64,000 nt of DNA. It comes from Escherichia phage finno. Shown piece after piece: positions 1 to 64,000 of this stretch (position 1 is the stretch's first letter; the number at the start of each line of letters is the position of its first letter). Both the position numbers and the translations under genes were made by a program. The stretch lies in the sequence record MN850619.1, one strand, 5' to 3'. The notes below the pieces were generated by a model. That model saw only the letters and a list, made by a program, of their open reading frames with translations. It searched no databases and had not been told where the DNA came from.

Positions 1-1377
1 AGCAGAAAACCCCGCAAATCGGGTAACTTTATCTTTATTTGTTGGTTTAGCTCTTGCACGATAGCCTTTCTCGGCAAGTTTCCTGATGAGGGATGTTGCG
101 TAGGATTTACCAGCAGCGCCTGGGTCTTGAGGGATAAAAATACCAGTTCGCTTACCGTCACTTTCAGCAGTCAAATTAATTTGTGTTTCGACTCCAGAGG
201 GTCTATCTCTAAATCTTACTACATCAATGATATAATAGCAACCGTCTTTTTTAGATTTACCCATCTTAACACCTGCTGTCCAGTCTGGATTAGGGTTAAT
301 TTCAGATGGTAAAGTTGCTGCTAAGTCCCATGCTCTAACATCAAATACATCCTCTGGGAGTGAATCAACAATTTCACACCATTGTCTTTGCCAGTAGTTT
401 GAACCTTCTGCACGAGCCTTCCAGTTACCGAAACGAAGTCTTGCAACGTTTACAGGGGTGTTGTTTTCCAACTTACCACGGTACTTAGGTTCTAAGAAGT
501 CAAGAATTGGGTTATCATCAATCGTACCAGAGATGAAGGTATATGTTTGAGGAATCTCAAGAGGGAACATTTCAAGAATCTTGTCTCTCTCCCAATCAGA
601 AACCATCACACCATCATTCATTACATACCAACGAATACGACCACACTTTTCAGGGTCTGGATAACCTTCTTCATCTAAGAATGGTTCTACCCAATCATAA
701 ATAAAGTGGTCTCTGTCTGGGTTCATGGAAATCTTCATGTATGAATCGCCTTCAGCACCAGAACGTAAACGGGTTTGTAGGTATGAAATCTGTGAAGCAG
801 AGAAGTGTGTACCTTCGTCAAAGTAAATAGCTGAGTATTCAATACCCTGATGACCTTCAGCGTGCTTTTCAAGTTCTAGATAGGTAAACTTGATAGTCGC
901 CCCAGAAGGGAATGTGATAGTCATTTTCTGCTCGTGAGGAATCCCACCAAACTTACCAAATAGTTTCTTTGCAGCAGGCCATAAACCACCTTGTAACTGT
1001 GTTGTGTTTCGACGGAAATACACAGCATTATAGTTAGGGTCTTCAATAAATCTTAAAGAGTCCATTAACAATGCAGCAGTCTTACCAGCACCAGCAGCAC
1101 CACCATAGAGAACCAAGTCAGCATTAGTGTTTAAAAAGACCTCTTGAGAACCCGGCTGAGGGGCTACATAGTTCTTATCAGTCATCAACTTAAAGATGAG
1201 GCGAACTTGGTCTGGTGTGTATCTTAATAAAGTCAGAATTTGAGTTGGAAGGAATTTAGAGGGGTCTTTACCGAATGATTTGATAATTTCTTTTACTTCA
1301 TCAGAAAGCCCCAACTCTCCAGCTAGGACTTTCCTAACATCTTCCACTCGCTTCTGCTTAACAGCATTTAAGTCCAT
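1..1377 (-). CDS. terL: Terminase large subunit (C-terminus runs off window start)
   Basis: Minus-strand ORF with ATG at 1375-1377 and GGAGG RBS upstream; translation MDLNAVKQKR...LVLYGGAAGAGKTAALL has a Walker A P-loop and typical terminase ATPase/nuclease layout; open to position 1. Confidence 0.8.
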   Translation of the reverse strand, partial: MDLNAVKQKRVEDVRKVLAGELGLSDEVKEIIKSFGKDPSKFLPTQILTLLRYTPDQVRLIFKLMTDKNYVAPQPGSQEVFLNTNADLVLYGGAAGAGKTAALLMDSLRFIEDPNYNAVYFRRNTTQLQGGLWPAAKKLFGKFGGIPHEQKMTITFPSGATIKFTYLELEKHAEGHQGIEYSAIYFDEGTHFSASQISYLQTRLRSGAEGDSYMKISMNPDRDHFIYDWVEPFLDEEGYPDPEKCGRIRWYVMNDGVMVSDWERDKILEMFPLEIPQTYTFISGTIDDNPILDFLEPKYRGKLENNTPVNVARLRFGNWKARAEGSNYWQRQWCEIVDSLPEDVFDVRAWDLAATLPSEINPNPDWTAGVKMGKSKKDGCYYIIDVVRFRDRPSGVETQINLTAESDGKRTGIFIPQDPGAAGKSYATSLIRKLAEKGYRARAKPTNKDKVTRFAGFSA

Positions 1378-1398
1378 TAAGCGCCTCCGCAAATAGAA

Positions 1399-1599
1399 TT
1401 ATTCAGAGTCTGTAGCAGTCTCTTCTTTCTTAACTTCGAACTTTGCATCAACAGCATCCAGAAGTGCATCCATAGATGCTTCTTTAATATCAATACCTGT
1501 TGCTACAGATAATCTATCTGCAATTGCCATGATAGTGTTCTGCATAAATTCTAGCTTTTTATTAGCTTCATAAAGTTCTTTATAAACGGTCTCGCTCAT
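1399..1599 (-). CDS. Hypothetical small protein immediately upstream of terminase
   Basis: 66 aa ORF, same strand, ends 22 nt before terL start; acidic C-terminus; no recognisable motif. Confidence 0.4.
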   Translation of the reverse strand: MSETVYKELYEANKKLEFMQNTIMAIADRLSVATGIDIKEASMDALLDAVDAKFEVKKEETATDSE

Positions 1600-1821
1600 T
1601 ATGTTTTCTCCAAATAATTAACCATGTTTCCCCTTAAAAAAGACGGCACAGAGACCGTCAAGGAGAAACCACAATGTACGTCAGAGACATACTGTATAAG
1701 TCTTCCTATAAAGTATAACTCTGTAAAAAAGCCCTGTCTAAAAATACTCTTCGGTAGCGAAAGGAAGAATACTTATAGCAGGGCATTATTATTATTTTAA
1801 TTGAGAGAGAGTAAAATAACT

Positions 1822-1897
1822 TGGAGAATCCGAAGGGACTTGAACCCTTATAAACCTGTTTTGCAGACAGGCACATATCCATTTCTGTCACGGATTC
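1822..1897 (-). tRNA. tRNA-Cys (anticodon GCA), CCA encoded
   Basis: Reverse-complement T-arm AAGGG-ACTTGAA-CCCTT, acceptor GAATCCG/CGGATTC, anticodon stem CCTGT/ACAGG with loop giving GCA. Confidence 0.8.
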
Positions 1898-1901
1898 AAA
1901 T

Positions 1902-1994
1902 TGGAGGAAGATACCAGACTTGAACTGGTACACCGATTTCTCAGCTACTGGCAGTTTAGCAAACTGCTCCCTTACCTTTTAGGGTTAATCTTCC
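1902..1994 (-). tRNA. tRNA-Ser (anticodon GCU), class II with long variable arm
   Basis: T-arm ACCAG-ACTTGAA-CTGGT, acceptor GGAAGAT/ATCTTCC, anticodon stem GCAGT/ACTGC, 21-nt variable region, 93 nt with CCA. Confidence 0.8.
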
Positions 1995-1995
1995 A

Positions 1996-2730
1996 TTATT
2001 TCTGCAATGCGTTCTTCATTTCTGGTGTTGCAATAGTGTCGATTACACCAGTTTTACAAGCATCATCAAACCAGTCTGGTAAGATACCTGCTAAGAACCC
2101 ATTGATATTCGTTTTAAGGTACTCTGCAATAAGGGCGGCTTCTTCTTCAATCATCTGCACAACTTCATCTGCATAAGCTGTAATCTTTGAGATACCTTCA
2201 TTAATCTTACTAACAGCCTGATTAGCTAAATCAGAAACAGTATCAAGACCCTTATCAATAGCGTCTTGTAAGTCACTTAACACACCGTTAACACTGTCTA
2301 GTGTGCTGTTAATCATGTCAATAGCTTTTTGACCATACTCTGTAGCAACACCCATAATACCACTGAATGGTGTACAACCAACTTGTTCTCCTGCTGCACC
2401 CATAACATTGGAGTATCCCTTTGCTACCTGCATACGTGATGAAAACTCATCAATAGACTTTTGACCATAGTCTGTTAGGGTCTTAGTAGTTGCTGTAGTG
2501 CTTGTCAGGCTTGTTGTAAAGCTGTTTAGAAGGACTGTTGTAAGTCCAGCAGCAACAAGCTTCTCCTTCATTGTAGGGTCTGTTACAGAGCTAATAGAGC
2601 TTACAAGTGATGTAGAGGCAGCTACGGTTCCACCGAGAACTGCTGCACCAGTAATAAGTGGGTTAGAAAACCCTTTACCGGTTTTTAAGAGATTAAAAAT
2701 CTCCTTACCTTGTTCTGTCATCTCTTTCAT
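1996..2730 (-). CDS. Hypothetical Ala/Thr/Ser/Gly-rich protein inside the tRNA cluster
   Basis: ORF track 1996..2793; start trimmed to internal Met (MKEMTEQ...) because the annotated N-terminus overlaps tRNA-Phe; low-complexity T/S/A-rich core. Confidence 0.5.
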   Translation of the reverse strand: MKEMTEQGKEIFNLLKTGKGFSNPLITGAAVLGGTVAASTSLVSSISSVTDPTMKEKLVAAGLTTVLLNSFTTSLTSTTATTKTLTDYGQKSIDEFSSRMQVAKGYSNVMGAAGEQVGCTPFSGIMGVATEYGQKAIDMINSTLDSVNGVLSDLQDAIDKGLDTVSDLANQAVSKINEGISKITAYADEVVQMIEEEAALIAEYLKTNINGFLAGILPDWFDDACKTGVIDTIATPEMKNALQK

Positions 2731-2748
2731 TAAGCACCTTTGAAATTG

Positions 2749-2823
2749 GTAGTCCAGTGGGATTTGAACCCTCTTCTCATGTTTTTCAGACACGCGCTTT
2801 AACCATATAAGCTACTTGGACTA
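2749..2823 (-). tRNA. tRNA-Phe (anticodon GAA), tentative
   Basis: T-loop ATTTGAA, acceptor TAGTCCA/TGGACTA, anticodon loop gives CUGAAAA. Confidence 0.65.
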
Positions 2824-2828
2824 TAAAT

Positions 2829-2905
2829 TGGGGTGACCTACGGGATTTGAACCCGTATAGACCATGTTCACAGCATGGGTCATTACCATTTATGATAAGG
2901 CCACA
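2829..2905 (-). tRNA. tRNA-His (anticodon GUG) with extra 5' G(-1)
   Basis: T-arm ACGGG-ATTTGAA-CCCGT, anticodon stem CCATG/CATGG, loop gives GUG; extra 5' nucleotide consistent with His G-1. Confidence 0.8.
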
Positions 2906-2935
2906 TTTAAGGACTCTCGTAAGAACCCTTAGAAG

Positions 2936-3011
2936 TGGCAGCGGCATAAGGATTTGAACCTTAATAGGACAGCTTCAGAGACTGCTGCATTGCCAGTTAT
3001 GCTATACCGCT
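2936..3011 (-). tRNA. tRNA-Gln (anticodon CUG), tentative
   Basis: T-arm TAAGG-ATTTGAA-CCTTA, D-stem 4/4 pairs, U8/A14/G18G19/A21 present, anticodon loop CUCUGAA. Confidence 0.7.
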
Positions 3012-3016
3012 AAAAT

Positions 3017-3095
3017 TGGTGCTCCATATCGGATTCGAACCGATACATAACACAGATTTTAAGTCTGGCCTCTCTGCCAATTGGAGTAATGGAGC
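3017..3095 (-). tRNA. tRNA, anticodon region reads UAA (Leu-type) but class I length; assignment tentative
   Basis: T-arm ATCGG-ATTCGAA-CCGAT, perfect acceptor GCTCCAT/ATGGAGC, CCA encoded; anticodon loop CUUAAAA; short variable loop. Confidence 0.6.
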
Positions 3096-3097
3096 AT

Positions 3098-3173
3098 TGG
3101 CGGGGGATGTTGGAATTGAACCAACTTCTTCGATTTCAAAGACCGAGGTTTTAACCTTGTAAACTAATCCCCT
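3098..3173 (-). tRNA. tRNA-Gln (anticodon UUG)
   Basis: T-arm GTTGG-AATTGAA-CCAAC, D-stem 4/4, anticodon stem 5/5, loop CUUUGAA. Confidence 0.75.
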
Positions 3174-3181
3174 TTAAATCT

Positions 3182-3739
3182 TTACTTTCTCAGTGGATGA
3201 ATAAAGAATGCCAACATAACTCTTTCCCTTGAGAATGCTCTTTCTTCTGGGACAACACTTTTAAGTTTCCATCCAACATAAATTCTCCAGTAAAACTGTT
3301 TACCAAAGACTTTAATTGATGGGATAAAAGCGAATAATCCCCAAGCATTACTGTTCCACATTAGGAGATAACCAGTCTGATTATCTTCAGGGTTAGAACT
3401 TACGTTGATATTACCTTTCCACTTAGTAACATCTTTTACATCTCTTCCTAATACATGGTAAGAGAAGTTATAAGCTTTGTTTCTCCAGAGCCATCCAACT
3501 CTCTGCATGTAGACACCCAGCTTACCAATCTTTCTAATCTTAGCCCATCTTTTAACGTGGCCTTCATCACCATCAATCTGGTTGTCATAGGTCTCCATCC
3601 ATCTGAATCCAAAAGGTAAGTGTCCTTTCTTTTCACTGTAGAATGGAACTACGAAAGGTGCTAAGATGACTGCTAGGGTTGCTGCAAATGGTTCTAGTAA
3701 AGCTAGGAAAATCCATGAAGCATACTTCAAATATCTCAT
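3182..3739 (-). CDS. Hypothetical membrane protein embedded in tRNA cluster
   Basis: 185 aa ORF with hydrophobic N-terminus (WIFLALLEPFAATLAVILAPFVVPF), flanked by tRNAs without overlap. Confidence 0.5.
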   Translation of the reverse strand: MRYLKYASWIFLALLEPFAATLAVILAPFVVPFYSEKKGHLPFGFRWMETYDNQIDGDEGHVKRWAKIRKIGKLGVYMQRVGWLWRNKAYNFSYHVLGRDVKDVTKWKGNINVSSNPEDNQTGYLLMWNSNAWGLFAFIPSIKVFGKQFYWRIYVGWKLKSVVPEERAFSRERVMLAFFIHPLRK

Positions 3740-3758
3740 CTAAATAGCCTCTTAAAAT

Positions 3759-3836
3759 TGGTGTTCCAAGACGGATTCGAACCGTCACTAATACAAGGTT
3801 TGAGCTTGCATCCTCTGCCAATTGGGATACTGGAAC
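3759..3836 (-). tRNA. tRNA, anticodon region reads CAA (Leu-type) but class I length; tentative
   Basis: T-arm GACGG-ATTCGAA-CCGTC, acceptor GTTCCAA/CTGGAAC, anticodon loop CUCAAAC, 6-nt variable loop. Confidence 0.6.
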
Positions 3837-3837
3837 A

Positions 3838-3912
3838 TGGTACTCACTAAAGGACTTGAACCTTTTTCTTCATCTTGTAAGGGTGATGTTTTACCATATA
3901 AACTAAGCGAGT
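3838..3912 (-). tRNA. tRNA-Val (anticodon UAC), tentative
   Basis: T-arm AAAGG-ACTTGAA-CCTTT, acceptor pairs 7/7 with one G-U, anticodon loop CUUACAA. Confidence 0.65.
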
Positions 3913-4007
3913 GTGAAAGAGGTCTGAAGTTGTGCCGCTAACTCAACTCCGTGGAATTTGTTACGGTCTTCAGTTGACACCAGCGGTCTTTCACTTGACC
4001 TCTGAAT

Positions 4008-4084
4008 TGGTGCTGCTCACAGGACTCGAACCTGCATTTCCATCCTTACAAGGGATGTGTAATAGCCAATTATACGAAAGCAGC
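4008..4084 (-). tRNA. tRNA-Thr (anticodon UGU)
   Basis: T-arm ACAGG-ACTCGAA-CCTGC, perfect anticodon stem CATCC/GGATG, loop CUUGUAA. Confidence 0.8.
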
Positions 4085-4090
4085 ATTGTT

Positions 4091-4165
4091 TGGAGCATCC
4101 AGAGGGAATCGAACCCTCAACCTCAGTTTGGAAGACTGTAATTTTCCCGTTTAAACTATGGATGC
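4091..4165 (-). tRNA. tRNA-Gly (anticodon UCC)
   Basis: T-arm GAGGG-AATCGAA-CCCTC, perfect acceptor GCATCCA/TGGATGC, loop CUUCCAA. Confidence 0.75.
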
Positions 4166-4171
4166 GCTAAT

Positions 4172-4247
4172 TGGTGGAGTCACTGAGAATTGAACTCAGT
4201 TCCCAAGTTTGCAAAACTCGAATTTTAACCATATAAACTATGACCCC
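4172..4247 (-). tRNA. tRNA-Ala (anticodon UGC)
   Basis: T-arm CTGAG-AATTGAA-CTCAG, anticodon stem CAAGT/ACTCG, loop UUUGCAA. Confidence 0.8.
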
Positions 4248-4253
4248 AATGTC

Positions 4254-4329
4254 TGGTACAGGTGGAGGGAATTGAACCCGTCGTCTTACTGATTAAGAGT
4301 CAGCCGCATAACCATTTTGCTACACCTGC
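4254..4329 (-). tRNA. tRNA-Lys (anticodon CUU), tentative
   Basis: T-loop AATTGAA, acceptor ACAGGTG/CACCTGC, anticodon loop CUCUUAA; close paralog of the tRNA at 5569-5644. Confidence 0.65.
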
Positions 4330-4336
4330 ATTAATT

Positions 4337-4414
4337 TGGTAGGAGACAAGGGATTCGAACCCTCAAACATCTCGTTCTAAGCGAGATAGGTTTACCAATT
4401 ACCGTCAACCTCCC
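4337..4414 (-). tRNA. tRNA, anticodon region reads UAG (Leu-type) but class I length; tentative
   Basis: T-arm AAGGG-ATTCGAA-CCCTC, perfect anticodon stem TCTCG/CGAGA with loop CUUAGAA, acceptor pairs with three G-U. Confidence 0.6.
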
Positions 4415-4668
4415 ATTAAGTCTTTTTAGAGAACTTCTAAGAACCTAAGCAACAAGGTTCCACAACAAGCTGTAATAACCTTAGAAGCCCTCTAAAAAGA
4501 CCTAAAAAGGTCTTTGCATAGTCTTGTTTAATCCGGTGACTAGAACCTTTGGAGAGCTTGATATTATCTCTTCTCCGTGACACCTACTAGGTGCTTTATC
4601 AGTGTGTACGACAATACACGAGGGATACCAAAGCAACATCCGAATGAAGCTTGGCTTTAAATCTTATT

Positions 4669-4759
4669 AGGCGGTAAGTAAAGGAGTCGAACCCTCACCG
4701 TATCTCTACAGTGGCAACAGTTTTCAAGACTGTTTGGCTGCCATTAGCCGCTACCTACC
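4669..4759 (-). tRNA. tRNA-Ser (anticodon UGA), class II
   Basis: T-loop AGTCGAA, perfect anticodon stem ACAGT/ACTGT, loop CUUGAAA, about 20-nt variable arm; CCA apparently not encoded. Confidence 0.75.
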
Positions 4760-4772
4760 CCTAATAAGACTT

Positions 4773-4855
4773 TGGCATGGGACGGAGGAGTTGAACCCCT
4801 TTGAAACGGTTTTGGAGGCCGTTGCTCATGCCTTAGAGTCTTAACATCGTCCCAC
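4773..4855 (-). tRNA. tRNA (83 nt with CCA; anticodon not resolved)
   Basis: T-arm GGAGG-AGTTGAA-CCCCT and complementary acceptor ATGGGAC/GTCCCAC; the internal fold could not be resolved by eye. Confidence 0.5.
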
Positions 4856-4997
4856 ACTATAATTCGAAGCTCACCGTATTATCTCAACACTGTAAAGCCC
4901 CTTCTCAGATTATTTACATGTTCTGGAAAACATGAGATACAGACCACCTCCCTACAGGAAGACCCGCTTAGGTCGTCTAAGTAATCTGCTAACTAAT

Positions 4998-5074
4998 TGG
5001 CACACCCTACAGGATTCGAACCTGTAACTAACGATTTAGAAGACCGTTGCTCTATCCAATTGAACTAAGGGTGC
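4998..5074 (-). tRNA. tRNA-Arg (anticodon UCU)
   Basis: T-arm ACAGG-ATTCGAA-CCTGT, anticodon stem ACGAT/ACCGT, loop CUUCUAA. Confidence 0.8.
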
Positions 5075-5410
5075 ATTAATCTTTAAAAACTCTCTTAGAA
5101 AGCCCTTAAAGATGCCCACCTTATTAATCATACCGTGGGCGAGTACGCCAAATTCTTTGATGAGGGATTGGAAGACCTCACTGGTGTTTAGCCTATCAAG
5201 CTACTGCCAGAAAAACATTGTCGTTTGCATTTATTTTAAATTTGCAAAATAGACGCTACGCAACGAAAACTATTCAGAATATGTACAACAAATTTCCCCA
5301 CATTGTGTTACGTCTAACGCTCATGTATTGGTGTTTGAATTATACATATTATGAAGTATTTTAGTTACTATAAAGTAGTCACATCTCAATGTCAACAACT
5401 TTATTGAAAT

Positions 5411-5486
5411 TGGTACTGGTAGGTGGAATCGAACCACCGATGTTCCCTTATCAGGGGAGTGTTATAACCTTCTTAACTATACCAGC
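5411..5486 (-). tRNA. tRNA-Ile (anticodon GAU), tentative
   Basis: T-arm GGTGG-AATCGAA-CCACC, acceptor ACTGGTA/TACCAGC, loop CUGAUAA. Confidence 0.7.
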
Positions 5487-5487
5487 T

Positions 5488-5564
5488 TGGAGGTTCAGAT
5501 GGGAATCGAACCCACATTCATAGGGCTTATGAGACCCTTGCATTACCTTATCTGCGACTGAACC
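5488..5564 (-). tRNA. tRNA with CAU anticodon (Met, initiator or lysidine-Ile not distinguished)
   Basis: T-arm ATGGG-AATCGAA-CCCAC, perfect acceptor GGTTCAG/CTGAACC, loop CUCAUAA. Confidence 0.7.
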
Positions 5565-5568
5565 ATTT

Positions 5569-5644
5569 TGGTAGAAGTGGAGGGATTCGAACCCATCGCC
5601 TGTCAGATTAAAAGTCTGCCGCATCACCATTCTGCTACACTTCC
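5569..5644 (-). tRNA. tRNA-Lys (anticodon UUU), tentative
   Basis: Paralog of the tRNA at 4254-4329; loop CUUUUAA; acceptor AGAAGTG/CACTTCC. Confidence 0.7.
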
Positions 5645-5844
5645 ATTAAATTATCTTTGTAGATAAGCTACCCAGACTTGCTTAAGGTCTGTAGCGATGT
5701 GCCTTTTTGGGTTTAAATCTAGAATTTACCCTTTCACCCTTTGTGGTCGCATACTCACAGGTAAGCTTAATAACTTATCTACAAAGATAATTACCAGACC
5801 GTTGTTTATCATCTTAAGTGCTACCATTACACCAACTCGACCTC

Positions 5845-5920
5845 TGCCGAGTGAAGGAATCGAACCTTCCCATTTTCTTTACCGAGAAATAGATTGTTTA
5901 AGTTTTGCTGTAAACGGTCT
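5845..5920 (-). tRNA. tRNA-like element (canonical T-arm only); possibly degenerate
   Basis: T-arm GAAGG-AATCGAA-CCTTC is present but no complementary 5' acceptor or clean anticodon arm was found. Confidence 0.3.
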
Positions 5921-6075
5921 TCTGTAAATTTGTTGAGCCAGACCAAGTTTTAAATTTTTTCAAAATTGAATTGGCTTGAAAATATCATACGTACTTGCTG
6001 TATTTGGTCTTCTGCTCCTTTAAAGAATACTCGTAAGAACTCTTTAAGGGAGGGGCTAAATAGCCCTCTCAAAAT

Positions 6076-6154
6076 TGGCGGTTACGAAGGGATTTGAACC
6101 CTCATCATCTCCCGTGACAGGGGAGTATTTTAACCAAAATTAAACTACATAACC
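6076..6154 (-). tRNA. tRNA-Asp (anticodon GUC)
   Basis: T-arm AAGGG-ATTTGAA-CCCTC, perfect anticodon stem CTCCC/GGGAG, loop CUGUCAC. Confidence 0.8.
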
Positions 6155-6159
6155 TTTAT

Positions 6160-6247
6160 TGGTGTGCCGTGTAGGAGTCGAACCTACCGAGTCTCAATGA
6201 CAAGGGATTTACAGTCCCCACCGCTACCATCTACGGGATAACGACAC
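6160..6247 (-). tRNA. tRNA-Tyr (anticodon GUA), class II
   Basis: T-arm GTAGG-AGTCGAA-CCTAC, 15-nt variable arm, anticodon stem AGGGA/TCCCC, loop CUGUAAA. Confidence 0.75.
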
Positions 6248-6316
6248 ATTTAATTTCTATTCAGGCTAAGGACTTGCACCTTACAAATCGGTGAGCAATC
6301 GCTTCTCTCCTAAATT

Positions 6317-6393
6317 TGGCGGTTAGTCAGGGATTCGAACCCTGTGCCATTCGCTTAACAGGCGACCGCACATACCTTATGTGCTTCCTAACC
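6317..6393 (-). tRNA. tRNA-Asn (anticodon GUU)
   Basis: T-arm CAGGG-ATTCGAA-CCCTG, loop CUGUUAA. Confidence 0.75.
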
Positions 6394-6476
6394 ATGTTTA
6401 GTATTACCAGACCGTATCTTTCAATTTTTCCGCTAAAAATTTAATAAATATTGCTGTAAACGGTCTTCTGTAAATT

Positions 6477-6553
6477 TGGAGGCGGGTGCAGGAGTCGAAC
6501 CTGCCGATACCATGCTAATGAGACATGTGAGACGCCCTTTCTCTATACCCGCA
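6477..6553 (-). tRNA. Second tRNA with CAU anticodon (Met/fMet/Ile2 not distinguished)
   Basis: T-arm GCAGG-AGTCGAA-CCTGC, anticodon stem CATGC/ACATG, loop CUCAUUA; apparent U1-C72 mismatch. Confidence 0.6.
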
Positions 6554-6644
6554 ATTCTTAATGACCAGACCAAATCTCTTCTTTGTCCGATTTACCTTCA
6601 GATGAATAAGATTAAGTTTGCTGTAATTGGTCTTCTGTCAAAAC

Positions 6645-6722
6645 TGGCGTTCCAGAAGGGATTTGAACCCTCAGATATCCACTTTGAAAGAGTGGTGACT
6701 TTACCATTTTGTCTACTGGAAC
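6645..6722 (-). tRNA. tRNA-Glu (anticodon UUC)
   Basis: T-arm AAGGG-ATTTGAA-CCCTC, perfect acceptor GTTCCAG/CTGGAAC, perfect anticodon stem CCACT/AGTGG, loop CUUUCAA. Confidence 0.8.
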
Positions 6723-6729
6723 ATTAATT

Positions 6730-6806
6730 TGGTCTCTGTTGGAGGACTTGAACCTCCGGCCTTACCGCCCCAAACGGAACGCTCTACCAAGCTGAGCTAA
6801 ACAGAG
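6730..6806 (-). tRNA. tRNA-Pro (anticodon UGG)
   Basis: T-arm GGAGG-ACTTGAA-CCTCC, perfect acceptor and D-stem, loop UUUGGGG with G37. Confidence 0.8.
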
Positions 6807-6971
6807 ATAAACTTTTCAAACTCTATGTAACCACTTTAACATTATTTTTTAGTGATTGTCAAGAACTTTTTTAAAATATTTTTCAGTATCTTAGAAAAGC
6901 TCTCGTTTCGTTTCTATGTAGAACATATTAAAGGGTATCAAACACATTGTCAATACCCTTTTTAAAACTTT

Positions 6972-8387
6972 TTACCAGATATAACGGTCAATCATTACTG
7001 CTTTGAGCATTACGCTGATTGGGTCAAACTTCTCACCACCAAGTAGAGCTTTTAAAGTGGCTGGAGAGAAACCAGATACCATTGCTACACCGTTATCCTT
7101 AACAGATACTTCGCAAGTGCCATTACGGTTTGCTAAGTACCAGAATACCAATTGTGGCATCTCATATCCAGCTTTTTTGTACTTGCTCTGAATTGCTTCA
7201 AAGTTTGTACGACCGTTAGCTCCATCAACCTGATTGAACTCCATATCAGAGAAGATGATAAGCTTACTTGGCATATCTTTCTGAGTCAAGTTGTTTCTTT
7301 TACCTGTCTCAAGAATGCGGTCAAAAGCTGCTTGTAAGTTAGTTGAGCCATATTCAACGTGTCGCATCACCTGACGATGACGGTTTCGTAAATCACCACT
7401 CAGTTCGATGAAGTGAGGGTTTGTTGAATAAACCATTAACTCGTTCTTAAAGCAACCTGTATTGCGTTCTGCTACATACAATGCAAGTGATACACCAATA
7501 TCAAGAGCAGTAATTGAACCAAAATTCACCCAAGACATTGAGCTTGAAACATCAGTCATACACAAGATGTTTTCACCTTCTGCCATCCAGTTTGGTAGTG
7601 CTTTCCACTGCTCATTGGCAACATCTGCATTACCATGCTTGATAGACTTAATCACATCGTATGGGTAAACAGCACCAGCGTTAATCTTAGTCTCACCTTT
7701 TGATAAGGACTCAATGTAAGCTTTGTAGCGTTCTCCATCTTTACGGTTAAACAGTTTTTGGTAACGTGCAGCAGCAAGTGAAGGAATCTTACTGTAGTCA
7801 ATCTTACCAAACTCATTAGCAGAGATTTTTTGCTCAACTGTATCAGATAGTGCAGACAACAGTGTGCGGTACTCTTTCTCACTCAAGTTGGCAAACTTGC
7901 AGAAACGTTTTACAAACTGTTTGTGACGTGGTTTGACTCGTGGTAACCACTTAGCTGCCAAACCTGCTGTTGCAGGGTCTAGTAATGCTGCTTCTAAATG
8001 TTTGAAGGCATCTGTCTCGAAGCGAGTGCCTACGAAGATTTTGAAGTCATCAAAACGACCAAGTTCTGCAATCTTATCCATAATGCGAAGAACCTGTGTA
8101 GGCTCTAAAACTTTATCTTCAATTGCCTGAAGCAAAACAGTTCTGAAGGCTTTACGCTCACCCATACCCTCTCGTACATCTCGCATATGCAGTAAAATAC
8201 GAACTGCAACATCAACATCCTCACGCAAAGCTTTGTAGAACAGGTCTGGTAAGATTTCTACGTTGCTACGGCTTGAACCAGCAGCTTTGTAAAAGTCCAC
8301 AAGAGCAGACATTGATGAAGTATGGTTTACAGCACCATTTTCAGTTCGACCTGCATGAAGGTGCGCATGTTTAAATAATTCGCTCAT
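6972..8387 (-). CDS. vWA-domain protein (MIDAS-like DVSSSMS); possibly DUF2828/TROVE (Ro60)-like
   Basis: 471 aa ORF; N-terminal TENGA...SALVDFYKAAGS stretch and a central DxSxS metal-site motif followed by a vWA-like region; family assignment from motif recollection only. Confidence 0.5.
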   Translation of the reverse strand: MSELFKHAHLHAGRTENGAVNHTSSMSALVDFYKAAGSSRSNVEILPDLFYKALREDVDVAVRILLHMRDVREGMGERKAFRTVLLQAIEDKVLEPTQVLRIMDKIAELGRFDDFKIFVGTRFETDAFKHLEAALLDPATAGLAAKWLPRVKPRHKQFVKRFCKFANLSEKEYRTLLSALSDTVEQKISANEFGKIDYSKIPSLAAARYQKLFNRKDGERYKAYIESLSKGETKINAGAVYPYDVIKSIKHGNADVANEQWKALPNWMAEGENILCMTDVSSSMSWVNFGSITALDIGVSLALYVAERNTGCFKNELMVYSTNPHFIELSGDLRNRHRQVMRHVEYGSTNLQAAFDRILETGKRNNLTQKDMPSKLIIFSDMEFNQVDGANGRTNFEAIQSKYKKAGYEMPQLVFWYLANRNGTCEVSVKDNGVAMVSGFSPATLKALLGGEKFDPISVMLKAVMIDRYIW

Positions 8388-8468
8388 ATTTTACTCTCTT
8401 CTCTCATTTGTTGTTTGATGTGACAGACTTTAGAGCAACTTTGTAGAGTCTGTCAACACCTTTTAAAA

Positions 8469-8840
8469 TTATTTTTTGAGAGTCGCTACAGCAGAGAACG
8501 TTGGTTTGTTATCTGTCTGTGGCTGACCACCATTATCAGGGGTTTTCTTAGTGTCTGCTGCAAGTGCTTTCATCTCACCTGCTGAGTGAGTAAAGATGGT
8601 TTTACCGACCTCAATCATACTCTTGATGGTTACGTCGTCTGTGTTTAACCCGAACTCTGCAAGCTTAGCAGCGTCCCTTGTAACAATCGCCTCAAACAGT
8701 TTTGCAGCAAACTCAGCAGAATTATCAATGGTCAGTTGAGCTTTTACAAGTGAGCTTTTGTTACGAGAGCCTTTTGGTCTTCCAGATGGGTTTCCAGATT
8801 GGCCTTTTTTAAACTGGCCTTTGTTTGTTCTGTTTTTCAT
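8469..8840 (-). CDS. Hypothetical protein with basic GNPSGRPKGSRNK motif (putative DNA-binding)
   Basis: 123 aa ORF; N-terminal KGQSGNPSGRPKG motif; last gene before the strand switch. Confidence 0.45.
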   Translation of the reverse strand: MKNRTNKGQFKKGQSGNPSGRPKGSRNKSSLVKAQLTIDNSAEFAAKLFEAIVTRDAAKLAEFGLNTDDVTIKSMIEVGKTIFTHSAGEMKALAADTKKTPDNGGQPQTDNKPTFSAVATLKK

Positions 8841-8954
8841 TGGTATGCCTCTTATAAGACCTCTTAAAAGGCTTTTAAGATAAAAGATAGATATCCAGAA
8901 AGATATCTGTTTAAATAGCCTTTTTAGAGGAACCTTTTAAGTTATCTTCTAAGT

Positions 8955-9050
8955 ATTTATAAGCCTACACCTTGTCAAGTACTTTGTCAACAACTTTTTA
9001 ACTTGCAATAGTTCTTGACTTGTTGTATGGATTACTGTACCATCTTACTT
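8955..9050. promoter_or_regulatory. Divergent promoter region with tandem TTGTCAA motif (CACCTTGTCAAGTACTTTGTCAAC)
   Basis: On the minus strand this reads TTGACA-N17-TAGGCT with a second TTGACA; on the plus strand TTGACT-N17-TACCAT sits upstream of the 9089 start; same 25-nt motif recurs at 56170-56195. Confidence 0.45.
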
Positions 9051-9088
9051 AAAGCTGTAGGTCTGCCTTGTTCTACAAAGGAGACTTA

Positions 9089-9250
9089 ATGAGAAAATCA
9101 AATAAACCGAAGAAAGGTAAGAATACCAATCACTGTAAGGAATCAAAAAGGGTAGAATTAATCTACTATTCATCCTCTGAAATTGGTCTGTACCTGTTCT
9201 TTCAAAATTACAGAAGACAAGAGGATTATCTATGTGTAGTTCCCAATTAG
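9089..9250 (+). CDS. Hypothetical small basic protein
   Basis: ORF track 9068..9250; start moved to the ATG preceded by a GGAGA RBS. Confidence 0.4.
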   Translation: MRKSNKPKKGKNTNHCKESKRVELIYYSSSEIGLYLFFQNYRRQEDYLCVVPN

Positions 9251-9465
9251 AAATCGCAGATATTATAGATTTATATCAAACTGCAAAGAGTCATGGCTAT
9301 ATAACCTCAATTGGAAAGAATAGTCACTATGATGCTTTGACTGGAATGTATTTCAGGGCAATGGCTCAATCTAGTGAACAACACTTAGTGGTTTCTTCCA
9401 GTGAGTTTACTTCGTTTCTCTATTGCAGCAAAATTATAAATCGCAGGAGAACTGAAAAATGTTAA
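9232..9465 (+). CDS. Hypothetical protein
   Basis: 77 aa ORF in the plus-strand operon, overlapping neighbours by a few nt. Confidence 0.4.
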   Translation: MCSSQLEIADIIDLYQTAKSHGYITSIGKNSHYDALTGMYFRAMAQSSEQHLVVSSSEFTSFLYCSKIINRRRTEKC

Positions 9466-10049
9466 CAGTAAGTTTTAATTACAATAGTGATGGCTCTGTA
9501 TCAATTAACTCACCATATGCAAATGACCTACTTAAAGAGCTAGTCAATCAGTGTGAGAGGGGTCTTCACTATGTTCAAAATTCTTTTAAACAGAAGACTA
9601 TTGCTAATAACTTGATGCGTGTAACAGTGACGGCATCAAATCCAAATTATGACTTTGATAGTGAAAGTCCGTACTCATTAGTTGCGCTTGGAGAGAGCAG
9701 CCAATTCAAACTTGTTTGCCACGACTCAGAAACATTCCTTAAGGTATTTTCCAACCTTATCCATAATAATAAGTACAGCTACGTTGATGGTAGTGTAAAC
9801 TTCTATCCAGCAAACTATACATGTTTGTTGACTGATAATATGAGAAAAAGTAAGCAAGAGCCTACAGAAATCTCATTTGATGTGAACTCTAGTCCAGACG
9901 CAGAAACAAGTAAGAACTTTGATATGAGTTATGCGTTGTCACTCAGTAAGAAATCCGAGTTCATTGATTATGTCAATGGATTTGGTTTTAAGTTTGATGA
10001 GAGTATGAATCTTAAAAAACTTAAGAACCTACTTAAGACCAAAGCTTAA
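9459..10049 (+). CDS. Hypothetical protein
   Basis: 196 aa ORF with start overlapping the upstream stop. Confidence 0.5.
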   Translation: MLTVSFNYNSDGSVSINSPYANDLLKELVNQCERGLHYVQNSFKQKTIANNLMRVTVTASNPNYDFDSESPYSLVALGESSQFKLVCHDSETFLKVFSNLIHNNKYSYVDGSVNFYPANYTCLLTDNMRKSKQEPTEISFDVNSSPDAETSKNFDMSYALSLSKKSEFIDYVNGFGFKFDESMNLKKLKNLLKTKA

Positions 10050-10096
10050 GTGTGAATAGGGGCTGATGCCCCTTTAACTATTTATAAGGATATTTA

Positions 10097-10468
10097 ATGA
10101 AAGCTAAGAGTGCAAAAGACTTTTATTGCTTCCTACAATCCTATATCAATTCCGTGCAAAATGGTGAAAGGTACAGCCTTAATGATGTTATCCCAACACC
10201 TTTGACATGGAGACTCAGCAAATGGCCTGAAGAAGATATTACACCAACAATCGAACAGCGCACCTACAAACCTGAAATCAATATTCCAGACTCTGAGAAT
10301 CTATTATATCCAATGTTCCATATTGTTGGTCTTGGAAGATTCCTTATGGATATCCAGTATGTAATTGGTAAAGGTTATAAGGTTAAAGGCATTGTTGTTG
10401 GTGATGTATCTCCACACCACAAAGGTTATTTTAGACTAAACGCACATTTAGAGGCTAAAAAGAAATGA
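10097..10468 (+). CDS. Hypothetical protein, paralog of the N-terminal module of the downstream Ig-like protein
   Basis: 123 aa; aligns by eye with residues 1-110 of the 10465..11598 product (shared FMDLQY motif). Confidence 0.55.
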   Translation: MKAKSAKDFYCFLQSYINSVQNGERYSLNDVIPTPLTWRLSKWPEEDITPTIEQRTYKPEINIPDSENLLYPMFHIVGLGRFLMDIQYVIGKGYKVKGIVVGDVSPHHKGYFRLNAHLEAKKK

Positions 10469-11598
10469 TTAAAGCAAAGACTTACCCAGACTTCAAAGAG
10501 TTTGTGAAGGGCTTCATTGCAAACGTAAAAGCTGGTAAGAGATATGATTTTAGAACATATCAAGAGGCTATTTTACCGCTTACCTACAGTTCGTATTGGC
10601 CTGAAGCTGATATTGCAGAAGTTGAGGAGTTTGACTACAAACCAGACTACAAAGTTCCATTTAGTGATGAGTTGCTTTACAGCATCGGTGCTCAAATGAG
10701 AACTTCTGACTTCTTCATGGACTTACAATATGCAATTATCAATGGTAAAGACGTTGATACAGTTTATTGTGAATGGCTGGCAAGAGTTAAACCATTCTCA
10801 ATGTTGAATGCTAAGTTGAAGGACGCTATCAAGCCACCATCAATTACTCAGCAACCAACCAATCAAACAGTAAATGAAGGTGGTACACTTACCCTAAGCA
10901 TTATTGCAACTAATGCCACTGGATATCAATGGAAAAAGGATGGTGAGGATATCACTAGCGCCACATCTGCAACCTACACAAAACAGTCTGTAGCACCTTC
11001 TGATGCTGGTTCATACACTTGTGTTGTATCTGGAGAGGCTGGGACAAGTGTTACCTCAGATGCGGCAACAGTCACTGTCAACGCACTACCTGTGATTACA
11101 CAACAACCTTCTAGCCAGACCATCAATGAGGGTGGAAACATCAACTTGGAAGTGACTGCAACAGGTGCAACAGGTTACCAATGGAAGAAAGATGGCTCTG
11201 ACATTCCTTCAGCTACAAATGCTACCTATAGCAAGTCTGGTGCGCTGCCAGCAGATGCAGGCTCATACACTTGCGTTGTAACAGGTGCGGGTGGTGCAGT
11301 GACATCTAATGCTGCTGTAGTAACTGTGAACGTACTTCCAGTAATTACTCAACAGCCAACCAATCAAGAAATCACTGAAGGTGAGACCTTAACGTTGAAT
11401 GTTGTGGCAACTGGTGCAACAGGCTACCAGTGGAAGAAAGGTGAGGAAGACATCCTCGATGCAACTACTGCAACTTACACCAAAGAAGGTGCAACCGCTG
11501 CTGATGCAGGAAGCTACACCTGTGTAGTTACTGGTGCAGGTGGCTCTGTCACATCTAACGCAGCAACAGTTACTGTTAACCCAGCAGGGGAGGCATAA
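10465..11598 (+). CDS. Ig-like repeat protein (three tandem Ig-like domains), possible virion decoration/adhesin
   Basis: 377 aa; three ~80-aa repeats each with ITQQP..N.GG.L.L...ATGATGYQWKKDG...AT...DAGSYTCVV.G..G.VTS.AA.VTVN. Confidence 0.6.
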   Translation: MIKAKTYPDFKEFVKGFIANVKAGKRYDFRTYQEAILPLTYSSYWPEADIAEVEEFDYKPDYKVPFSDELLYSIGAQMRTSDFFMDLQYAIINGKDVDTVYCEWLARVKPFSMLNAKLKDAIKPPSITQQPTNQTVNEGGTLTLSIIATNATGYQWKKDGEDITSATSATYTKQSVAPSDAGSYTCVVSGEAGTSVTSDAATVTVNALPVITQQPSSQTINEGGNINLEVTATGATGYQWKKDGSDIPSATNATYSKSGALPADAGSYTCVVTGAGGAVTSNAAVVTVNVLPVITQQPTNQEITEGETLTLNVVATGATGYQWKKGEEDILDATTATYTKEGATAADAGSYTCVVTGAGGSVTSNAATVTVNPAGEA

Positions 11599-12062
11599 TG
11601 CAACTCTCAAGAAAAGGCTTAGAAGCTATTAAGTTCTTTGAAGGTCTTAAGCTAGAGGCTTACGAAGATTCTGCTGGAATCCCTACAATTGGGTATGGGA
11701 CAATCCGTATTGCTGGTAAACCTGTTAAGATGGGTATGAGAATCACGGCTGAACAAGCTGAACAGTATCTTCTCGCAGATGTTGAAAAGTTCGTTGCAGC
11801 AGTGAACAAAGCCATCAAGGTTCCAACTTCTCAGAACGAGTTTGATGCACTTGTAAGTGAAACATACAACATTGGCATCATAGCTATGCAGGACTCTACA
11901 TTTATCAAGCGCCACAACGATGGTAATAAGGTCGGTTGTGCAGAAGCTATGCAATGGTGGAACAAGGTTACAGTCAAAGGTAAGAAGGTTACTTCAAACG
12001 GCCTGAAAAACAGACGTAGAATGGAAGCTGACATTTATCTTGACAGTGTATACCCAAAGTAA
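11598..12062 (+). CDS. Endolysin, GH24 lysozyme (lambda R / P22 gp19 type)
   Basis: 154 aa; EGLKLEAYEDSAGIPTIGYG...NEFDALVS..YNIG matches the GH24 phage lysozyme catalytic region. Confidence 0.8.
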   Translation: MQLSRKGLEAIKFFEGLKLEAYEDSAGIPTIGYGTIRIAGKPVKMGMRITAEQAEQYLLADVEKFVAAVNKAIKVPTSQNEFDALVSETYNIGIIAMQDSTFIKRHNDGNKVGCAEAMQWWNKVTVKGKKVTSNGLKNRRRMEADIYLDSVYPK

Positions 12063-12074
12063 TATCTTCATAGG

Positions 12075-12101
12075 CTCCTTCGGGAGCCTTTTTTATTTTC
12101 T
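12075..12101 (+). terminator. Rho-independent terminator (GGCTCCTTCGGGAGCC + T-run)
   Basis: Perfect GC hairpin with TTCG tetraloop followed by TTTTTTATTTT immediately after the endolysin stop. Confidence 0.7.
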
Positions 12102-12113
12102 AAGGAGAAAACT

Positions 12114-12512
12114 ATGAAACTTTGGGCTAGTGACTTTGGAACTTTTAAGTACACTCGTAATGGCTCGCTTGTACGTATTGTCGGAAACAATGTGGTTTCA
12201 AGAGGTGACAAGGTATATACACGGTTTACTGTAGAGCTTGTTGAGTTGTCACCTATTGAGTCTGTGAACAATGGCCTCTTCAAGTTTGAGACTTACAATG
12301 TTAATGAACATGGACAATTCAACCCTCTTGGTGAAAGTGGACTTGATATTATTTCAGAGCACCCATTGACAAAAGAGCAACTCGCAAGTTATTATAAAAC
12401 TGTTCTGGAAAGGCAGTTAGCAACACATGAACAAGAAGCTAACTATCATTTACAACATTGCGAAGCTTTAAGAGCAAAAATCGAACAAGCAGAGAGAGGT
12501 TTTTATGAATAA
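12114..12512 (+). CDS. Hypothetical protein
   Basis: 132 aa ORF with AAGGAGA RBS. Confidence 0.5.
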   Translation: MKLWASDFGTFKYTRNGSLVRIVGNNVVSRGDKVYTRFTVELVELSPIESVNNGLFKFETYNVNEHGQFNPLGESGLDIISEHPLTKEQLASYYKTVLERQLATHEQEANYHLQHCEALRAKIEQAERGFYE

Positions 12513-12900
12513 TATCAGTCAGATTAAAGTTAAAGTCGATGTTAGCCGTTACAGTGGAGATGAAGAATTAGACCTGCGAGATGCGATTCTCTATGAGAAG
12601 AATGGTAATCTTCATTTACATTTTGAAGACACAAACACATATCTACACAGATGTCGAGATGATGTAGATGGTTGTCCTGTTTTTGCTTGGTATAATTTAG
12701 AGTTACCTCTTTATGCAATCCACTATCCAGATGGTGGGGAAGACTGGACTACTCAATCAATCTTTGATGAGCTTAACGGTATTCCAGTTGAGCAAGAAGA
12801 GCAAGAACCCGTTGAACTTACCTTCACTTTTATCAAAGAAGAGAAAGTAGGTGACTTGTCAGTAACCGAAGCAATTCAAGTCTCACAGGTTATTCGTTAA
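12505..12900 (+). CDS. Hypothetical acidic protein
   Basis: 131 aa ORF, overlapping start/stop. Confidence 0.5.
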   Translation: MNNISQIKVKVDVSRYSGDEELDLRDAILYEKNGNLHLHFEDTNTYLHRCRDDVDGCPVFAWYNLELPLYAIHYPDGGEDWTTQSIFDELNGIPVEQEEQEPVELTFTFIKEEKVGDLSVTEAIQVSQVIR

Positions 12901-13193
12901 TGAGCAAAGTACAGGTTGTTTTCCCTATTTGTGACTTCTCACTAGAGCGTGAACTTGACCTGTACGAAGAAATTACTGACGAAATTATCTGGTCTGTTGT
13001 AGAAGAGGCTATCAAGAAACTATATGGTGGCCTCTTAAACCCATCAAGTAAAAAGCTCAATACTAAACAAGTAGCTGATACATACACTTCCTATGATGCC
13101 TACAACAAACCTTTTGAGAATACCTGCTTTGACCTTATGGTAGGCAATAACAAAGTCAACTATTTCTTCGTCAGAGAGTTTAACGATGAGTAA
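12900..13193 (+). CDS. Hypothetical protein
   Basis: 97 aa ORF, ATGA overlap with upstream stop. Confidence 0.45.
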   Translation: MSKVQVVFPICDFSLERELDLYEEITDEIIWSVVEEAIKKLYGGLLNPSSKKLNTKQVADTYTSYDAYNKPFENTCFDLMVGNNKVNYFFVREFNDE

Positions 13194-13530
13194 GCTCCAT
13201 GTCACAGTTTACAAAAACTTCGCAGATATCAAAGAGTCTTTAACAAATAAGCTTGACTTACAACGTAAAAGACTCTTTTTAATGTATGACATAGACAACT
13301 ACAACCATCCTAAAGAGTTTAACTACAAAGATGGTACAAAGGTCGTTGAATTTGAAGATTCTGTGACGGTGTATGTCAAATATGACTTACCAGCAAAGTA
13401 CATAGGGATGTTAGAGTATTACATATTCAAACATACAGGTATGCGTGGTGAAGCTGTCAAGATATCTTCTATAGAAGTTTTTGAGAAACCTAACACACAA
13501 CTTAAAAAGTATTTAATGAGGAAACTGTAA
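13186..13530 (+). CDS. Hypothetical protein
   Basis: 114 aa ORF. Confidence 0.45.
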   Translation: MSKLHVTVYKNFADIKESLTNKLDLQRKRLFLMYDIDNYNHPKEFNYKDGTKVVEFEDSVTVYVKYDLPAKYIGMLEYYIFKHTGMRGEAVKISSIEVFEKPNTQLKKYLMRKL

Positions 13531-14111
13531 TGTCCGAAGAGCAACAGGATATCATTCCACAAGTAACACTTGTACAACACTTTGGAAATATTGAAGGGTG
13601 TGTTGCACTTTTTCAACCGAGTATCAATTCCCCTGCAAAAGTTTGCAAGTTGACTATGAATGTTAATAACATTAGTGTCTGCCTTGTTGATGAAGTCCAG
13701 TACTTCAAGTTTAATGACAGAGAAGTTGATGCTGCACTTTTGAAGTATCGAGCTAGTCTCGAAAAAGATATTGACCACAAAGAACTTGTAACACTGTTTG
13801 GTGACCTTCACAAGCTTCTTGAAAAAGTTATGAAGCGCACATACTACATGAACAATGGCTCAATTATCACCACTTTGATTTCACCATGTATTTCAGAGCC
13901 AATTTTAACTGATGACGGTGGATACTACGTGGTAGCATCAGCAGACCCTGATTGGTGGATGAAGAACACAGCACTTAAGACGGTTATCGAGGCTATCCGT
14001 GAACATATCCCTTCATTCAGCCCGTGGAAAGGTAAAAGTGATGATTTTATCGCACTATTGAGTGAAGAGAGTAACAAGCGCAGTGCATTACTGCCTAAAA
14101 AATACTCTTGA
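13530..14111 (+). CDS. Hypothetical protein
   Basis: 193 aa ORF. Confidence 0.5.
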   Translation: MSEEQQDIIPQVTLVQHFGNIEGCVALFQPSINSPAKVCKLTMNVNNISVCLVDEVQYFKFNDREVDAALLKYRASLEKDIDHKELVTLFGDLHKLLEKVMKRTYYMNNGSIITTLISPCISEPILTDDGGYYVVASADPDWWMKNTALKTVIEAIREHIPSFSPWKGKSDDFIALLSEESNKRSALLPKKYS

Positions 14112-14183
14112 CCGAGTATACAAAACTGATTATGATGGGAGCTATCGAGAGGTAGTTCCCTTTTTAGTTTCTGGAGAATAGAT

Positions 14184-14729
14184 ATGGCTAAAGTGAAAGA
14201 ACACGATAAAATTATTTTGTATGTTAAGCAGAACCCTTCAAAGAGTGTTGAGGCTGTTGTAACACACATCTCACAAAATGGTACAGTTTATTTCCGACCA
14301 CTGAAGAACTTAGACTTTGACACAACACCAAACCACACATTCAGTACTTCTGCAAGACTGTGTGCAGGAACTGTATACTCAACTGCTGAGATTGATTCCT
14401 TATCTTTCACAGGTGCTTACAAAGACTTTATAGGGATTGCTTTAAAGGACTCTGAAGAATCTTTTAAATTTTTCATGGAGACTGATAAAGGTTGCTACAC
14501 ACATGTTATGCCAGTCTATAAGAAAGTTGACACAGAACTTACCAGTAAGTGCGAAGAGATTAGTAGTGACTTAATAGAACTTCAAGCATCTACTAAGAAT
14601 GCCATTTACATTATCGAGCGAGATTACTTAGAAGTTCTTTTTAGAGACATGTTAAAAGCTGGTTTTACTCCAAATGAAATTACAAAAGAAACTCAACGCC
14701 AGTTCAGAAATGCTATGGTGAAAGAATGA
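14184..14729 (+). CDS. Hypothetical protein
   Basis: 181 aa ORF. Confidence 0.5.
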   Translation: MAKVKEHDKIILYVKQNPSKSVEAVVTHISQNGTVYFRPLKNLDFDTTPNHTFSTSARLCAGTVYSTAEIDSLSFTGAYKDFIGIALKDSEESFKFFMETDKGCYTHVMPVYKKVDTELTSKCEEISSDLIELQASTKNAIYIIERDYLEVLFRDMLKAGFTPNEITKETQRQFRNAMVKE

Positions 14730-14944
14730 AAAAACTAACTACAGTTGAAGATTACTACAAACTTTCCCTGTTAGAACAGTATCGTAGAAGCCAGAATATC
14801 AGAAAATGCTATGGTAAGCACGCTGAAGGTGACTTTTACCGTTGCTATGATGCAGATTTAAAAGGCGTAACACCTAGAGGGAAAGTCCTGCAAAGACTTG
14901 TTGACCTTGAGTGGAACAAACGATTGAGAGGGGTTGGAAAATGA
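14726..14944 (+). CDS. Hypothetical small protein
   Basis: 72 aa ORF, overlapping start. Confidence 0.4.
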   Translation: MKKLTTVEDYYKLSLLEQYRRSQNIRKCYGKHAEGDFYRCYDADLKGVTPRGKVLQRLVDLEWNKRLRGVGK

Positions 14945-15444
14945 TTTACGAAGAAAGATACAAGATAGATTTTCAGGATACTTGCCATCATACTTCTTTA
15001 AGAGTGACGAAACCAAATGGAGAGGTTGGTATCATAGCACATTTTGGTGGTGATTATTGGTATGGTACAGGTTGCTTTGAAGGCTACACACAAGAATACC
15101 TGAAAGCTTTCTACAGAGACTTTGCAAATGACTACAACAGAGTTGTTGACGAAAAGAATAAGTGTATTAAGCATGAACACCATGCCAGAGGTTGCCTAAG
15201 TATTGTTATGGTACTGGCGTTCTTCTTAGCAATGCTACTGGCAGTATCAGCAATTAGCTGCATAGCTCAAGATTTGACCATTACACAGATTACTACAAAG
15301 ATACATGATATCTGGTACTTGTATGCTGTTCCTTTAGCTGGTATTATCATCTCACTAATAAGGTTCAGAGTTCATAAGAAACGACTTAAGGACTCTGAGG
15401 TTAAACTTGAAGAGGTAAGTAAAGAATGCAACCTACAATTATAG
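14911..15444 (+). CDS. Hypothetical protein with two C-terminal transmembrane helices
   Basis: 177 aa; hydrophobic segments LSIVMVLAFFLAMLLAVSAISCIAQ and YLYAVPLAGIIISLI. Confidence 0.5.
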   Translation: MEQTIERGWKMIYEERYKIDFQDTCHHTSLRVTKPNGEVGIIAHFGGDYWYGTGCFEGYTQEYLKAFYRDFANDYNRVVDEKNKCIKHEHHARGCLSIVMVLAFFLAMLLAVSAISCIAQDLTITQITTKIHDIWYLYAVPLAGIIISLIRFRVHKKRLKDSEVKLEEVSKECNLQL

Positions 15445-15520
15445 CTGTATGTGTTCGTTTTGCAATCGCTGAAATGATTAACAAGGCAATCTTAAAAGAT
15501 GCCTATGGAGAGACTAAGTA

Positions 15521-15745
15521 ATGATTAAGACACCTGTACCAATTTTTGGATTTCCTTCTATAGAAGAGTTTAAAGTTTATCTTGACAAAAACTTCTACAA
15601 TGAGCAGCCTGTTACTTTGCTGAAGAGTGACTTATCAGAGCTTCTTGATATGGTTATCAAGTCAACCCCTGAGAAGGAACCTGAACAGAAAGCTGAGAAG
15701 AAGACTAGTAAGAAATCCGATAAGAAGACTGAAAAGTCTGAGTAA
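15521..15745 (+). CDS. Hypothetical small protein with lysine/glutamate-rich tail
   Basis: 74 aa ORF. Confidence 0.4.
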   Translation: MIKTPVPIFGFPSIEEFKVYLDKNFYNEQPVTLLKSDLSELLDMVIKSTPEKEPEQKAEKKTSKKSDKKTEKSE

Positions 15746-15797
15746 TAGCTTAGGGGTTACTTGATAGCCCCTTTGTATAAACTTAGAAGGTAGCGAA

Positions 15798-16262
15798 ATG
15801 AAAATTAAAGAAGTCGTTCAAAAAGCAATGCTTGACAACTCAACTAAAGATGAAATGTACAAAGAGATTTGTGATAAGTTGAATTGTTCAAGACATGCTG
15901 CTAAGGCTCTTGTACATTGTTTTATCTGGGAATGCTCAGAGGCTTATATGCAATATGTAGCTTTTGAAAGTTCTCACTTGCTAGGTGATGTAGAAGCTGG
16001 TGATAAGCTAAAAGAGCCTGAGATGAAAACAGTCCCTAGAGTCGGTAATACATACCCTCTTAAAGATTTCAAGACTGGAAAGATTGTTGCAAAAGGTGTA
16101 GTAGAATCTGTCTATCATGATGGTAAATACTTACTTAAAATATTTGAGTATGACAGCCACTATACGCACTTATGTGGGATTACATTCTTAGTAACAGAAG
16201 AAGACCTTATTAAGAACAACAGCAACAAGTTTGCAGTACCAGCCTACCAAGTTTTACGATAA
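15798..16262 (+). CDS. Hypothetical protein
   Basis: 154 aa ORF. Confidence 0.5.
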   Translation: MKIKEVVQKAMLDNSTKDEMYKEICDKLNCSRHAAKALVHCFIWECSEAYMQYVAFESSHLLGDVEAGDKLKEPEMKTVPRVGNTYPLKDFKTGKIVAKGVVESVYHDGKYLLKIFEYDSHYTHLCGITFLVTEEDLIKNNSNKFAVPAYQVLR

Positions 16263-16275
16263 TGGTGTGATAGCT

Positions 16276-16824
16276 ATGGAAAAAGATAACTTAAAAGAAG
16301 TTGAAGGTAACTACCTAGTACTTGACTGGAGCGATGTTCGAGAAGCACTCTCCGAAGAAAATCTTGACTGGTTCGAACAAATTATCTTTGCAGTACGGCA
16401 TAACAGAGAAGTTGAAAATGGTAAAGAGCCATTAGAAGGAATCTTTGTAGAGAAGTCTTATCCATTCTATGAAGATACTTTACAGAAAGTTAAGATGTAC
16501 TTTAAACAGAAGAACCGTAAAGTGGTCACTATGGTATCTCTTGGTGGACAGAGTATGTCTGTGATGGAAGATATCAACCCTAAGAGACCAAGTAAAGGTG
16601 TCTGTATAAAAATCACAGGTCATGAAGAGTATATCTCAGTGGATGATTTTAGTGTATTCTGCAATGGTTCTGCTGTCTTTAATGGTTTTCACTATGATAT
16701 CCGAGTGTATCCAATCAAGGGAGATGCTGTCATGATGCAGATATTTGATAACAATAATGGATTCACTCATTTTTATCAGACAACTAAGTCATCACTGAAA
16801 ACAGTTCTGGAAACACTGATTTAA
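16276..16824 (+). CDS. Hypothetical protein
   Basis: ORF track 16231..16824; start placed at the first internal Met after the upstream stop. Confidence 0.45.
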   Translation: MEKDNLKEVEGNYLVLDWSDVREALSEENLDWFEQIIFAVRHNREVENGKEPLEGIFVEKSYPFYEDTLQKVKMYFKQKNRKVVTMVSLGGQSMSVMEDINPKRPSKGVCIKITGHEEYISVDDFSVFCNGSAVFNGFHYDIRVYPIKGDAVMMQIFDNNNGFTHFYQTTKSSLKTVLETLI

Positions 16825-16835
16825 AATATCTTAAG

Positions 16836-16866
16836 AGCCTCCTTAATTGGGGGCTTTTTAATTTTT
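16836..16866 (+). terminator. Putative rho-independent terminator ending the plus-strand block
   Basis: AGCCTCC-ttaatt-GGGGGCT hairpin followed by TTTTTAATTTTT. Confidence 0.55.
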
Positions 16867-16869
16867 ATA

Positions 16870-18380
16870 AAATTTTATCGGTTGTCCCAACCTCTGGGTC
16901 ACCATCATATGTGAACAAAATATCTATCCTTCTTAACAACCTTCTTAATCTTACTCTCTATATAGTTATATAGTACTATATAGTATCTTAGTAACTATCT
17001 AGTGGTCTTAATAGCCCTCTGTATAACCCTTCTAACAAGCCCTCTAACAAGCCTTCTTAACAACCTATACAATCACCTTAACCATCCCTCTATACCCTCT
17101 TAGAAGCTCCTATACACCTCTTAATCTCTATGTCAGCTATGACACTCTCTATAGGTGTTCACTAGGTATTACTAAGCCTCTATATAGACTGTTTTAACAA
17201 ACTTAACAGGAATATCTTCACAGACCTTATCTCACAAGGTCTAACACGGTACTAACAAGGTATCTTATAAGCCTGTTTCTACCTGTATTTTTAAAAGACT
17301 GTCTAGGTAATTATTCAGAATTTTAAAATTTTTATAAAATAGGACTATCAAGTCATTTTTTAGGGTCTTTGAAGGAACTGAAAAATATCTGATTAGGATG
17401 TATATCTGCTTGGTAGCCCTTAACATCCCTGTAACATCCCCTTTGCAGAATTTTAAAATATCATTAACAATCTCTTAACAGTTATTACATCTTCTTAACA
17501 TCTCTTCAGAGGTCTTAACAGTTTATTAACAGAACTAACAAGGGTTTAACAGTTTTCTAACAAGTGCTGGATAGTCTTTACAGATGCTTAACAGATGACT
17601 AACAAGAGCTAACAAGTTAATTTTAAAGGGTTATTTTGTTAAGATAATTAACAAGTTTCTAACAAGTGTTTAATCTTTTTAACAAGCTATTAACATGGTC
17701 ACTACTCTTTTCTTATCGTTCCCTCCCCTTTCTTAGTGATTCTTTAAACATACCTCTTAAAAGCTCTGTATAGCTCTGTATAGCCCCTTTTAAGTTTCTT
17801 CCTAGTAACTACAGCCCAACTGTACAGATAGCTCTTTATAGGGCTTTACAGGGGCTTTAAAGGCTATGTCAAAGGTTCTTACAAGGCTTTTACATGGTTG
17901 TAACAGAGATTTAACAAGGGGCTAACAAGTTGCTAACAAGCATAACTATGTAGGATTTGTTAAGAAATTGTTAAGAAAATGTTAAGGGGGCTAGCATTTA
18001 CGTAACTTTTAAGCTACTTCAAAGTAACTTTTAAGCCCCTATAACATGCTTTTAAGACACTAACAAGCCCTTTTTAGTTATTCACAAGATAGCTAACGAG
18101 ATAATAAAGCTTACACCCTTATAAGATTCTTTTAAGGCTCTGAGAAGCTTTATAAAGGGCTTTTAAGGGTGAGGTAATGCAATCCCTTAAGTTAGGTTGA
18201 TAAGGCTGTTATAGGGCGTTATAGAGCGTTTAAGCGGTTACCCTTCCCTCTCGGGTTATGGGCTTATATTTAAGTTGATTTGATAAAAGGCTATAGAGTA
18301 GACTATAGAGTTATTGCTTTTTAAGGTCTGATAAGATTCTGGAAAGGAAAGGGAAAGGGTTGTATAAGGGATTTGATAGA
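16870..18380. repeat. ORF-free region packed with about 30 YTAACA(R)G motifs plus CTATAG/TATAG repeats; candidate origin or protein-binding array
   Basis: Examples: CTAACAAGCCCTCTAACAAGCCTTCTTAACAACC at ~17030; eight copies within 17460-17570; no ORF of 60 aa or more in 1.5 kb. Confidence 0.6.
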
Positions 18381-18386
18381 CGTAAA

Positions 18387-18436
18387 AAAGCCCCTATGGG
18401 AAAGGGGCTGTAAAGGTATCTGGGGCTAAATAGCCC
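18387..18436 (-). terminator. Terminator hairpins ending the minus-strand small-gene array
   Basis: Minus-sense AGCCCCTTTCCCATAGGGGCT followed by TTTTTT, plus a second GGGGCT-aaat-AGCCCC hairpin. Confidence 0.55.
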
Positions 18437-18447
18437 CGCTGCGTCGA

Positions 18448-18696
18448 TTAGTTGCAACCTTGTTTGTTGTAGTACAGGGAGACAATTTTTTCTCCCCAAT
18501 AGTGATAAGTATAACCATCCTTAAGAACTTCCTGTTTTGTTTCCTCCCAGAACTCCTCCGAAGGATTATATCCTTTGATAGTCTGACTGATAAGACCTTT
18601 CACCATTTCAAAGGCGTTATCAGTGCCTACGATGTCAAATTTAACATCCAGAGAGGAAAAACCGAACTCGTTAACAGTAGCGCGGATAGTTGCCAT
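18448..18696 (-). CDS. Hypothetical small early protein
   Basis: 82 aa ORF preceded by a conserved leader with AGGAGA RBS. Confidence 0.55.
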   Translation of the reverse strand: MATIRATVNEFGFSSLDVKFDIVGTDNAFEMVKGLISQTIKGYNPSEEFWEETKQEVLKDGYTYHYWGEKIVSLYYNKQGCN

Positions 18697-18790
18697 TTTT
18701 GAATCTCCTAGTTTAAGGGTTTTATTTAGTGGGGAGGTTGTCGCCTCCCGTTGATTAGTAATTTACTGCATGTTGGCGTATGTTGCAAGC
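18697..18790 (-). promoter_or_regulatory. Repeated promoter/leader element, type 1 (TTGCAA-N17-TAAATT, GGGAGG..CCTCCC hairpin, SD)
   Basis: Minus sense: TTGCAAcatacgccaacatgcagTAAATTACTAATCAACGGGAGGcgacaaCCTCCCCACTAAATAAAACCCTTAAACTAGGAGATTCAAAAATG. Confidence 0.55.
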
Positions 18791-19026
18791 CTTTTTTCGT
18801 TGTATTTTGTAAGAATCTCACAAGATAAAACATCATATTTTGCAACCGCGTTGCCTTTGTCGAGGTCAAAAAAGCCAAACGCTTTACCATCTTTGAATCC
18901 GACAACTTCGTAAGACTCTTTGATGATTTCACCATTGAACAAATCGCTTTCGATACGGTGGAATAATGCTACATCTTCTTTGTCGGTTGCAATTTGTAAA
19001 AGTTTGGTTAATTCTACGTTTTCCAT
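18763..19026 (-). CDS. Hypothetical small early protein
   Basis: 87 aa ORF. Confidence 0.55.
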   Translation of the reverse strand: MENVELTKLLQIATDKEDVALFHRIESDLFNGEIIKESYEVVGFKDGKAFGFFDLDKGNAVAKYDVLSCEILTKYNEKRLATYANMQ

Positions 19027-19110
19027 CTTGATGCCCCTAGTTTAAGGATTTTATTGAGTGGGGGAGGTCATCCCCCGTTAATGAGTAATTTACAGATTTT
19101 TGATTGTCTC
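19027..19110 (-). promoter_or_regulatory. Repeated promoter/leader element, type 1 variant
   Basis: CCCTAGTTTAAGGATTTTATTGAGTGGGGGAGGTCATCCCCCGTTAATGAGTAATTTACAG on the plus strand. Confidence 0.5.
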
Positions 19111-19620
19111 GTCAATGTCTTTTTCAATATCTTTTAAAGTTTTTTCTAAGTTCTTGATATTGAAAGATAAGCCCTCTCCCAATGTTTTGCTGTAACCACT
19201 AGGGCGCAAGTCATGCAGTTCGATTTCTTCCACTTCGAAGAGACTAACCAACTCACCGCTTACACTGTAAGCCATTGAAACAGTATTTGCAGGGGCTTTA
19301 TAGAACTTGTTTAAGGACTTGATAGAACGCTCATAAGCCATTTTATAACCGTTTAAAAGGTCTTTAACGTGGTTGCGAACGTTTTTACACTCATCTAAGT
19401 AAATCCCTAAGAATAGCGGTAATAACTCTGCTACAGCTTGCATAAAGTGAGAGACTACAACGGTTGCAACATTACGACGATGAACGTAATAAGCCCCGTT
19501 TTCTGATTTAGTGATGGTTGCAAAGTGTACCCCATTGCAGCGAAATTCATAGGTATCTTTAACAGGCTTAGACATTACAGCATTTGAGCGAATGTAGTTG
19601 ATAGCTTGAAATTTGTTCAT
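19090..19620 (-). CDS. Hypothetical early protein
   Basis: 176 aa ORF. Confidence 0.55.
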   Translation of the reverse strand: MNKFQAINYIRSNAVMSKPVKDTYEFRCNGVHFATITKSENGAYYVHRRNVATVVVSHFMQAVAELLPLFLGIYLDECKNVRNHVKDLLNGYKMAYERSIKSLNKFYKAPANTVSMAYSVSGELVSLFEVEEIELHDLRPSGYSKTLGEGLSFNIKNLEKTLKDIEKDIDETIKNL

Positions 19621-19805
19621 TTTGACTCTCCTAGTTTAAGGATTTTATTTAGTGGGGAGGTCATTACCTCCCGTTGATTAGTAATTTACTTGTTTTGATA
19701 GCTGATTGCAAGTAATTTTTTAAGTTTATCTTTAAAGAATCTTTTAAGTTAATCCCTTTAAGATAAACCCCCTCGAACAACATTACCAATGTCAAGGGGT
19801 ATTGT
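19621..19805 (-). promoter_or_regulatory. Type 1 leader plus upstream promoter (TTGACA-N17-TAATGT) with tandem TTGACA motif
   Basis: Leader at 19621-19700; ACCAATGTCAAGGGGTATTGTCAACAC at ~19775-19800. Confidence 0.5.
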
Positions 19806-19840
19806 CAACACTTTTTTAAAAGTTTTTTGTAAGTTATTGA

Positions 19841-20227
19841 TTAACTGATGAATATTTTTTCAGGCTTTACGTAGCTGATGCGTTGGTTTTTTAGCAGGTC
19901 ATCCCAGATTAACGCGGCGATATGGGAATAACCGGATTCACGTAATAACTTCATCGTTTTACATCTCGTTTCAAATCGGGTTGCGTAGTACTCGCTATTT
20001 AAAACCGTTTTAGTCCCTTCGTTATCTGTATGGATAATCTGCATCACTTGGAAGGGGCTTACATCCTCACCTTTATTCCATTGCTCAAAGTATTTTAGAC
20101 AATGCATAGGTGTCATCTTATCACTTACTTGAGTTGACCAAGATGAATCCGGTTTATTGGTAATTACAGTTACATAAGCCATTTTTTGAATCTCCAGTTT
20201 AGGATTTTGTTTAGTGGGGAAGGTCAT
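19841..20227 (-). CDS. Hypothetical early protein
   Basis: 128 aa ORF. Confidence 0.55.
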   Translation of the reverse strand: MTFPTKQNPKLEIQKMAYVTVITNKPDSSWSTQVSDKMTPMHCLKYFEQWNKGEDVSPFQVMQIIHTDNEGTKTVLNSEYYATRFETRCKTMKLLRESGYSHIAALIWDDLLKNQRISYVKPEKIFIS

Positions 20228-20300
20228 TCCCTCCCCGTTGATTAGTAATTTACAGATTTTTATCAGGCTTGTCTAGTCTTTTTCTATAATTATTTCATAT
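20228..20300 (-). promoter_or_regulatory. Repeated promoter/leader element, type 1
   Basis: TTGAATCTCCAGTTTAGGATTTTGTTTAGTGGGGAAGGTCATTCCCTCCCCGTTGATTAGTAATTTACAG. Confidence 0.5.
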
Positions 20301-20506
20301 TGACCGTCTACACTATCGAAATAGATACCATCTTCATCTTCTGTCTTAAAGTAACATTGTATGTCATCACTGGCGGGGTAGTCTTGCCTTGCTATCTGAC
20401 AGACCTGAACAGCATTTTCTTTACTTCCTGTAAACTCCTCAAGCCCTTTAAAATCGCATGAATGACCATTACAAATAGAAAGGATAAGATAAACGGTTGT
20501 AAGCAT
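20273..20506 (-). CDS. Hypothetical small protein with N-terminal signal/lipobox-like sequence
   Basis: 77 aa; N-terminus MLTTVYLILSICNGHSC. Confidence 0.45.
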   Translation of the reverse strand: MLTTVYLILSICNGHSCDFKGLEEFTGSKENAVQVCQIARQDYPASDDIQCYFKTEDEDGIYFDSVDGQYEIIIEKD

Positions 20507-20572
20507 GATTTAAGCCTCTTAAAAGCCCCTGTAAGGGGCTGATTAGTGTTTATAAGGTGATTGTATAGGTTT

Positions 20573-21115
20573 TCAGAAAAAGCTCTTTAAATCCTCTTCT
20601 GCGATGTTTCCCGCTAGTGTGTCCATGATGTCACAAAAAACCTGAATACTGTCCGACTGTTGAACACTTTTAGCAAGAAGCTCCAGAGACTCATCAAGAT
20701 AATTTAAATTTGGGTTATCCAATGAAGGAAGACAAAAAGGCGAAAACATCGCATTAAACTCGGTTACGTAAACCTTTTTAATCCAATTTAAATCGAAGTA
20801 TTCTGTAAAACTTGCTACGCCAGCCATATTATCACAAGAATAATCATCATTCAGCTCATCCTCTGGAATATCGAGTTCTAAGATAACAATATTTTGAGTC
20901 TTCATCTGAAAAGCTGCGGTGATAGTGGCATTGCCTAGAGCTTGCTGGATACCTTCAGAGATTATCTCTTCCTCATCGTCGCCATAGATTTTATTTTCTG
21001 GGTACACGTAAAAATTGCCGTCCATATCCGAACAATTCCATGCGCCTGATGGTTTATCACCGTTATTAATCAGGTTGAGGAAATTTTCTTGAGTAGTACC
21101 GTGAAAGCATTTCAT
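20573..21115 (-). CDS. Hypothetical acidic protein
   Basis: 180 aa ORF. Confidence 0.55.
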   Translation of the reverse strand: MKCFHGTTQENFLNLINNGDKPSGAWNCSDMDGNFYVYPENKIYGDDEEEIISEGIQQALGNATITAAFQMKTQNIVILELDIPEDELNDDYSCDNMAGVASFTEYFDLNWIKKVYVTEFNAMFSPFCLPSLDNPNLNYLDESLELLAKSVQQSDSIQVFCDIMDTLAGNIAEEDLKSFF

Positions 21116-21200
21116 TTTAGAATCTCCAGTTTAGGATTTAGTGGTAAAGCTCTTTATCTGGGGCTTAAGATATCAACTTTTAAGCCCCATGTAAAGCACT
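21116..21200 (-). promoter_or_regulatory. Repeated promoter/leader element, type 2 (TTTACA-N17-TATCTT with palindromic GGGGCTTAA..TTAAGCCCC spacer)
   Basis: Plus strand: AAAGCTCTTTATCTGGGGCTTAAGATATCAACTTTTAAGCCCCATGTAAAGCAC. Confidence 0.5.
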
Positions 21201-21404
21201 TTATTTGTTATTTTTTACAACTTTTAAAACTGCACGATAGCCTAAGCAATAAGAATCACCGAAGAGCGACCGACCCATGAAAGAATCCTCTTTTATATCC
21301 TTTGCAGTGACAGTTTTTTCTACGCCGTGAAAGAGAACTACATCACCAACTTTAATATCTTTGATGTGTGTAGTTTCAATGGTTAAACCGTTAATAATAG
21401 CCAT
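21201..21404 (-). CDS. Hypothetical small protein
   Basis: 67 aa ORF. Confidence 0.5.
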   Translation of the reverse strand: MAIINGLTIETTHIKDIKVGDVVLFHGVEKTVTAKDIKEDSFMGRSLFGDSYCLGYRAVLKVVKNNK

Positions 21405-21505
21405 TTTTGAATCTCCAGTTTAGGACTTTATTTAGTGGGGAAGGTCATTCCCGCCCCGTTGATGTGTAATTTACTCTATCTAAAAACCAGTGTCAACAAA
21501 AATTT
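21405..21505 (-). promoter_or_regulatory. Repeated promoter/leader element, type 1 (TTGACA-N17-TAAATT); identical copy at 22454-22542
   Basis: About 95 nt identical to the 22454-22542 copy, including AACCAGTGTCAACA. Confidence 0.55.
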
Positions 21506-21910
21506 TTAGAGTTCTGCATAAATTGCATCACAGACATCACGAAAATCGTGATTTGTCAAATTACGTTGTAACCAAGTGGCAAAGAAATCAGCGATTGCAA
21601 AATTAGCGTCATACTCGACGGATAGCCATACTTTAACAGCAAACCGAAACATTTTCAAATCAAGCTCTTTATTCATTACCTTAGATTTGCCTAACATGTC
21701 GGACATTTCATATTGTGCACCGTCTAGCGTGATACCTGCTGCAACGTCAGCCAATGAGTTTTTTACGTTTTCAACGTCTAAGATAACGCTTTGAATCTTC
21801 CCAATAATGTTGTGCAATGTCTCATCAGGCGCTGATGATGTCAGAACATTAATCCGGTTAACGGTCAAACGCGCTTTTAAGATTGATAACTCACGGTTAT
21901 TAATAGCCAT
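21506..21910 (-). CDS. Hypothetical protein
   Basis: ORF track 21506..21925; start trimmed to MAINN because the first residues lie in the repeat element and the RBS GGAGAACTTAAAA precedes this ATG. Confidence 0.5.
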   Translation of the reverse strand: MAINNRELSILKARLTVNRINVLTSSAPDETLHNIIGKIQSVILDVENVKNSLADVAAGITLDGAQYEMSDMLGKSKVMNKELDLKMFRFAVKVWLSVEYDANFAIADFFATWLQRNLTNHDFRDVCDAIYAEL

Positions 21911-21996
21911 TTTTAAGTTCTCCAATTTAGGATTTAGGGGTAAAGCTCTTTATCTGGGGCTTACTTTATCGAACTATAAGCCCCCTGTAAAGTACT
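21911..21996 (-). promoter_or_regulatory. Repeated promoter/leader element, type 2
   Basis: AAAGCTCTTTATCTGGGGCTTACTTTATCGAACTATAAGCCCCCTGTAAAGTAC. Confidence 0.5.
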
Positions 21997-22269
21997 TTAT
22001 ACTAAATGCAGCTTTTTACCTTTTACTATGATGTAACTCGATGCGCTATTGCTTTGCACATCCTGATAAATTCTGCGCAAACGGCCTTCGTAGTATACTT
22101 TCCAACTGGTTGGAATCTTTTTCCCGTATCCTGTAGCAGTTTTTTGTAGTCCTGCAAGTTGCCAATCTAAGATATGTTGTTCGGCTTGTAAATCCTCGAA
22201 GTGCATTACACCGTTCACATAGTGACGAAGGGTTACGTTTAAGGTGCGACCGTTGTTAGTAGTATACAT
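21997..22269 (-). CDS. Hypothetical protein
   Basis: ORF track 21997..22311; start trimmed to MYTTNNG (ATG at 22267-22269). Confidence 0.5.
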   Translation of the reverse strand: MYTTNNGRTLNVTLRHYVNGVMHFEDLQAEQHILDWQLAGLQKTATGYGKKIPTSWKVYYEGRLRRIYQDVQSNSASSYIIVKGKKLHLV

Positions 22270-22294
22270 TTTAAAAGCTCCTAGTTTAAGGATT

Positions 22295-22453
22295 TTATTT
22301 TGACAGTTCACTAATTAAGACATCAAAGACTATATCATTATCTGCTACAGTTGCAACACCAGTGATATAATCAATTTCTAAGATAACAACAACTTTCGTA
22401 CATAAACCGTCATCTATATCATTCCATACAACTTTATCACCTGCACAAAACAT
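22295..22453 (-). CDS. Hypothetical small protein (52 aa, below the ORF-track cutoff)
   Basis: Hand translation MFCAGDKVVWNDIDDGLCTKVVVILEIDYITGVATVADNDIVFDVLISELSK, preceded by the type 1 leader and RBS. Confidence 0.4.
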   Translation of the reverse strand: MFCAGDKVVWNDIDDGLCTKVVVILEIDYITGVATVADNDIVFDVLISELSK

Positions 22454-22542
22454 TTTTTGAATCTCCAGTTTAGGACTTTATTTAGTGGGGAAGGTCATTC
22501 CCGCCCCGTTGATGTGTAATTTACTCTATCTAAAAACCAGTG
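22454..22542 (-). promoter_or_regulatory. Repeated promoter/leader element, type 1 (duplicate of 21405-21505)
   Basis: Identical sequence TTGAATCTCCAGTTTAGGACTTTATTTAGTGGGGAAGGTCATTCCCGCCCCGTTGATGTGTAATTTACTCTATCTAAAAACCAGTGTCAACA. Confidence 0.55.
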
Positions 22543-22875
22543 TCAACAGTTTTGTTTTCGTTTGTTCAATTCTTGGACAATTACAGCGTAATAGTCTTTT
22601 AAGTCACTGATATTTAAAGCATTTATCAGAGAGTTATAATCATCGACTAACTGAAAATCATCTTTGAAGATGTCACTTATCTGATAGGTTTTCGCTTTAT
22701 ATCTGAAGCTCATCTCTAGCCGCTTTATTTGCTCATCACTGAGGCGCCCTAGAAAGCTTTCTACAAGGTTATTTCTAACCTGCTGTGTGATTGCCTTATT
22801 TGCTAGATTATAGGCTTTATATGCCTTATAAAGCGCGAGAATGGCAATGATTGCAGTGATGCCAGTCATTAACAT
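22543..22875 (-). CDS. Hypothetical membrane-anchored protein
   Basis: 110 aa; N-terminal TM helix MLMTGITAIIAILALYKAY. Confidence 0.55.
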   Translation of the reverse strand: MLMTGITAIIAILALYKAYKAYNLANKAITQQVRNNLVESFLGRLSDEQIKRLEMSFRYKAKTYQISDIFKDDFQLVDDYNSLINALNISDLKDYYAVIVQELNKRKQNC

Positions 22876-23165
22876 GGTGTTTCCTCTTTACGTGATACTT
22901 TGCCACTTACAGTTATCTCATAAGATTCTAATAAATCGCTTTTAGACTTTACAGGGATTTTAAAAGTATCATCATAAATATTGACCTGCAATACAGGTTT
23001 TTTATACTCCCTGCAACTATTCCATAAGCAAATCACTACACGACGGCCTTTTATTTTTCCGTGTAACCATTCCATAACATCATGGCTATTCCTTGATGTC
23101 TCAATAAAATCAATTTTGTTAAGTAACTTGCTTAGATTTTCACGGACTTTATTTGATAATTTCAT
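22869..23165 (-). CDS. Hypothetical protein, translationally coupled to the downstream gene
   Basis: 98 aa ORF overlapping the next start by 7 nt. Confidence 0.5.
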   Translation of the reverse strand: MKLSNKVRENLSKLLNKIDFIETSRNSHDVMEWLHGKIKGRRVVICLWNSCREYKKPVLQVNIYDDTFKIPVKSKSDLLESYEITVSGKVSRKEETPC

Positions 23166-23256
23166 TTTAGAGTCTCCTAGTTTAAGGGTTAATTTGATAA
23201 AGCTCTTTATCTGGGGCTATCATATCAGCTTGTTAGCCCCGTGTAAAGAGGTCTAT
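23166..23256 (-). promoter_or_regulatory. Repeated promoter/leader element, type 2 variant
   Basis: AAAGCTCTTTATCTGGGGCTATCATATCAGCTTGTTAGCCCCGTGTAAAGAGG. Confidence 0.45.
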
Positions 23257-23769
23257 TTAGTTCTTAAAGATATTCATCACTGAATCTTTTAATGCTTCCA
23301 AACGTTCTAATACTTCAGCCTCTGCGTCTGAATTGCTCACCTCTTCTTTTAATCTATCTTCTAAATCCTCACCGTCACTATAGCACCAATCAAAGGCATA
23401 TCCTAGATAAAAACTCTCTAAAACCGTGTTGTCATTTGCATCGATAACTTTCGCGGCAAGGTTGTATTCTGAAGCTTCTAAATCTCTTTCTAGTTCTTTC
23501 TGTAAGCTGATGTAAGCCTGTTTTGATGGGTTTTCCCGGCCTTGTTTTGCATAGTCACTAGAAAGCTGCTTAAGGCTATAATTTAAAGGGATTGCATATT
23601 TAAAATCGTTACGCTGACAGTTAGGGTTTTTAATAGTCACGCCGCCTTGATGGTCATCTGTAAACTTCCAATTATCAAGATTATGGCTTGCTTCGTAGCA
23701 ATTTACCGCTTCATAGATAATGGTGAATTTTTCTTTTACAACTTCAAAGGTAGCGTCTACAGTTTTCAT
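23257..23769 (-). CDS. Hypothetical acidic protein
   Basis: 170 aa ORF. Confidence 0.55.
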   Translation of the reverse strand: MKTVDATFEVVKEKFTIIYEAVNCYEASHNLDNWKFTDDHQGGVTIKNPNCQRNDFKYAIPLNYSLKQLSSDYAKQGRENPSKQAYISLQKELERDLEASEYNLAAKVIDANDNTVLESFYLGYAFDWCYSDGEDLEDRLKEEVSNSDAEAEVLERLEALKDSVMNIFKN

Positions 23770-23854
23770 TTTTGAATCTCCAATTTAGGATTTAGTGGTA
23801 AAGCTCTTTATCTGGGGCTTAAGATATCAACTTTTAAGCCCCTTGTAAAGTACT
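23770..23854 (-). promoter_or_regulatory. Repeated promoter/leader element, type 2
   Basis: Near-identical to the 21116-21200 copy. Confidence 0.5.
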
Positions 23855-24148
23855 TTATTTGTTATTTTTCAGCTTTGCATAACTTCTCATTGTACGAATG
23901 GGGGATGTTAAGGCTATGCGTCTAATATATGCCTTTTTCGTGTATACATTTGTCTTCCCGATAGTGCTTACACATGTAAAAAGGTTTATCGGTGAATTTT
24001 TTAGCTTCAACTGTTTATCAGCCTTCACGCCCCACCTTACAGCAGATTGTTTTCCGTTGTCAACCACTTTCCCGCATAACTTTTTAGCCATAGCGCGAGC
24101 GTCATCACGAGTTTTTGCAGTAATTACAACGTTTTTGATAATAGCCAT
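23855..24148 (-). CDS. Hypothetical basic protein
   Basis: ORF track 23855..24163; start trimmed to MAIIKN after the repeat/RBS. Confidence 0.5.
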   Translation of the reverse strand: MAIIKNVVITAKTRDDARAMAKKLCGKVVDNGKQSAVRWGVKADKQLKLKNSPINLFTCVSTIGKTNVYTKKAYIRRIALTSPIRTMRSYAKLKNNK

Positions 24149-24234
24149 TTTTAAGTTCTCCAATTTAGGATTTAGTGGTAAAGCTCTTTATCTGGGGCTT
24201 ACTTTATCGAACTATAAGCCCCTTGTAAAGTACT
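24149..24234 (-). promoter_or_regulatory. Repeated promoter/leader element, type 2
   Basis: Minus-sense TTTACA-aggggcttatagttcga-TAAAGT with palindromic GGGGCTTA..TAAGCCCC. Confidence 0.5.
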
Positions 24235-24618
24235 TTATTCGTTAATTTTGAAGATTGTTACATAACCATCGCTCCCGATGATTTGCGATACCCCAGCTTT
24301 TTCTACTTTATAGCCCATATTTTCAAGATGATAAACAGCATCATCATAACCATATGCGCCACCCTGATAACGTCGCTTATCGCATTTTATCAGGTTTTTA
24401 CCACGTCCAGCAAGTGCATTCAGTACAGCTTTTTCACTTGATAGCGTACCATCTAACATGGTTGCCGTGTAATGGTTGATTCTATTCCCGTTTACATCAT
24501 ACTTAAAATTGAATGCGTGAACAACAATAATGTTGCCTTTAAAATTCTCATCAAGTGACTTCTCCAGTACTTTGCGAAAGTTGTCTTTGTTGATGAATTT
24601 CGGTGCACGATAAGCCAT
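24235..24618 (-). CDS. Hypothetical protein
   Basis: 127 aa ORF. Confidence 0.55.
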   Translation of the reverse strand: MAYRAPKFINKDNFRKVLEKSLDENFKGNIIVVHAFNFKYDVNGNRINHYTATMLDGTLSSEKAVLNALAGRGKNLIKCDKRRYQGGAYGYDDAVYHLENMGYKVEKAGVSQIIGSDGYVTIFKINE

Positions 24619-24704
24619 TTTTGAATCTCCTAGTTTAAGGTTAGTTAGTAAAGCTCTTTATCTGGGGCTTACTTTATCGAACTATAAGCCCCTTGTAAAG
24701 TACT
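24619..24704 (-). promoter_or_regulatory. Repeated promoter/leader element, type 2
   Basis: Near-identical to the 24149-24234 copy. Confidence 0.5.
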
Positions 24705-24911
24705 TTATTTATCGTAGTAATAAATTGCTGTCTGTCTTGTAAACTTCTTAGTATTTCTTGTCAGATAGCAATTAGAATTAATAGCCGTTTCTACATAGTT
24801 GCAATAGTCAGCTTCTGATATTCTGGACCACACGCCACAGATTTGCATGTAAAAACGTTTTGCCTTTGTGTTAATGTTAGTTGTAACCATCAATTCGCGA
24901 CTGTACAGCAT
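24705..24911 (-). CDS. Hypothetical small Cys-containing protein (first gene of the array)
   Basis: 68 aa ORF. Confidence 0.5.
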   Translation of the reverse strand: MLYSRELMVTTNINTKAKRFYMQICGVWSRISEADYCNYVETAINSNCYLTRNTKKFTRQTAIYYYDK

Positions 24912-25317
24912 TTTTAGATTCTCCAGTTTAGGAAGTGGGCTTGATTGCCCGTCTGATGCAAATATTAGATAACCATACTCAAAGAGTCAATAGAAATTTT
25001 AAAAATATTTTTTTTTTTTTGCAAAATTGTAATGAAACGGGTGCGCGCGACTACCACAAAACAGAACTACAATCAAGAATTATTTTTCAATCCGCTACAA
25101 ATTTTTCTGTTGACTTTTATTTCCAGATGTGGTAGCCTTGTGAGAAATAGCGACATCCCCACCTACACCCACCTACCTGCACAATTCTAAAATGATTTTT
25201 CTTGCCCGACCTGATTTTTCTCTGCACGTTTTGAAAATGATTTTTCTATCCGGCGATGAGATTTTTTGGGATATCTGTACAGACCCCTCCAGATACCTGC
25301 ACAAATTGAAAATGAAA
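24912..25317 (-). promoter_or_regulatory. Upstream control region of the small-gene array (16-nt poly-T tract, direct GAAAATGATTTTTCT repeats)
   Basis: About 400 nt without ORFs; T16 at ~25005-25020; two copies of GAAAATGATTTTTCT plus a related GAAAATGAAAAAGG. Confidence 0.4.
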
Positions 25318-25372
25318 AAGGCCGCCTTACCTTAAATTTTTCAATGGGTTAGGCAGCCTTCTTAGATGATTT
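25318..25372 (-). terminator. Putative terminator after the macro-domain gene (imperfect 12-bp stem + T-run)
   Basis: Minus-sense GGCTGCCTAACC...GGTAAGGCGGCC followed by TTTTTCATTTTC. Confidence 0.4.
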
Positions 25373-25393
25373 GTAGATACTGTGAAGTACTAA

Positions 25394-26173
25394 TCAGCTT
25401 ATGAATTTGAACTTTTTAGAATACATCAAGTAGTGAACTTCATCCTGATTTGTTGTGTAGATGTACGCTGCTGGGTAGTTATCAAAGAACACCCCTTCAT
25501 ATCTTCCAAACGGGTCAACTGGGAACATTTCACTGTTACACATACCCATCTCACTAACCAGAGGGTAACTAACCTCAACCTTGCCATCAACAAGCTGATA
25601 GAGGGTAACTTGATTAGTCTTCCCGTCACTTAGCACGACACCATCATAGAATTGTGGTGCTGAGGTAGCATACTTAGGGGTAACTACACTTGCCATTGCT
25701 TCATCATAGACGTATAGGTACACATCAACGTTATACATAACACTATTAATGAGGCTTTTCACAGCTTGTGCATCTAAACCACCTATACCTGCCCCAATCA
25801 TGGGTAAACCAATCTTACGAATGTTGTGCAGCCAGCAAAATTTACGGAGTTTTTCTAGTGACTCCACTAAGTATCGGTATGATGCACACTTCCCAACATC
25901 CAACTGTGTATATAGGTTAAAAATGTAACCATACTCCGTTCGAGCATGTGACACCTCACCAACCATCTGGTATCCGATATCATGAGCACTGTAGCCAAAC
26001 TTTTTATGGAATTTCCGGTCAGCTTCTTCAGCTTTTGGGAAAATCTTAGCAATTTTTTGAGCGATTCCAGCACCCATGAGGTTACGACAGTTGCAACCAT
26101 GAGCAATTAACTCAATATCTGTGTTTTTGAAGGCAGCCAGTAAGTTACCTTTCACAACTTTTACAATACCCAT
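25394..26173 (-). CDS. Macro-domain protein (ADP-ribose binding/processing), with C-terminal extension of unknown function
   Basis: 259 aa; ELIAHGCNCRNLMGAGIAQKIAKIFP and IGLPMIGAGIGGLD resemble the two macro-domain glycine-rich motifs. Confidence 0.5.
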   Translation of the reverse strand: MGIVKVVKGNLLAAFKNTDIELIAHGCNCRNLMGAGIAQKIAKIFPKAEEADRKFHKKFGYSAHDIGYQMVGEVSHARTEYGYIFNLYTQLDVGKCASYRYLVESLEKLRKFCWLHNIRKIGLPMIGAGIGGLDAQAVKSLINSVMYNVDVYLYVYDEAMASVVTPKYATSAPQFYDGVVLSDGKTNQVTLYQLVDGKVEVSYPLVSEMGMCNSEMFPVDPFGRYEGVFFDNYPAAYIYTTNQDEVHYLMYSKKFKFIS

Positions 26174-26374
26174 TTAACATCTCTCCCAAGATTCTTTATC
26201 TTCTGAAGGTTTTACACGTTGCCCCTCATGGTCTACCCAGATGCACCCACAACCTTCACAGATTACTGGCATTGCATAGCCAGCTTTAAAGTCATCTTCA
26301 GTGATAAGACCTTTTAAGTCACCTGTATCACGTCCGAACATTTCGATAGAACAGTCTTTACAGAAGTCAGCCAT
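26174..26374 (-). CDS. Hypothetical small Cys-rich (zinc-ribbon-like) protein
   Basis: Start trimmed to MADFCKDCS; CxxC...CEGCGC. Confidence 0.4.
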   Translation of the reverse strand: MADFCKDCSIEMFGRDTGDLKGLITEDDFKAGYAMPVICEGCGCIWVDHEGQRVKPSEDKESWERC

Positions 26375-26594
26375 GAATAATTGCCTCTTGAATGATGATA
26401 CCTTTACCACAACGGCTTTTAAAGCCTTCCAATGGTTCAGAGATGAAGCCACGTAAGCAGTCAGTGAATACTAAGTTCTTCCTGTAAGCTATCACATCAT
26501 TTGCTGTAAATGGGATGACCTCATTTCGTCCAATGAACACTGCTGACCTGATAAGTTTTCGTGTCTTTTTATCTCTGGCTAGTATTACTTTCAT
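26367..26594 (-). CDS. Hypothetical small protein
   Basis: 75 aa ORF overlapping the next start by 8 nt. Confidence 0.4.
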   Translation of the reverse strand: MKVILARDKKTRKLIRSAVFIGRNEVIPFTANDVIAYRKNLVFTDCLRGFISEPLEGFKSRCGKGIIIQEAIIHG

Positions 26595-26895
26595 AGTTTA
26601 CCTTCTCAGTTAGCTCATATAAGTCAACATGCTCAATACTGTCAATGTTGATATCAATCTTTTTGAAACGCTCCATCACTTCGTTATCAGTCATCCATAT
26701 CAGACACCAATGATTCTGGATGGATTCTTCAAGAAGGTCAACACAATCTTTAAAAGTTTTTGTATCACTTCTTGTTCCTACTACTGCGATTGTTCCATAT
26801 AGCCACTTACCATTGCCATAAGATACTTGTGCTACGCCAACTTCTTTACCTTTCTCATAGTAAACGGCTACAAAGTCTCTTCCATTAATCTGCAT
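26569..26895 (-). CDS. Hypothetical protein
   Basis: 108 aa ORF. Confidence 0.5.
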   Translation of the reverse strand: MQINGRDFVAVYYEKGKEVGVAQVSYGNGKWLYGTIAVVGTRSDTKTFKDCVDLLEESIQNHWCLIWMTDNEVMERFKKIDINIDSIEHVDLYELTEKVNYESNTSQR

Positions 26896-26897
26896 AG

Positions 26898-27167
26898 TTA
26901 CTTCCTCGTTTTAAGAATTGCTAAGATTTCTTTAGAGTCTGGTAAGAACCATGTGTAGTGATTCTCTTTGATTTCTGGATGAGTGTCAACCTTTATTTTG
27001 CAGTCTTTACCAACATGCTTAAGTTGTGCTGTGACACCTTGCATAAGGATATGACACATCACATTATCCATAATGGTTGGTATGAAGTCAATTCGCATAT
27101 AAGTTTCTTTTGGTCGCGGTAACAGTAAGTACCCCTCTACATAGAAAGTATCTTGATTCTCTGTCAT
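26898..27167 (-). CDS. Hypothetical protein
   Basis: 89 aa ORF. Confidence 0.5.
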   Translation of the reverse strand: MTENQDTFYVEGYLLLPRPKETYMRIDFIPTIMDNVMCHILMQGVTAQLKHVGKDCKIKVDTHPEIKENHYTWFLPDSKEILAILKTRK

Positions 27168-27433
27168 TGCTGCTTATTCCCTAATAAAATCATGTCAATA
27201 AGGTTGTTAGCTTTGATTGTGCACTGGTAAAAGCCGTCACGATAGAACTCAAGGGCTGCTGCTACATCACTGCCTGTGTTGCCTTTGATGATATACCGTG
27301 ATTCTTCTTGAGTGTACTTATCACTCTCACTTACTTGGGAGTTTTTGAATGTACTGCTCACTTTGTTCGTTGAACACCCTGACATAGTTATCAGTAACAC
27401 AAACATTATAAAACTCTGGCTTAGTTTTTTCAT
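27164..27433 (-). CDS. Putative lipoprotein; candidate o-spanin overlapping the upstream gene
   Basis: Signal peptide with lipobox (LLITMSGC); start lies inside the 27327..27674 gene in another frame. Confidence 0.35.
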   Translation of the reverse strand: MKKLSQSFIMFVLLITMSGCSTNKVSSTFKNSQVSESDKYTQEESRYIIKGNTGSDVAAALEFYRDGFYQCTIKANNLIDMILLGNKQQ

Positions 27434-27674
27434 ATGTTAGTACCTCTTTTGTATGCTTATTCTTAGCAAGCACATCTTTCAAATCATTTTTGTAATTGGT
27501 GCTCAGTGTGACTAATCCTTCCTGATAAGCATCTTTAGCAACACTTATGAGCTTTTGATTATTTAGCTCAGTTTCAGCAACTTGATAGTCTCTGTAAGAG
27601 TATCCTCCCCAGACACCTGCCCCAACTAAGAAAACAATTATGAAAGTAGCTTGACAGAACTCTTTAAATGTCAT
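27327..27674 (-). CDS. Membrane-anchored protein; candidate i-spanin
   Basis: 115 aa; N-terminal TM helix (ATFIIVFLVGAGVWGGY) followed by a charged, probably helical region. Confidence 0.35.
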   Translation of the reverse strand: MTFKEFCQATFIIVFLVGAGVWGGYSYRDYQVAETELNNQKLISVAKDAYQEGLVTLSTNYKNDLKDVLAKNKHTKEVLTYEKTKPEFYNVCVTDNYVRVFNEQSEQYIQKLPSK

Positions 27675-27687
27675 TTAACAATCTCCT

Positions 27688-27718
27688 GAAAATGAAAAAG
27701 GCTCCCGAAGGAGCCTGT
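27688..27718 (-). terminator. Rho-independent terminator (GGCTCCTTCGGGAGCC + T-run), minus strand
   Basis: Same hairpin sequence as the plus-strand terminator at 12075, followed by TTTTTCATTTTC. Confidence 0.65.
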
Positions 27719-27727
27719 ATCTTAACC

Positions 27728-28192
27728 TTAACCGAGGACTTTAGCAAGGACATTTGCAGCCATCGAAGAAGCTTTTGCAGCAGCAGCTACCCCAGCTTTG
27801 ACAGTGCTATCCTTGATAGCAGATACCGTTGCAGCATCAGTAAAGAGATAAGTAGTTGTTTTAGAACCACTTGTAAAGGAAAGCATGAGAGCAGTTTCCA
27901 GATTGAAAGAGCGATACGGAGCACCTTCTTTAACGATACCTTCAGCACCTAATTCTGAAGCCATCCCCATATCATAGATGGTCATCAGGTTTTCTTTGTG
28001 TGCTGTCGTTGAGCCAGAACCTTTTACGTGTTTCTTAACATTCAAAAGAGCACGATACTCTCGGATGTTGCCGTCTGCTTTTACATTGACAGCACGGAAG
28101 ATTTTACCCTCAAAGTTGCTCTTGATAATGTTACGAACTACTTCAGATTTGTTTGCCGTAACGTCCAGTGCTACCGTAATGATATTGTTCAT
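27728..28192 (-). CDS. Hypothetical protein
   Basis: 154 aa ORF, Ala/Ser-rich C-terminus; no motif recognised. Confidence 0.55.
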   Translation of the reverse strand: MNNIITVALDVTANKSEVVRNIIKSNFEGKIFRAVNVKADGNIREYRALLNVKKHVKGSGSTTAHKENLMTIYDMGMASELGAEGIVKEGAPYRSFNLETALMLSFTSGSKTTTYLFTDAATVSAIKDSTVKAGVAAAAKASSMAANVLAKVLG

Positions 28193-28201
28193 AAGTTTCT
28201 C

Positions 28202-28897
28202 TCAATGTTTAACTAACATGGTTTTGATGTGTGGAAGGATTCTGTTCACCTTCTGCACATTCTTCTCTGTATCTTCTATAAAACATACTATATTAAAGTA
28301 AGGCAGAATGCAAGACTGAATCATCCTCACTTTCAAACTTTCTGCACTTATAGAGTTAGTACCAAAACCACGCATAAAAAGCATGTAGTCATGCTCTGTG
28401 TTATGTCTTAAAAACATCTCAGTAGGTATTCTCTGAGATTCGCCTCTCGCTGTCAAGAGTCCAACAGCAGCATGATTAGCAATTGCATCAATGATATTGA
28501 AAACATACGTTGGTTTTGCTCTTACAGAGTCAAGAAGATTAGTGTACTGCGAAAATGAACCATCAGTCAATTCCGTTGAACAATCTTCGTGATTAAAATT
28601 TGTAAGAACTCCATCAATATCTGCTAAGATAAGATTACCTTTCTCTACAAGGTCTTTATTGACTATGACTAAACTATCACGTTTTACACCTATGGATTGT
28701 CCAGTCTCTTTGTCCACAACGTTCACAATTGGTTCTGATGTGTGGAACTCTTCAAGTGAACATACAACTTCTCTTGCGGTGTCTTCAAAATCCCTGCACT
28801 GTTCTGGAGTCCATACACAGGAATCAAGACCTAGCTCATGAGGGTGCAAGTCATAAGCATGGCACAATACTTCATCAGACTTTCTTAATTTTTTCAT
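28202..28897 (-). CDS. HAD-like hydrolase domain protein (possible 5'-nucleotidase/phosphatase)
   Basis: 231 aa; LILADIDGVLT matches HAD motif I (DxDGV/T); N-terminal ~90 aa extra domain. Confidence 0.4.
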   Translation of the reverse strand: MKKLRKSDEVLCHAYDLHPHELGLDSCVWTPEQCRDFEDTAREVVCSLEEFHTSEPIVNVVDKETGQSIGVKRDSLVIVNKDLVEKGNLILADIDGVLTNFNHEDCSTELTDGSFSQYTNLLDSVRAKPTYVFNIIDAIANHAAVGLLTARGESQRIPTEMFLRHNTEHDYMLFMRGFGTNSISAESLKVRMIQSCILPYFNIVCFIEDTEKNVQKVNRILPHIKTMLVKH

Positions 28898-29423
28898 GGT
28901 TTACCTTAGAAATGTTTGTTGCAAATTCACATTGAGCGATTACTTTCATATTGTTATAGACATCTTGAGAATATTTCTTAGCTTTAGGGATTCTGTACGA
29001 ATACCCAGCATTATATGATGCTAAAACTTTTTGTAAAGTCTTCTTTGACTTTGGCTGACCATGCACCTTTGTCCAAAACTCAAGCTCTTTGTGAGTTTCC
29101 TTAGCAGCATAGTCAAAGTCTTTTAAGAGTTTCTTTTTAGCCACATTAGGACTGATTTTGTTACGCTTTACAACAGTCTTCAAGTGATTCTGGAAAATAC
29201 CATAATCATGCGTCTTTTTATTCTCTACCTTCAGACCTAACTCTGACTCTTGTAAGGCTATAGCAGCTAGAGTGATACCCCAACCTTTACCCATGTTATT
29301 CTCACCATACTGGTAAGCTTTTAACATGTTTACTTTTTGGCTAATTGATAGCTCTGGGCAGTCAACTGCATAAGATAAGTGTGCTGTAAACATTAAGCAC
29401 AAACCTAGAATCAATTTCTTCAT
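28875..29423 (-). CDS. Secreted protein with signal peptide; possible lytic transglycosylase/lysozyme-like domain
   Basis: 182 aa; N-terminus MKKLILGLCLMFTAHLSYA; QESELG...YGIFQ resembles the SLT ES...GLMQ motif. Confidence 0.35.
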   Translation of the reverse strand: MKKLILGLCLMFTAHLSYAVDCPELSISQKVNMLKAYQYGENNMGKGWGITLAAIALQESELGLKVENKKTHDYGIFQNHLKTVVKRNKISPNVAKKKLLKDFDYAAKETHKELEFWTKVHGQPKSKKTLQKVLASYNAGYSYRIPKAKKYSQDVYNNMKVIAQCEFATNISKVNHEKIKKV

Positions 29424-29469
29424 TGGTTCTCCTGTTTAGTTTATCGTGACAACAATTATACAGCACTCT

Positions 29470-29505
29470 GCACAAAATACAAATAAAAAAGGCCGCCGAA
29501 GCAGC
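29470..29505 (-). terminator. Rho-independent terminator after rIIB
   Basis: Minus-sense AAGGCTGCTTCGGCGGCCTT followed by TTTTTTATT. Confidence 0.55.
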
Positions 29506-29523
29506 CTTTTAAGAAATTACTTA

Positions 29524-30633
29524 TTAGATTTCACGTTTACGTTGGGAGATAAGTTCTCCAGCAGTGCCAACGATGACATGCAAAGCTTCAGTCTTACCAT
29601 CCCATTCTTTCAGCACTTTACGTTGATTATCAACGATTGCTGCAACTTCATAACGAGACGAACGCATCTTCATATCGTTGTAATCAGTTGGAACAGATAC
29701 AACATCTCGTGGATGGACACGAACCTTCAGGATTGTATCACCTGAGAAGCAACGAACGTAATCCCAAGCACCAACATGAAGACCTTGAGAGCAAGTTACG
29801 TTACGGTTATTATCAACCATCCAACGTGGCATCTCTACAATGTTACCCAAATCATTAGGTACTCTGTATGTGTGGGAGTCAACCAGCTTACCTTCACGAG
29901 TAGATACTTTCTTCCAACCAATGATGTAGCCTTCTTCATCGATTTCAACATCAAGGTGGGATACGAAGCCCCAAAGTTGTTCTACAGAGTCTTTAGATGG
30001 GTTTTCCATCAGTTTTTCGAAGAACATTACAAGGCGTTCAAAACCCTTATCTCCAGTCTTCATCATGTGAAGAATACGGTCAACCAGAGTAGAACGCATC
30101 TCAACAGCACCGTAGAATAACTTATCCCCTTTGATGGTGATAGCGCCCTGAGTGAAGTTTTCGATAGACTTACGAATGTTCATCAGTTCGAAAGCTTTCT
30201 TATACTCACCGGATACAACAGCCATCACGATTTCTTTGTAGTTCGGATGGGTAGATTCAACGATTTCAGAATCTGCACCGAAAGTCATGATAACAGAGTC
30301 ACCAGTAATCATGTACTCAATCTGGTTGCCATTCTGCATAGCTTCATGCAGTTTATTTACCGGAGCTTTCTGTACATCCTCTTTAACAGCCTTTTTAACT
30401 GGCTTGTCAGCTTTCTTCTTAAAGGTCTTAGCAACTTGCTTTAAAGTCTTCGTAGCCGGTGTAGAAGTTGCCTTTTTATTCCCTTTTAAGGTTGCTTCAT
30501 GACGCTCTACAGCACGACCGACTGAACGGGTTGAGGTGTTAAATTTCTGTGCAATAGCTGTTTTAGTCAGCTTGCCCTCTTTAACCAGTTTGTAAATTTC
30601 TGCGTCAATCTGTGCTTTAGTTTTAGTAGTCAT
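29524..30633 (-). CDS. rIIB: rIIB-like protein
   Basis: 369 aa; C-terminal TCSQGLHVGAWDYVRCF...KVRVHPRDVVSVPTDYNDMKMRSSRYEV closely matches the conserved T4 rIIB C-terminus. Confidence 0.8.
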   Translation of the reverse strand: MTTKTKAQIDAEIYKLVKEGKLTKTAIAQKFNTSTRSVGRAVERHEATLKGNKKATSTPATKTLKQVAKTFKKKADKPVKKAVKEDVQKAPVNKLHEAMQNGNQIEYMITGDSVIMTFGADSEIVESTHPNYKEIVMAVVSGEYKKAFELMNIRKSIENFTQGAITIKGDKLFYGAVEMRSTLVDRILHMMKTGDKGFERLVMFFEKLMENPSKDSVEQLWGFVSHLDVEIDEEGYIIGWKKVSTREGKLVDSHTYRVPNDLGNIVEMPRWMVDNNRNVTCSQGLHVGAWDYVRCFSGDTILKVRVHPRDVVSVPTDYNDMKMRSSRYEVAAIVDNQRKVLKEWDGKTEALHVIVGTAGELISQRKREI

Positions 30634-30659
30634 CTTATTACTCTCTCTTTTTAGTTAAT

Positions 30660-30705
30660 AACTCATTTTGTGAGGCTATTATAAGGGGCTTCAAAGCCCC
30701 TTGTC
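30660..30705 (-). promoter_or_regulatory. Consensus sigma70-type promoter for rIIB with palindromic spacer
   Basis: Minus-sense TTGACA-AGGGGCTTTGAAGCCCC(17)-TTATAAT; the spacer is a perfect hairpin GGGGCTT/AAGCCCC. Confidence 0.6.
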
Positions 30706-30712
30706 AAGCACT

Positions 30713-33079
30713 TTAATCGTAAACTGTAGTCCCTTCTGGAACACATTTTACATCAAAGCCTAAGAACTTACTCACTTCAATAGGTGACACTTTATTCCAA
30801 TCTAAATGGGAAAGCAAGAAGTTTTCTTGTTTTCTTTTTGAAAGGTAGTTTGTCACCTTGATAACCATACGGTCACCAGCTTTCTTAATTTTCTTGTACA
30901 GTTTTGTATCATTGTCAAGGCATTCTTTCAAAGTTTGCAATCTACTAATAGTGTAAGTATATGCAAATGGTGCAGCAACATACTGGATTTTACCGAAAAT
31001 TGCCTCTACAGCCTCTTCGTTACCTTCTAGGAAGATAGTTTTGCTAGTATCTCGTGAGTAGCAATAACCACGAGAAATCTTCCTGTTATTGAATGTAAAG
31101 TTTCTGGCAATAATCCAACTGCTTGTAAGGTCAAGAACACCATTCATGTAGGTGCGTGTCATGTACCTGTTATGATTAATCCAATGAACATCAGTTAAGC
31201 TGTCGTTCAAGAGCTTCTCATCTACTTCAATCCAGTCTTCTGGTATCTTTTTCCAATTTGCTTTTCGGAAAACATAGACTGTCTTTCCAATAACATTAGC
31301 AACTGACTTAGCTACATCTTCTGGAGATGAGCAAAAGCATTCGCCATCAACTGTGTCACCTACTGCCTTAATGTAAAGCTGGGGTTCTTCAATTGTGTCT
31401 AAGTCTTCTGACACCTCTTTGTAGGAGGCTACACCTTCTGCTGGAACAGCTTTCCAGAGTTTTACAACACCTCTTACAGCTTCTTTACGCTGGTAATGGT
31501 GTTCCTTATCAGACATTTTCACAATCTTTAACAAGCTTTTATCAAGTTTGTGTAGATTGATTAAATCATCTAAATCTTTTTCAGTCGAGAATACAAACAC
31601 AATGCCATTGTATCTGTGAAACAGGCTTGACTCGTTGGCGTAGTCTCGACATGCACCACGCAGAATCTGATTGCGGCCTACAGTCTTCTCAGTACCGTTT
31701 TTATTGCGACGGTCATTAATAACAAACAAAAACTGTTCAATTTGGCTTTTACGCATTGCGCCAAAGATATTGAACATACTTGCCTCTTGAGTGTAGGAAA
31801 GTGCTGTTGCACGAATCTTACTCTCTAAAGAGTTGAACTTGACATAAGCAACTGGATTATAAAGATAATCTACTTTAGGGATATTGTTCCCGTTTCTATC
31901 AACCTTAATATTACCTTTGCCGTCACGTTCATAAATGACTGAGCCGTCTTCTGCGTAGATAATCCCACGACGAATGTTTAGTAATTCTTCTTCCAGAGTA
32001 TCAAGTTTAACACCACCCCACTCTAGCTTTGGACACACAGCATTAAACATTTCTCGTGAGTTCAAACGTAACTCTGCATAAGCCTGTGCAGCATCCATGA
32101 GTGTAGGTTGGCTATTAACTTTCTTGATAACATCCTTTGTAATTGCTTCAGTTATCTTTTTAGTAGCCTCAATGATAACATTTTTTGTCGTATCATTCAT
32201 CTGCAATGCTTCACGAGAAGCTGCAATAGCAACTGAACCAATAGGCATGTAAATGTTTACAAGGTCTACGCTCCTACGGAAAAACTCTGGCAAGACTTTG
32301 AAGAAATCATCACCAAGTAATGCTTCCATATTAACTGGATAGGCAATATTACCCATCACCACATTAAACTCTGTCCTGTTGCCACTAGAACGCCAGCTTT
32401 GCTTATGAATCATAGCATCATAAACACCCTCTTCACGGGCAATGACGTTCATATCTGCTAACACATCATCATATACAATATTGCTTTCTGGTTTTACAGC
32501 AAAGTATGAATATACGTGACCAGCCTCTTCAAAGAACTTTGAAATACGGTGGTCAGCAACTGCTACACGTACAGCTAAACCATTGGGTTCATTTGTTGGG
32601 TTAGTAGTAAGTTTAGTTACTTGAGGGATACCATTCTCAAGGTAAACAGAGTACTTATTAACAACACCATCAACATAACTAGATACTGTGAATGACTGAG
32701 CAATTGCAAATGGGGATTTTGAGCCGATACCCATTGCACCAATGTAATCATTAGAGTCATTCTTCGTAGAAGCCCCATAGTTCAGATACAAACTCATTAC
32801 TTTGTCATGGGTTAAACCAGTTCCAAAGTCACGGACTTCAAAGTAAGGCTCAAATCGAGTAGGTAAATGCACATGGAACGGGATGTTCTCTTTTCCAGCT
32901 TCTTTCTGAGCATCTACTGCATTACATGACAGTTCACGAATCACTGCCCTTTCTTTAAATGTGTATACACCAGAACTCAAAAGGCTGAACATTTCAGGTG
33001 TCATTGTAATCTGTGCTTGAGATGTCTCCAAAGAAGTTGAACTCTTAATCACTTCTGCGTGGTCATTTACCATGCGCAT
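30713..33079 (-). CDS. rIIA: rIIA-like protein (N-terminal GHKL-type ATPase fold)
   Basis: 788 aa; FKERAVIRELSCNAVDA...VRDFGTGL...NDYIGAMGIGSKSPF aligns by eye with the T4 rIIA N-terminus. Confidence 0.85.
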   Translation of the reverse strand: MRMVNDHAEVIKSSTSLETSQAQITMTPEMFSLLSSGVYTFKERAVIRELSCNAVDAQKEAGKENIPFHVHLPTRFEPYFEVRDFGTGLTHDKVMSLYLNYGASTKNDSNDYIGAMGIGSKSPFAIAQSFTVSSYVDGVVNKYSVYLENGIPQVTKLTTNPTNEPNGLAVRVAVADHRISKFFEEAGHVYSYFAVKPESNIVYDDVLADMNVIAREEGVYDAMIHKQSWRSSGNRTEFNVVMGNIAYPVNMEALLGDDFFKVLPEFFRRSVDLVNIYMPIGSVAIAASREALQMNDTTKNVIIEATKKITEAITKDVIKKVNSQPTLMDAAQAYAELRLNSREMFNAVCPKLEWGGVKLDTLEEELLNIRRGIIYAEDGSVIYERDGKGNIKVDRNGNNIPKVDYLYNPVAYVKFNSLESKIRATALSYTQEASMFNIFGAMRKSQIEQFLFVINDRRNKNGTEKTVGRNQILRGACRDYANESSLFHRYNGIVFVFSTEKDLDDLINLHKLDKSLLKIVKMSDKEHHYQRKEAVRGVVKLWKAVPAEGVASYKEVSEDLDTIEEPQLYIKAVGDTVDGECFCSSPEDVAKSVANVIGKTVYVFRKANWKKIPEDWIEVDEKLLNDSLTDVHWINHNRYMTRTYMNGVLDLTSSWIIARNFTFNNRKISRGYCYSRDTSKTIFLEGNEEAVEAIFGKIQYVAAPFAYTYTISRLQTLKECLDNDTKLYKKIKKAGDRMVIKVTNYLSKRKQENFLLSHLDWNKVSPIEVSKFLGFDVKCVPEGTTVYD

Positions 33080-33107
33080 AATACTTTCCTCTTAGTTTAC
33101 TGTTAAA

Positions 33108-33284
33108 TTACTTATTAAACATTTTACCAGAACCACCACAAATAGGGCAACAGCCTGCTCTTGTATACCCTTCCCCGTTGCAGTAATCACACTTCTTGCA
33201 CTCTGCATAGTACTTGCAAAGAAGGTAAACAAATACTGCTACACTACCAAGTGACAGTAAAATTTCTATCCAATATGCTTGCAT
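33108..33284 (-). CDS. Hypothetical small membrane protein with zinc-ribbon C-terminus (58 aa)
   Basis: Hand translation MQAYWIEILLSLGSVAVFVYLLCKYYAECKKCDYCNGEGYTRAGCCPICGGSGKMFNK. Confidence 0.4.
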   Translation of the reverse strand: MQAYWIEILLSLGSVAVFVYLLCKYYAECKKCDYCNGEGYTRAGCCPICGGSGKMFNK

Positions 33285-33601
33285 GACTCACCTCTCATAT
33301 TTTTGTAAAGGATAAAGCTTCTGTCATGAACGATACTTGTAGATACTGCAAAGTTACTTTCAAGCATCTGTTTATTTGGATTGTAGAAGCTTTCTTTAAA
33401 CTCGTCAAGAGCAAACTGGTGATGTTGTGGAAGACCTTTTACGCAAACCTTTATTGTAATTGCTGCTGCAACCTTACCCGTCAGTTCTTCTTTAGCTGCT
33501 ACTAAAATTTTGTTAAGGAACTTTTTACCATCTTCAGGTTTCTTAATATTCTCCCAACGTTCTTCTAGGACAACGTTAATGTTCATTTCTTTGATTTTCA
33601 T
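33266..33601 (-). CDS. Hypothetical protein
   Basis: 111 aa ORF. Confidence 0.5.
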   Translation of the reverse strand: MKIKEMNINVVLEERWENIKKPEDGKKFLNKILVAAKEELTGKVAAAITIKVCVKGLPQHHQFALDEFKESFYNPNKQMLESNFAVSTSIVHDRSFILYKNMRGESCKHIG

Positions 33602-33611
33602 AATCTTCTCC

Positions 33612-33640
33612 AGAAATTAAAAAGGCTCCCGTAGGAGCCT
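33612..33640 (-). terminator. Rho-independent terminator after the NAMPT-like gene
   Basis: Minus-sense AGGCTCCTACGGGAGCCT followed by TTTTAATTTCT. Confidence 0.6.
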
Positions 33641-33654
33641 CTTATCATATACTT

Positions 33655-35436
33655 TTAAAGCTGCTTGTCAATATTATTTCGAATATCACCAAGAGTTGTG
33701 TAACCGAACTGCTCAGAGTCACTAAAGACTAAACGTAAAGCACAAGCTGGGTGGTCAAGTACATCTGCAAAACTCTGGAATCCATAGCCATCTACAGCTT
33801 TCAGCTTATCACCATCCCACATAGGTGCTACACCACCAAAGGCAGATTTCTTAACACCACTATCTGTTTTAGGGTCTTTTGCAAGCATAATCTCTTTACC
33901 ACCAATGCTTGCAAGAGTTGCTTTGACAGCAAATGCAAAGGTGTCACGAGTCATGTACTGGTAAGTGTAAGAACCTACGCCAAACACCACGTTAGAGCTT
34001 GCAAAACCCATTTCATACAGACGCTTCAGGATTTCGTTTGCACGTTCCAGTGTGATAGAGTCACCATAGATAAGGCCGATATGCTCGTCCAGTACCTTAA
34101 ATCCTTTAGAGTTAATAGTTCCCCCAAAGATGTTGTACAGTGTCTTAATAGCTCCATCAATCTCAGCTACAGGACGTGTTACAACGTTTGCAGAGCCAAC
34201 CATATAAGCATTTTTCAACATCACTGTATCAGCAACTTCAAAGTCTTCTCGGTCAACAACCATTTCGTAGCCTTCTGACAGTAGCCATCCAGCAATACCA
34301 TAGCTGATGTTTTCAAGCTTCATGTTCAGAACAGCATTCAGCATTGTGTCACTGGCTTCCAGCTTGCTTAGGTGCTCGTAATAAGCCTTTTTAGCACACT
34401 CTAAGTGGATTGCTTTATAACCTGTGACAATATGTACAGGGTCTCCAGAGTCAGGACGAATTACCAGTTTACCGTCACGTTCCATAATTTCTTTACGAAG
34501 TGCTGGTAAGATTTCTGACACAGTTCTCCAGAAGTTATAAGTGTCTGAAACAATACTTGCAATACCAGTTGGGTAAGTTTCTGTTAAGAAACGACGGAAG
34601 GTTTGTAACTCACCTTTAAATCGTCTTTCTTCTTCAACCAACTCGTTACCACCTTCCCAAGCAATGTTTGCACACATTACAGAGTGTTCAGTGGCTGGTA
34701 CAGAGCTTCCAATATCAGAGATTGGATAGGTCTGCCCATAGATACGTTTAGCCGTGTATACAGCAGGGAAGCTATCAGTCCCTTTAAAGCTGGTTAAGTG
34801 TCCTACAGCGTTGAATGCGTCATCAGTAAAGCCGGACATACCACGCATAGCAAAGTCATGGCACTGATAAGGTAAATGCAAGTCGTTGTCGCAAGTGAGG
34901 TCAGCCCACTTCTTACAGATACGTTTGTAGTGCAATGCAATAGTTGCAATGGTGCAAGCCTTCCAAATCTCAGCAGAGAAAGCGTCTTCTAGATAACCTG
35001 CTACCCAATGGAAACCTGAAACAGTGTTCTGGAAGACAATCATTGGAACACGCATAGGAACAACTGTACCTTCTTCTACAGCGTATACTTCAACTGGTAG
35101 ATAGCCTAAATCGTGAAGTGCTTCCCAATGCTCTCGACCGATAGCATCTTTACCCAGAACACCATTCATGACTTCTAAGATTTCGTCAACTGCTCCTTTT
35201 TTATCACGTTCAAAGAAAGTGGCGTTCCAGTGGTCTATCAAGTAATCTTTAACAAAACGTTGAATACCAAAAGCTACTACACCATCAATTGCTAAGGGGC
35301 TGTTAAACCATTTGTCGCTACGTGGTGTCAGGTTGAACATCAAGTAATCTGTTGCACTGGGGTATTGGTAAACATGGCCAGATTTGTAAGCGTCCGCGTT
35401 TAAACCTGCTGGTACTGCATAAAGTGATTTAGTCAT
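33655..35436 (-). CDS. nadV: Nicotinamide phosphoribosyltransferase family protein (NadV/NAMPT-like; possibly the Namat-type nicotinamide ADPR transferase of a NAD+ reconstitution pathway)
   Basis: 593 aa; NADAYKSGH, VPATEHSVM, VSDTYN, IRPDSGDP, GDSI and FGVGSYTYQYMTRDT match conserved NAMPT motifs; ~100-aa insertion relative to canonical NAMPT. Confidence 0.8.
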   Translation of the reverse strand: MTKSLYAVPAGLNADAYKSGHVYQYPSATDYLMFNLTPRSDKWFNSPLAIDGVVAFGIQRFVKDYLIDHWNATFFERDKKGAVDEILEVMNGVLGKDAIGREHWEALHDLGYLPVEVYAVEEGTVVPMRVPMIVFQNTVSGFHWVAGYLEDAFSAEIWKACTIATIALHYKRICKKWADLTCDNDLHLPYQCHDFAMRGMSGFTDDAFNAVGHLTSFKGTDSFPAVYTAKRIYGQTYPISDIGSSVPATEHSVMCANIAWEGGNELVEEERRFKGELQTFRRFLTETYPTGIASIVSDTYNFWRTVSEILPALRKEIMERDGKLVIRPDSGDPVHIVTGYKAIHLECAKKAYYEHLSKLEASDTMLNAVLNMKLENISYGIAGWLLSEGYEMVVDREDFEVADTVMLKNAYMVGSANVVTRPVAEIDGAIKTLYNIFGGTINSKGFKVLDEHIGLIYGDSITLERANEILKRLYEMGFASSNVVFGVGSYTYQYMTRDTFAFAVKATLASIGGKEIMLAKDPKTDSGVKKSAFGGVAPMWDGDKLKAVDGYGFQSFADVLDHPACALRLVFSDSEQFGYTTLGDIRNNIDKQL

Positions 35437-35481
35437 CTTTTAATCTCTCTCAAAATGGGGCTTTCAAGCCCCTATAAAGTT

Positions 35482-36363
35482 TCAATCAATGGTTGCTACA
35501 GTAACTTGGGCGTAATGTGTTAAGCCACGGTCTTTAGCTTCACCTAAAGAGTTTGTAGTGTAGATATGGTCAATACCATTGTCAAGTAAGTTTTCAACAC
35601 CTTTAGAGAAAATACCATGAGTTACATAGAGTTCCACACGTTTTGCACCTGCTTCACGGAGATGTTTCGCTGCTTCTATGAAGGTTCGACCACCATCACA
35701 GATATCATCCAGAATCATGACGGTTTTATCTGTCAAATCAGCATCGTCAAGGATTCGCATACCAGTGATTTCTCCCGTCTTAAGATTGCGCACTTTAGAC
35801 ATTGTGATGTATGGTTTATCCACCTCTTTAGCAGTCTCTGCAATCTTCTTAGCAGCACCTGCATCTGGGGCTACTAAGTAATCAATTAGAGGGTCATTTG
35901 CATAGTGAACTGCAATTTCCTTTTGAGGAATACTCTGGAAGCAGTTAAACAGGTTATCTGGTACATAGCTGTGAGGGTCAACTGCACAGACTGCATCAAA
36001 ACCCATTGCATTAACCTGTTGTGCAAACACTTTCAAAGCTGCTGCATCACCTTTAAACATGTGACGGTCGTAACGTGCATTTGGCAAATAGTAAAAGATA
36101 GCAGTCTTCATAGCAAACTTATGGGGTACTAAATCGTCAATTGCTTCTTTAGCAAGTGCCACAGCAAATAATGTGTCTTTGTCATAACCCTTTACAATCA
36201 TAATCACGTTGTTGATGGATGATGCTGCATAAGCAGTAAAATCAACAAGCTCTTGTGAAAAGTGTCCACCAATCTCACCAGAAGGGAACTGGATGATGTT
36301 AAACTCTTCTTCATGAGACCCTTTTGTCGGTGAATGAATTATAACACGAATAGATGTTTTCAT
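35482..36363 (-). CDS. prs: Ribose-phosphate pyrophosphokinase (PRPP synthetase) family protein (Prs-like; possibly the Adps-type ADPR-pyrophosphate synthetase)
   Basis: Start trimmed to the ATG at 36361-36363 (track start is TTG); FPSGE, YLPNARYDR, VDPHS and ILDDICDGGRT match Prs motifs. Confidence 0.75.
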   Translation of the reverse strand: MKTSIRVIIHSPTKGSHEEEFNIIQFPSGEIGGHFSQELVDFTAYAASSINNVIMIVKGYDKDTLFAVALAKEAIDDLVPHKFAMKTAIFYYLPNARYDRHMFKGDAAALKVFAQQVNAMGFDAVCAVDPHSYVPDNLFNCFQSIPQKEIAVHYANDPLIDYLVAPDAGAAKKIAETAKEVDKPYITMSKVRNLKTGEITGMRILDDADLTDKTVMILDDICDGGRTFIEAAKHLREAGAKRVELYVTHGIFSKGVENLLDNGIDHIYTTNSLGEAKDRGLTHYAQVTVATID

Positions 36364-36377
36364 AGTTTTCTCTCTCT

Positions 36378-36785
36378 TTATTCCCAAATAACCTTTCTAC
36401 GCTTTATCTGGATAATGTTCTTTTTACAATATTCGATAGCTTCATCTATTGACCCAAAACTTTCCTTCTCCACAAAGAAGCGAACTTCACCATCTTGTAT
36501 CTTTTGTTCTTCGGCTGTTGGCTCTTCAAGTATTTTACTTGATACTTCTCTGTTAATCTGCATTACATACTCGAAAGAGTTCTTCTTGTATCCAACTATT
36601 TTAATGTAACCCCTCTGGCGAAGACGATTGAACCGAGTTGACTTGTTTGTCTTGGATACATCTGGAAATTCCTTGTCATGGATACTACGTATCTGTGAGC
36701 AAGTAAATGTTTTATCATAGCCAAACTCATTATACAGGACTTTTAACAGTTCAATCATAACATCACTCCCAAATAACTTTTGCAT
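36378..36785 (-). CDS. Hypothetical protein, paralog family A (copy 2)
   Basis: Start trimmed to MQKLFGS by homology with 37249..37671; shared C-terminus EAIEYCKKNIIQIKRRKVIWE. Confidence 0.55.
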   Translation of the reverse strand: MQKLFGSDVMIELLKVLYNEFGYDKTFTCSQIRSIHDKEFPDVSKTNKSTRFNRLRQRGYIKIVGYKKNSFEYVMQINREVSSKILEEPTAEEQKIQDGEVRFFVEKESFGSIDEAIEYCKKNIIQIKRRKVIWE

Positions 36786-37227
36786 GTTTAACTTTAATAA
36801 GATGCTCTTTGCAGTGCTCAATAGCTTCATCTAGTGTTTTAAACATAACATCCGCGATAAAGTATCTTACGTCAGGTTGTACATCAACATCTTTAACCTC
36901 AGATAAGTTTGATTTTTGTGAACTCCCCAACTCTTCACGCGTGTTATCTAGCATCCTTGACAGTTGTATGTGCTTCTCCATAAAGGCTCGATTTAATTGA
37001 TTAATACTTAGTCTACCTTTGCTTTTTACCTGCCCTACAGTCAGTAGTACACCAGACTGTCTTAACATTGTTAGATACCCACGGGTATTACTGATTGACT
37101 GGCCTCGTATAAAAAGGCTATTCTCTCTTAATGCGTCAATTGCTTCGTTAGAGTCAAAAGTGTTTTCTGTCCCGAAGGTTTTGTATAAAATCTCTATTAC
37201 GTGCTTCTGTAAATTGCAAAAAATCAT
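36763..37227 (-). CDS. Hypothetical protein, paralog family B (copy 2)
   Basis: 154 aa; MIFCNLQKHVIEILYKTFGTENTFDSNEAI...EHCKEHLIKVKHAKVIWE; overlaps the downstream A-type start by 23 nt. Confidence 0.55.
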   Translation of the reverse strand: MIFCNLQKHVIEILYKTFGTENTFDSNEAIDALRENSLFIRGQSISNTRGYLTMLRQSGVLLTVGQVKSKGRLSINQLNRAFMEKHIQLSRMLDNTREELGSSQKSNLSEVKDVDVQPDVRYFIADVMFKTLDEAIEHCKEHLIKVKHAKVIWE

Positions 37228-37248
37228 AGTGTATTCCTAATCAAATGT

Positions 37249-37671
37249 TTAAACTTCTTCCCAAACAATACGCTTTCTTTTTGTTTGGATAACCGTCCTC
37301 TTACAATGCTCAACTGCTGCCTCCATACTGGTAAAGTGTATGTCACCTATGAAGTACCCTACTTCACCTACACTGACCTCTTCATCCTTTTGTTGATAGT
37401 CATTACAATTTAAAAGCACATTTTTAGCTTTGCTTTCATTGATTCTCATAAGATACTCATTATTAAATCCTGTCGCTCCAACAACACTAATGTACCCACT
37501 TTTACGTAATCTGTGAGACCAATTAGCTTTATCCCTGATTGAAGCATGTGGTAGATATTTATTAAAAACCTTAGTTAGTTGTGAGCCAGAAAATGTTTTA
37601 TCATAGCCAAAATTTATATACAGAACCTTCAGAAGCTCAAACATGTTATTACTCCCAAATAATTTTTGCAC
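37249..37671 (-). CDS. Hypothetical protein, paralog family A (copy 1)
   Basis: 140 aa; MQKLFGSNNMFELLKVLYINFGYDKTF...VEHCKRTVIQTKRKRIVWE. Confidence 0.55.
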   Translation of the reverse strand: MQKLFGSNNMFELLKVLYINFGYDKTFSGSQLTKVFNKYLPHASIRDKANWSHRLRKSGYISVVGATGFNNEYLMRINESKAKNVLLNCNDYQQKDEEVSVGEVGYFIGDIHFTSMEAAVEHCKRTVIQTKRKRIVWEEV

Positions 37672-38104
37672 GTTTTACTTTGATAATATACTTTTTGCAG
37701 TGTTCAACAGCATCTTGGAGTGTATCAAACATCAACTCACCAATAAAGAATTTTATGTCTGGAGACACACCTACACCACCACTTAAGTCTTTTTGCTGCT
37801 CTTCACGTTGGTTTCGTGGCTCTTTAAGTAAATAGTCTAGCTGAATGTGCTTCTCAATAAAACCTCTATTTAATTGGTTGATGAGCATCCTCCCTTGTTG
37901 CTTAATCTGTCCTACCACGATGAGCACACCCCACTTTCTCATCTGAGTCAAGTAGTACCTGATGTTTGCTATTGGCTGTTTTTTGATGTAATCACTTCCT
38001 TCTTGTAGGGCTTCAATAGCTTCATTTGAGTCAAATGTGTTATCTGTCCCAAACTTATTGTATAGAATCTCAATAATTCTTTTTTGGAAGCTGCAAAAAA
38101 TCAT
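37649..38104 (-). CDS. Hypothetical protein, paralog family B (copy 1)
   Basis: 151 aa; MIFCSFQKRIIEILYNKFGTDNTFDSNEAI...EHCKKYIIKVKRAKIIWE; overlaps the downstream A-type start by 23 nt. Confidence 0.55.
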   Translation of the reverse strand: MIFCSFQKRIIEILYNKFGTDNTFDSNEAIEALQEGSDYIKKQPIANIRYYLTQMRKWGVLIVVGQIKQQGRMLINQLNRGFIEKHIQLDYLLKEPRNQREEQQKDLSGGVGVSPDIKFFIGELMFDTLQDAVEHCKKYIIKVKRAKIIWE

Positions 38105-38113
38105 AATTTTCTC

Positions 38114-38392
38114 TCAATCAAAAGTTACGTTTGTTACTGCCATTGCAGATTTGCATTTTACAGGGTCTACAACGTGATAAAGTACACTACAGTTACCTGT
38201 GCTGTCTGGTACAGGCTTTACCCATTGCTGCTTTATAGTTGGCTCCCCTAAGTCTTTGTAAGAGCCATCTGTAAAGTTGTTTACCATCTCAAGTGCAATT
38301 GGTTCTGGAACATGACCACGTATCATGTACATTTCACAACCATTACCACCTTCACTGACTAATGGTAAAATCTCCCACTTCTCTTTAGCCAT
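38114..38392 (-). CDS. Hypothetical protein
   Basis: 92 aa ORF. Confidence 0.5.
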   Translation of the reverse strand: MAKEKWEILPLVSEGGNGCEMYMIRGHVPEPIALEMVNNFTDGSYKDLGEPTIKQQWVKPVPDSTGNCSVLYHVVDPVKCKSAMAVTNVTFD

Positions 38393-38900
38393 TGTAAGTC
38401 GCCCTATAAACTGTCTCGAACTTCAACAGGAGAGATATTGCCAAATCTGTATAGTTGTTGTCAAGCACATCTGGCATATTATTTTTGATATATTTCTCTT
38501 GCTCTTCATAGGTCATCTTAGGAGTGCTTAGAAGGTTATCTCCTTGCTTCTGGTTATCAAGTTTAGTCTGGATAAACCAGTTTGCACAGTGATGCTCACC
38601 ACCCTTTGTAACAGGTTTGTGGTGGCCTAATGTAAATGTTTGCTTACCTGTATACCTGCAAAGATTGTTCAGTGTTGCAATAGTGTTCTTCACAACACAC
38701 CATTCATATAGGTTATCTATTGTGTAGTGTGGGTAATAACGGACAAGTGCTCTTTCACGGAAGTTATCACGATTCCAAAGAACCATGTGATTCGAGTTAG
38801 AAGGGTCGTATTGGTGGGAGTCAATGAACTCTTGACGCTCCTCAAAGCTGAGTCTTAGAACTGACATTGCAGCCGAACGTTTCAGGTTTGACAGATACAT
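38385..38900 (-). CDS. HNH endonuclease (homing-endonuclease-like)
   Basis: 171 aa; LGHHKPVTKGGEHHCANW is a clear HNH motif. Confidence 0.6.
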   Translation of the reverse strand: MYLSNLKRSAAMSVLRLSFEERQEFIDSHQYDPSNSNHMVLWNRDNFRERALVRYYPHYTIDNLYEWCVVKNTIATLNNLCRYTGKQTFTLGHHKPVTKGGEHHCANWFIQTKLDNQKQGDNLLSTPKMTYEEQEKYIKNNMPDVLDNNYTDLAISLLLKFETVYRATYNG

Positions 38901-38951
38901 ATCATCTCCAAAATAAAAAGGGAACCTTTACAGTTCCCTTATAGTATCTGT

Positions 38952-39272
38952 TTACTGAGCTACTTTCAAGATGCTTGTGAATGAAATCTCACTCTCATCC
39001 ATAAACTCTTTTGCTTCTCCAGTAACTTTTACAAAGTTATCTAGGCAGATAATCTTCTTATCTTTCTTGCTATAGGTTAGCTTGACCTTTTCGATATCTT
39101 TCTTAGAGTTTTTCTCTTCATTAAAGAGCTTCACAGCTTCTTTAAATGGTAGGTATGAACCATCATCATCGCTAATAAAACCTGTGCCACAATAGTAGAA
39201 GTTGTATTCTTTAGCCATAAACTGACACAGTACGAAAATCTGTAATTTGCGAGTGTTATAGACTTTGCTCAT
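38952..39272 (-). CDS. Hypothetical protein
   Basis: 106 aa ORF. Confidence 0.5.
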   Translation of the reverse strand: MSKVYNTRKLQIFVLCQFMAKEYNFYYCGTGFISDDDGSYLPFKEAVKLFNEEKNSKKDIEKVKLTYSKKDKKIICLDNFVKVTGEAKEFMDESEISFTSILKVAQ

Positions 39273-39274
39273 GA

Positions 39275-39532
39275 TTATTTAGCCTTCTTATTACGTTTAC
39301 GGTTACGAGCTTTCTTAGCTGCTCGTTTAATAGCTGCTGCACCAGACGGACGATGGGCTTGTTTCTTACCACCTTTGCCACGGCCTACATAGATACTTTT
39401 CATAATCTCATTGGCCAGCTTCTCATCCATCTTGAAGTTCTGCATAAGATGAGTCACATCAACTCCAGTGAGCATACCTAATGAAGCTAGTGCTGCTTTT
39501 ACTTTTGATTTAAAACTATTCCAGATTCCCAT
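39275..39532 (-). CDS. Hypothetical small protein with highly basic C-terminal tail
   Basis: 85 aa; C-terminus KRAAKKARNRKRNKKAK. Confidence 0.5.
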   Translation of the reverse strand: MGIWNSFKSKVKAALASLGMLTGVDVTHLMQNFKMDEKLANEIMKSIYVGRGKGGKKQAHRPSGAAAIKRAAKKARNRKRNKKAK

Positions 39533-39657
39533 TTCGTATCTCTCTCAATCTTTTCACAAAATGTTTTAAGTTCTTCTTCAGTGACACCAAACGGTTAAGT
39601 TTGTTCTGTAGAACATTGTAAAGTGGCCTTTACCGATAACCTACTTTACGACGAAAC

Positions 39658-40143
39658 TTACTCGGCTCTCCACTGACAATCACCTTGCCACCCATACTCT
39701 TTTCTCCATAGGTTTTGGTTATCAGAACCACGATACGGTTTAACTGTTGGTTTAGATGAATCATACTTACCATCAATCACCACGTCAACATATTTCATTA
39801 CATCTAGGTGAATTTTTTCGTGTAACTGAAAACCTGTCCAGAGCCAGATAGACTTCTCTGGGTAAACAGTTTTAATACGTTTACATATATTGGTAACCTC
39901 TTGAATATTTCTATCATCCAGAGGTTCTCCACCAAGTATTGACAAACCACTGACAGCATTATCACCCATTAGTTGGATGATTCCGTAGAGGTTTGCATAA
40001 GTAAATGCTTTACCAGCATTAAACTTCCAAGACTCCCTGTTAAAGCAGCCTTCACAGTGATGTTTACAGCCAGCTACGAAGAGGCTTACACGAACCCCTT
40101 CACCATTAGCTGTATCGAATGGTCTAATCTCCATGTAATTCAT
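39658..40143 (-). CDS. nrdG: Anaerobic ribonucleotide reductase activating protein (radical SAM)
   Basis: 161 aa; CKHHCEGCFN cysteine cluster near the N-terminus; immediately downstream of nrdD. Confidence 0.8.
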   Translation of the reverse strand: MNYMEIRPFDTANGEGVRVSLFVAGCKHHCEGCFNRESWKFNAGKAFTYANLYGIIQLMGDNAVSGLSILGGEPLDDRNIQEVTNICKRIKTVYPEKSIWLWTGFQLHEKIHLDVMKYVDVVIDGKYDSSKPTVKPYRGSDNQNLWRKEYGWQGDCQWRAE

Positions 40144-40177
40144 CTAGTTACCTCACCAATTTATTTAATTGCTTTAC

Positions 40178-40573
40178 TCATTCAAACACTACCTGACAGG
40201 GAACCTGTTTAGTAATAAACTCTTCACAGTGCTCTTTAATGAAGTTTTGTAATGGCACACAGTCTTGTGCACAAGTCATTAGCATAATGTACTCTGGATT
40301 CATAATATTTTCAAGACTGTAGAAGACAACATTGTCAGATAATTCATGACCGTCTTCTTCAGACCAAGTTCCAGTGACTACAGCTAATTTGTCAAGCAAT
40401 TCATTAGGCAACGGTACACCATCTTCTACGGAATCACTTAGAACGTTGTCGCTGATGTACAATGTGAAGGTCGTATGGAATGTTGAGTATTTTACGTGAT
40501 TCTTTTCGCAAGAGCCACACTCTGAGGCGTAATCTTTAAGCCACTCTAACTGTTTTTGATTTAACTTAATCAT
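40178..40573 (-). CDS. Hypothetical acidic Cys-containing protein
   Basis: 131 aa ORF. Confidence 0.5.
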   Translation of the reverse strand: MIKLNQKQLEWLKDYASECGSCEKNHVKYSTFHTTFTLYISDNVLSDSVEDGVPLPNELLDKLAVVTGTWSEEDGHELSDNVVFYSLENIMNPEYIMLMTCAQDCVPLQNFIKEHCEEFITKQVPCQVVFE

Positions 40574-40770
40574 AATTTCACCTTAGTTGGTAATGCACTG
40601 AATGCTATAGCTAACCCTAAAAATGGTTTGAAGCATGACCATAAATCCATCTGACCATTATATGATAAATTCCATTGTGGGTCTGAAAAACCCCATACCA
40701 TAGCACTAACCCCAAAGAAGAAGATTATAGTGCGGAGTATGTATATCATCGTTTTTGATATCTTAAACAT
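40570..40770 (-). CDS. Hypothetical small membrane protein
   Basis: 66 aa; two hydrophobic segments. Confidence 0.45.
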   Translation of the reverse strand: MFKISKTMIYILRTIIFFFGVSAMVWGFSDPQWNLSYNGQMDLWSCFKPFLGLAIAFSALPTKVKL

Positions 40771-40882
40771 TTTAACTTATCTCTCAATTCACAATAAGAG
40801 AGTCCTAAAAAGAACCCTAGTAAGACAGAACCGATGAACAACCCAATAATACTATCTGCCATATCTAACATCCAAAGAAAAA

Positions 40883-40920
40883 GGTGATGTAAGCCTATCA
40901 AGACCCACATCACCTTGTCA
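40883..40920 (-). terminator. Rho-independent terminator after nrdD
   Basis: Minus-sense AAGGTGATGT-loop-ACATCACCTT followed by TTTTCTTTGG. Confidence 0.55.
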
Positions 40921-40924
40921 AGTT

Positions 40925-43069
40925 TTACATAGAAATCCTGTCACGAATCTCAGCGATTTTTGCATCGTTCATTCGGGATTCACCTTTAATCTTAGTCCAT
41001 CCCAGATATCCGCACACCCTGTTAATCACAGAGATATCATGTGAATGACAAACCTCACATTCTTCGACATCAGCCTTTGGTCTGTTACCACAATGTTCAC
41101 AGATTGCTAAGTCAAAGTTAAGACCTTGATAGAAACCTTTCAACATCCCTCTTGTAATACAACTCTTAAGTGCTGATAAGTTTTCTGGATTAGCCACCCT
41201 TACATACTGGATTCTGCCGCCTCTACAGATATGGAAGAAGGGTTCTTCTAAGTCCTGCTTCTCAAATGGTGTAATGTCTGCTGCAACATTCATATGGAAG
41301 CTGTTTGTAAAGTATTCCTTATCAGAAACACCTTTGATAACGCCAAACATATCTCTGAACTGTTTTAGCTGAGTTCCACAAAGTGATTCTGCTGGAGTGC
41401 CATAGACTGCATATAAGAAGCCATCTTCATTTTTAAACTCTTCAGTCTTCATGTTGATATATTCCAGAACATCATATGCAAAACTACAGCTTCCAACTTC
41501 ATGAAGTCGTTTACCTTCAGCAAGAACAGATAGCTCATCAAGCGCAGTAACCCCAAAAGAAGCTGTGAAGGACTTCACGATATCCCAGCCAACCTTGTCA
41601 GTAGGCTTCTTATTCCCTTTGTACAGACCACCTTGTGTGAATGCAAGAGGGTTAGAACTTGCTGGCATATTAGCAATCATTTCGTAGCGTTTCTTGTGGA
41701 AGCTGCGAATCATTTCTAGGTACTTATCAAGCTCTTTCCAGAAATCTAAACCATTCTCTTTAGAATACTGGTAAATCATTGGCAAGTTCAAAGATACAGC
41801 ACCAATGTTAGCACGACCAACGTAGAACTCTTCCCCATCCTCATTAAGATATGGAGATAAGAAGGCTCTACAACCCATCGGCGAAATTACCTTGCCAGAA
41901 CGCTCAAAAGCTTCTGCTACAGCACCATGACCAGATACACTTAAGAAATCTGGATACATTGCTTTAGAGCAACACTCTATAGCTTTACTGTACAGGTGGC
42001 CTTGACAGATATTCTCATTATGTCTCTTCTGGTCATAAATATAAACCAGTTTAGGGAATACAACAGGTTTCTTGCTCTTACCTTGTCCATTCATACGAAC
42101 ATCTAGGAGAGTACTTGCAATCATATATTGCAGTCGGTTATCTTCATTGGACATATCTGAGTCAAGTAACCCGAATGTCAAAGTTGTGAATGCAAAATCC
42201 CCACGGCTACAAGGTACAGTATTTAGCTTCATTTCAAGTGACTGGAAACCTTGAGTTAGTTCAATCTGTAGCTGCTCCATGACATAATTATGGTAATGTT
42301 CTTTAGGAATACCATACGATGCTGCTTTCTCAGCATGATAGCGTAGAGACTTCTTAGCATACGGTACAAGTACCTTATCAATCTCTGCTAAAGTAAAGCC
42401 ACCAAATTGCTGTGCAGTTGCTGAAAGAACTACGTCACCAATAACCTGTAAGGCCGACAGCACAGACTTTGGTTCACAATATTCGATGCCAGACATTTCA
42501 AAGCCACCTTTCAGGACTTTACCAATGTCAAACAGGCAACAGTTGATACCACCAAAAATTAGGTCTCTTAAATCATGGATATAGATAAACCCTTTTTCAA
42601 TGGCTTCAAGTTCCTCTGGTGTTAAATGGTACTGTTTAAAGATTTCTTTAGTCAGATAACCACGAATAATTGAGCCTTTTGTAGAAATTAAACTGCTGTC
42701 AAAATTAGCGTTTTCTCGGTCACCTAAGAAGAGTGTATCCTTGGTCTTCTGGTAGAGTTCATCCCAATTTTGAGCAACCTCTTTACGGTAATTTCTATAT
42801 GTTGAGTAAGACTCATAAATCTCGTGATTGACTTCTGCCAAAGCACCCTCAACAATACTGTGAATATCATTTACAGAAATTAGCAAATTATTCTGCTTAG
42901 TGGACTTTACCAGAATCCTCATAAATGCTGACTCAAGAGCTTGGGTAACATCTGGTGGGAGTTCTTTATACCCAACCCTATTAGCTGACTTTGTGACTGC
43001 TGCTAAAACTTTTTTGATATCAGGTTCTTCGAGTGAGCCATTCTTTTTAATAATCTGTACTTTGTTCAT
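40925..43069 (-). CDS. nrdD: Anaerobic ribonucleoside-triphosphate reductase (class III RNR)
   Basis: 714 aa; C-terminal CEHCGNRPK...CEVCHSHD zinc site and RVCGYLG glycyl-radical motif. Confidence 0.9.
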   Translation of the reverse strand: MNKVQIIKKNGSLEEPDIKKVLAAVTKSANRVGYKELPPDVTQALESAFMRILVKSTKQNNLLISVNDIHSIVEGALAEVNHEIYESYSTYRNYRKEVAQNWDELYQKTKDTLFLGDRENANFDSSLISTKGSIIRGYLTKEIFKQYHLTPEELEAIEKGFIYIHDLRDLIFGGINCCLFDIGKVLKGGFEMSGIEYCEPKSVLSALQVIGDVVLSATAQQFGGFTLAEIDKVLVPYAKKSLRYHAEKAASYGIPKEHYHNYVMEQLQIELTQGFQSLEMKLNTVPCSRGDFAFTTLTFGLLDSDMSNEDNRLQYMIASTLLDVRMNGQGKSKKPVVFPKLVYIYDQKRHNENICQGHLYSKAIECCSKAMYPDFLSVSGHGAVAEAFERSGKVISPMGCRAFLSPYLNEDGEEFYVGRANIGAVSLNLPMIYQYSKENGLDFWKELDKYLEMIRSFHKKRYEMIANMPASSNPLAFTQGGLYKGNKKPTDKVGWDIVKSFTASFGVTALDELSVLAEGKRLHEVGSCSFAYDVLEYINMKTEEFKNEDGFLYAVYGTPAESLCGTQLKQFRDMFGVIKGVSDKEYFTNSFHMNVAADITPFEKQDLEEPFFHICRGGRIQYVRVANPENLSALKSCITRGMLKGFYQGLNFDLAICEHCGNRPKADVEECEVCHSHDISVINRVCGYLGWTKIKGESRMNDAKIAEIRDRISM

Positions 43070-43084
43070 TATTGCCCCTTTACA

Positions 43085-43115
43085 TGCTAAAAAGGTCTCC
43101 GAAGAGACCCTTTCA
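43085..43115 (-). terminator. Rho-independent terminator upstream of nrdD
   Basis: Minus-sense GGTCTCTTCGGAGACC followed by TTTTTTAGC. Confidence 0.6.
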
Positions 43116-43117
43116 TT

Positions 43118-43324
43118 TTAAATCTTTTTAGAAAACTTCGCAAAGAGTTCTCTTAGTTTTTCAGTGATACCTAACTGTATCTCTAATATTTCAAAGATAA
43201 CCCATAGTAACATGGCTCCAAACAATGAACCTTGTTCAAAGTCAGTAAATAGGTTAACAATAAGCATACCAATCACAATAGCTGGTGCATCAACAACCAA
43301 ACCTTCCCAAAGGCGTTTAAGCAT
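43118..43324 (-). CDS. Hypothetical small membrane protein
   Basis: 68 aa; hydrophobic core. Confidence 0.45.
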   Translation of the reverse strand: MLKRLWEGLVVDAPAIVIGMLIVNLFTDFEQGSLFGAMLLWVIFEILEIQLGITEKLRELFAKFSKKI

Positions 43325-43559
43325 TATTCACCTCTGCCATAAAATTCTGTAGCGTACCAACAGGTTTTAGGTTTTGTCCATCAGTTTTCATGATGAATGG
43401 CATCTGACGAACTGGCATCTGTGCAATATCCATCAGGTCTGATAGCTCATAGTCCTGCCCTAACATTCTCACAACATGGTCAATACCACGAGCTTTTGCA
43501 AAATTCTTTGCAGTCTCACACTGAGGGCATCCAGTTTTGGAGTAAATTACATAAGTCAT
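43317..43559 (-). CDS. Glutaredoxin/thioredoxin-like redoxin (CPQC active site)
   Basis: 80 aa; YSKTGCPQCETAK is a glutaredoxin-type CxxC motif; adjacent to the RNR genes. Confidence 0.8.
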   Translation of the reverse strand: MTYVIYSKTGCPQCETAKNFAKARGIDHVVRMLGQDYELSDLMDIAQMPVRQMPFIMKTDGQNLKPVGTLQNFMAEVNNA

Positions 43560-44632
43560 TAAGGAACCTCTAAAAATCCACTATTCAAATCATCTACAAC
43601 AGTATTCAATAGGTACGCACCGTTCTGTTGCTCCTGATTAGCATTCTGCTCTTTATCAATTTCCATCTTCTTAATCATGTACTTCAAAGGTGGTTCTTTA
43701 GGAGCTACAAAATCTCTGGGAATGCCAAACATATCATACAATGGGGCGGCATTATAGTAAACCCACTCATGAAGAAGCTTTGTATTTAGGCCAACTACAG
43801 CACGTCCTTCGGAGAAGATATAATACGACCATTTCTCTTCACTTTCAACTACTTCATCTAAGATTACTTTAATCTCTGGAAGAATTTGTTGAAAAGCTTT
43901 CTGCCACTCATCATCTCTTAAAGTTTCTTTTAAAACTTCAATATCAATTTTAGTGTGAAGGATTTCGTCAAGCATAATTTTCTGTACCGCTTGAGCAATA
44001 CCCTGAAATTTATCTTGAGCATCAAGTGCAAAAGTACATGCAAAAGATGCCATAAAAGATATACCTTCAAGTGCAGTCACTGCAAACAGCCCTTTCAGAA
44101 TCACTTTATGGAAGTGTAAAGGGTCTTTGTCCAGAAGTGAATCACGAACATAACTCAGACGATAGTTTATACCTTCATCCAGTAATTCTTCAAGAACACG
44201 ATTCACAGTTTTTAATCGGTCTTGCACAGCAACATTCTGGTTAATCTCATCTAAGATTGTTTCAGGGTTTTTAATACATTGCCTTACAATCTCTGAGTAA
44301 GTAAGAGCATGTAGGTTTTCAATCTCAGATTGCTTCATAATTGCAGTTGCATATATGTCATCAGAGATAAAAGGTGCAAAGGCAAATGCCAAGCTCTTAG
44401 CAACTTGAGTGTCTGCTTCCCATTGCCACTTAAGAATCTCAAGCATTACACCTGACATTGATGCTGGGACACTCTCAAAATCAAGACGTGATTGTTCAAA
44501 AGGGAACTCATCTTCTGACCAGTCTTGTGCTTTTTGTTGTTTATAAAGTTCAAAGATTTTTGGGTAGTGTTTATTAAGTGAGTCAAAAGTTTTTCTCTCA
44601 CCACCTAAAAAGATTGGGTGCTGGTTAATCAT
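43559..44632 (-). CDS. nrdB: Ribonucleotide reductase class Ia small (beta) subunit
   Basis: 357 aa; ferritin-like di-iron layout and position next to nrdA. Confidence 0.85.
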   Translation of the reverse strand: MINQHPIFLGGERKTFDSLNKHYPKIFELYKQQKAQDWSEDEFPFEQSRLDFESVPASMSGVMLEILKWQWEADTQVAKSLAFAFAPFISDDIYATAIMKQSEIENLHALTYSEIVRQCIKNPETILDEINQNVAVQDRLKTVNRVLEELLDEGINYRLSYVRDSLLDKDPLHFHKVILKGLFAVTALEGISFMASFACTFALDAQDKFQGIAQAVQKIMLDEILHTKIDIEVLKETLRDDEWQKAFQQILPEIKVILDEVVESEEKWSYYIFSEGRAVVGLNTKLLHEWVYYNAAPLYDMFGIPRDFVAPKEPPLKYMIKKMEIDKEQNANQEQQNGAYLLNTVVDDLNSGFLEVP

Positions 44633-44889
44633 AGCGTGATTTCTCCTTTCTTTATCATTTCTAGGGCTTGTTTTCTGTCTAAAACTTCCCAGTTTTCTTT
44701 GTTAAACATCTCATAAGGTCTTGCGTAGATTTTACCATCTGCTGTAGAGATGTAAGAGATACCAGCAACCCATGAGTCATCATTTTGTTTTATCATCATA
44801 TCTGTGCTACTCACATAGTACATCGTTTTCCGAGGCTTGTGGAGCAAGTATATAGGCCGCTCATGTTTTTCTATTAAGTCTTTCATGGT
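44629..44889 (-). CDS. Hypothetical protein inserted between nrdA and nrdB
   Basis: ORF track 44629..44970; start trimmed to MKDLIEK (RBS GGAGA), since the longer N-terminus overlaps the nrdA 3' end. Confidence 0.45.
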   Translation of the reverse strand, partial: TMKDLIEKHERPIYLLHKPRKTMYYVSSTDMMIKQNDDSWVAGISYISTADGKIYARPYEMFNKENWEVLDRKQALEMIKKGEITL

Positions 44890-44941
44890 CTCTCCAAAGT
44901 TATTTTTAGAGGGTCTTTTACGACCCTCATAGTTGTTAAAA

Positions 44942-47176
44942 CTAAACACCACAACCCTCGCAATAAGCATCTTGCAGTGCAGATTTACCTACACCAATGC
45001 GACTGTTAAGGTAGTACATGGTTTTCATACCTACCGAGTTGGCATAAATCATGTACTTCAAAGCTTGAGCTAATGATACCTTCTTAGACTTTGCATAGTC
45101 AACATAGAAGTCTGAAGAGATAGCTTGACCAGTGAACTTTTGAACAATTGCATAACAATCAATCATATCAAAGGTGTCGATACCCCAAGCAATTTCATAG
45201 ACATACTTCAGCTCTTCATAATCTGGAACAATAAAAAGTACGTTACCAGTTGCAGACTTTTTAGTTAAAATAAAGTCACGAATTGGGTACAAGCCGTTTG
45301 TCGTATTAGTTGCTAGTGAAGAACTCTCATTAGGCATGTAAGCTTCTAATACAGAGTTTCGGATTCCACCATTTTCTTTGATACGTTGTGATAAGTCATC
45401 CCAATCATATCGTAGTTTTGCATCATGCTTTTCATCAATCTTCTTGTTAGCTGTCTTTGGAGGAACCCAGCCTTCAGGATACTTAGTGAACTTCATGTAC
45501 TCTGGAACGCCACGCTCTTTAGCAAGTCTCAGAGAGGCTTCATGCAGATAGTAAGAGTGCATCTCTGCAAGTTCATGAAGTTTCGTTTTACCTGCTCGTG
45601 AAGAGTAGTTCACGTAGTTCTTCGCAAGGTAATGAGCCACATTTGTAAGGCCAATCCCAACAGAACGACGCTTCTGAACATGGTTACGCATCGACGGATA
45701 CGGATAATCCATAAGGTCAATAACGGAGTCAACCATTGCAAGAGCATAATAAGCAACGTCAGCGTATTCATCTTCTGAAATTCTCCCTGCAACCAAACTA
45801 GCTAGGAAGCAAAGAGCCACCTCACCATCCTCTTTCACAGCATCGTCTCTGTAAAGGTCTGTCTCTTTCTCAAAACCATACACTGGCAATACAATTTCCA
45901 TACAAAGATTTGACATCTTCAATGGTTCTTTAAATGGTGTATGTGTGTTCGCATTATTTGTGAAGAATGGATACACACGACCTGTAGCATAACGCTGTTG
46001 AATAAACAGCTTAGCAATTTCACGAGCCTTTACTCGTCTGTGCTTAACTCCTGAATGTACTGCATGACCAACTGCCATAGCAAACTCATCAGCAGATGCT
46101 GTGTAGAACATGTCATAGAGTTTTGGTGCATCTTTGTAAGAGAATAACAACCAATCTGTATCATACTGAACACACTGCCAGAAATAATCGTTTGTGCCGA
46201 ATGAGTAGTCCATCTCATTAATACGTTTAGAAGGAACCGTTGTAGGGTGCTTCAAACGCAGTAAATCTTCAATCTGCGGGTCTAGAGCAGTGTAGAAGTT
46301 ATTAGCTGAACCACCACGACTCTTCTGTTTATTTGCCTCTACAGATGAACGTACAAGCTTGTAATAAGGCAGTTTACCCATGTGCTCAATAGTATTTTGA
46401 CGGATACCATCACCAATAGTACGTGTCTCCATCAGCATACCAATACCAGCTTGCTTTGTGGTCATATCATAAGCAACCTTTGCAGCAATACCGAGAGACT
46501 CAGCAGTATCATTTGCCTTAATCAAACAGCATGACGCATAACCTGATTTAGTAGCTCTTAAACCGTTTAAATAAGGTGTAGGAGCATTAATCTTCAGGTC
46601 AGATAGATAAGTGTACAGCTTGATAACATCTTGCAGTCTACGGTGCTTTGGTTGCTTCTCAAAGGCTTTCATAGCCATACCCATAAACATAAATTGCGGT
46701 GACTCAAAAAGTCTTCCCGTTTTAATATCACGGATACCATACTTGTCTCTGAACTGTTTCAAGACTGCATAACCGTAAGAGATATCTTTTGAGTGTACGA
46801 TGTAACCTTGCAGGTATTCAAGCTCTTCCTGTGAATAGTCCATCTTCTCCCAAAGTCCCGCCCTCTCCATGTTTTTAACGAAGGTAACCAGCGTAGGAAC
46901 CTTAGTAAAGCCTCCAAAGGCTTCTTTGTAGATAATACCCAAAAGCAGTCGTCCAGCCATATCTGAGTACTCTTGAGTTTGTTTATCAACACAAACATCA
47001 ATCATGGCTTGGTGCATCTCTTTTGTAGTGCAACCCTCATAGACACGTTTCATGGCTTCCATAGTGACTTCTGACCAGATAATTCCACGCTTATCTGCCC
47101 ATGATGCCCATTTATTCAGTCTTTCTGGGTCAAAGCTTACTACTGTACCATTTGATTTTTTAATTGTCTTAATCAT
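44942..47176 (-). CDS. nrdA: Ribonucleotide reductase class Ia large (alpha) subunit
   Basis: 744 aa; C-terminal redox cysteine pair CEGCGV; size consistent with NrdA. Confidence 0.9.
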   Translation of the reverse strand: MIKTIKKSNGTVVSFDPERLNKWASWADKRGIIWSEVTMEAMKRVYEGCTTKEMHQAMIDVCVDKQTQEYSDMAGRLLLGIIYKEAFGGFTKVPTLVTFVKNMERAGLWEKMDYSQEELEYLQGYIVHSKDISYGYAVLKQFRDKYGIRDIKTGRLFESPQFMFMGMAMKAFEKQPKHRRLQDVIKLYTYLSDLKINAPTPYLNGLRATKSGYASCCLIKANDTAESLGIAAKVAYDMTTKQAGIGMLMETRTIGDGIRQNTIEHMGKLPYYKLVRSSVEANKQKSRGGSANNFYTALDPQIEDLLRLKHPTTVPSKRINEMDYSFGTNDYFWQCVQYDTDWLLFSYKDAPKLYDMFYTASADEFAMAVGHAVHSGVKHRRVKAREIAKLFIQQRYATGRVYPFFTNNANTHTPFKEPLKMSNLCMEIVLPVYGFEKETDLYRDDAVKEDGEVALCFLASLVAGRISEDEYADVAYYALAMVDSVIDLMDYPYPSMRNHVQKRRSVGIGLTNVAHYLAKNYVNYSSRAGKTKLHELAEMHSYYLHEASLRLAKERGVPEYMKFTKYPEGWVPPKTANKKIDEKHDAKLRYDWDDLSQRIKENGGIRNSVLEAYMPNESSSLATNTTNGLYPIRDFILTKKSATGNVLFIVPDYEELKYVYEIAWGIDTFDMIDCYAIVQKFTGQAISSDFYVDYAKSKKVSLAQALKYMIYANSVGMKTMYYLNSRIGVGKSALQDAYCEGCGV

Positions 47177-47185
47177 TTTTGAATC

Positions 47186-47218
47186 CTACAGATGAAAAGA
47201 GCCTCCGAAGAGGCTCCC
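47186..47218 (-). terminator. Hairpin/terminator upstream of nrdA
   Basis: Minus-sense AGAGCCTCTTCGGAGGCTCT followed by TTTCATC. Confidence 0.45.
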
Positions 47219-47222
47219 TAGT

Positions 47223-47561
47223 TTAAATCTTGAAAATTTGCTCATTCTGCCACATATCATAAAACTTATCACTTACCTTTGTGACTGAAGAAGTGTGCAT
47301 ACAATTCAGGGAGAACCATGATGATGTATTATCATCCATAATTGTTTCAAGTTTTTGTGTAACGTTCACATCCATGTCTGCAACAACGTAATTACCTCGC
47401 ATCTTGCAAACAACTCTTCCAAACAAGATTGCACTTCTACCTCTTCGGTCATCACAGTACATAACTGTGTCTCCGTGCTTAACGTCTTGTCCGATGCTGT
47501 CAACACCTAGCTTAACACCTGAGATAATGTCATCATAAGATAGCTTTTTTGCTTTAGACAC
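47223..47561 (-). CDS. Hypothetical protein
   Basis: 112 aa ORF. Confidence 0.5.
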   Translation of the reverse strand: MSKAKKLSYDDIISGVKLGVDSIGQDVKHGDTVMYCDDRRGRSAILFGRVVCKMRGNYVVADMDVNVTQKLETIMDDNTSSWFSLNCMHTSSVTKVSDKFYDMWQNEQIFKI

Positions 47562-47886
47562 GGTATTTCTCCAAGTTTCTTTTTAGATACAACCAACCAT
47601 AGTCAGTCCTTTCTACACCCATAAAGAGTGGAGCCATCACAACTTTACCGAAAGTATTCCTGTGTTGGCAGATTTCAAAGGAATACTCTTTCTCAATATC
47701 AATCCCGTATTTGTACAGGACTGCTTTTAAAACTTGTTCATTGTCCAGAAGTGTATCTGGAGTCTCACCATATTTTTCTAGTAACGGGTCATTCATAAAC
47801 ACCGTCATAGAAATATTGTAGTTTGAGAAGTGGCTCTTCTGAGCCACACCTTCTTTATTAATGTTCTGTGAATCCATTATAACCAA
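47554..47886 (-). CDS. Hypothetical protein
   Basis: 110 aa ORF. Confidence 0.5.
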   Translation of the reverse strand: MVIMDSQNINKEGVAQKSHFSNYNISMTVFMNDPLLEKYGETPDTLLDNEQVLKAVLYKYGIDIEKEYSFEICQHRNTFGKVVMAPLFMGVERTDYGWLYLKRNLEKYRV

Positions 47887-48613
47887 CCCCTTTTAACCAG
47901 CACTTCAGGTTATTAGCATCATAATTCAGTTTCGGGTATGAGGTTACATGGAACTGCTCACCATCATAGTAGACAATATCTGCAATCCATAGTCCGTTCT
48001 CTTTACAGAAGTCTTTATCTGCTTTAGAGGTAATTGGATTAACTTCTACAAAACCATCTACACCCAAATCCTTTAAGCTACCTACAATACCTTTGCAGAT
48101 AACGCATGTCTCAGATACTACCACAAAAAGTTCTTGGCTTTCAAGCTCTACAATGTATTCACCAAGCTGTACTTTAGGGAGATTTGATTGCTTCATAATC
48201 TTCCCATCGGCTGCACGAACAATCGCATACCACTCTTTACCATCAACTACTGACATTCTGATAATACACTCTTGACCAGTACGCTTTTCAATGTCTGCAA
48301 GACGTTTTAAAGCTTCTTCATAGTCATCTGTGTACTTCAGGTCATTATTATGGCAAACAGCTTTCATAGCACCGTTATGGTCATGTTGTGACAGATAAAT
48401 CAATCCGTCAAGAACATATTGCAAATCCGCCTGAGCATCCAGTGTCTCAATGGGGTCTTTCTCTTCAATTGCTTTTACAAGCTCTTTTGCTTCTTCAAGC
48501 ATACACAGAGATTGAGATTTTAAAGATTCCCAATACTCATCACTGTAAGGTTGCTTTTGAGTGTTTCCACAACGAAGGTTCCAGTTTTTTACTGATTCTC
48601 TTGAGTTAAACAT
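47858..48613 (-). CDS. Putative nucleotide pyrophosphohydrolase (MazG-like N-terminal domain) with C-terminal Cys-containing domain
   Basis: 251 aa; EEAKELVKAIEE...DAQADLQYVLDGLIYL resembles the MazG/HisE all-alpha NTP-PPase motif. Confidence 0.35.
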   Translation of the reverse strand: MFNSRESVKNWNLRCGNTQKQPYSDEYWESLKSQSLCMLEEAKELVKAIEEKDPIETLDAQADLQYVLDGLIYLSQHDHNGAMKAVCHNNDLKYTDDYEEALKRLADIEKRTGQECIIRMSVVDGKEWYAIVRAADGKIMKQSNLPKVQLGEYIVELESQELFVVVSETCVICKGIVGSLKDLGVDGFVEVNPITSKADKDFCKENGLWIADIVYYDGEQFHVTSYPKLNYDANNLKCWLKGVGYNGFTEH

Positions 48614-48852
48614 TCGGACTCCTTAAAATATTTGTTAACCTTTAGCTCTCGTGTTTCAATATATTCTAGATGCTCACGTAGCTCTTGACGTTTAAGCATT
48701 AGGTGCTGCATTTGAGATTCAACAGCTTCAACTTCTTTGAGTATTGACTCTCTAGCATTTGCAAGGATGCGCTCAAGTTCTTCAATCTTGCTGTCAACTT
48801 TTGCTACATGACTCACAGCTTTACTTTTGTTAAACATTTTATTCTCTCTCAA
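48589..48852 (-). CDS. Hypothetical small coiled-coil protein
   Basis: 87 aa; heptad-like charged sequence. Confidence 0.45.
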   Translation of the reverse strand: MRENKMFNKSKAVSHVAKVDSKIEELERILANARESILKEVEAVESQMQHLMLKRQELREHLEYIETRELKVNKYFKESECLTQENQ

Positions 48853-48858
48853 TAGTTA

Positions 48859-49356
48859 TCAAGCACAATTTGCTTTCATTACCTTATGGATTCTTTTTTC
48901 AGCATCTTCATAAGTTTCTTTAGTAATAAACTTAATTGCTGCAATATTGGCATTGTAGAAGAGTCTGAGCTTCGAGTCAATCCTTTTTGTCATTACATCG
49001 AACTTATGTTGAAGGTTTGCTTCACCATAAACTAGACCACCTTTTGTGTAGTAGGTTTGGATAATGTAAAAGTCAAAAGACTCTTTTCCAAAACTCTCAA
49101 TATCTTTTTTAATATACTCAGAAGATGTTTCGTAAGTCATCCAATCACTCTCCTTAGTGACTACCTTCTTCCGAGTCTTCCCAGCAACTTTTCTTTTTGT
49201 CACACTGTTAAGTTGTTTCTTTCCGATATAATATTGTCCGGTCTTCTTACAGTGTACTAAATAGACAAAGCCAAAATGTTTAGTGGGGTCAACTTCCCCA
49301 CATAAAGATACCCAATGACCATAGGTGGGGCAATTGCCAAATCCTTTAATCTTCAT
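48859..49356 (-). CDS. GIY-YIG endonuclease (homing-endonuclease-like)
   Basis: 165 aa; FGFVYLVHCKKTGQYYIGKK matches the GIY-(10-11)-YIG motif. Confidence 0.55.
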   Translation of the reverse strand: MKIKGFGNCPTYGHWVSLCGEVDPTKHFGFVYLVHCKKTGQYYIGKKQLNSVTKRKVAGKTRKKVVTKESDWMTYETSSEYIKKDIESFGKESFDFYIIQTYYTKGGLVYGEANLQHKFDVMTKRIDSKLRLFYNANIAAIKFITKETYEDAEKRIHKVMKANCA

Positions 49357-50386
49357 TCATACACGGCTCCCAATTATATTTCTTAAAAGAGAAATTATCT
49401 TTTGGATTTCTCTCTTGATATGCCACCCAGAAATGCTGTTCCATTAACTCTAACGGTGTCTTTGTAACAGTCTGTCCATCCCATGATACATAGGTGTAAG
49501 ACTCTTTTTTAGCATAGAGTTCATAGATAGCATCAAGACACTCTTTGTAGGTCTCTTTACCCTCTAAAGCGTTCATCACAGCTACTTTACCAGCACCTTT
49601 AAGACCAAAGTAGTTGTCTGCATTATCCCCAGCAACAGCCTGATAACACAAGAATTTAAAACCTACACCAACTGTTTTTGCAGCTTTTGGTTTTGATTTG
49701 ATAGGGCAATCCCAGATATCACCAACATTATTGTCAGCGATAAAAATTAGTGGTGACTTTTCATAAGTCATATCAATACAATACGTCCCTTCAGCTTGTC
49801 GAAGGTCTTTGTCAATACTCATAAGAGCAGCTTTCTTACCCATCTTTTCAGCTTTAGCAATTACGATTGAATCGGCTTCGAAGCCACCCTTTAAGAGCTT
49901 GAACTCTGGTCTGGATAAAAGATATTCACGACAAGCGACTAAGTGTGTTGGTGTGACAGCATCTTTACGGTTACCTTGATATTGGTGCTCAAGACCTTTA
50001 ATGTCTTTATGTTTATGCACACCTTTCTCTGTTAAATAACCTACCCAAGTTCTCTCTTTACCAACAACCTTAAGCCATTCCTGAAGAACCTGTTGAGTAG
50101 CCATGATAGCTTCTTTTTCACTCTTAGCTTCTTTCCAAGTCTGTCTTTCCCATTCATCTTCATCAAATGTCAGGCCAAGTTCTTCCACAAGGATTCTCTG
50201 GTCTGCTAACCATCTTGCAGCATCTTTCGCATTATCAAATGGTTCAGATTCTTCTGCTGTGAGTTTATTGACATATTTATATTTTGCTTTCTCAACTACA
50301 CAAGCACCTTTATAGGCAATACTGTCAGAGTCAATAAAAACATGTGTAACTGAATCGGGAAGTTTTGTTAATGTGTACTTCTCCAT
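49346..50386 (-). CDS. 5'-3' exonuclease / flap endonuclease (RNase H-like)
   Basis: 346 aa; N-terminal VFIDSDSIAY (PIN-like) and AGDNADNYFGLKGAGKVA (H3TH-like) motifs. Confidence 0.6.
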   Translation of the reverse strand: MEKYTLTKLPDSVTHVFIDSDSIAYKGACVVEKAKYKYVNKLTAEESEPFDNAKDAARWLADQRILVEELGLTFDEDEWERQTWKEAKSEKEAIMATQQVLQEWLKVVGKERTWVGYLTEKGVHKHKDIKGLEHQYQGNRKDAVTPTHLVACREYLLSRPEFKLLKGGFEADSIVIAKAEKMGKKAALMSIDKDLRQAEGTYCIDMTYEKSPLIFIADNNVGDIWDCPIKSKPKAAKTVGVGFKFLCYQAVAGDNADNYFGLKGAGKVAVMNALEGKETYKECLDAIYELYAKKESYTYVSWDGQTVTKTPLELMEQHFWVAYQERNPKDNFSFKKYNWEPCMNED

Positions 50387-50448
50387 TATGGCTCTCCATA
50401 TGAAAAAGCCCCATACTAAGTACAGGGCTTTAAAGTAACTTTTAGAGA

Positions 50449-51306
50449 TTAGTCTTCTGTATCGAAGTCTTCATCTTCTTCGTCATCTGGGTCTGGCAAA
50501 TCTTCATCATCACCATCATCAGAAGCATTCGAAGATTTATGGTCTGTTGCGTCTTCTTCAGTGATTTCACCGTTATCTTCAACACCATCAAGACCAAGCA
50601 TAGCCAGTTCATCTTCATCAAGTTCAGGTTCACCATTAGCACCGTTACCACCAGTGTAAGGTACAAGAGTATCAATGATAAACTGTTCCTGAATAGGTTT
50701 TGTCAGAACATTGTTCTCAAAAGTGTAGAAGTGAGTAGAAAGAATCACACTACCAAAAGAACCGTTACCAACTGCGATATCTGGATGAATTACGTCATAG
50801 TTCTTGTCATCTTCATGTTTATCAGATGCTTGAGCTTTGATTTTCTTCATCGGCTGCTTAACAGCTACACGCTTACCATTTACTTCTTCAATCAGCATTA
50901 TAGGGAATGACTGTTTAGCTGTCCATACAGCACCATCTTTATAAGCTGCTGCACGACTTACTTTCAAGATGTAGTAAGTGTCTGCTTCAAAAGGTGGTTT
51001 ACAACCAAACTTCTCTTCGAAGTCATCTGCATCAACTGCTTCAGTAGTAACTTTATCCCAGCCTTCTGGATTTTTCTTAGACTTAGTAAACTCTTTAAAC
51101 AGTTTGTTACCGTCTTCTGCCAGAATTGATACGCTGTAGTTACAATCTTTTCCTGGGAATTTCTTATCAATAGATTTACCTTTTCCCGGACGTGGTGAAG
51201 TGTTCAGGTAATAAAACCAGACATCTTTCAGCAGGTAACGCAGAGTTTGACGTTCAGTACCATTGTACTTCTCTACCGGAGCTTTCATTTTAACAACTTT
51301 AGACAT
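50449..51306 (-). CDS. Putative single-stranded DNA-binding protein with acidic C-terminal tail
   Basis: 285 aa; C-terminal DDGDDEDLPDPDDEEDEDFDTED tail typical of phage SSBs; position in the replication module. Confidence 0.45.
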   Translation of the reverse strand: MSKVVKMKAPVEKYNGTERQTLRYLLKDVWFYYLNTSPRPGKGKSIDKKFPGKDCNYSVSILAEDGNKLFKEFTKSKKNPEGWDKVTTEAVDADDFEEKFGCKPPFEADTYYILKVSRAAAYKDGAVWTAKQSFPIMLIEEVNGKRVAVKQPMKKIKAQASDKHEDDKNYDVIHPDIAVGNGSFGSVILSTHFYTFENNVLTKPIQEQFIIDTLVPYTGGNGANGEPELDEDELAMLGLDGVEDNGEITEEDATDHKSSNASDDGDDEDLPDPDDEEDEDFDTED

Positions 51307-51378
51307 TATTTAAACCTCTATCTCAATTTATGAAGAGTACCAATTCTAATTTGTTGATACTCTATTGTCAAATACTAA

Positions 51379-51528
51379 TTACTGGAAGTTGTGCTTATCT
51401 TTAGAAGCTGCTTTACGTGCAGTTTTTCCAGTTCTTACACGTTTTTCTTCATAGTATTTTGCTGGTTTTCCAGCAGTGGCTTTTAAGGAATCCCCAAAAA
51501 CTTTTTCAAATGCTTTAGAGTGTTTCAT
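51379..51528 (-). CDS. Hypothetical small basic protein (49 aa, below the ORF-track cutoff)
   Basis: Hand translation MKHSKAFEKVFGDSLKATAGKPAKYYEEKRVRTGKTARKAASKDKHNFQ. Confidence 0.35.
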   Translation of the reverse strand: MKHSKAFEKVFGDSLKATAGKPAKYYEEKRVRTGKTARKAASKDKHNFQ

Positions 51529-51780
51529 GATATTCTCCGATATACTTGATATTCAAACACATTTTCTTTAATTATAAACAGCCAGCTAATATTATGCTGA
51601 GGCAGCGCAATGATGACTGTAATCATGCTCTGGTGGAAATCTTCTTTTATCTCAACTTCCCCATCGCATTTCATGAGGAGCATTCTATAGAACCTATCAA
51701 TCTTTGTCAAACACTCTTCCTGAAATTTATTTAAACTTTTTCCTTCAAAGAAGGGTGTGAACCCCTCTCTTTTATAACTA

Positions 51781-53772
51781 TCACTCAGTTTCGAATGGGC
51801 AGTCATCTGCATCCTCACTTAATACAGGTGGAATCGTTGAGCTTTGACGCTGCTCTTCAGTATAGACTTCACCAGTCTCACGGTCAAACACTTCATCCTC
51901 ATAATGTGGCAAAGAGTCATCGTAATGGTCTTCAGCTTCACCAATGCCAAACTGTTGGCGAATATTTTCTGCTGCACCATCAATGTCAACTCCACAACCA
52001 GATGCTTTAATGAGACGTCCTGTATCTGGATTGTACCAAGTATGACCAGCAATACCCGTTGACTTACCGTGACGACGACATTTAGTTAACTTGATTTTTG
52101 TCAAGTTTTTCTTAACAGGGTCTGGGTCAACCTTGTTACGCATTAACAGAATGTTGTTCATAGAAATCTGGAAATACGCACCAGAGCCTTTAATATCCTC
52201 TTCAGAGATATCCCCACCTTCAGAGTTAGCCTTCTGACCACCTGCACTCTTACGAACGTGACAGACGTTCACTTGTGCATACTGGTAGCGTTTGCAACGA
52301 CGCAATAGCTCAGACAAAACTTCCTCTTCATCCGTATCTGAACGTGACAGAGCCAACGTAATAGGGTCAAGAATAATAATCTTACAGTCTAAGCTGTTAA
52401 CAAGATAGTCAACAAACTCCAGCAAGTTATCTTGGTCAATTGCCCCTTGATGGTCTACGATGTGGATACGACGACCTTTAGACAGTTCTGCGTGTGCTTC
52501 CTTCAATTCATCCCAATCGCGTTCGTCATAAGGAATCTCAGAAATCTGCTTGCTCAGGTGGATTGCACAGAGCATCTCCATCAACTCTTCATAGGTATCC
52601 TCTACAGGAATTACACCAATATTGTAATCTGTATCTTTCCAAGCTGTGTAAATCATTTCACGAGTGTATGCTGATTTACCCACTGAAGATGGTGCTGCCA
52701 GAGTTGTAATCTCACCTAGACCATAACCACCATAAGTCAGTCTGTTCAAATCTCCGAAAGATTCTGGGAAAGGAATCAATGGAATCTGACCACGATTCTT
52801 CATTGCCTCAAAACCATCTGCGAAGTTCTTGATACCAGCAGGACAGTAACGAGGTGCATTGTAGATACGCTGCTTAAATCCTTCCAGAACTGTATCTTTC
52901 TCTTTATAGAACTTTGTCCACCATTCGTTAAGGTCTTTTACACCCTCTGGATACTGGAATAAACGAACCTTCTCAATCGGAAGGATACCAGCAGCCTCTT
53001 TGGTAGCTTTAGCACCTGCTTCATCATTATCAAAGCACAAGTAAATCTCATCAAATGATGTGATGTACTGATAGTTGTCTTTGATAGACTTAATGTTTGC
53101 ACCCGATGGAACAGATACGTGACAGTAATTCTTACGACGAGACTTGTCCTTAATCGCAAGAGAAGTCATATAGATTGCTGTCGCACATTCCATCTCACCT
53201 TCCCAGATGAATAGACGGTTACCACCTTCTGGAGCAATCCATGAACCGAACATTGCCAGTTCACCTTTAATGTCTCCAACACCACCTGAGAAGTCTTTTA
53301 GCTTACCTCGTAGGTGTTCTTTTGGATGGTCTTCTGGGTAACGGTGACGAACACGGTAGCCAACATGTTCTAGCTTACCATCTTCATTACGTTTGTAAGT
53401 TGGGTAGAAGTGCGCATCAATTTCACCATCACTGTCAATGTCAACCTTTATACCTAAGCGTTCAAGGACTTTTGCAGGAATCTTCCTGTCTTTCAAGTCC
53501 ATTGCTTCTAGGTTTTCTTTTACATCGTCTAAATCCATTCCACGGAAAGTACGGTTTTTATTGTCTGAACCAGTAGAATAAGTGCTCACGATTTGTCCTT
53601 TATCAAAATCCCACTCTGGGAAACCTTTGTTACAACTAAAGCAAGTCATCGAATAAGAGTCATCGTCATGATGATAGATTGAACCAGCATCTGATGAACC
53701 ACAACGTGGACATGCACAATGACCAATAAACTGACCAGCCTCTTTCAATTTACGACCTTTAGACATTAGCAC
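51781..53772 (-). CDS. DNA primase/helicase (zinc-finger primase + DnaB-family helicase)
   Basis: 663 aa; N-terminal CxxC...CxxC zinc ribbon, central primase region, C-terminal Walker A (AAPSSVGKSAYT) helicase domain. Confidence 0.8.
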   Translation of the reverse strand: MLMSKGRKLKEAGQFIGHCACPRCGSSDAGSIYHHDDDSYSMTCFSCNKGFPEWDFDKGQIVSTYSTGSDNKNRTFRGMDLDDVKENLEAMDLKDRKIPAKVLERLGIKVDIDSDGEIDAHFYPTYKRNEDGKLEHVGYRVRHRYPEDHPKEHLRGKLKDFSGGVGDIKGELAMFGSWIAPEGGNRLFIWEGEMECATAIYMTSLAIKDKSRRKNYCHVSVPSGANIKSIKDNYQYITSFDEIYLCFDNDEAGAKATKEAAGILPIEKVRLFQYPEGVKDLNEWWTKFYKEKDTVLEGFKQRIYNAPRYCPAGIKNFADGFEAMKNRGQIPLIPFPESFGDLNRLTYGGYGLGEITTLAAPSSVGKSAYTREMIYTAWKDTDYNIGVIPVEDTYEELMEMLCAIHLSKQISEIPYDERDWDELKEAHAELSKGRRIHIVDHQGAIDQDNLLEFVDYLVNSLDCKIIILDPITLALSRSDTDEEEVLSELLRRCKRYQYAQVNVCHVRKSAGGQKANSEGGDISEEDIKGSGAYFQISMNNILLMRNKVDPDPVKKNLTKIKLTKCRRHGKSTGIAGHTWYNPDTGRLIKASGCGVDIDGAAENIRQQFGIGEAEDHYDDSLPHYEDEVFDRETGEVYTEEQRQSSTIPPVLSEDADDCPFETE

Positions 53773-53959
53773 CTCTTCGTTGTAGTTCTGCCTTCAATCC
53801 ATTTTCAATCTTGTCCAGTTCATGAATTTCATCTGCAATCTCTTTCCTTCGTGATTCAACTCTCTTAAGACGTTCAATCATTACCTCATTGGAAAGAGAT
53901 GAGAGTTCCACTAAACGGTGGTCAATAACTTTAAAATTGTCTTTTACTCTCATCTTCAT
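53759..53959 (-). CDS. Hypothetical small coiled-coil protein
   Basis: 66 aa ORF overlapping the primase-helicase start. Confidence 0.4.
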   Translation of the reverse strand: MKMRVKDNFKVIDHRLVELSSLSNEVMIERLKRVESRRKEIADEIHELDKIENGLKAELQRRGANV

Positions 53960-53967
53960 TCTCTCTT

Positions 53968-54711
53968 TTAAATCTTCAGGATAGCTCTTAGTTTGCTCTC
54001 AAGGTCTTCAAGAGTACCATTATTATGAATAATGTCACGCTCATATTTTGTAGAAATGCCATTTTCTGAAACATGTGATGAAACTTTGTCCACATTGTCT
54101 CTTTTTACTTCAATAGTTTGGTGTGCAAATCTACTCAGCCACTCAGCTTCAGAGTCAAATCTTAAATCACTGATTAAAACAACACCTTCTTGATTTCTAA
54201 GTGAGCAAACATCAAAGAAATTTACCATTCGTTTTTCGAGGTCTTTAGACCAGAACTTGTCACCCATAACTTTACGGATAACTTCAGTGCCCCAAATCTG
54301 TTGAATTTGCCTTGATGAGAATCTATACTTTTTGCTAAATCCCAGACGTGTTAATAGAGTCGGTTTAGCAACCTTCTTAAGCTCCATGATTAATCGTCCG
54401 GTTAACTCTGACATAAGCTTAAAATCCATATGGTAACGTTCACCTTTGAAGGTGAACTCCATAGCTTCAGTAACTTTGACCATTAGTTCAGGATATGATA
54501 AGTCAAAAACCTGTGGAGTCTCTTTAGTTTCACCATACAGGTCATTCCAAGTTAGGTCAAATATCCTTGATGCAGATAGCTTAAGGTTGTCTGCATAGGC
54601 CATCACTGCAACATTGTAGCCGTACTCATCCTCTAAGATGTTCTTCACAATAGAACATGAGGTGTCTTTTCCAGAACGTGCCTTTCCAGTAAATGCGATA
54701 ATATTACTCAT
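53968..54711 (-). CDS. Deoxynucleoside monophosphate kinase
   Basis: 247 aa; N-terminal P-loop IIAFTGKARSGKDT resembles the T4 gp1 dNMP kinase P-loop. Confidence 0.6.
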   Translation of the reverse strand: MSNIIAFTGKARSGKDTSCSIVKNILEDEYGYNVAVMAYADNLKLSASRIFDLTWNDLYGETKETPQVFDLSYPELMVKVTEAMEFTFKGERYHMDFKLMSELTGRLIMELKKVAKPTLLTRLGFSKKYRFSSRQIQQIWGTEVIRKVMGDKFWSKDLEKRMVNFFDVCSLRNQEGVVLISDLRFDSEAEWLSRFAHQTIEVKRDNVDKVSSHVSENGISTKYERDIIHNNGTLEDLESKLRAILKI

Positions 54712-54772
54712 TTTATCTCCCTTAATTACTAAAAAGCCCCCAACTAAGGAGGCTTGTAAGATTTATAAAGAT

Positions 54773-55573
54773 TTAGTGCAGTTGCTCAGCAGACTCTTTT
54801 TCAGCCATAGCTGAGAGTTGCTTAACAAAATCATCACCGAAGTTAATGCGTAGTTTCTCTTCAATGATTGAAGCACCAATGTTCACCAAAACATCATTGA
54901 TTGCTTGCATACTGACACCGCCAGTCATCTCCTCAATGAACTCAATACTCATACCCATCATCTGTGAAAGTTGGATTAGTGCAACGATATTCATCATCGT
55001 AGAGATAGCTGGAATCATCAGTGCAACTTTCACCTGAAGTGGTTCTATATCAGCTACAGAGTCATTTTCAACAGCTTCTTCCAAAGACTCTTTAGTTTGC
55101 TGGATAATCTCCTTGATTCGTGGGTTTAGTTCTTCTACGCCCCAATCAAGTTTTTCATATCGTGAAAGTTTCTCTTCCATACGCTTCTCAAGAGCAGCCA
55201 TAACAGCACTTGTTGATGAGATAAGCGTATCAATAATGAAATCAGTGTCCTTAGTCAGCAACAGTTCCTTATCTTCGTCTGACATCCTGATATAGTCATT
55301 CTTTTGCATTTCATAAAAGATGAACTCAGCAAGTGCATCAACACCAACCGCAATAGATGCCAGAGCAAGTGTAGTGTCTGTCAACATCATGTTAACCTGT
55401 TCTGCAAAAGCACCGTTATCAGACTTGTCTTCAGGCAAGTTATAGCTTGAAGGCATAAACTGTTCTGTGTAGTTGTTCCCACGAAGAATCATAGCCATAC
55501 TTTCTACGGCATTGATTAAAAATGCTTCGTCAATACCTTTTTCTTCAAGCATCTTTTCTACATCGATATTCAT
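54773..55573 (-). CDS. Hypothetical acidic protein
   Basis: 266 aa ORF. Confidence 0.55.
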   Translation of the reverse strand: MNIDVEKMLEEKGIDEAFLINAVESMAMILRGNNYTEQFMPSSYNLPEDKSDNGAFAEQVNMMLTDTTLALASIAVGVDALAEFIFYEMQKNDYIRMSDEDKELLLTKDTDFIIDTLISSTSAVMAALEKRMEEKLSRYEKLDWGVEELNPRIKEIIQQTKESLEEAVENDSVADIEPLQVKVALMIPAISTMMNIVALIQLSQMMGMSIEFIEEMTGGVSMQAINDVLVNIGASIIEEKLRINFGDDFVKQLSAMAEKESAEQLH

Positions 55574-55574
55574 A

Positions 55575-55997
55575 TTATTTCTCTCTCAGTTGGTTAAGTT
55601 TCTTTCTAGAACATTTTAAGTTTTCTGATGAAGAAAAGTCAAGTGTCTTTTCAGAACGTGGATAATAGTGCCTATCCCAAGAAGTTTCAACATCGTTAAT
55701 CAGTGATGCTAGATTACACAGGTCTGTACCACTTTGCAACCTCTTTTTAAGAGAATCTAGTAAAGCAACTGTGTCTTTAGCTTTACGTCTCGCTGTAGCA
55801 ACATCTTTCATATGCTCAAACACAGAGCATTTTAAGTCATCTTCATAGTTTTCAGATAACTCTATTTCATGTTGTATATCAACCATTCTCCTGTGATGGT
55901 GAGCATATTCCCGTTGAGCAGCAATGTCAAGTTCTTCCAACTTCTGCAAAGCTCTAACAAAGTCAGCTATGTCTGGGTGAACAAACATTTTCTGCAT
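55575..55997 (-). CDS. Hypothetical protein
   Basis: 140 aa ORF, first gene of the minus-strand block. Confidence 0.55.
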   Translation of the reverse strand: MQKMFVHPDIADFVRALQKLEELDIAAQREYAHHHRRMVDIQHEIELSENYEDDLKCSVFEHMKDVATARRKAKDTVALLDSLKKRLQSGTDLCNLASLINDVETSWDRHYYPRSEKTLDFSSSENLKCSRKKLNQLREK

Positions 55998-56149
55998 GTA
56001 AGCCTCTTTTAAGTAACTATTAAGTTTTAATCTTTTATCTTAACGTATTCTATACGTTATACTTTAAAGCTTTTTAAAAGCTATTAAATAATCTTTTAAG
56101 AGTTTTAAAGTATCTGTATAGTTAAACTGTTAAGTAACCTTTTAAGTAA

Positions 56150-56220
56150 AAACCCACTTCGCAAAGATTAACACCTTGTCAAGTGCATTGTCAACTTGCT
56201 TTTTATAATTTTTTGCAGTA
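56150..56220. promoter_or_regulatory. Divergent promoter region with tandem TTGTCAA motif and TATAAT box
   Basis: CACCTTGTCAAGTGCATTGTCAAC (minus-sense TTGACA-N17-TTAATC); plus-strand TATAAT at ~56204-56209 upstream of the polymerase gene. Confidence 0.45.
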
Positions 56221-56254
56221 ATGTATGAGGTTAATGATTTTAGAGGGAGTAAAA

Positions 56255-58954
56255 ATGGAAAACGTAGATTTTAAAAACTTACATTTGGTTGGTGATACAG
56301 AAACTGATGGTTTACTCCTTGAGTTCACTAAAGTGCACGTAATGGCTTTCGCAGACTATAAATCTGACGATGAAGAGCCACCTGTATGGGTCTTTACAGA
56401 TGAACCTATCCTCGGTCACAAGTATACCAAGTACATTAAGGGTGGCTTACGTGAAGGTATTGAGTTTGCGTTAAAGGCAAAACGTCTTTGCATCCACAAC
56501 GGTCTCGGTTATGACTGGTGGGTTTTCAATCACATTGCACCTGATTTATGGAACTTTGATAATCCAAAGTGTAAACCGTGGAGTAATTTCTTTCAGGATT
56601 CTCTTATCCAGTCTCGTGTTCAGTGGATGGATAGACCAACTCCAAAGGGTTATAAAGGTGCTCATGGTTTGGCTGCATGGGGTGCTCGTGTTGGTGTTCG
56701 TAAACCAGAGATTGAGCATTGGGGTGTGTGGAATGCAGAAATCTTCACTCGTGTTGTAGAAGATATCCGTATTAACGCCAAAACTAAACGGGCACTTGAT
56801 AACGAGTATCTCAAGCTTAAGAAGTGTGGTATAGATACTTATGAAACCTACATGCGAGCTAAAGAAACATCTTTCTGGATGAGTCAACAAGCTATCAATG
56901 GCTGGAAAGCTGATAAAGAGCTTATGGAGTTCCATGTAAAGGAACTTGACAAGTTGACTAATGAGCTTGCTTCAGAGGTTGAACCACACCTACCTCCAAC
57001 TATTAAGACCAAAGGTAAAGTCACTGGAGAAGAGTTTGCAAAAGCTTGGAATGAGTATGTTGAAACATTTGGTCATGCAGATGGACTGAAAAGAATTACC
57101 AAGTACCCTAAGACAAAGTATCGTCAGCAGGTACGTAATGGCGAGATGCAGACATACGAAATCAAACCATTTGGTAAGCCAACTACAAAGATTTTTAACA
57201 TTGAAAAGAGAAATTGCTATACACCAACCAACTCTGTAACTGGTGAAGAGTACAAAGAGGGTTTTGTAGCGATGAAGGATGCTCGTGCAATCTGCAACGA
57301 GTTGAATGCAAAGATTGGCAAAAAATGCAAAGACTGGAAACCAGTAAAAACAGTCAAGACTGTGAAGTACTATAACAGCCACGTTGTCAATCACTTTGAA
57401 CTTGAGTCAAGTCGCTACACAGGTTTGATTGATGCACCATATACACCAATTGAGTTCGAAGTTTCTCGTATGACTCAGGTAGCAGTTGTTAAAGACTACT
57501 TGAAATCAGTTGGTTGGATTCCAGATGACTGGAACTACAAGAAAGACTCAGATGGTCGTCCTGTTAAGGTTTGTCGTTTCAAAGACAATAAAAAGATGAT
57601 TACAAAGCATCCTAAGTGGCAGGAAATGGTTGAGCGGTGTGGTTTGAGTTATGTTGAGCATGAAGGTGTACAGTACATTGAGCATAACTGGTCTGTGAAG
57701 AAGTACACAGATTTGCTTGAGCCTTGCTTAATCCGTACTTCGCCAAAACTTACTGAATCATCTTATGATACGATTGAAGGTGAGCTTGGACAGAAGATTG
57801 CGAAATACTACACTTTGATGCACCGACGCAGAACTATTGAGAACTCAAAGGATGATGAGAAAGGTTGGTTGAACCAGATTCGTCCTGATGGTCGCCTTAG
57901 TGCTGGTGCAATGGTGTTTGGTACTTCAACTGGACGTATGACACAGTATGGTATTGTAAACGTACCGTCTGGTGCTGCTGTCTATGGGGAACCAATGAGG
58001 GCAGTGTGGATTTGTGAGGAAGGTACTAACGTTGTCTCTGTCGATATGAACTCAGCCCAGCTAGTTCTGCTTTGTAACTTTATGGGTGATAAAGACTTCA
58101 CCAAAGCGGTAACGCAAGGTAAAGAAGAGATTGAGTTCATTCGTCAAGAAGATGGACGCTATTACTGCAAACACTTTGATGAGTACCTCAACCCAGAGAT
58201 TGATAAGTACCTTCGCTATGACTCTGAGAATGACCTGTACGTTGTCTATTCAGGGACTGATGCACATACATTGAACAGTATTTACTTTAGCTTGAATGAT
58301 GAGCAGGATATCTTGACTTGTCGAGCCACTCAGGATGAGAATCTCCTCCATGAGATTAGTAAGGGTCGTAAGAAAGCTAAGAATGGTATCTATGCACTGC
58401 TGTTCGGTGCAGGTGATGAGAAGTTTGCTAAGACGATTAAGGCTGCAACTACTCAGGAAGGTGCGCTGACTAAACAGACTTACTTTATCCGTTTGCCTAA
58501 AATTAAAAAGCTGCTAGATGACTTGGAAGCTGACTACAAAGCAACTAAAAAGGCACTTGAAGAGGTGTTTGGTAAGACTGCTGCAATCTCTAAAGGGGGT
58601 TTTGTAAAGGTTGCTGGAGCTTGGTTGTGGTGTAAATCTCCACATAAGTTATTGAATTATTTGCTCATGGGTTCAGAGGCTCAGATTCAAAATGAGGCAA
58701 TTAACCTTGCTTGCCGTCGTATGATTGACGAAGGCTTAATGAAGTTAAATGGGCGTAAACCAGCTATTGGTGCTCGTTTACTCTGCGCATATCATGACGA
58801 GACGAGTTGGGAATGTCCAGAAAGTATGACGGCAGAGGTGAAAGCAGTTACTGACTGGTATTATGGACAAGCTTCTAAGAACTTAGGTCTTAAGAAAGAA
58901 ACACTTGTTACAGGTACTGGTAAGGTTGGTAAAAGCTGGCTTGAAGTACACTAA
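56255..58954 (+). CDS. DNA polymerase, family A, with 3'-5' exonuclease domain
   Basis: Start at the ATG preceded by a GGGAG RBS; N-terminal Exo I motif LVGDTETDGL; ~900 aa. Confidence 0.85.
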   Translation: MENVDFKNLHLVGDTETDGLLLEFTKVHVMAFADYKSDDEEPPVWVFTDEPILGHKYTKYIKGGLREGIEFALKAKRLCIHNGLGYDWWVFNHIAPDLWNFDNPKCKPWSNFFQDSLIQSRVQWMDRPTPKGYKGAHGLAAWGARVGVRKPEIEHWGVWNAEIFTRVVEDIRINAKTKRALDNEYLKLKKCGIDTYETYMRAKETSFWMSQQAINGWKADKELMEFHVKELDKLTNELASEVEPHLPPTIKTKGKVTGEEFAKAWNEYVETFGHADGLKRITKYPKTKYRQQVRNGEMQTYEIKPFGKPTTKIFNIEKRNCYTPTNSVTGEEYKEGFVAMKDARAICNELNAKIGKKCKDWKPVKTVKTVKYYNSHVVNHFELESSRYTGLIDAPYTPIEFEVSRMTQVAVVKDYLKSVGWIPDDWNYKKDSDGRPVKVCRFKDNKKMITKHPKWQEMVERCGLSYVEHEGVQYIEHNWSVKKYTDLLEPCLIRTSPKLTESSYDTIEGELGQKIAKYYTLMHRRRTIENSKDDEKGWLNQIRPDGRLSAGAMVFGTSTGRMTQYGIVNVPSGAAVYGEPMRAVWICEEGTNVVSVDMNSAQLVLLCNFMGDKDFTKAVTQGKEEIEFIRQEDGRYYCKHFDEYLNPEIDKYLRYDSENDLYVVYSGTDAHTLNSIYFSLNDEQDILTCRATQDENLLHEISKGRKKAKNGIYALLFGAGDEKFAKTIKAATTQEGALTKQTYFIRLPKIKKLLDDLEADYKATKKALEEVFGKTAAISKGGFVKVAGAWLWCKSPHKLLNYLLMGSEAQIQNEAINLACRRMIDEGLMKLNGRKPAIGARLLCAYHDETSWECPESMTAEVKAVTDWYYGQASKNLGLKKETLVTGTGKVGKSWLEVH

Positions 58955-59015
58955 TTAGTATTGACAAGGTGCTCAGGGAAGAGTACCTTATACTATATCT
59001 TGTATAGGAGGGCTT

Positions 59016-59225
59016 ATGAGCCACCGTGGAAGAACCCATGCAGCGATGATGAAAGGTGCTTCAAAGGAAACTATCAAGAACCGTAAGCAGAAGTTGTTTG
59101 AGAGAATGAACAGGTTAATTGACAATTCATCTCTTTCAGGTTCTGAGAAGGTTTTCTTGAAAGGTAATCTGAAAAGTATTGCACAAGAACTTATTGATAT
59201 TGAGTATTGGAGACATCAAAAATGA
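59016..59225 (+). CDS. Hypothetical small protein
   Basis: 69 aa ORF. Confidence 0.45.
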   Translation: MSHRGRTHAAMMKGASKETIKNRKQKLFERMNRLIDNSSLSGSEKVFLKGNLKSIAQELIDIEYWRHQK

Positions 59226-59440
59226 CACTTGCAGACGTTATTCAGCAACTTCACGACAATTGCTATACTCCAGAGTTGATTCAGGAGATGTCCATTGTAG
59301 TGATGCCTAGCAAGTTCGTAAAAGGTTTTAATGGTGACTCTTTAAAGGTCGCGCATATCCTTATCGTTGATGGTAAGATTGCAAGAGACCGTACAGGTGT
59401 TCTTAAGGGTGAACGTATTGATATTCTGGAGTTGCTATGA
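59207..59440 (+). CDS. Hypothetical small protein
   Basis: 77 aa ORF. Confidence 0.45.
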   Translation: METSKMTLADVIQQLHDNCYTPELIQEMSIVVMPSKFVKGFNGDSLKVAHILIVDGKIARDRTGVLKGERIDILELL

Positions 59441-59572
59441 AGAAAATGTACAGTCTCTGGGGAAGGGTTGGTAAAGGTTTTGACTGGACACTTCTTCGTT
59501 CAAACGTTAAACGTAGTGAATTACCAGAACTCATCACTCACTATTTAAAAACATACAGAGAGGTAGACTATC

Positions 59573-59830
59573 GTGAACAATAAGGTTAAGAGTTGTGTGA
59601 AAGCAATGGTTGCACTTGGAGTAATTTTTCTATCTGGCTGCAACCCCTCTTATGAAGATAAAAATGCTTCTTACAGCCTCCCACCAGAGATGCAAGATTG
59701 CAGAGTATACAAGTTACATGGTGATGCTATAAGCAGAGATATTGTTGTTGTCAGATGCCCAAACTCTCAAACAACAACATCTTACAGCTATGGCAAAAAT
59801 GGGGAATCACATACTACGGTTATTGAGTGA
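59573..59830 (+). CDS. Putative lipoprotein
   Basis: 85 aa; signal peptide with lipobox (VIFLSGC). Confidence 0.5.
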   Translation: MNNKVKSCVKAMVALGVIFLSGCNPSYEDKNASYSLPPEMQDCRVYKLHGDAISRDIVVVRCPNSQTTTSYSYGKNGESHTTVIE

Positions 59831-59840
59831 GGTTTTCACG

Positions 59841-60047
59841 ATGGAAGTCCTAGTAAACTACATCTACTGTTATGATGTTGTTCACTCCACTACAACCGTA
59901 GCTCAACGTAATCCAATAGTTCCACGAGAAGGTGAGCTGGTTCGCATTGATGGTTGGATTTACACTGTGGAAAGCATCATTCATAAGTTTGATGTTGCTG
60001 GTGATGTTCAAGTTATTGACGTAGAGATTGGCGGTAAGAGAAAATGA
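59841..60047 (+). CDS. Hypothetical small protein
   Basis: ORF track 59742..60047 begins at a TTG inside the upstream gene; trimmed to the first ATG (MEVLVNY). Confidence 0.4.
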   Translation: MEVLVNYIYCYDVVHSTTTVAQRNPIVPREGELVRIDGWIYTVESIIHKFDVAGDVQVIDVEIGGKRK

Positions 60048-60262
60048 CTGTAGAAGATAAATTTAAGAACGCAGTTCTTACAGAAGATGGTGAGCTTGAA
60101 ACATTCATTCTTCGTGTTGATGGTAAGCTATTCCGGTGTCGTTGTGGGTCAAACTGTTTCCATAAACCAGATAAAAATGACTTAGAGCTTTACGCATGTA
60201 ATGCTTGCAATACTTGGTATCACTCAGAGGTTAAAAATGACAATTCTGTACAAACAAAATAA
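60044..60262 (+). CDS. Hypothetical small zinc-binding protein
   Basis: 72 aa; CRCGSNC...CNACNTW cysteine pairs. Confidence 0.45.
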   Translation: MTVEDKFKNAVLTEDGELETFILRVDGKLFRCRCGSNCFHKPDKNDLELYACNACNTWYHSEVKNDNSVQTK

Positions 60263-61337
60263 AGATGGTTCCTTCAACGTCTGGTCATGCGTTGCTGTAG
60301 GTGACAAAGTTATTACAACCTATGGTAAAGAAAATGGCAAAATGATGTTTGAAGAGTATACAGCAGAACCTAAAAACATCGGTAAAAAGAATGAGCGTAA
60401 TGCTGAACAGCAAGCTCTCTTTGAAGTTGCTGCTAAGTATAAAAAGCAAGTTGACCGTAAAGGTTATGCTTACACAAAAGAGTCTGCACAGAATACTGAG
60501 AAGGTAGGTGTACAGCTTGCTCATGATGCTGCAAAGGTTAGCCATGCAAAGTATCTGAAGTTCCCTGCTGATGCTCAACCAAAACTGGATGGTGTACGTT
60601 GTAGAATTTCAAGAGATGCTGATTCAGTTAGCTTCACGGCTTATTCTCGTGAGAATACTGTTTACAACGTTCCAGCAGAACTAATCCCAGATTTGCTTTT
60701 GTTGCTTAAATTACATCCACAAGTTGAAGACTTTGATGGTGAGATTTATGCTCATGGTTGGGACTTAGAAGATATTGTATCTATGATTAAGAATGCTGAC
60801 AATCCAGACCGTCACCTTCTTAAATTCTACTGGTATGATATCTGTGACAATTCAAAATCTTGGCCTGAGCGTCGTGAAGTTATTGATAACTCACCTATTG
60901 TTGAGCTTGGGGATACCTGTAGAGTTGTTCCTGTGCAGACTATCCGTGTAAATTCTTGGGAAGAGTTTGATGAAGCTCATGATAAGTGGGTTGAAGCTAA
61001 GTTTGAAGGTGCAATGTACCGTTCAATCTCTGAAGACTCCCTCTATGAGTGTTGTCACCGTTCATACTTCTTGATTAAGCACAAGAAGATGCACACTGAA
61101 GAGTTTAAAGTGACTGGTGTAAAGACTGATAAACGTGGGCATGGTAAGTTCGTTGTAGAGACTCTTCCTAACGTCTTTGTAGATGTCTCATGGAAGACCA
61201 CTCATGAGAAGAAACAGTATCTTGCTGAGCATCCTGAAGAGTTTATCGGGAAACCTTTGACGGTTCAGTTCCAGAAGATGACTCGTAAGGGTTCTTTACA
61301 GTTCCCTGTCGGGCTAGTTATTAGGGATTATGAGTAA
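60237..61337 (+). CDS. ATP-dependent DNA ligase
   Basis: Start trimmed to MTILYKQ (ATG with AGAGG RBS); adenylation motif I KLDGVRC, later EGAMY. Confidence 0.65.
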   Translation: MTILYKQNKDGSFNVWSCVAVGDKVITTYGKENGKMMFEEYTAEPKNIGKKNERNAEQQALFEVAAKYKKQVDRKGYAYTKESAQNTEKVGVQLAHDAAKVSHAKYLKFPADAQPKLDGVRCRISRDADSVSFTAYSRENTVYNVPAELIPDLLLLLKLHPQVEDFDGEIYAHGWDLEDIVSMIKNADNPDRHLLKFYWYDICDNSKSWPERREVIDNSPIVELGDTCRVVPVQTIRVNSWEEFDEAHDKWVEAKFEGAMYRSISEDSLYECCHRSYFLIKHKKMHTEEFKVTGVKTDKRGHGKFVVETLPNVFVDVSWKTTHEKKQYLAEHPEEFIGKPLTVQFQKMTRKGSLQFPVGLVIRDYE

Positions 61338-61339
61338 AC

Positions 61340-61486
61340 TATGTTAAGTACAATCATTCTGTTTGCATTAGTTATCTTTGTGTTGTCTTACATCACAAGT
61401 AAGCTTTTGAACACATCCTTTGCAATGGGTTTCTTGTTCACAATCTTCTGTTTTGCAACACATATAGCTATCAGGGCTTTTATATA
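61340..61486 (+). CDS. Hypothetical small membrane protein (48 aa, below the ORF-track cutoff)
   Basis: Hand translation MLSTIILFALVIFVLSYITSKLLNTSFAMGFLFTIFCFATHIAIRAFI. Confidence 0.35.
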
Positions 61487-61493
61487 AAAGTTG

Positions 61494-61521
61494 TTGACAT
61501 AGAAAATATGGTGAGTATACT
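61494..61521 (+). promoter_or_regulatory. Sigma70-like promoter (TTGACA-N16-TATACT)
   Basis: GTTGACATAGAAAATATGGTGAGTATACTGAGC; a second TTGACA at ~61697. Confidence 0.5.
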
Positions 61522-61769
61522 GAGCAGCATAAACCAACGGGTACTCACCAGCATCACTTAAGAGTCTTCTAAAAGGGTTTTTAAGTCATGTATTGCACGG
61601 TAAGGTGATGTGAAGTCTGGTCTGGCATGGTGTAGTCTGGTATGGAAGGATGGCAGTAGCCTTATAAAAAATCTGCCAAATAAGCTATAAAATCTGTTGA
61701 CAAGTCAGGTGTTATAGCTTATTTTTATACTCAATGTAATACAAAATTTAATATAGCTTTGAGGTCATT

Positions 61770-62153
61770 ATGAAAAAGATTTTATTAGCTGCTGCAATGG
61801 TTATGGCAATGAATTTACCAGTCAATGCAACAGAACTTCCAAATGTGGACTTATCAGGTGTTCCAGAAGATACTTGCCAGATTGTAAAAGGTGTTGCTCT
61901 AGCTAATGGTGAGCTACTTAAACCAATCTCTGAAGAATCTTTGACAGAGATGACTGATAAGGTGACTGACTACCAGTATCGTGTTCTTGCAGAGTATTTC
62001 CTGCAATCTGCAAATATTAAAGAGAAGCACCATGATGATATTGATGTACAGGCGATGCTCAACCACCGTATCCAGTTTAAAGAAGATTTGATGCAAAAAG
62101 CTATGTATGGTGTTGAGTATTTCTTAGAAAACAGAAGCTGCACAGGTATTTGA
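61770..62153 (+). CDS. Secreted/periplasmic protein with N-terminal signal peptide
   Basis: 127 aa; N-terminus MKKILLAAAMVMAMNLPVNA. Confidence 0.55.
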   Translation: MKKILLAAAMVMAMNLPVNATELPNVDLSGVPEDTCQIVKGVALANGELLKPISEESLTEMTDKVTDYQYRVLAEYFLQSANIKEKHHDDIDVQAMLNHRIQFKEDLMQKAMYGVEYFLENRSCTGI

Positions 62154-62154
62154 T

Positions 62155-62367
62155 ATGGCTCTTAAAAAGTTACATCCCAGAAGCGGTTATGGTAAGATAA
62201 TTGATGATACAGACGGCTTTACAGTCTTTACAGTCATCTGTCAAGATGATTCACAGATTGAAAAGGCTCTTGATGATTATCTTAACGATGAACGTGAAAA
62301 GGTTAGGGCTACAAACATAGATTCATTGATTGACACTTCACGCAAACGGAAGAAGAAAGATGAATGA
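62155..62367 (+). CDS. Hypothetical small protein
   Basis: 70 aa ORF. Confidence 0.45.
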   Translation: MALKKLHPRSGYGKIIDDTDGFTVFTVICQDDSQIEKALDDYLNDEREKVRATNIDSLIDTSRKRKKKDE

Positions 62368-62659
62368 GGTTTTTGACCCTTATGCCCCACAAGATGATTG
62401 GGAGGCTGATAGAGAGGCTGAAATGGAGAGTTATATTTGTCCAATGGATGTAGACGAGATGAGAGATTTCGTTGCACATCGTTTTAAGAGAGAGATTAAA
62501 TCCAGAGGTCTTTCTCAAGAGCAAGTTGCTAAAATTTGTGGTATCTCTCAAGCTCGTGTATCCAACATAATCCACCTCACTGGGAATGTCTCTCTTGAGT
62601 ATATGTTGGGAGTCTGTGAAAAATTTGGTGTTAATTTTAATTTAAGGTTGGCAGATTAA
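62330..62659 (+). CDS. Putative helix-turn-helix DNA-binding protein
   Basis: 109 aa; LSQEQVAKICGISQARVSNI resembles an XRE-type HTH. Confidence 0.45.
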   Translation: MTLHANGRRKMNEVFDPYAPQDDWEADREAEMESYICPMDVDEMRDFVAHRFKREIKSRGLSQEQVAKICGISQARVSNIIHLTGNVSLEYMLGVCEKFGVNFNLRLAD

Positions 62660-62660
62660 T

Positions 62661-63020
62661 ATGAAACGTGAAAACATTATCCACTCTGAAAACTTTGCAT
62701 TAGGCTTTTATGGTGTGCCTACTCACCTTGAGAAGTATTATGGTGTAAAGATTCTTTCCAATCTCATTATGGCTTACAAAGATGGTAAGATTAAGCATAC
62801 TGAGAAGAAACGTGTCATGGGCTATATGGCTGTAGGTTCAGCAATCTCGAACATTAAGTTGGAAACAACTAGCAGTCAGATTGTAAAAGACCACTTCATC
62901 AAAGAGCTTTACCAAAATCTTGATGGTGTAGATGTTCAGGCTGTTTGGCTGGATGTTGATGGTCACAACTACACAAGTTTTGTTTTCAAAAACGATGACA
63001 TTAAGTGCTTGTTCCCATAA
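62661..63020 (+). CDS. Hypothetical protein
   Basis: 119 aa ORF. Confidence 0.5.
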   Translation: MKRENIIHSENFALGFYGVPTHLEKYYGVKILSNLIMAYKDGKIKHTEKKRVMGYMAVGSAISNIKLETTSSQIVKDHFIKELYQNLDGVDVQAVWLDVDGHNYTSFVFKNDDIKCLFP

Positions 63021-63033
63021 TAGGTGATTAACT

Positions 63034-63549
63034 ATGATTGATATCTTCTTACAAGATGCTCATGCAGATTTCCTTAAAGAGATACTTAAAAAGTTTATGG
63101 CTTCACAGTATGAGAATGAAGCATCTTTTAAAATAGTTATATGTGGCGATGAAGCTGGTTTTGTTGAGATTGAGCATGAAGGTACTGGAAAGACTGTTTG
63201 TAAGTTACCTGATAGTATGTTCTCTAAAACGTTCTTAACAAAGACTAGTATAAATGTTAAGCTTGTACCGCAGATTGAAACATACTCTGGTACAGATTAC
63301 CCTAAAGGTTTCAAGTCACTAATGAAGTATTTCTTAGATGACTTTGTGAGTAATCTTCTGAGGGAGGTAAAAGAAAGTCGTACAGTGTTAACTGTAGAGA
63401 ATACAGGAGGCACTATAAGGGTTACTTCTGACTGTTTTGTTATGAGCCTCTTCGACTTCGTTCCTAAGAACTTTGATGGTATTCTGGATGAAGAAGATGA
63501 CTGTGTAGACTTTATATTGGTTCTTGAGCCAGTTTTTGAGGTTAAGTAA
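63034..63549 (+). CDS. Hypothetical protein
   Basis: 171 aa ORF. Confidence 0.5.
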   Translation: MIDIFLQDAHADFLKEILKKFMASQYENEASFKIVICGDEAGFVEIEHEGTGKTVCKLPDSMFSKTFLTKTSINVKLVPQIETYSGTDYPKGFKSLMKYFLDDFVSNLLREVKESRTVLTVENTGGTIRVTSDCFVMSLFDFVPKNFDGILDEEDDCVDFILVLEPVFEVK

Positions 63550-63810
63550 ATGAAAATTGAACACTGCTATGAGTCTGATGGAACACCTATCCGATGTCCA
63601 CATTGTGGATGTACAGACTTGCAAGGTGAAGTTCATGTGATTGTTAATGGTCATATAGCTGAAGAGAGTACGACATGTGTTGGTTGTGGTGAGCATATAT
63701 CATTCTGGGCTTATGGTTCATACCAACCCACACCACACTTAATCTACCATAGCAATAAAGCTGTGAAGAATGTTATCAACTGGTTTATTAAGAAAGGATT
63801 TACAAAATGA
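63550..63810 (+). CDS. Hypothetical zinc-ribbon protein
   Basis: 86 aa; CPHCGC...CVGCGEH. Confidence 0.45.
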   Translation: MKIEHCYESDGTPIRCPHCGCTDLQGEVHVIVNGHIAEESTTCVGCGEHISFWAYGSYQPTPHLIYHSNKAVKNVINWFIKKGFTK

Positions 63811-64000
63811 TTAAATTAATCTTTGCAAGTGGTGAAAATGGGGAGTTTGGTACTCCAACTGGTATGCCGTGGCCTCAACATAAGGAAGACATGCAAGAGT
63901 TTAAGAGACTCACTAAAGACAACTTAGTAGTAATGGGTAACGAGACTTTCAAGACTCTGGGAAGTAAACCTTTACCTGAACGTGAAAACCTTATCTTAAC
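63808..64000 (+). CDS. frd: Dihydrofolate reductase (N-terminal part; continues past window end)
   Basis: MIKLIFASGENGEFGTPTGMPWPQHKEDMQEFKRLTKDNLVVMGNETFKTL matches the DHFR N-terminal NADPH/folate-binding region. Confidence 0.8.

Follow-up and report, generated by a model that had tools for sequence, protein, structure and literature searches.

What explains the conspicuous 1.5-kb 'empty' region present in over 250 sequenced Felix O1-like phages? These phages are widely used in the typing of Salmonella and E. coli, in biocontrol and in therapy. Most of their sequence records are opened at arbitrary points, and the region is left unannotated. Here it is analysed at positions 16870-18380 of a 64-kb window, a term used below for the whole stretch of DNA that was analysed. 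The phage in the window is a Felixounavirus, that is, a Felix O1-like myovirus. It is strictly lytic; its portal is Mu-like, and it lacks a phage RNA polymerase. A Pfam scan of 96 window ORFs (the best 25 families being listed) identified genes for an anaerobic ribonucleotide reductase.

A first-pass annotation had described the region as lying between convergent gene blocks, lacking ORFs of 60 aa or more and filled with short repeats, and had taken it for an array of protein-binding sites that could be a replication origin, a packaging or nicking region, or a regulatory hub. The analysis below partly confirms the observation and partly supports the interpretation. The physical genome end had been overlooked.

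From 16870 to 18310 no ORF of at least 60 aa was found, the only ORFs inside being of 33, 53 and 35 aa. A 62-aa ORF with a TTG start (18311-18499) shares sequence with both the terminator and the following gene. The gene blocks on either side do converge, and a terminator-like hairpin closes each (Table 1). None of the ten proteins neighbouring the region could be given a Pfam or PHROG function. The array of small, early-type genes sits just inside one genome end.

Table 1 Features of the region and packaging genes of the window (positions in the window; a slash marks the putative cut)
Feature	Position	Strand	Remarks
TerL, large terminase subunit	1..1377	-	phrog_979, E = 8e-205; C-terminus truncated by window start
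Candidate small terminase, 123 aa, Pfam DUF5681	8472..8840	-	proposed from synteny of distant homologues and type of N-terminus
Terminator-like hairpin (intrinsic type)	16833..16858	+	closes plus-strand lysis and small-gene block
Left non-coding flank of DTR	16870..17411		unique sequence; adjoins right-end DTR copy in mature genome (by homology)
AT-rich segment, 122 bp, 25% GC	17290..17411		directly outside left DTR boundary; conservation 0.92-0.95
Direct terminal repeat (DTR), 580 bp	17412..17991		by homology; first bases GGTAGCCCTTAACAT, last bases TGTTAAGGGGGC
Main TAACA array	17421..17695	+	17 copies, mostly 11 bp spacing; one inverted copy at 17637
Four TAACA at exact 11-bp spacing	17901..17938	+	
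Three inverted copies (TTGTTAAGAAATTGTTAAGAAAATGTTAA)	17957..17985	+	last one 6 bp from right terminus; nearly invariant in 12 genomes
GCTAGC palindrome	17990..17995		spans right DTR boundary; GC/TAGC
Right non-coding flank	17992..18388		adjoins left-end DTR copy in mature genome (by homology)
Terminator-like hairpin (intrinsic type)	18389..18409	-	closes minus-strand small-gene array

The region is a junction of chromosome ends

Homology with relatives of which the ends have been determined shows that the two chromosome ends of the phage meet in this region. The same comparison identifies 17412-17991 as a direct terminal repeat (DTR) of the Felix O1-like type, 580 bp long. The records of D4 and SeKF_63 carry 100%-identical repeats at both ends (581 and 613 bp), which map to this segment, and those of H12, SPJ41 and NBEco005 start exactly on one of the two DTR boundaries. 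The DTR of UAB_Phi87 was determined experimentally by Bal31 digestion and run-off sequencing as 608 bp (PMC4837284), and the homologous segment of that phage measures 614 bp in the present alignment. DTRs of 581 and 613 bp have been published from PhageTerm for Pr103Blw and Ro111lw. By homology, the same sequence is thus present at both ends of the virion DNA, as in a T7-type DTR. The window holds one copy of it, as expected of a concatemer-style or collapsed assembly. The same homology shows that the two flanks are non-coding DNA abutting the DTR, the left one (16870-17411) at the right mature end and the right one (17992-18388) at the left, and that in replicating concatemers both flanks and the DTR would be contiguous, in the order seen in the window.

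We infer the termini of this phage, at 17412 and 17991, from the conserved boundaries, and the exact genome-end coordinates are thereby supplied on the evidence of sequence comparison. The AT-rich segment terminates in the conserved sequence TGTATATCTGCTT (17399-17411), and the boundaries TGTATATCTGCTT/GGTAGCCCTTAACA and ATGTTAAGGGGGC/TAGC do not vary among 12 genomes representing three genera (Felixounavirus, Mooglevirus and Suspvirus). The palindrome at 17990 is the sole copy of GCTAGC in the window, and a related hexamer, GGTAGC, opens the DTR at 17412. Assembly breaks at about window position 18746 were considered as a terminus and rejected; an intergenic repeat of about 55 bp, present at dispersed sites, and an assembler overlap account for them.

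Phased and conserved repeat motifs

The pentamer TAACA occurs 36 times in 16870-18380, 31 times on the plus strand and five times on the minus strand. There it reaches 20.5 copies per kb, while the remainder of the window has 1.47, a 14-fold and strand-biased enrichment. The 31 plus-strand copies compare with 3.05 +/- 1.74 (maximum 11) in first-order Markov simulations of the region. Two details of the earlier description have to be changed. About 30 copies of YTAACARG had been reported, but the strict octamer occurs 15 times, and the recurring conserved unit is the pentamer. The spacing had been called irregular, but it is periodic, with 12 same-strand TAACA pairs exactly 11 bp apart and further peaks at 20-22, 31-33 and 42 bp. 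Self-identity at a lag of 11 is 0.45 in 17412-17991 and 0.268 +/- 0.022 elsewhere in the window, and a periodicity of 10-11 bp runs throughout the whole 1.5 kb. Copies 1-13 of the main array (17421-17610) deviate from a single face of the helix by no more than about a quarter turn.

The arrays continue on both sides of the DTR. The left flank has eight plus-strand TAACA (16934-17253), together with clusters of CTATATAG/CTCTATAG. In the right flank there are eight copies of CTTTTAAG/TTTAAG (0.3 expected), and GTTATAG/CTATAGAG repeats with periods of 10-12 bp. Clusters of CTATAG and TATAG had been noted previously, and TATAG is present 12 times on the plus strand and 10 on the minus strand where about 1.2 would be expected (p = 4e-9). 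No comparable motif cluster was found elsewhere in the 64-kb window. As TAACA flips its orientation near the right end, both physical ends read ...ATGTTAAGGG with 3-5 nt beyond it. The arrays reach up to both cut sites, and their terminal element is inverted.

In a CRISPR array the repeats measure 24-48 bp and are evenly spaced, and each spacer is unique. The units here are 5-bp cores with periods of 10-12 bp; a CRISPR array, already dismissed in the first-pass annotation, and simple tandem repeats are both rejected on unit size. IMG/VR was scanned for four TAACA at 11-bp spacing, giving at least 120 loci. Those outside Ounavirinae contigs are mostly plain 11-bp tandem repeats with identical spacers, and the scan is therefore uninformative on function.

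It is the pentamers that are conserved. TAACA cores score 0.95-0.97 against 0.85 for the spacers (p = 2e-13 inside the DTR), the figures for the main array being 0.97 and 0.85, and conservation falls immediately outside the five base pairs. The TATAG cores behave similarly (0.96 against 0.88). In 48 records the lengths of the DTR homologues cluster at 559, 569-571, 579-582, 589-592, 601-603 and 612-614 bp: whole 11-bp units have been gained and lost, with the phase retained. Erwinia phage M7 has almost no alignable DNA, yet there are 20 TAACA/TGTTA within its own 444-bp DTR, with opposite orientation in the two halves, and its DTR boundaries carry related sequences. Conserved cores, freely varying spacers and helical phasing all fit the earlier proposal of an array of sites for a DNA-binding protein. 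The DTR of this group has already been published; the arrays, and the match to ArcA sites discussed below, appear to be undescribed.

A probable packaging role and a candidate small terminase

Among the three functions that had been offered for such an array, packaging or nicking is favoured because the array coincides with the DTR and its two conserved cleavage boundaries. Nothing specific supports a replication origin. A regulatory hub is not supported either: terminators shut the region off on both sides, sites resembling promoters are at background level (9 in a sigma-70 promoter scan of the region, against 6.9 +/- 2.7 in shuffles, which is no enrichment), and an Rfam search at E <= 1 returned only three sub-threshold chance matches.

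The repeats are probably a docking platform for DNA-packaging proteins. We hypothesise that the 36 TAACA pentamers, which mostly recur once every helical turn as direct repeats and are accompanied by TATAG as a second conserved motif, would be the sites of a sequence-specific DNA-binding protein. If this protein bound cooperatively along a single helical face, the resulting nucleoprotein complex would mark the junction and position terminase for cuts at the invariant TGTATATCTGCTT/GGTAGCC and GGGGGC/TAGC. A second copy of the DTR would then come from strand-displacement synthesis primed at a nick, the scheme proposed for T7. The binder would most likely be the phage's own small terminase, for which the DUF5681 protein is a candidate; the phased sites may wrap around an oligomer of this protein bearing AT-hook-like N-terminal arms. 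On balance we lean, without great confidence, to the complete reading, namely a terminal-repeat junction whose TAACA sites mark the ends for terminase and whose likely binder is the DUF5681 protein. It would follow that mutation of the motif defined here should affect packaging. Some points count against it, besides those on the candidate protein given below. Thirty-six sites over 1.5 kb is far above any characterised pac or cos site, and motifs of the AT-hook type read A/T minor grooves, while the TAACA core has a G:C pair.

No small terminase is known or annotated for this genus (PMC4837284), and the DUF5681 protein is proposed as a candidate on the basis of the synteny of distant homologues. 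Distant DUF5681 genes lie directly upstream of large terminase genes belonging to two different PHROG families, in unrelated modules: one of them, P0046, overlaps a Terminase_6N/Terminase_3 gene, and the other, P0055, is followed by a large terminase of phrog_38 (E = 2e-99). No TAACA arrays were found near these distant genes. In the window the DUF5681 gene heads a minus-strand operon that runs through a tRNA cluster to TerL, whose gene is about 6.5 kb downstream. The protein has an invariant N-terminal sequence, FKKGQSGNPxGRPKGSRNK, in which GRPKGSRNK is AT-hook-like and of DNA-binding type. Its structure model, which is of moderate confidence (pLDDT 66), has a disordered arm followed by two long helices forming a helical hairpin. 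A Foldseek comparison of the model with the PDB gave nothing below E = 1, the small terminases of P74-26 and G20c appearing at E of about 4. A genus said to lack a small terminase gene would thus have a candidate for one.

Several well-studied phages provide parallels. T7 has short-repeat arrays, SRL and SRR, beside its terminal repeat. Like T7, the present phage has an exact non-coding repeat of a few hundred bp, probably non-permuted ends, and arrays of short motifs at or beside the repeat, and its ends presumably arise from terminase cuts at two fixed sites followed by duplication of the repeat. Unlike those of T7, its arrays fill the repeat itself and both flanks, with a pentamer motif, a strict 11-bp helical phasing and a change of orientation toward the two ends; the phage is moreover a myovirus with a Mu-like portal and no RNA polymerase of its own. 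The R sites of lambda cosB with IHF, the hexamer repeats of P1 pac and the pacL/pacR boxes of SPP1 are recognition arrays for small terminases, to which the small terminase binds, in some cases together with a DNA-bending protein of the host, so as to position the nuclease. As in these, several short repeated elements flank the cleavage site. However, pac and cos arrays have 3-7 elements in 100-200 bp, whereas here there are dozens over 1.5 kb, and the mechanism is that of a DTR rather than cos or headful.

Other readings of the arrays

It could be argued that the repeats are neutral, arising by slippage or unequal crossing-over in dispensable DNA, or that they belong to a non-coding RNA or a frameshifted gene. 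Copy number does differ among relatives by whole units, and tiny ORFs have been annotated here in some records. We nevertheless regard this as exceedingly improbable: the cores are kept while the spacers drift, the motif survives in a genus without alignable DNA, Rfam has no match, and the terminators point inwards. A protein missed through frameshifts, which the first-pass annotation had named as an outcome that would overturn its view, is excluded because the indels are of 11 bp, and the small ORFs annotated in relatives differ between records and are not conserved. That the region is or contains a replication origin, with iteron-like repeats for an initiator beside an AT-rich unwinding element, seems to us quite improbable. 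The phased direct repeats do adjoin a 122-bp segment of 25% GC (17290-17411), as in an iteron origin, the region is non-coding and conserved, and the right flank has a DnaA-box-like TTATTCACA at 18078, one of three such sites in the whole window. On the other hand, the repeats coincide exactly with the DTR and the cut sites, and their orientation flips toward both ends, which origins do not need; there is no adjacent initiator-like gene (the function of the neighbours being undetectable), and no promoter enrichment of the kind needed for transcription-primed initiation. Cumulative GC skew had been suggested as an origin marker, but it turns at about 17 kb simply with the change of coding strand, and so tracks gene orientation. 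The parC site of R1 is a centromere-like set of 11-bp direct repeats bound by ParR. One-turn-phased direct repeats such as those of parC and iteron origins would support a cooperative filament or wrap, as the phage repeats would; here, unlike there, no partition or Rep gene is nearby, the phage is strictly lytic, and only a 5-bp core recurs, the spacers being free, where an iteron would repeat the full 11 bp. The arrays might also act on incoming or resident linear ends, by pausing or controlling ejection, by shielding the ends from RecBCD, or by holding them together for concatemers. Motifs in inverted orientation are found at most 10-30 bp from both physical ends, the early-type small genes lie just inside one of them, and the window has no Chi site. 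The injection-stop region of the T5 terminal repeat is non-coding and repeat-rich, and is thought to pause or control DNA ejection. In T5 and BF23 this signal reportedly lies in about 1.5 kb of ORF-free DNA associated with the terminal repeat, rich in repeats and palindromes and with boxes resembling those of host proteins, which is much like the present region; the T5 repeat itself, unlike the DTR here, is reportedly about 10 kb and gene-bearing. We know of no two-step transfer in Felix O1-like phages, and the literature searched gave none for Felix O1. An action on the ends is in our view very improbable.

A host protein is a further candidate. At cosB, lambda relies on the host's IHF as an architectural factor, and the present phage might in the same way recruit ArcA-P, the phosphorylated form of the host's oxygen-responsive (anaerobic) regulator ArcA, to its terminal repeat, where it would organise the ends; alternatively the arrays might be a decoy, in which about 36 sites per genome copy would drain ArcA-P and de-repress host respiratory metabolism at low oxygen. 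We consider such a role unlikely, and equally so its fuller form, in which ArcA-P would polymerise on some 36 half-sites at both ends and either act as an architectural factor for end processing or concatemer formation, tied to the redox state of the gut host, or serve as a decoy. If it were true, a host two-component regulator would act on a phage chromosome end, of which no description was found in the literature searched. ArcA-P binds cooperatively to direct repeats with a conserved core, 5'-TGTTA-3', 11 bp apart centre to centre, and its sites have 2-5 repeats at 11 or 22 bp (PMC4173790, PMC3798270). The reverse complement of TAACA is TGTTA, and the geometry of the phage repeats is identical to that of ArcA-P sites, which in E. 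coli are arranged head to tail every 11 bp, with any extra repeat 11 or 22 bp away (Park et al., 2013; Park & Kiley, 2014). The known hosts are all Enterobacterales, the phage has its anaerobic ribonucleotide reductase genes, and no winged helix of the OmpR/PhoB type was detectable in the window: the best match in a six-frame translation had E = 0.049, using a profile from approximate sequences of ArcA, OmpR and PhoB. There are also clear differences. Host ArcA sites overlap sigma-70 promoters and have A/T-rich flanks, whereas the roughly 36 phage repeats are in non-transcribed terminal DNA, with inward-pointing terminators, no promoter enrichment and flanks containing G. The literature searched contained nothing linking Felix O1-like phages with ArcA. 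Furthermore, the likeness was spotted post hoc, and a chance match to one of about a dozen host regulators that bind direct repeats has an estimated probability of around a few per cent. Nevertheless, on its published specificity, ArcA-P is predicted to occupy the arrays unless excluded, whatever their primary binder.

The resemblance was analysed further using an 18-bp matrix built from 115 E. coli ArcA boxes (Table S3), which themselves range from 9.6 to 21.5 bits. The resemblance is confined to the 5-bp core and the geometry. The flank preferences of ArcA (A/T at position 1, A at 7, A/T at 8-10), examined as independent support, are ignored by the phage repeats: the mean flank score is -1.09, while positions drawn at random from the region average -0.86 and E. 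coli sites +2.06, and G, which ArcA disfavours, is common at repeat positions 7-8. The matrix finds 22 boxes of at least 9 bits in the region. At 15 bits or more the whole window has nine boxes, and eight of them lie here. Several phage boxes score equal to or above the best chromosomal ArcA sites, two at 17957-17985 reaching 22.5 and 22.7 bits against 21.5 for the best training site. Relatives retain 6-9 boxes of at least 15 bits, and M7 has 17 boxes scoring 11 bits or more across 4,970 bp, every one of them inside its 444-bp DTR.

Genome ends and the terminal repeat

The gene-free, repeat-rich region at 16870-18380 is real, and is largely explained as the genome terminus. Several relatives' records start or stop inside it. 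The D4 record carries an exact copy of a 581-bp sequence at both of its ends, and SeKF_63 an exact repeat of 613 bp; both map to the segment of the window listed below as the direct terminal repeat (DTR). The terminal repeats of D4 were reported by PhageTerm, and for Pr103Blw and Ro111lw the published PhageTerm lengths are 581 and 613 bp, respectively. The records of H12, SPJ41 and NBEco005 start exactly on one of the two DTR boundaries. In UAB_Phi87 a repeat of 608 bp was determined by Bal31 digestion and run-off sequencing (PMC4837284), and the homologous segment measures 614 bp in the present data.

The boundaries, TGTATATCTGCTT/GGTAGCCC and ATGTTAAGGGGGC/TAGC (the slash marks the cut), are invariant in 12 genomes of Felixounavirus, Mooglevirus and Suspvirus. 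The right cut lies within GCTAGC (17990-17995), an NheI-type palindrome that occurs nowhere else in the window, and the left cut directly before the related hexamer GGTAGC, which opens the DTR. Relative to the hexamer the two cut positions are offset by 2 nt, which may represent a staggered cut. Since the relatives' terminal repeats and the conserved boundaries map here, we infer that the region is the concatemer junction, in this isolate from the conserved boundaries.

Features of the window discussed in the text
Feature	Position	Strand	Remarks
TerL	1-1377	-	large terminase
tRNA cluster	3740-6970	-	large; about 22-24 genes in relatives
Predicted RNA-binding protein	6975-8387		471 aa
DUF5681 protein	8472-8840	-	123 aa; DUF5681, E = 2e-14
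Left flank	16870-17411		part of putative concatemer junction
DTR	17412-17991		part of putative concatemer junction; in window orientation starts GGTAGCCCTTAACAT... and ends ...TGTTAAGGGGGC
Right flank	17992-18388		part of putative concatemer junction
Dispersed intergenic repeat	about 18690-18760; about 20178-20290		about 55-110 bp
NrdD genes	about 40928-47176 and neighbours	-	anaerobic ribonucleotide reductase
Xre-type HTH protein	62330-62656	+	109 aa; HTH_3, E = 3e-9

Matches to a 1.65-kb stretch around the region, with 80-94% identity, were obtained in 254 phage records; almost all belong to Felixounavirus or near kin, with Escherichia, Salmonella, Shigella and Citrobacter as hosts. The counterpart of this stretch in Felix O1 lies on the opposite strand, at 12303-13952. 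The relatives' records inspected show no conserved gene in this stretch, and in some the only annotation is a 'repeat_region' feature or the terminators on its flanks. The authors of the Felix O1 genome paper, who placed the start of the sequence at rIIA, only inferred the existence of 'short terminal repeats' and left the repeat-rich region undiscussed (PMC3185647).

A dispersed intergenic repeat occurs among the small minus-strand genes. Breaks in several public assemblies (EF202P1, the FSL SP-010 and SP-012 contigs) coincide with it, and it can pass for a genome end.

Phased TAACA arrays

As the first-pass annotation had stated, the region lacks ORFs of 60 aa or longer. Terminator-like hairpins stand on both sides of it, each closing one of two convergent gene blocks. 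TAACA occurs 31 times on the plus strand and five times on the minus strand, a density of 20.5 per kb compared with 1.47 per kb elsewhere; Markov simulations based on the composition of the region yield 3.05 ± 1.74 copies, well short of the 31 observed, and no similar cluster is found elsewhere in the 64-kb window. The earlier count of about 30 copies of YTAACARG holds for the pentamer, the strict octamer being present only 15 times. The clusters of CTATAG/TATAG are borne out by a strong enrichment of TATAG and CTATA.

The spacing had been called irregular, and here the annotation was mistaken. Twelve neighbouring TAACA pairs have a spacing of exactly 11 bp, and the distances also peak at 20-22, 31-33 and 42 bp. 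The periodicity spans the whole 1.5 kb, self-identity dips at half-period lags, and at a lag of 11 self-identity is 0.45 in the DTR compared with 0.268 ± 0.022 elsewhere in the window. On a 10.5-bp helix, the 13 TAACA sites from 17421 to 17610 deviate from one face by no more than about a quarter turn.

In an alignment of twelve genomes, 95-97% of the cells in TAACA cores match the window, compared with 85% for the remaining DTR (p = 2e-13). Conservation is back to background at the bases directly flanking the cores on either side, so that the target of selection is exactly five base pairs long. The TATAG/CTATA cores are also conserved (0.96 compared with 0.88), and the same test found no conservation of TTTAAG above background. 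Among 48 records, the DTR homologues fall into length classes of 559, 569-571, 579-582, 589-592, 601-603 and 612-614 bp, in steps of about 11 bp with a single outlier of 651 bp. Change occurs by gain or loss of whole 11-bp units, with the phase maintained. Direct repeats on one face, once per turn and with a short conserved core, are most likely the signature of cooperative sequence-specific protein binding, and fit the array of binding sites that the annotation had suggested.

Erwinia phage M7 (Kolesnikvirus) shares only 87 alignable bases with the window. Its 444-bp terminal repeat has 20 TAACA/TGTTA, in one orientation in the left half and the other in the right half. In the window the orientation switches near the right end, and therefore each physical end has ...ATGTTAAGGG a few bases from its 3' terminus.

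Many unrelated viral contigs in IMG/VR contain 11-bp tandem repeats with TAACA, for example units of TAACAAGTTCT and TAACAGGGACC, some in 10-20 copies, which might serve other phages as iteron-type sites.

A proposed packaging role and alternatives

Because the arrays coincide with the two conserved cut sites, we hypothesise a role in packaging, one of the possibilities named in the annotation: the packaging machinery would recognise and process the junction, after which nick-primed synthesis would duplicate the terminal repeat according to the T7 model. T7 is also known to have repeat arrays next to its terminal repeats, and Felix O1-like phages have a published terminal repeat, so that this kind of element is known. 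We found no description in the literature of dense, phased and conserved TAACA/TATAG arrays, of their inverted arrangement at both genome ends, or of their identity with the ArcA half-site architecture. The mechanistic detail of the arrays is cheaply testable.

Other readings were considered. Neutral repeats, a non-coding RNA and a hidden gene, including a protein missed through frameshifts, are contradicted by the core conservation, the 11-bp indels and the Rfam result. The region could be a replication origin, as its repeats adjoin a 25%-GC segment and it has one DnaA-like box, but the turn in GC skew follows the gene strand, and there is nothing specific in favour of this earlier suggestion. 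It is likewise possible that the arrays function in DNA entry or end protection.

Recruitment or titration of the phosphorylated host oxygen-response regulator (ArcA-P) by the arrays seems unlikely to us, despite a close resemblance. Read on the complementary strand, TAACA is TGTTA, which forms the conserved core of the ArcA-P direct-repeat element; ArcA-P binds 2-5 of these elements cooperatively at a centre-to-centre distance of 11 bp (or 22 bp) (PMC4173790, PMC3798270). With a matrix from 115 published E. coli ArcA boxes, the region has 22 boxes that reach 9 bits or more, and eight of the window's nine that reach 15 bits or more. Two overlapping boxes at 17957-17985, with 22.5 and 22.7 bits, exceed the best training site (21.5). 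The boxes are retained in relatives, and in M7 a 4,970-bp sequence has 17 boxes of 11 bits or more, all of them inside the terminal repeat. However, the flanks of the phage cores depart from the A/T-rich preferences of ArcA, the array DNA is not a promoter, unlike an ArcA target, and a search of a literature library found no connection between Felix O1 phages and ArcA. A profile search of the six-frame translation of the window detects no OmpR/PhoB-type domain. Even with a phage protein as the intended binder, the published specificity predicts that ArcA-P would occupy the arrays in an anaerobic host unless excluded.

The phage encodes NrdD and a 4Fe-4S activase besides aerobic class I subunits, consistent with growth in anaerobic hosts.

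A candidate small terminase

For packaging, the literature recognises only the large terminase subunit in this genus. We propose the DUF5681 protein as a candidate for the missing small subunit. Its gene is the first in an operon running via the tRNA cluster to the TerL gene, and its invariant N-terminus, FKKGQSGNPxGRPKGSRNK, resembles an AT-hook such as those of HMGA. DUF5681 may be an unrecognised small-terminase family, since distant homologues are encoded immediately upstream of large terminase genes from two different PHROG families. A structure model of moderate confidence has a disordered arm and a helical hairpin, with no significant match in a fold search. Against DUF5681 as the binder, the G:C pair of TAACA fits poorly with minor-groove reading by an AT-hook. 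The one paper found to mention DUF5681 gives it no function, and no description of a small-terminase role was found.

The tRNA cluster stands between the TerL gene and the genes for the DUF5681 protein and the predicted RNA-binding protein. The Xre-type HTH protein is the only clear DNA-binding regulator among the 25 top-ranking Pfam families for the 96 ORFs scanned.

GATC is absent from the 64-kb window, compared with about 236 copies expected from trinucleotide frequencies. CCGG is depleted by about half (19 compared with 39) and GGCC by about a third (35 compared with 55). These deficits point to strong selection against recognition of the Dam, MboI or DpnII type.

Follow-up and report, generated by a model that had tools for sequence, protein, structure and literature searches.

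Organization of the locus

The array lies in the window, the whole 64-kb stretch of E. coli Felixounavirus DNA that was analysed, whose best matches are Felixounaviruses at 88–95% identity, mosaic in multiple pieces. It consists of 16 small minus-strand genes encoding 52–180 residues (Table 1), and in each of the four Ounavirinae genera it is flanked by a macro-domain gene on one side and a canonical terminator on the other. The closing terminator was called by a consensus terminator scan; terminators equivalent to the one at the upstream boundary are annotated in the wV8 and ASO1A records.

A repeated module is found upstream of 13 of the 16 genes: types 1 and 2 account for six each, and the remaining one is a type-1-like first promoter. 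Genes g06, g08 and g12 have no promoter module. The array of about 16 genes and the two element families are thus present as originally predicted; however, the statement that these two families occupy nearly every gap holds for 12 of the 16 genes, as the first gene has a third, type-1-like module and three genes have none. The repeats are confined to the array: all six copies of the 19-mer type 2 core in the 64 kb lie within 3.6 kb, all 15 occurrences of the leader are within the array, and all type 1 and type 2 matches from covariance-model searches of the window fall inside it.

The genes flanking the modules belong to separate, unrelated families. A function was assignable to one of the 16 genes, g11, a homolog of Bas63 gp107; its predicted fold partly supports the suggestion that host-takeover and anti-defence proteins tend to be found among such genes. 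The other 15 have no assignable function. By end-point RT-PCR, Felix O1 ORFs 16, 20, 21 and 22 peak at 5 min and ORFs 17, 19 and 23 at 25 min. The description of these genes as early therefore fits four of the seven array ORFs tested in Felix O1 but not the other three, and the array as a whole may be expressed early. In the searchable literature, transcript mapping of 5′ ends (starts) or 3′ ends was not found for any relative.

Table 1. Coordinates of the array, its genes, modules and boundaries.
Feature	Position	Strand	Description
Macro-domain gene	25394–26173		Upstream neighbour of array
Hairpin and T-run terminator after macro-domain gene	25315–25358	−	Upstream array boundary; read from sequence
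First module, type-1-like, before g01	24912–25000	−	A/T tract, TTGACT 24990–24985, N17, TAATAT 24967–24962
Whole cassette array	18448–24911	−	Equivalent to Felix O1 ORFs 15–23 plus extra genes
g01	24705–24911	−	68 aa, phrog_5293, function not assignable
Type 2 module before g02	24619–24712	−	TTTACA-N17-TAAAGT in 58-nt hairpin, then AGATAAAGAGCTTTAC, leader, SD
g02	24235–24618	−	127 aa, phrog_4495, function not assignable
Type 2 module before g03	24149–24242	−	
g03	23855–24148	−	97 aa, phrog_5089, function not assignable
Type 2 module before g04	23770–23862	−	−10 TGaTATCTT
g04	23257–23769	−	170 aa, phrog_4190, function not assignable
Type 2 module before g05	23166–23256	−	Variant arms GGGGCTA/TAGCCCC, −10 TGaTATGAT
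g05	22869–23165	−	98 aa, phrog_4401
g06	22543–22875	−	110 aa, phrog_4375; start overlaps g05 stop (ATGTTAA); no module
Type 1 module before g07	22454–22548	−	100% identical to 21404–21498
g07	22295–22453	−	52 aa, no PHROG; found in only 5 of 17 loci
Leader-only junction before g08	22270–22297	−	Site of g07 insertion or deletion
g08	21997–22269	−	90 aa, phrog_3436
Type 2 module before g09	21911–22004	−	
g09	21506–21910	−	134 aa, phrog_4327
Type 1 module before g10	21405–21505	−	TTGACA 21496–21491, TAAATT 21473–21468, hairpin 21457–21437
g10	21201–21404	−	67 aa, phrog_3623
Type 2 module before g11	21116–21208	−	
g11	20573–21115	−	180 aa, ADP-ribosyltransferase fold, conserved HGT..Y..E-type residues
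g11–g12 intercistronic hairpin	20524–20540	−	AGCCCCTTACAGGGGCT; belongs to neither module family
g12	20273–20506	−	77 aa, phrog_4640
Type 1 module before g13	20183–20277	−	−35 TAGACA overlaps g12 stop codon
g13	19841–20182	−	113 aa, phrog_4318
Gene-less module	19716–19840	−	Conserved TTGACA-N17-TAATGT promoter and ~50-nt AU-rich hairpin
Type 1 module before g15	19621–19715	−	−35 TTGCAA
g15	19090–19620	−	176 aa, phrog_4725
Type 1 module before g16	19027–19115	−	−35 TTGACG within coding sequence; hairpin GGGGGAtgaccTCCCCC
g16	18763–19026	−	87 aa, phrog_7022; absent from NBEco004 and Felix O1
Type 1 module before g17	18697–18790	−	−35 TTGCAA within coding sequence
g17	18448–18696	−	82 aa, phrog_4559
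Canonical intrinsic terminator closing array	18389–18409	−	AGCCCCTTTCCCATAGGGGCT + TTTTTT

Promoter and hairpin features of the modules

Type 1 modules consist of TTGACA, TTGCAA, TTGACG or TAGACA, N17, TAAATT, a hairpin and a leader (ACTAAATAAA.TCCT(T)AAACT(A)GGAGA). Their start is predicted about 7 nt downstream of the −10, near 21461–21459 in the copy before g10, and the hairpin, with a stem of 4–8 bp, begins 2–4 nt past it. The identical pair noted originally is confirmed over 95 nt. The first module carries the hairpin GGGCaatcaaGCCC / GGGCAATCAAGCCC at 24950–24937 and the leader CCTAAACTGGAGA. Type 2 modules read TTTACA-N17-TAAAGT, TATCTT or TATGAT, with GGGGCTTA..TAAGCCCC, followed by the invariant CCCCAGATAAAGAGCTTTA. 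The palindromic spacer first described for them exists, but it forms only the top of a three-part hairpin of 58 nt. This larger hairpin, with a folding energy of −23.6 to −24.5 kcal/mol (z −3.9 to −4.3), extends from the stop codon of the preceding gene and has the −10 inside it. In the module before g05, the lower stem is changed yet complementarity is kept. The predicted type 2 start is again about 7 nt downstream of the −10 (near 24664–24662 before g02), and the hairpin sits upstream of it, contrary to its original description as a leader element of the downstream gene.

Conservation was compared over 17 Ounavirinae loci from four genera, and the modules are conserved in all four. The features kept are those of a σ70 promoter (A-tract, TTGACA/TTTACA, 17-bp spacer, often TGn, and TAnnnT) together with the G-run/C-run hairpin. 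All 47 distinct type 2 cores have TTTACA; the −10 reads TAnnnT at 17-bp spacing in 42, with the remaining five fitting an 18-bp spacer, its middle three positions are free, and TG is present at −15/−14 in 23. Anchoring 72 distinct upstream regions of type 1 at the hairpin shows an A-tract at −49 to −44, TTGACA/TTGCAA at −39 to −34, a variable 17-nt spacer and TAAATT/TAAAGT at −16 to −11. These features persist even in stretches that code for the C-terminal end of the preceding protein; the last codons of g15, for example, contain the A-tract, −35 and spacer of the following promoter. Conservation of the −35, the spacer and T−12, A−11 and T−7, with variation at adjoining positions, supports the proposal of σ70 promoters for individual genes, and the modules are probably active from start sites near those predicted.

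Pairing in the hairpins is held by compensatory changes and G·U pairs, which indicates that those of both families are real, as evaluated on covariance-model alignments that were fitted to the proposed structure and are thus biased in its favour. The 94 distinct type 2 copies have 98.7% of cells paired, changes on both sides at seven pairs, and a covariation score of 0.21, versus at most 0.032 for slid partners. One position runs through C-G, U·G and U-A; a change from G-C to U-A is found in Kolesnikvirus alone. The 96 type 1 copies contain 47 distinct stems, all of which fold, versus 1% of random 50-nt windows, with 95.6% of cells paired and a covariation score of 0.112 versus at most 0.042. 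At one pair, 41 copies have G·U, 10 have A-U and 10 have G-C. The compensatory changes and the excess of G·U over A·C cells in type 2 (164 versus 4) indicate that the hairpin folds in the sense strand. It is most simply read as RNA, although folding of the non-template DNA strand is compatible with it too.

Recombination at the modules

Alignment breakpoints fall in modules in 65 of 88 cases, versus 21% expected; these counts, like those of covariation, do not represent independent events, because the copies are linked by descent and gene conversion, and they correspond to roughly ten distinct indel events. Within the genus Felixounavirus, all breakpoints of gene presence or absence are inside a module or at most 6 nt away, and the flanking matches overlap by 30–90 nt inside the repeat. 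Comparison of gene order with related phages reveals genes gained, lost and swapped at the modules, and reordering in Kolesnikvirus. Paralogous copies in one genome are 78–86% identical, no less than orthologous copies between genera (71–83%), and similarity is about the same whether or not the copies are orthologous; the module copies, by these comparisons, evolve in concert. Recombination between copies, as originally suggested from the identical pair, is thus supported. Modules of 70–100 bp, in the same orientation and between unrelated genes, would be suitable substrates for homologous recombination.

Interpretation and comparison with known systems

We consider it probable that the locus is a hyperplastic accessory-gene array of self-contained promoter–hairpin cassettes in a Felix O1-like myovirus, a reading that draws on the repeat families, the conserved promoter features, the sense-strand covariation, the breakpoints and the concerted evolution. 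A cassette would begin at the preceding gene's stop codon or close by and contain, in order, an A-rich tract, a host σ70 promoter, the G-run/C-run hairpin, a near-uniform leader with a GGAG Shine-Dalgarno sequence and one small ORF. The type 1 hairpin would form a 5′-terminal stem-loop on the transcript of its own gene; such a stem-loop protects mRNA in E. coli against 5′-end-dependent decay. Since the type 2 hairpin encloses the −10 and lies upstream of the predicted start, it would be made only on read-through transcripts from the upstream cassette, where it may mark, protect or attenuate the 3′ end of the upstream message, and the embedded promoter would restart transcription. The hairpins may stabilise or insulate RNA. 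Sense-strand pairing in this position implies that the array is also read through from upstream, so that transcription would be both polycistronic and internally initiated. At the modules, cassettes would be deleted, inserted, replaced and reordered, with copies homogenised within a lineage.

Alternatively, the type 2 hairpins could be sites where RNase III or another endonuclease divides a long early message, produced by read-through, into mRNAs of one gene each, with the promoter-like hexamers secondary. With about 20 bp split among three helical segments (6+5+9 bp) and a 3×3 internal loop, the hairpins resemble T7 early RNase III sites in geometry, and RNA pairing in the sense strand implies read-through. 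We regard this as unlikely: a processing site leaves unexplained the T−12, A−11 and TGn kept in the unpaired loop, type 1 stems are too short for RNase III, and no Rfam family matches the hairpins. Termination or attenuation isolating each cassette would agree with the annotation of type 1 hairpins as WebGeSTer terminators in the ASO1A record, and with the RB49 promoter-early stem-loop (PeSL) 211/210, which cut downstream lacZ as strongly as rrnB T1. This role appears quite improbable, as the hairpins lack a U-tract (almost every one of 77 type 1 and 94 type 2 copies has 1–2 T in the 8 nt past the stem), which makes classical termination unlikely, and the consensus scan that calls the closing terminator skips the module hairpins. 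Moreover, type 2 loops are long (11–13 nt), and a type 1 hairpin, being within its own transcript, would end its own gene.

In type 2 the inverted repeats overlap the spacer and the −10, and in type 1 the start site; these are typical positions for dsDNA operators through which a dimeric phage regulator would switch the early promoters off jointly. This possibility is already disfavoured and, in our view, very remote, since the G·U excess implies symmetry kept only in the folding of one strand, complementarity is retained in 47 stem variants, and half-site spacing varies. Mere remnants of tandem duplication of a gene with its promoter, without a selected role, could account for the two copies identical over 95 nt; this is scarcely credible, being already contradicted by the unrelated families of the flanked genes and by covariation, in which compensatory changes point to selection on structure. 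Conservation in four genera, with variable positions free, also argues against it.

The cassette reading can be compared with several known systems. The T7 early region has three strong host promoters at its start and RNase III sites between early genes. It shares with the array the transcription of small takeover genes near the genome end by host polymerase and the intercistronic hairpins; however, its promoters are only at the start and processing is needed, whereas nearly every gene here has its own putative promoter and most array hairpins are too short for RNase III. In integrons, gene cassettes lack promoters and depend on an integrase that acts on folded attC hairpins. In both systems, imperfect palindromes whose folding is specific to one strand stand between arrayed single-gene cassettes, but each array cassette would carry a promoter, no integrase is annotated among the genes adjoining the array in relatives' records, and crossovers are spread across 30–90 nt of shared sequence, as homologous recombination predicts.

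The repeats themselves were listed as direct repeats for Felix O1, in a paper that left them out of its promoter count (Whichard et al. 2010, PMC3185647), and appear as DR_1–DR_9 in the wV8 GenBank record. The 57-bp repeat (CTTTACATGGGGCTTA...AGAGCTTTACCACT) corresponds to type 2 and the 39-bp repeat (TTGACACTGGTTTTTAGATAGATTAAATTACACATCAAC) to type 1. Earlier reports and records (Felix O1, wV8, ASO1A, AYO145A) give repeats only, or separate software-predicted promoters and terminators, and no paper on the structure, covariation or breakpoints of the Felix O1/wV8 repeats was found in the literature.

The closest system, which the original prediction missed along with the role of modules as sites of gene-content change, is that of the PeSL cassettes of the T4-type phages RB49/phi1, PST/T4 and nt-1/KVP40 (Arbiol et al. 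2010, PMC2839356; Comeau et al. 2014, PMC4122927). Promoter and terminator activities and mini-circles were measured for PeSLs; the promoters of the modules here are predicted from sequence. A Felix O1-like phage belongs to the Ounavirinae, with no similarity to T4-type phages found by blastn; this array has only two sharply defined families with a long shared leader in one terminal array; and its type 2 stem-loop extends from the stop codon over 58 nt. In both systems, small ORFans in a hyperplastic region are separated by repeated intergenic modules, with the upstream stop codon in an A/T-rich tract, a σ70-type promoter with an N17 spacer (−35 TTTACW in T4/PST PeSLs, TTTACA here), a polyG..polyC stem-loop with G-T pairs (located between the two hexamers, over the −10 or immediately downstream of the −10), and an SD and ATG at the module end. 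In both, modules are found at insertion, deletion and replacement breakpoints between relatives. Judged by these features, the array is the PeSL-type architecture of T4-type phages, here in another subfamily, the Ounavirinae.

The module array and its setting

The array consists of 16 small genes, all on the minus strand and designated g01 to g17 in transcription order (g14 is not used). In a megablast search with region 18300-25400, the closest matches were the E. coli Felixounaviruses NBEco004, HMD-P10 and skuden (88-95% identity); 255 phage records were matched by this region, the majority of them split into 2-11 separate pieces. The counterpart in Felix O1 comprises ORFs 15-23. A macro-domain 'phosphatase' gene with its terminator and a canonical terminator flank the array, and this layout is the same in all four Ounavirinae genera sampled (Felixounavirus, Mooglevirus, Suspvirus and Kolesnikvirus). 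The coordinates of these and other features are summarized in the table.

Features of the array and related loci
Feature	Position	Strand	Remark
Array genes g01-g17	18448-24911	minus	16 genes
Macro-domain 'phosphatase' gene	25394-26173		upstream flank of array
Canonical terminator	18389-18409		other flank of array
Identical type 1 copies	21404-21498 and 22454-22548		100% over 95 nt
g11	20573-21115	minus	predicted ART fold
Hairpin AGCCCCTTACAGGGGCT	20524-20540		between g11 and g12
Gene-less module	19716-19840	minus	promoter and ~50-nt AU-rich hairpin
13-A run	25004-25025		in long A/T tract
Three ~43-nt direct repeats (CTGCACAATTCTAAAATGATTTTT...)	25177-25339		small ORF annotated at the equivalent position by some relatives
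HP1 terminal-repeat homology	17412-17991		78% over 584 nt
TTAACA-rich direct repeats	17515-17695		within the HP1 homology
Felix O1 ORF3 homolog	28875-29423	minus	labelled 'endoribonuclease' in a relative's record
Predicted NAD salvage enzyme	33655-35436	minus	593 aa

Past the array terminator lies a segment homologous to the annotated terminal repeat (570 bp) at the end of Citrobacter phage HP1, and the record of phage mistaenkt begins at the equivalent of position ~18006. Thus, a physical genome end is probably located ~400 bp beyond the array terminator, with transcription of the array directed towards it. On the opposite side, the 400-nt non-coding gap between the terminator of the macro-domain gene and the first array promoter contains three direct repeats. 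The 13-A run directly upstream of this promoter may be an UP-like element and is likely a site of sequencing or replication slippage.

A repeat search of the window recovered both repeat families of the original prediction, each member being a module (a promoter, hairpin and leader unit ahead of a gene), as well as the identical pair of type 1 copies. Pattern searches located six occurrences of the type 2 core CCCCAGATAAAGAGCTTTA and 15 of the leader (C)CTAAACTGGAGA / CTTAAACTAGGAGA, all within 18697-24932. The expected number of about 16 genes holds, whereas an element of its own for every gene does not, since modules precede 13 of the 16: six of type 1, six of type 2 and, for the first gene, a type-1-like module, in which TTGACT-N17-TAATAT precedes a GGGC..GCCC hairpin. 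The remaining three comprise one gene with the leader only, one that overlaps its neighbor (ATGTTAA) and one with a different hairpin. A Shine-Dalgarno GGAGA is found 7-9 nt ahead of the ATG in 14 genes, with GGGGC in its place in g16.

A possible extra type 1 copy at 43542 was rejected as a chance 9-mer in coding sequence without a hairpin. A host or prophage source of the modules was also rejected: across 185,579 species genomes, the type 2 19-mer had just seven single matches, close to the estimate for chance. An Rfam search of 16000-26000 (E ≤ 1) returned no family match except one chance hit. The hairpin between g11 and g12 lies outside both module families and is kept across genera with differing loop sequences; the common leader is absent from g12. 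The gene-less module, which is kept in three genera and apparently more conserved than its neighboring genes, consists of a TTGACA-N17-TAATGT/TAACTT promoter and, after it, an AU-rich hairpin, for which the centroid is -16 kcal/mol and z is -3.2. One pair of this hairpin shows a compensatory U-A/A-U change when the window is set against Felix O1. The module could specify a small RNA; alternatively, it may be a second, long 5' UTR belonging to the next gene.

Predicted promoters and hairpins

Promoter copies were gathered from the window and 16 related loci. TTTACA is invariant in the 47 distinct type 2 cores, and a -10 hexamer TAnnnT, with nearly free middle positions, is present at 17-bp spacing in 42 of them, with an 18-bp spacer fitting the other five; TG occurs at -15/-14 in 23. 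T-12 and A-11 are both unpaired in the hairpin loop, so that their conservation is best explained by -10 function. The 72 distinct type 1 upstream sequences, anchored on the hairpin, share an A-tract at -49..-44 (A at each position in 50-66 copies), TTGACA/TTGCAA at -39..-34, a variable 17-nt spacer and TAAATT/TAAAGT at -16..-11. In several type 1 copies, the A-tract, -35 and spacer form the final codons of the upstream gene, whose stop codon TAA lies within the -10; promoter signals are thus maintained inside unrelated coding sequence. The upstream TAA also provides the first three bases of the module in five of six type 2 copies. These position matrices retain the sigma70 features (-35, ~17-bp spacer, -10) in both sets of copies, in agreement with the repeated promoter element originally proposed, and point to predicted sigma70-type promoters for individual genes. 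Transcript or start-site mapping for Felixounavirus was not found in the literature searched. The description of the genes as early is borne out by end-point RT-PCR of Felix O1 for ORFs 16, 20, 21 and 22 (5 min) and not for ORFs 17, 19 and 23 (25 min).

The type 1 leaders contain G/C stems of 4-8 bp. All 96 copies across the loci fold (47 distinct stem sequences, -4.7 to -15.6 kcal/mol), a behavior shared by just 1% of 50-nt windows drawn at random from this genome. The type 2 hairpin of 58 nt consists of a 6+5 bp lower stem, a 3x3 internal loop, a 9-bp upper stem and a loop of 11-13 nt (-23.6 to -24.5 kcal/mol, z -3.9 to -4.3). A hand-anchored alignment of the type 1 stems was dropped, as their lengths are unequal, in favor of a covariance-model alignment. 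Among 77 distinct type 1 copies, 95.6% of the cells are paired, with double-sided changes at three pairs and a covariation score of 0.112 (≤0.042 for slid partners), and among 94 distinct type 2 copies, 98.7% are paired, with double changes at seven pairs and a score of 0.21 (≤0.032 for slid partners), although these figures overstate independence, as the alignments were fitted to the proposed model and the copies are related. For example, one type 1 pair occurs as G·U (41 copies), A-U (10) and G-C (10); one position of the type 2 upper stem is C-G in Felixounavirus, U·G in Mooglevirus and others, and U-A in one Suspvirus copy, and another type 2 position is U-A in Kolesnikvirus and G-C everywhere else.

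G·U cells greatly outnumber A·C cells in type 2 (164 vs 4), which indicates that pairing is selected in the sense strand only. This strand bias counts against both a duplex-DNA operator and an antisense function, which are disfavored accordingly. The simplest reading is that the hairpins act as RNA, with folding in the non-template DNA strand a conceivable, less simple alternative. As RNA, the two types would differ in placement. The type 1 -10 ends 11 nt ahead of the hairpin, so that the predicted start would fall 2-4 nt before the stem and the transcript of the gene itself would carry a 5'-terminal stem-loop, a structure that shields mRNA from 5'-end-dependent decay in E. coli. In type 2, the upstream stop codon opens the lower stem, the -35 is in the 5' arm and the -10 spans the loop and 3' arm. 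The predicted start coincides with the end of the upper stem; hence the hairpin would be present only on read-through transcripts from the upstream gene, and transcription of the array would arise both through read-through and at promoters within it. Consequently, the proposed leader hairpins are supported for type 1, whereas type 2 hairpins are predicted to lie outside the leader of their own gene.

The hairpins would resemble intrinsic terminators in having a stem; however, the 8 nt that follow contain only one or two T in nearly all copies of both types, without a U-tract, and a terminator scan of the window called neither type, such that classical terminators were rejected. We infer instead that the hairpins serve as a boundary, stabilizer or attenuator of the message. 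Cleavage by RNase III is a rival explanation that would fit type 2, whose 6+5+9 bp with a 3x3 internal loop recall sites of the T7 early type, in which an internal loop breaks a double helix of roughly two turns; the type 1 stems, at 4-8 bp, are short for such a site. A RegB-like shut-off of the uniform GGAG leaders was also considered and dropped: the Felix O1 ORF3 homolog gave only a sub-threshold match to SLT transglycosylases, and its 'endoribonuclease' label looks unsupported. The sense-strand covariation of a promoter-enclosing hairpin raises a testable question, namely how read-through is coupled to re-initiation.

Gene-content change and gene products

The window was compared with 14 relatives by blastn. 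Modules cover 19-21% of the array, and 65 of the 88 internal alignment ends fall in modules, versus 21% expected. Within the genus, every alignment end is inside a module or at most 6 nt away, and flanking alignments overlap by 30-90 nt in the shared repeat. Gene number ranges from 9 to 20 per locus among 17 loci (the window and 16 related Ounavirinae loci), with presence/absence events at g16, g02-g03, g07 and g10-g12, replacements of g01 and g04, additional genes in ASO1A, wV8, Mordin and SUSP2, loss of g13-g16 in BPS17L1, and an altered gene order in Kolesnikvirus. Most gene families keep the same upstream module type, with exceptions where a neighboring cassette was inserted or lost; therefore, a module and its downstream gene travel together. 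Copies are 78-86% identical within one genome and so no less alike than orthologous copies between genera (71-83%). Between genera, orthologous and non-orthologous copies are equally similar, and stem variants are lineage-specific, which amounts to concerted evolution of the module copies. The breakpoints, together with this concerted evolution, uphold the earlier proposal of recombination between copies; the elements are present in related phages and content changes mostly at modules, which yields a rule for locating gene-content changes in this group of genomes.

None of the 16 array proteins has a Pfam match; 15 belong to PHROGs of unknown function and one to no family. For g11, a profile search collected 270 cluster representatives, and an AlphaFold model from a 70-sequence alignment (pLDDT 96) has a predicted ADP-ribosyltransferase (ART) fold. 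ART NAD sites carry an H-Y-E or R-S-E motif; in the alignment, H5, G6 and T7 are at least 90% conserved and Y36 is invariant, while glutamate E80 is found in the consensus only. The window protein itself has no Pfam match, one of 70 relatives has a weak PARP match and two match DUF6912, and searches of the PDB by sequence or profile gave nothing significant. Its homolog in Bas63, gp107, is reported to be more important on strain S17-1 and to be faintly Tpt1-like. These data lend limited support to the host-takeover role that had been suggested for the array, the other genes being without assigned function. The macro-domain gene is located just upstream, such that an array containing a putative ART begins downstream of it. 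Elsewhere in the window, the NAPRTase and NAMPT N-terminal domains of one protein point to an NAD salvage enzyme, which may be relevant to NAD-depleting host defenses and to g11 as a predicted user of NAD. The array supplies a defined list of ORFan cassettes, predicted to be individually expressed and including g11, for host-takeover and anti-defense screening.

Comparison with integrons and PeSL cassettes

The repeats have been annotated before in other terms. In the Felix O1 genome paper, both appear as 'direct repeats' (57 bp and 39 bp) and not among the promoters (PMC3185647). They are marked DR_1-DR_9 in the wV8 GenBank record and unmentioned in the text of the wV8 paper, and in the ASO1A record type 1 is annotated as a promoter together with a terminator called by software. 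The observation of a small-gene array with repeated elements is confirmed here, and its original interpretation is largely right, if incomplete.

The array could be viewed as a phage counterpart of an integron, in which promoter-equipped cassettes would be gained and lost under the control of folded single-stranded sites and not simply through homology. Beyond any role in RNA stability or insulation, the hairpins would then be recognized by a phage or host factor, which would guide either the exchange of cassettes or processing coupled with re-initiation. Single-stranded DNA intermediates arise at a physical genome end, and the strand-specific selected pairing, the breakpoints at modules and the position of the array next to such an end are compatible with this idea, which we nevertheless regard as very unlikely.

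The closer comparison is with the promoter-early stem-loop (PeSL) cassettes of T4-type phages, in which a stop codon in an A/T-rich tract is followed by a promoter of sigma70 type, by a polyG..polyC stem-loop that includes G-T pairs and lies between the -35 and -10, over the -10 or just past it, and by a Shine-Dalgarno sequence and ATG, and which reside in hyperplastic regions associated with indels (PMC2839356; PMC4122927). The array is likewise hyperplastic, with an intergenic motif repeated between small ORFs that fall into PHROGs of unknown function. Its modules have an A/T-rich tract ahead of the -35, in which the stop codon of the preceding gene lies, a predicted sigma70-type promoter with a ~17-bp spacer, a G-run/C-run stem-loop (over the spacer and -10 in type 2, 11 nt past the -10 in type 1), and a Shine-Dalgarno sequence and start codon at the 3' end, and they coincide with insertion, deletion and replacement breakpoints among close relatives. 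For PeSL, promoter and terminator activities and mini-circles have been shown by experiment (PMC2839356; PMC4122927). When both modules were compared by blastn with 50,697 phage records, no relatedness to T4-type sequences was detected; matches were almost only to phages of Ounavirinae hosts (Escherichia, Salmonella, Shigella, Citrobacter and Erwinia), and every record inspected was from Ounavirinae, two oddly named records being left out. The resemblance therefore appears to be architectural, rather than one of demonstrated common descent. A description of PeSL cassettes outside T4-type phages was not found in the literature searched.

All of the architectural features tested are present, and the array, judged by these features, is the Ounavirinae version of promoter-stem-loop cassette shuffling. 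The promoter and stem-loop cassette design of T4-type phages would thus also organize the accessory array of a phage group that is in wide use and unrelated to them. This group, to which Felix O1, the BASEL phage Bas63 and many isolates for therapy and biocontrol belong, offers ~13 predicted strong host promoters with uniform leaders per genome for testing or reuse.

Follow-up and report, generated by a model that had tools for sequence, protein, structure and literature searches.

In phage T4, the macrodomain protein Tk.4, also named AdfM (anti-DarT factor Macrodomain), is needed against DarTG2, which ADP-ribosylates DNA, and its deletion sensitises T4; this evidence is genetic only, and DNA de-ADP-ribosylation has been seen for no His/Gln-type phage member (10.1101/2025.11.20.689424). 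Adpp of Vibrio phage Gary has been purified and is active as a phosphatase of ADPR-1''-phosphate, which enables NARP1 to overcome aRES, and an H24A mutant of Adpp is given in the supplement of Osterman et al. (10.64898/2026.01.28.702374). In Ceto, a near-identical relative of Gary, the genes form an Adps-macro-Namat operon. Bas63 is the phage of the NARP1 discovery, and its gp80 has been validated as NARP1. A second protein called AdfM, gp104 of PhiKZ, is a biochemically proven phage DNA-ADPr hydrolase; it is DarG2-like and has an active site with Asn23 and a lysine. The DarG mutant N22A is impaired. SCO6735 of Streptomyces coelicolor hydrolyses thymidine-linked ADPr-DNA in a water-mediated, Gln-positioned reaction, which is abolished by the Q85A mutation. 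In our search of the literature, no paper was found that connects T4 Tk.4/AdfM with Gary Adpp.

The window analysed here is a stretch of 64,000 nucleotides from Escherichia phage finno (MN850619.1), and its DNA is that of a Felixounavirus (Felix-O1-like phage). The gene under study, taken from the ORF list, is a complete ORF at 25394..26173 on the minus strand, with an ATG start and 259 amino acids plus a stop codon, and encodes a two-domain macrodomain protein. Its positional orthologue in Bas63 is bas63_0095, labelled 'putative phosphatase', a gene on which the PhageMaP essentiality study of Bas63 is silent in its main text. The neighbours are PNK, spanins and small early genes. In the junction sequence, a Shine-Dalgarno-like GGGAGAG (26181..26187, minus strand) lies 7 nt 5′ of the ATG, and the ATG itself touches the stop codon (26174-26176) of an upstream 66-aa ORF. 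Since stop and start codons abut (TAAATG), the sequence suggests that translation of the macro gene is coupled to that of the 66-aa ORF; considered as a conserved coupled partner, this small ORF with its CxxC...CxxC pattern turned out to be kept in close relatives only. The original prediction that the gene has its own terminator is borne out by RNA folding, which places an intrinsic-terminator-like hairpin with a U tract 31 nt past the macro stop codon (25305..25363, minus strand; hairpin 25363..25315). The hairpin has a 13-bp stem with an internal sub-hairpin and a dG of -28 kcal/mol (z = -4.08), with 0 of 200 shuffles being as stable. It was overlooked by a simple terminator scan because of its long loop, and an Rfam search of this terminator returned a ctRNA match alone, below threshold. 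The macro gene would be the final cistron of an early/middle minus-strand operon, closed by its own terminator.

The macro-domain call is confirmed at the levels of both sequence and predicted structure. Residues 25-140 match Pfam Macro (PF01661) with 28.9 bits, above the gathering cut-off of 22 (E = 1.2e-6), and residues 1-258 match PHROG 335 with E = 5e-85, a group that T4 Tk.4 also matches (E = 1e-65). The top-scoring curated models are DarG HMMs (NCBIfam, E = 2.2e-15; PADLOC, E = 2.9e-16), which cover the macro part only. The AF2 model of the 259-aa protein, computed from an input alignment without the T4 sequence, has a pLDDT of 92.1 and a pTM of 0.88. Among PDB structures, Foldseek ranks the TaqDarG macrodomain (E = 5e-11, target TM 0.81-0.84), TARG1, MtbDarG and Poa1p highest, with the target TM being 0.8-0.87 for DarG and TARG1 structures, ADPr complexes among them. 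The three-layer α/β/α macro fold, with a mixed six-stranded sheet and a predicted ADP-ribose cleft between two Gly-rich loops, is supported by the AF2 model, the Foldseek matches and the conservation of the loops. By Pfam, the DarG HMMs, and AF2 with Foldseek, residues 1-160 (25694..26173, minus strand) are assigned to a macrodomain of the Tk.4/Adpp family, within the TARG1/DarG/SCO6735 class. Of the groups for which an HMM check had been proposed, the family is neither MacroD nor PARG-like; it is of the His/Gln type.

Both glycine-rich signatures that had been noticed are present. The first, M33-G-A-G-I-A38, forms the end of active-site motif 1, H25-G-C-N28-C-R-N-L-M-G-A-G-I-A38 (26060..26101, minus strand), as defined in the alignments. 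The second, I126-G-A-G-I-G-G132 (25778..25798, minus strand), is the diphosphate-binding loop, which consists of near-invariant columns and aligns with DarG G117-G121. A further motif, N86-L-Y-T-Q90 (25904..25918, minus strand), was located by profile alignment to TARG1 and by a MAFFT alignment with DarG, TARG1 and PhiKZ AdfM. H25 aligns with Adpp H24 and with the TARG1 His, N28 aligns with DarG N22, and Q90 stands where TARG1 (K84) and DarG (K80) have their catalytic Lys. H25, N28, Q90 and G127-G132 are invariant or almost so in alignments of 23 and 34 sequences. The window protein carries the family signature H-x-x-N ... N-x-[YH]-x-Q ... G-x-G-x-x-G that is common to Tk.4 and Adpp, and the ADPr contacts of DarG are mostly kept (GNLL, N28, T89 and the G127-G131 loop). 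The TARG1 Lys84/Asp125 dyad is missing, with Gln90 and Gly131 standing there in the window protein.

As judged from its sequence, the macro gene product belongs, as a His/Gln-type protein of PHROG 335, to the TARG1/DarG/SCO6735 class, and is no DarG orthologue. DarG offers the closest solved folds (T. aquaticus, 5M31/5M3E; M. tuberculosis, 5M3I), but identity as a DarG antitoxin was rejected: the match to NCBIfam NF048014 is 56.8 bits vs a full-length cut-off of 250 bits, the catalytic lysine (TaqDarG K80, in an FPTK motif) is replaced by Gln90, and His25 stands in place of Asn19. Unlike DarG, the window protein has neither a DarT-binding C-terminal domain nor an adjacent darT, and none is annotated next to the macro gene in the neighbourhoods of the relatives. 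Identity as a PhiKZ-type AdfM was rejected as well, in that PhiKZ AdfM and DarG form a clade with 100% bootstrap that leaves out the window protein, the sequence identity being 19%; the equivalent of the PhiKZ Asn is present as N28. PhiKZ AdfM shares its name with the T4 protein and comes from a different, DarG-like lineage, which warns against the transfer of names by homology alone.

SCO6735 (PDB 5E3B) and BT_1257 (PDB 2FG1) belong to the same TARG1/DarG ('ALC1-like') class. A Gln at the catalytic-Lys position, which hydrolases of the SCO6735 type hold in place with a nearby Asn, would be common to them and the window protein; Gln90 would correspond to SCO6735 Gln85 by transitive equivalence via TARG1/DarG, whose lysines Gln85 is reported to match. 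Both differ from the window protein in being bacterial, single-domain and distant in sequence (profile E = 3.5e-11). Given the Gln-type mechanism of SCO6735, removal of ADPr from thymidine is chemically plausible with Gln90. Human TARG1/OARD1 (PDB 4J5S) is the top PDB sequence match (E = 5e-8; profile E = 1e-16), and the window protein has the H-x-x-[NS] His in common with both it and yeast Poa1p (PDB 6LFQ), the archetype of ADPR-1''-P phosphatases; the two are eukaryotic housekeeping enzymes, unlike the phage protein. The list of PDB sequence matches cannot split AdfM-like from Adpp-like proteins, for Gary Adpp yields essentially the same list, and the net charge of the macrodomain was uninformative as a guide to a DNA vs a small-molecule substrate.

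The window protein resembles T4 Tk.4 over the whole macrodomain (33% identity, BLASTP E = 9e-23). The motifs HGCNC, NLYTQ and IGAGIG are identical in the two, and both are encoded by lytic enterobacterial myoviruses in genes historically annotated as 'phosphatase'. Tk.4 is a single-domain protein of 155 aa; in contrast, the window protein has an extra C-terminal domain of ~95 aa and an insertion of ~13 residues after helix 2. Other family members are related to a similar degree, PAK_P1 with 38% and phiAbaA1 with 34% identity (both NARP1-adjacent), and the deep branches are unresolved. Homologues of the macro gene were found in 2784 phage records, T4-like for the most part. The nearest single-domain relatives lie away from NARP1, and one of them is located between a DNA polymerase gene and a DnaB-like gene, beside a Tad2-like gene.

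The macrodomain would hydrolyse ADP-ribose linkages at C1'' of the distal ribose. Its main role, by analogy with T4 Tk.4/AdfM, would be to strip DarT2-attached ADP-ribose from thymidines in single-stranded phage DNA, and this removal would let phage replication proceed despite host DarTG2. A second role, compatible with the first, may be to turn aRES-made ADPR-1''-P into ADPR that NARP1 can use. That the protein belongs to this family and serves counter-defence as an ADP-ribosyl C1'' hydrolase is highly probable. Our best reading, to which we give an even chance, is a C1'' hydrolase for counter-defence that most likely reverses the DNA modification by DarT2 and may also, or instead, feed NARP1. 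Taken singly, and argued from the homologues, an anti-DarT2 activity is about evenly balanced between real and not, an Adpp activity falls slightly below that balance, and it is doubtful that both would be real. At 30-38% identity, the substrate specificity may differ from that of either characterised homologue. In favour of the anti-DarT2 reading, most family members occur without NARP1 nearby; against it, the window protein is about as near to the NARP1-adjacent proteins as to T4 Tk.4.

The general idea of the original prediction, that of a phage enzyme which works on derivatives of ADP-ribose in the struggle with the host's immune systems, is right. Its more specific suggestion, the reversal of ADP-ribosylation by host toxins, has a precedent in the homologue Tk.4, from which we infer the activity here. 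The further suggestion that the protein processes cyclic-ADPR signals is not supported, since nothing ties the macro family to such signals.

The candidate NAD+ genes placed 8 kb away are real, and they are more than candidates: they encode the already-characterised NARP1. A NAMPT-like ORF at 33655..35436 (minus strand; Pfam NAPRTase and NAMPT_N) is Namat, the NARP1 nicotinamide ADPR-transferase, and a Prs-like ORF at 35482..36363 (minus strand, the mechanical ORF extending to 36387; Pfam Pribosyltran and Pribosyl_synth) is Adps, the ADPR pyrophosphokinase, both being possible partners of the macro gene product. They are 99% and 80% identical to Bas63 gp80 and gp79, respectively. They lie 7.5-10 kb or about 15 genes upstream of the macro gene (gene 95 vs genes 79-80 in Bas63), with the rIIA/rIIB, lysis and PNK genes in between; this is not one operon. 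NARP1-AP is operationally defined by its authors as a macro gene at most 2 genes from Adps/Namat. [quoted passage not shown]

This arrangement raises the question whether the macro gene product is an Adpp that works in trans in a concealed NARP1-AP, and whose sole job is to dephosphorylate ADPR-1''-P after NAD+ phosphorolysis by aRES (a RES-domain protein), with Adps and Namat rebuilding NAD+. We regard this as unlikely, yet deserving serious attention. Gary Adpp, purified and active, is a member of this family, and Ceto has the Adps-macro-Namat operon; the window protein is 30% identical to Ceto Adpp (BLASTP E = 1e-14) and 38% identical to the protein of PAK_P1, which is NARP1-adjacent; the catalytic His24 of Adpp has its counterpart in His25, and both proteins carry the N-x-Y-x-Q motif. 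The window has NARP1 with a Namat that matches the validated Bas63 gp80, LPML1 (a divergent member of the Ounavirinae) also carries NARP1 and the macro gene on the same strand, and Escherichia and Salmonella homologues of aRES are listed in Table S2 of the Adpp study (10.64898/2026.01.28.702374). The LPML1 co-occurrence cannot discriminate between the readings, as whole-genome synteny accounts for it. Unlike Adpp, a single-domain protein whose gene is flanked by Adps and Namat within an operon, the window protein has two domains and a distant gene, well beyond the ±2-gene criterion and separated from NARP1 by the rIIA/rIIB, lysis and PNK genes, and its motif subtype is HGCNC/NLYTQ vs HQCNC/NVYGQ in Adpp. 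Most family members, T4 included, lack NARP1 nearby. T4 is not known to carry NARP1 at all. Moreover, salvage of a small molecule does not readily account for the lineage-specific C-terminal domain, or for a macro protein only 41% identical to the Bas63 version when Namat, encoded in the shared backbone, is 99% identical. The proposal that the gene complements NAD+ reconstitution thus keeps its precedent, in that Gary Adpp extends NARP1, and loses its genetic linkage, the macro gene being outside the NARP1 operon.

With T4 AdfM, directed against DarTG2, and Vibrio-phage Adpp, directed against aRES, placed in one His/Gln macrodomain family, two independent discoveries of 2025-26 are linked, and bifunctionality becomes directly testable. 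NARP1-AP may also be undercounted, because the criterion of operon adjacency would miss an unlinked member in Felixounaviruses, including Bas63. A bolder version, quite unlikely as a whole, would have one His/Asn/Gln macrodomain family defeat two unrelated immune systems (thymine-ADPr made by DarT2 and the 1''-phosphate made by aRES), with the enzyme of the Ounavirinae having acquired a C-terminal fold not seen before, which recognises a variable host or phage macromolecule (such as DarT2, aRES or the replisome), and with the cassettes described below being the footprint of an arms race at that interface.

Action on another ADP-ribose conjugate, such as ADPr-protein or ADPr-RNA (e.g. from ART toxins on mRNA/tRNA), O-acetyl-ADPR, 2'cADPR, 3'cADPR or His-ADPR, we consider decidedly improbable. 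Macro domains are promiscuous at C1'', and TARG1/OARD1 structures, the top PDB sequence matches, represent an enzyme of protein-Glu-ADPr and OAADPR. The niche itself exists, as the phage glycosidase RyDEP, of another fold, cleaves cADPR signals and feeds NARP1, and the Tad2-like gene beside the one relative mentioned above is of the anti-Thoeris kind. But none of these activities has been shown for any PHROG 335 member, the window protein is without the Lys/Asp dyad of TARG1, and the two published functions of the family already explain its distribution. Even more improbable is a Poa1p-like accessory of RNA repair that clears ADPR-1''-P from 2'-phosphotransferase-dependent RNA ligation together with the phage polynucleotide kinase 2 kb upstream. 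Database labels read 'phosphatase' or 'Poa1p_like', Poa1p ranks among the structural neighbours (target TM 0.77-0.79), and the rIIB-PNKP-...-macro synteny is kept in distant relatives; against this, the annotated neighbourhood shows neither Tpt1/KptA nor an RNA ligase, PNK and the macro gene are kept apart by spanins and some 6 small genes, the sequence match to Poa1p is weak and covers only the N-terminal 58 residues (E = 9e-5), and cassette-like divergence is unusual for housekeeping genes. A non-catalytic sponge for ADPR-containing molecules, or a shield for modified DNA, as Q90 in place of K84/K80 and one database label ('high-affinity ADP-ribose binding module') might hint, is scarcely credible, given that SCO6735 is active with an essential Gln at this position, that Gary Adpp with the same Gln is an active enzyme, and that His25, Asn28 and Gln90 hardly vary, if at all, across the family.

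In the C-terminal region (residues 161-259; 25397..25693, minus strand), a short helix (158-164) and the conserved linker motif S-x-P173-x-x-[FY]-D-G178 lead to a beta-rich domain (residues ~165-259). The C-terminal part is ~95-100 aa long (residues ~160-259), and its domain, with six strands and one helix, is predicted to be compact and rigidly packed on the macrodomain. The original prediction had left ~120 aa unassigned; the length was too great, and the lack of an assignment persisted after our searches. A profile of 15 C-terminal domains run against 1.84 billion representative proteins found true relatives only fused to macrodomains, a word-indexed search with the domain alone gave one fragment, Foldseek against BFVD returned the SUSP2 orthologue alone, and Pfam at E ≤ 10 yielded nothing consistent. 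In these searches the domain is confined to Ounavirinae-type macro proteins, with none detectable outside the fusion. PQQ beta-propeller repeats, to which several stretches match weakly, were judged beta-hairpin noise. An acidic ssDNA mimic like the C-terminal domain of DarG was also rejected as a general property, as the pI is 4.7 here but up to 9.4 in other alleles. The domain may have a targeting or specificity role.

Compared with Bas63, the gene lies in a divergent allelic cassette at 25200..26165 (no strand assigned), delimited by blastn and by the identity of sliding 60-nt segments in a global alignment. DNA identity is 37-73% within the cassette and 92-100% on both flanks. The upstream edge coincides with the start codon of the macro gene; the cassette is sharply bounded and comprises the ORF and its terminator, and the macro gene is swapped as a gene-sized cassette between otherwise near-identical phages. 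Such divergence is more in keeping with a gene at the interface with the host than with a housekeeping step of metabolism, and the exchange could also be neutral mosaicism. An orphan C-terminal domain on a gene-sized allelic cassette makes this locus a likely host-interaction hotspot. The genus is widely used in biocontrol and therapy of Salmonella and E. coli, and the locus bears on the prediction of host range against strains encoding DarTG2 or aRES. The allele of the window occurs at an identity of at least 90% in 12 phage records.

The macro gene occupies 25394–26173 on the minus strand and is a 259-residue ORF with an ATG start codon, preceded at 7 nt by a Shine-Dalgarno-like GGGAGAG. Since the stop codon of a 66-residue upstream ORF (26174–26374, minus strand) immediately precedes this ATG (junction TAAATG), the macro gene looks translationally coupled. 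The upstream ORF contains a zinc-ribbon-like CxxC...CxxC pattern and is kept in the related phage Bas63 and in another relative (L009); unrelated small ORFs take its place in more distant relatives. The original prediction gave the gene its own terminator, and a hairpin followed by a U tract was indeed located 31 nt past the stop codon (25363–25315, minus strand). RNA folding gives this hairpin a ΔG of −28 kcal/mol (z = −4.1), and none of 200 shuffled sequences was equally stable; it escaped a simple terminator scan owing to its long loop. This places the macro gene at the end of its transcription unit, as the last cistron.

By megablast the window belongs to a Felixounavirus (for example, 93.6% to Salmonella phage Si3), and in relatives the annotation of the gene varies between ‘phosphatase’, ‘hypothetical’ and ‘Poa1p_like Macro domain’. 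Outside the interval from ~25200 to 26160, the DNA is 92–100% identical to that of Bas63; within it, across the macro ORF and its terminator, identity is only 37–73%, with the upstream switch located at the macro-gene start codon. The two macro proteins (the Bas63 counterpart being bas63_0095) share 41% identity. The finno-type allele occurs at ≥90% identity in 12 of 50,697 phage records; the allele present in most Felixounaviruses shares about 50% identity with it in the macro domain. The locus has thus undergone gene-precise allelic replacement, which is compatible with, though not proof of, arms-race pressure.

The predicted N-terminal macrodomain is real, and the intuition behind it was good. 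Pfam Macro matches residues 25–140 with 28.9 bits (gathering threshold 22), and an AF2 model built from a 34-sequence alignment reaches a pLDDT of 92.1 and a pTM of 0.88. Among solved structures, Foldseek ranks the T. aquaticus DarG (TaqDarG) macrodomain best (E = 5e-11, target TM 0.81–0.84), followed by TARG1, M. tuberculosis DarG and Poa1p. By sequence, the best hits with a solved structure are TARG1, at E = 5e-8, and TaqDarG, at E = 6e-7; a family profile improves these values to 1e-16 and about 1e-15, respectively. The top curated models are those of DarG (NCBIfam, E = 2.2e-15; PADLOC, E = 2.9e-16), both matches being limited to the macro half of DarG.

Residues ~165–259, for which structure prediction had been suggested, are confidently predicted as six strands and a helix in the full-length model, and the same elements are obtained when the domain is modelled alone (pLDDT 84.5). 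The linker motif S-x-P173-x-x-[FY]-D-G178 is the most conserved element. This domain was seen only fused to a macrodomain of the PHROG 335 type, in Ounavirinae-type genomes with a common rIIB-PNKP-...-macro synteny. One record, ‘Listeria phage LPML1’ (OK283618), is classed as Ounavirinae and resembles the Felix-O1-like phages of enterobacteria both in its rIIA/rIIB-PNKP-macro-ocr synteny and in its NARP1-like genes; its Listeria host label looks doubtful.

The active site differs from that of DarG. Whereas DarG has Lys80 and Asn19, the window protein has at these positions the invariant Gln90 (motif NLYTQ; opposite the catalytic Lys84 of TARG1) and His25; Asn28, aligned with DarG Asn22, is common to both. 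TaqDarG is inactivated by K80A. A Gln in place of the catalytic Lys need not mean an inactive enzyme: S. coelicolor SCO6735, whose Gln85 is reported as the equivalent residue, acts as a hydrolase on thymidine-linked ADPr-DNA and is fully inactivated by Q85A. A neighbour-joining tree (300 bootstraps) groups the DarG proteins (Taq, Mtb) with PhiKZ gp104 at 100% support and leaves the window protein outside this clade. A DarG orthologue is ruled out by Gln90/His25, by this tree position and by an equivalog score of 56.8 bits, far below the 250-bit cut-off. The His/Asn/Gln signature is common to the window protein, T4 Tk.4 and all the NARP1-adjacent macro proteins; no supported clade joins these in the tree.

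T4 Tk.4 (T4 locus L002:5923–6390), also in PHROG 335, is 33% identical to the window protein across the whole macrodomain (E = 9e-23). In the HIDEN-SEQ preprint, tk.4 was the sole T4 gene required on DarTG2 hosts, and its clean knockout sensitised T4 to DarTG2; the protein was named AdfM, and removal of ADP-ribose from DNA was proposed on genetic grounds (10.1101/2025.11.20.689424). PhiKZ gp104, independently named AdfM in a Cell Reports paper, de-ADP-ribosylates DNA in vitro, but is of the DarG-like, Lys-type lineage and only 19% identical to the window protein. The name AdfM thus covers two non-orthologous macrodomains, of the Lys type (gp104) and the His/Gln type (Tk.4). Adpp is a macro protein found in 15% of operons of NARP1, an NAD+ reconstitution system. 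The aRES (RES-domain) defence converts NAD+ into nicotinamide and ADPR-1″-phosphate, which NARP1 cannot use; purified Adpp of Vibrio phage Gary dephosphorylates ADPR-1″-P and is required for beating aRES, and an H24A mutant was made (Osterman et al., 10.64898/2026.01.28.702374). Its orthologue in phage Ceto, gp176 (Ceto locus L007:4001–4477), is located between Adps and Namat and shares 30% of its residues with the window protein (E = 1e-14). Since it is also homologous to Tk.4 (35%, E = 8e-22), T4-type AdfM and Adpp constitute one family. Our literature search found no paper naming both, and none on a Felixounavirus macrodomain.

Nearby NAD+ reconstitution genes had been predicted as candidates; they are present, but are the known NARP1, which was discovered and validated in the Bas63 gp79-gp80 operon. 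Namat (33655–35436, minus strand; NAPRTase/NAMPT_N domains) is 99% identical to gp80, and Adps (35482–36363, ORF to 36387, minus strand; Prs-type domains) 80% to gp79. The divergence of Adps lies mostly in its N-terminal half and constitutes a second mosaic patch in an anti-defence gene. At ~15 genes from this pair, the macro gene falls outside the definition of NARP1-AP, the version with Adpp, which places the macro gene within ±2 genes (Osterman et al., 10.64898/2026.01.28.702374).

We propose that the macro protein is probably a C1″ ADP-ribosyl hydrolase used in counter-defence, with an anti-DarT2 principal role appearing somewhat more likely. This AdfM-like role is favoured by the motif subtype (HGCNC/NLYTQ, that of T4), by the best fit to DarG models and DarG contact residues, by the occurrence of the family in 2784 phage records, mostly T4-like, and by nearest single-domain relatives that have no adjoining NARP1. 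The main rival is an Adpp-like ADPR-1″-P phosphatase, which is compatible with an anti-DarT2 role. NARP1 in the same genome and the conserved catalytic His speak for it, and the NARP1-adjacent proteins of PAK_P1 (38%) and phiAbaA1 (34%) are as close to the window protein as Tk.4 (33%), the phiAbaA1 protein nevertheless having the T4-type motif. The data fit either an AdfM-like or an Adpp-like role, and a dual role would be chemically reasonable, because removal of DarT2-attached ADP-ribose and dephosphorylation of ADPR-1″-P both involve cleavage at C1″ of the distal ribose. A link to counter-defence was already known for the family of this macrodomain; new here are the added C-terminal domain, the cassette behaviour and the unification of AdfM with Adpp.

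Two single-domain family members lie on other contigs. P0027 (L012:5001–7073, a 102-kb metagenomic phage contig), one of the nearest relatives with no adjoining NARP1, is located between DNA_pol_A and a DnaB_C-like gene, with a gene for a Tad2-like anti-Thoeris sponge just downstream. P0033 (L014:5001–9820, an 87-kb contig) is followed within 1 kb by an RVT_1 reverse-transcriptase gene and an 875-residue HATPase_c protein, a pair unusual for a phage-like contig.

A 480-nt intergenic region (24912–25393) separates the macro terminator from the small gene that follows. In it are two sigma70-like sites (25025–24996 and 24990–24961), an A13 run, and direct repeats with the sequences ATTGTGCAGGTA and GAAAAATCATTTT. 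Its conservation with Bas63 is 88–100%, and the Bas63 annotation has two small ORFs on the plus strand there; Rfam gave no match above threshold. Downstream of the macro gene, the small genes on the minus strand are separated by repeated ~95-bp elements (~23160–23260, 23764–23869, 24144–24239 and 24613–24711). A promoter-like TTTACA-17-TAAAGT site is present in at least two of these elements, which resemble promoter/terminator units reiterated within the ‘small-gene array’. Elsewhere in the window, ARAGORN finds a cluster of 25 tRNA genes (1822–6806, minus strand), and GC-skew sign flips at ~8000–16000 and ~56000 mark coding-strand switches between genome modules.
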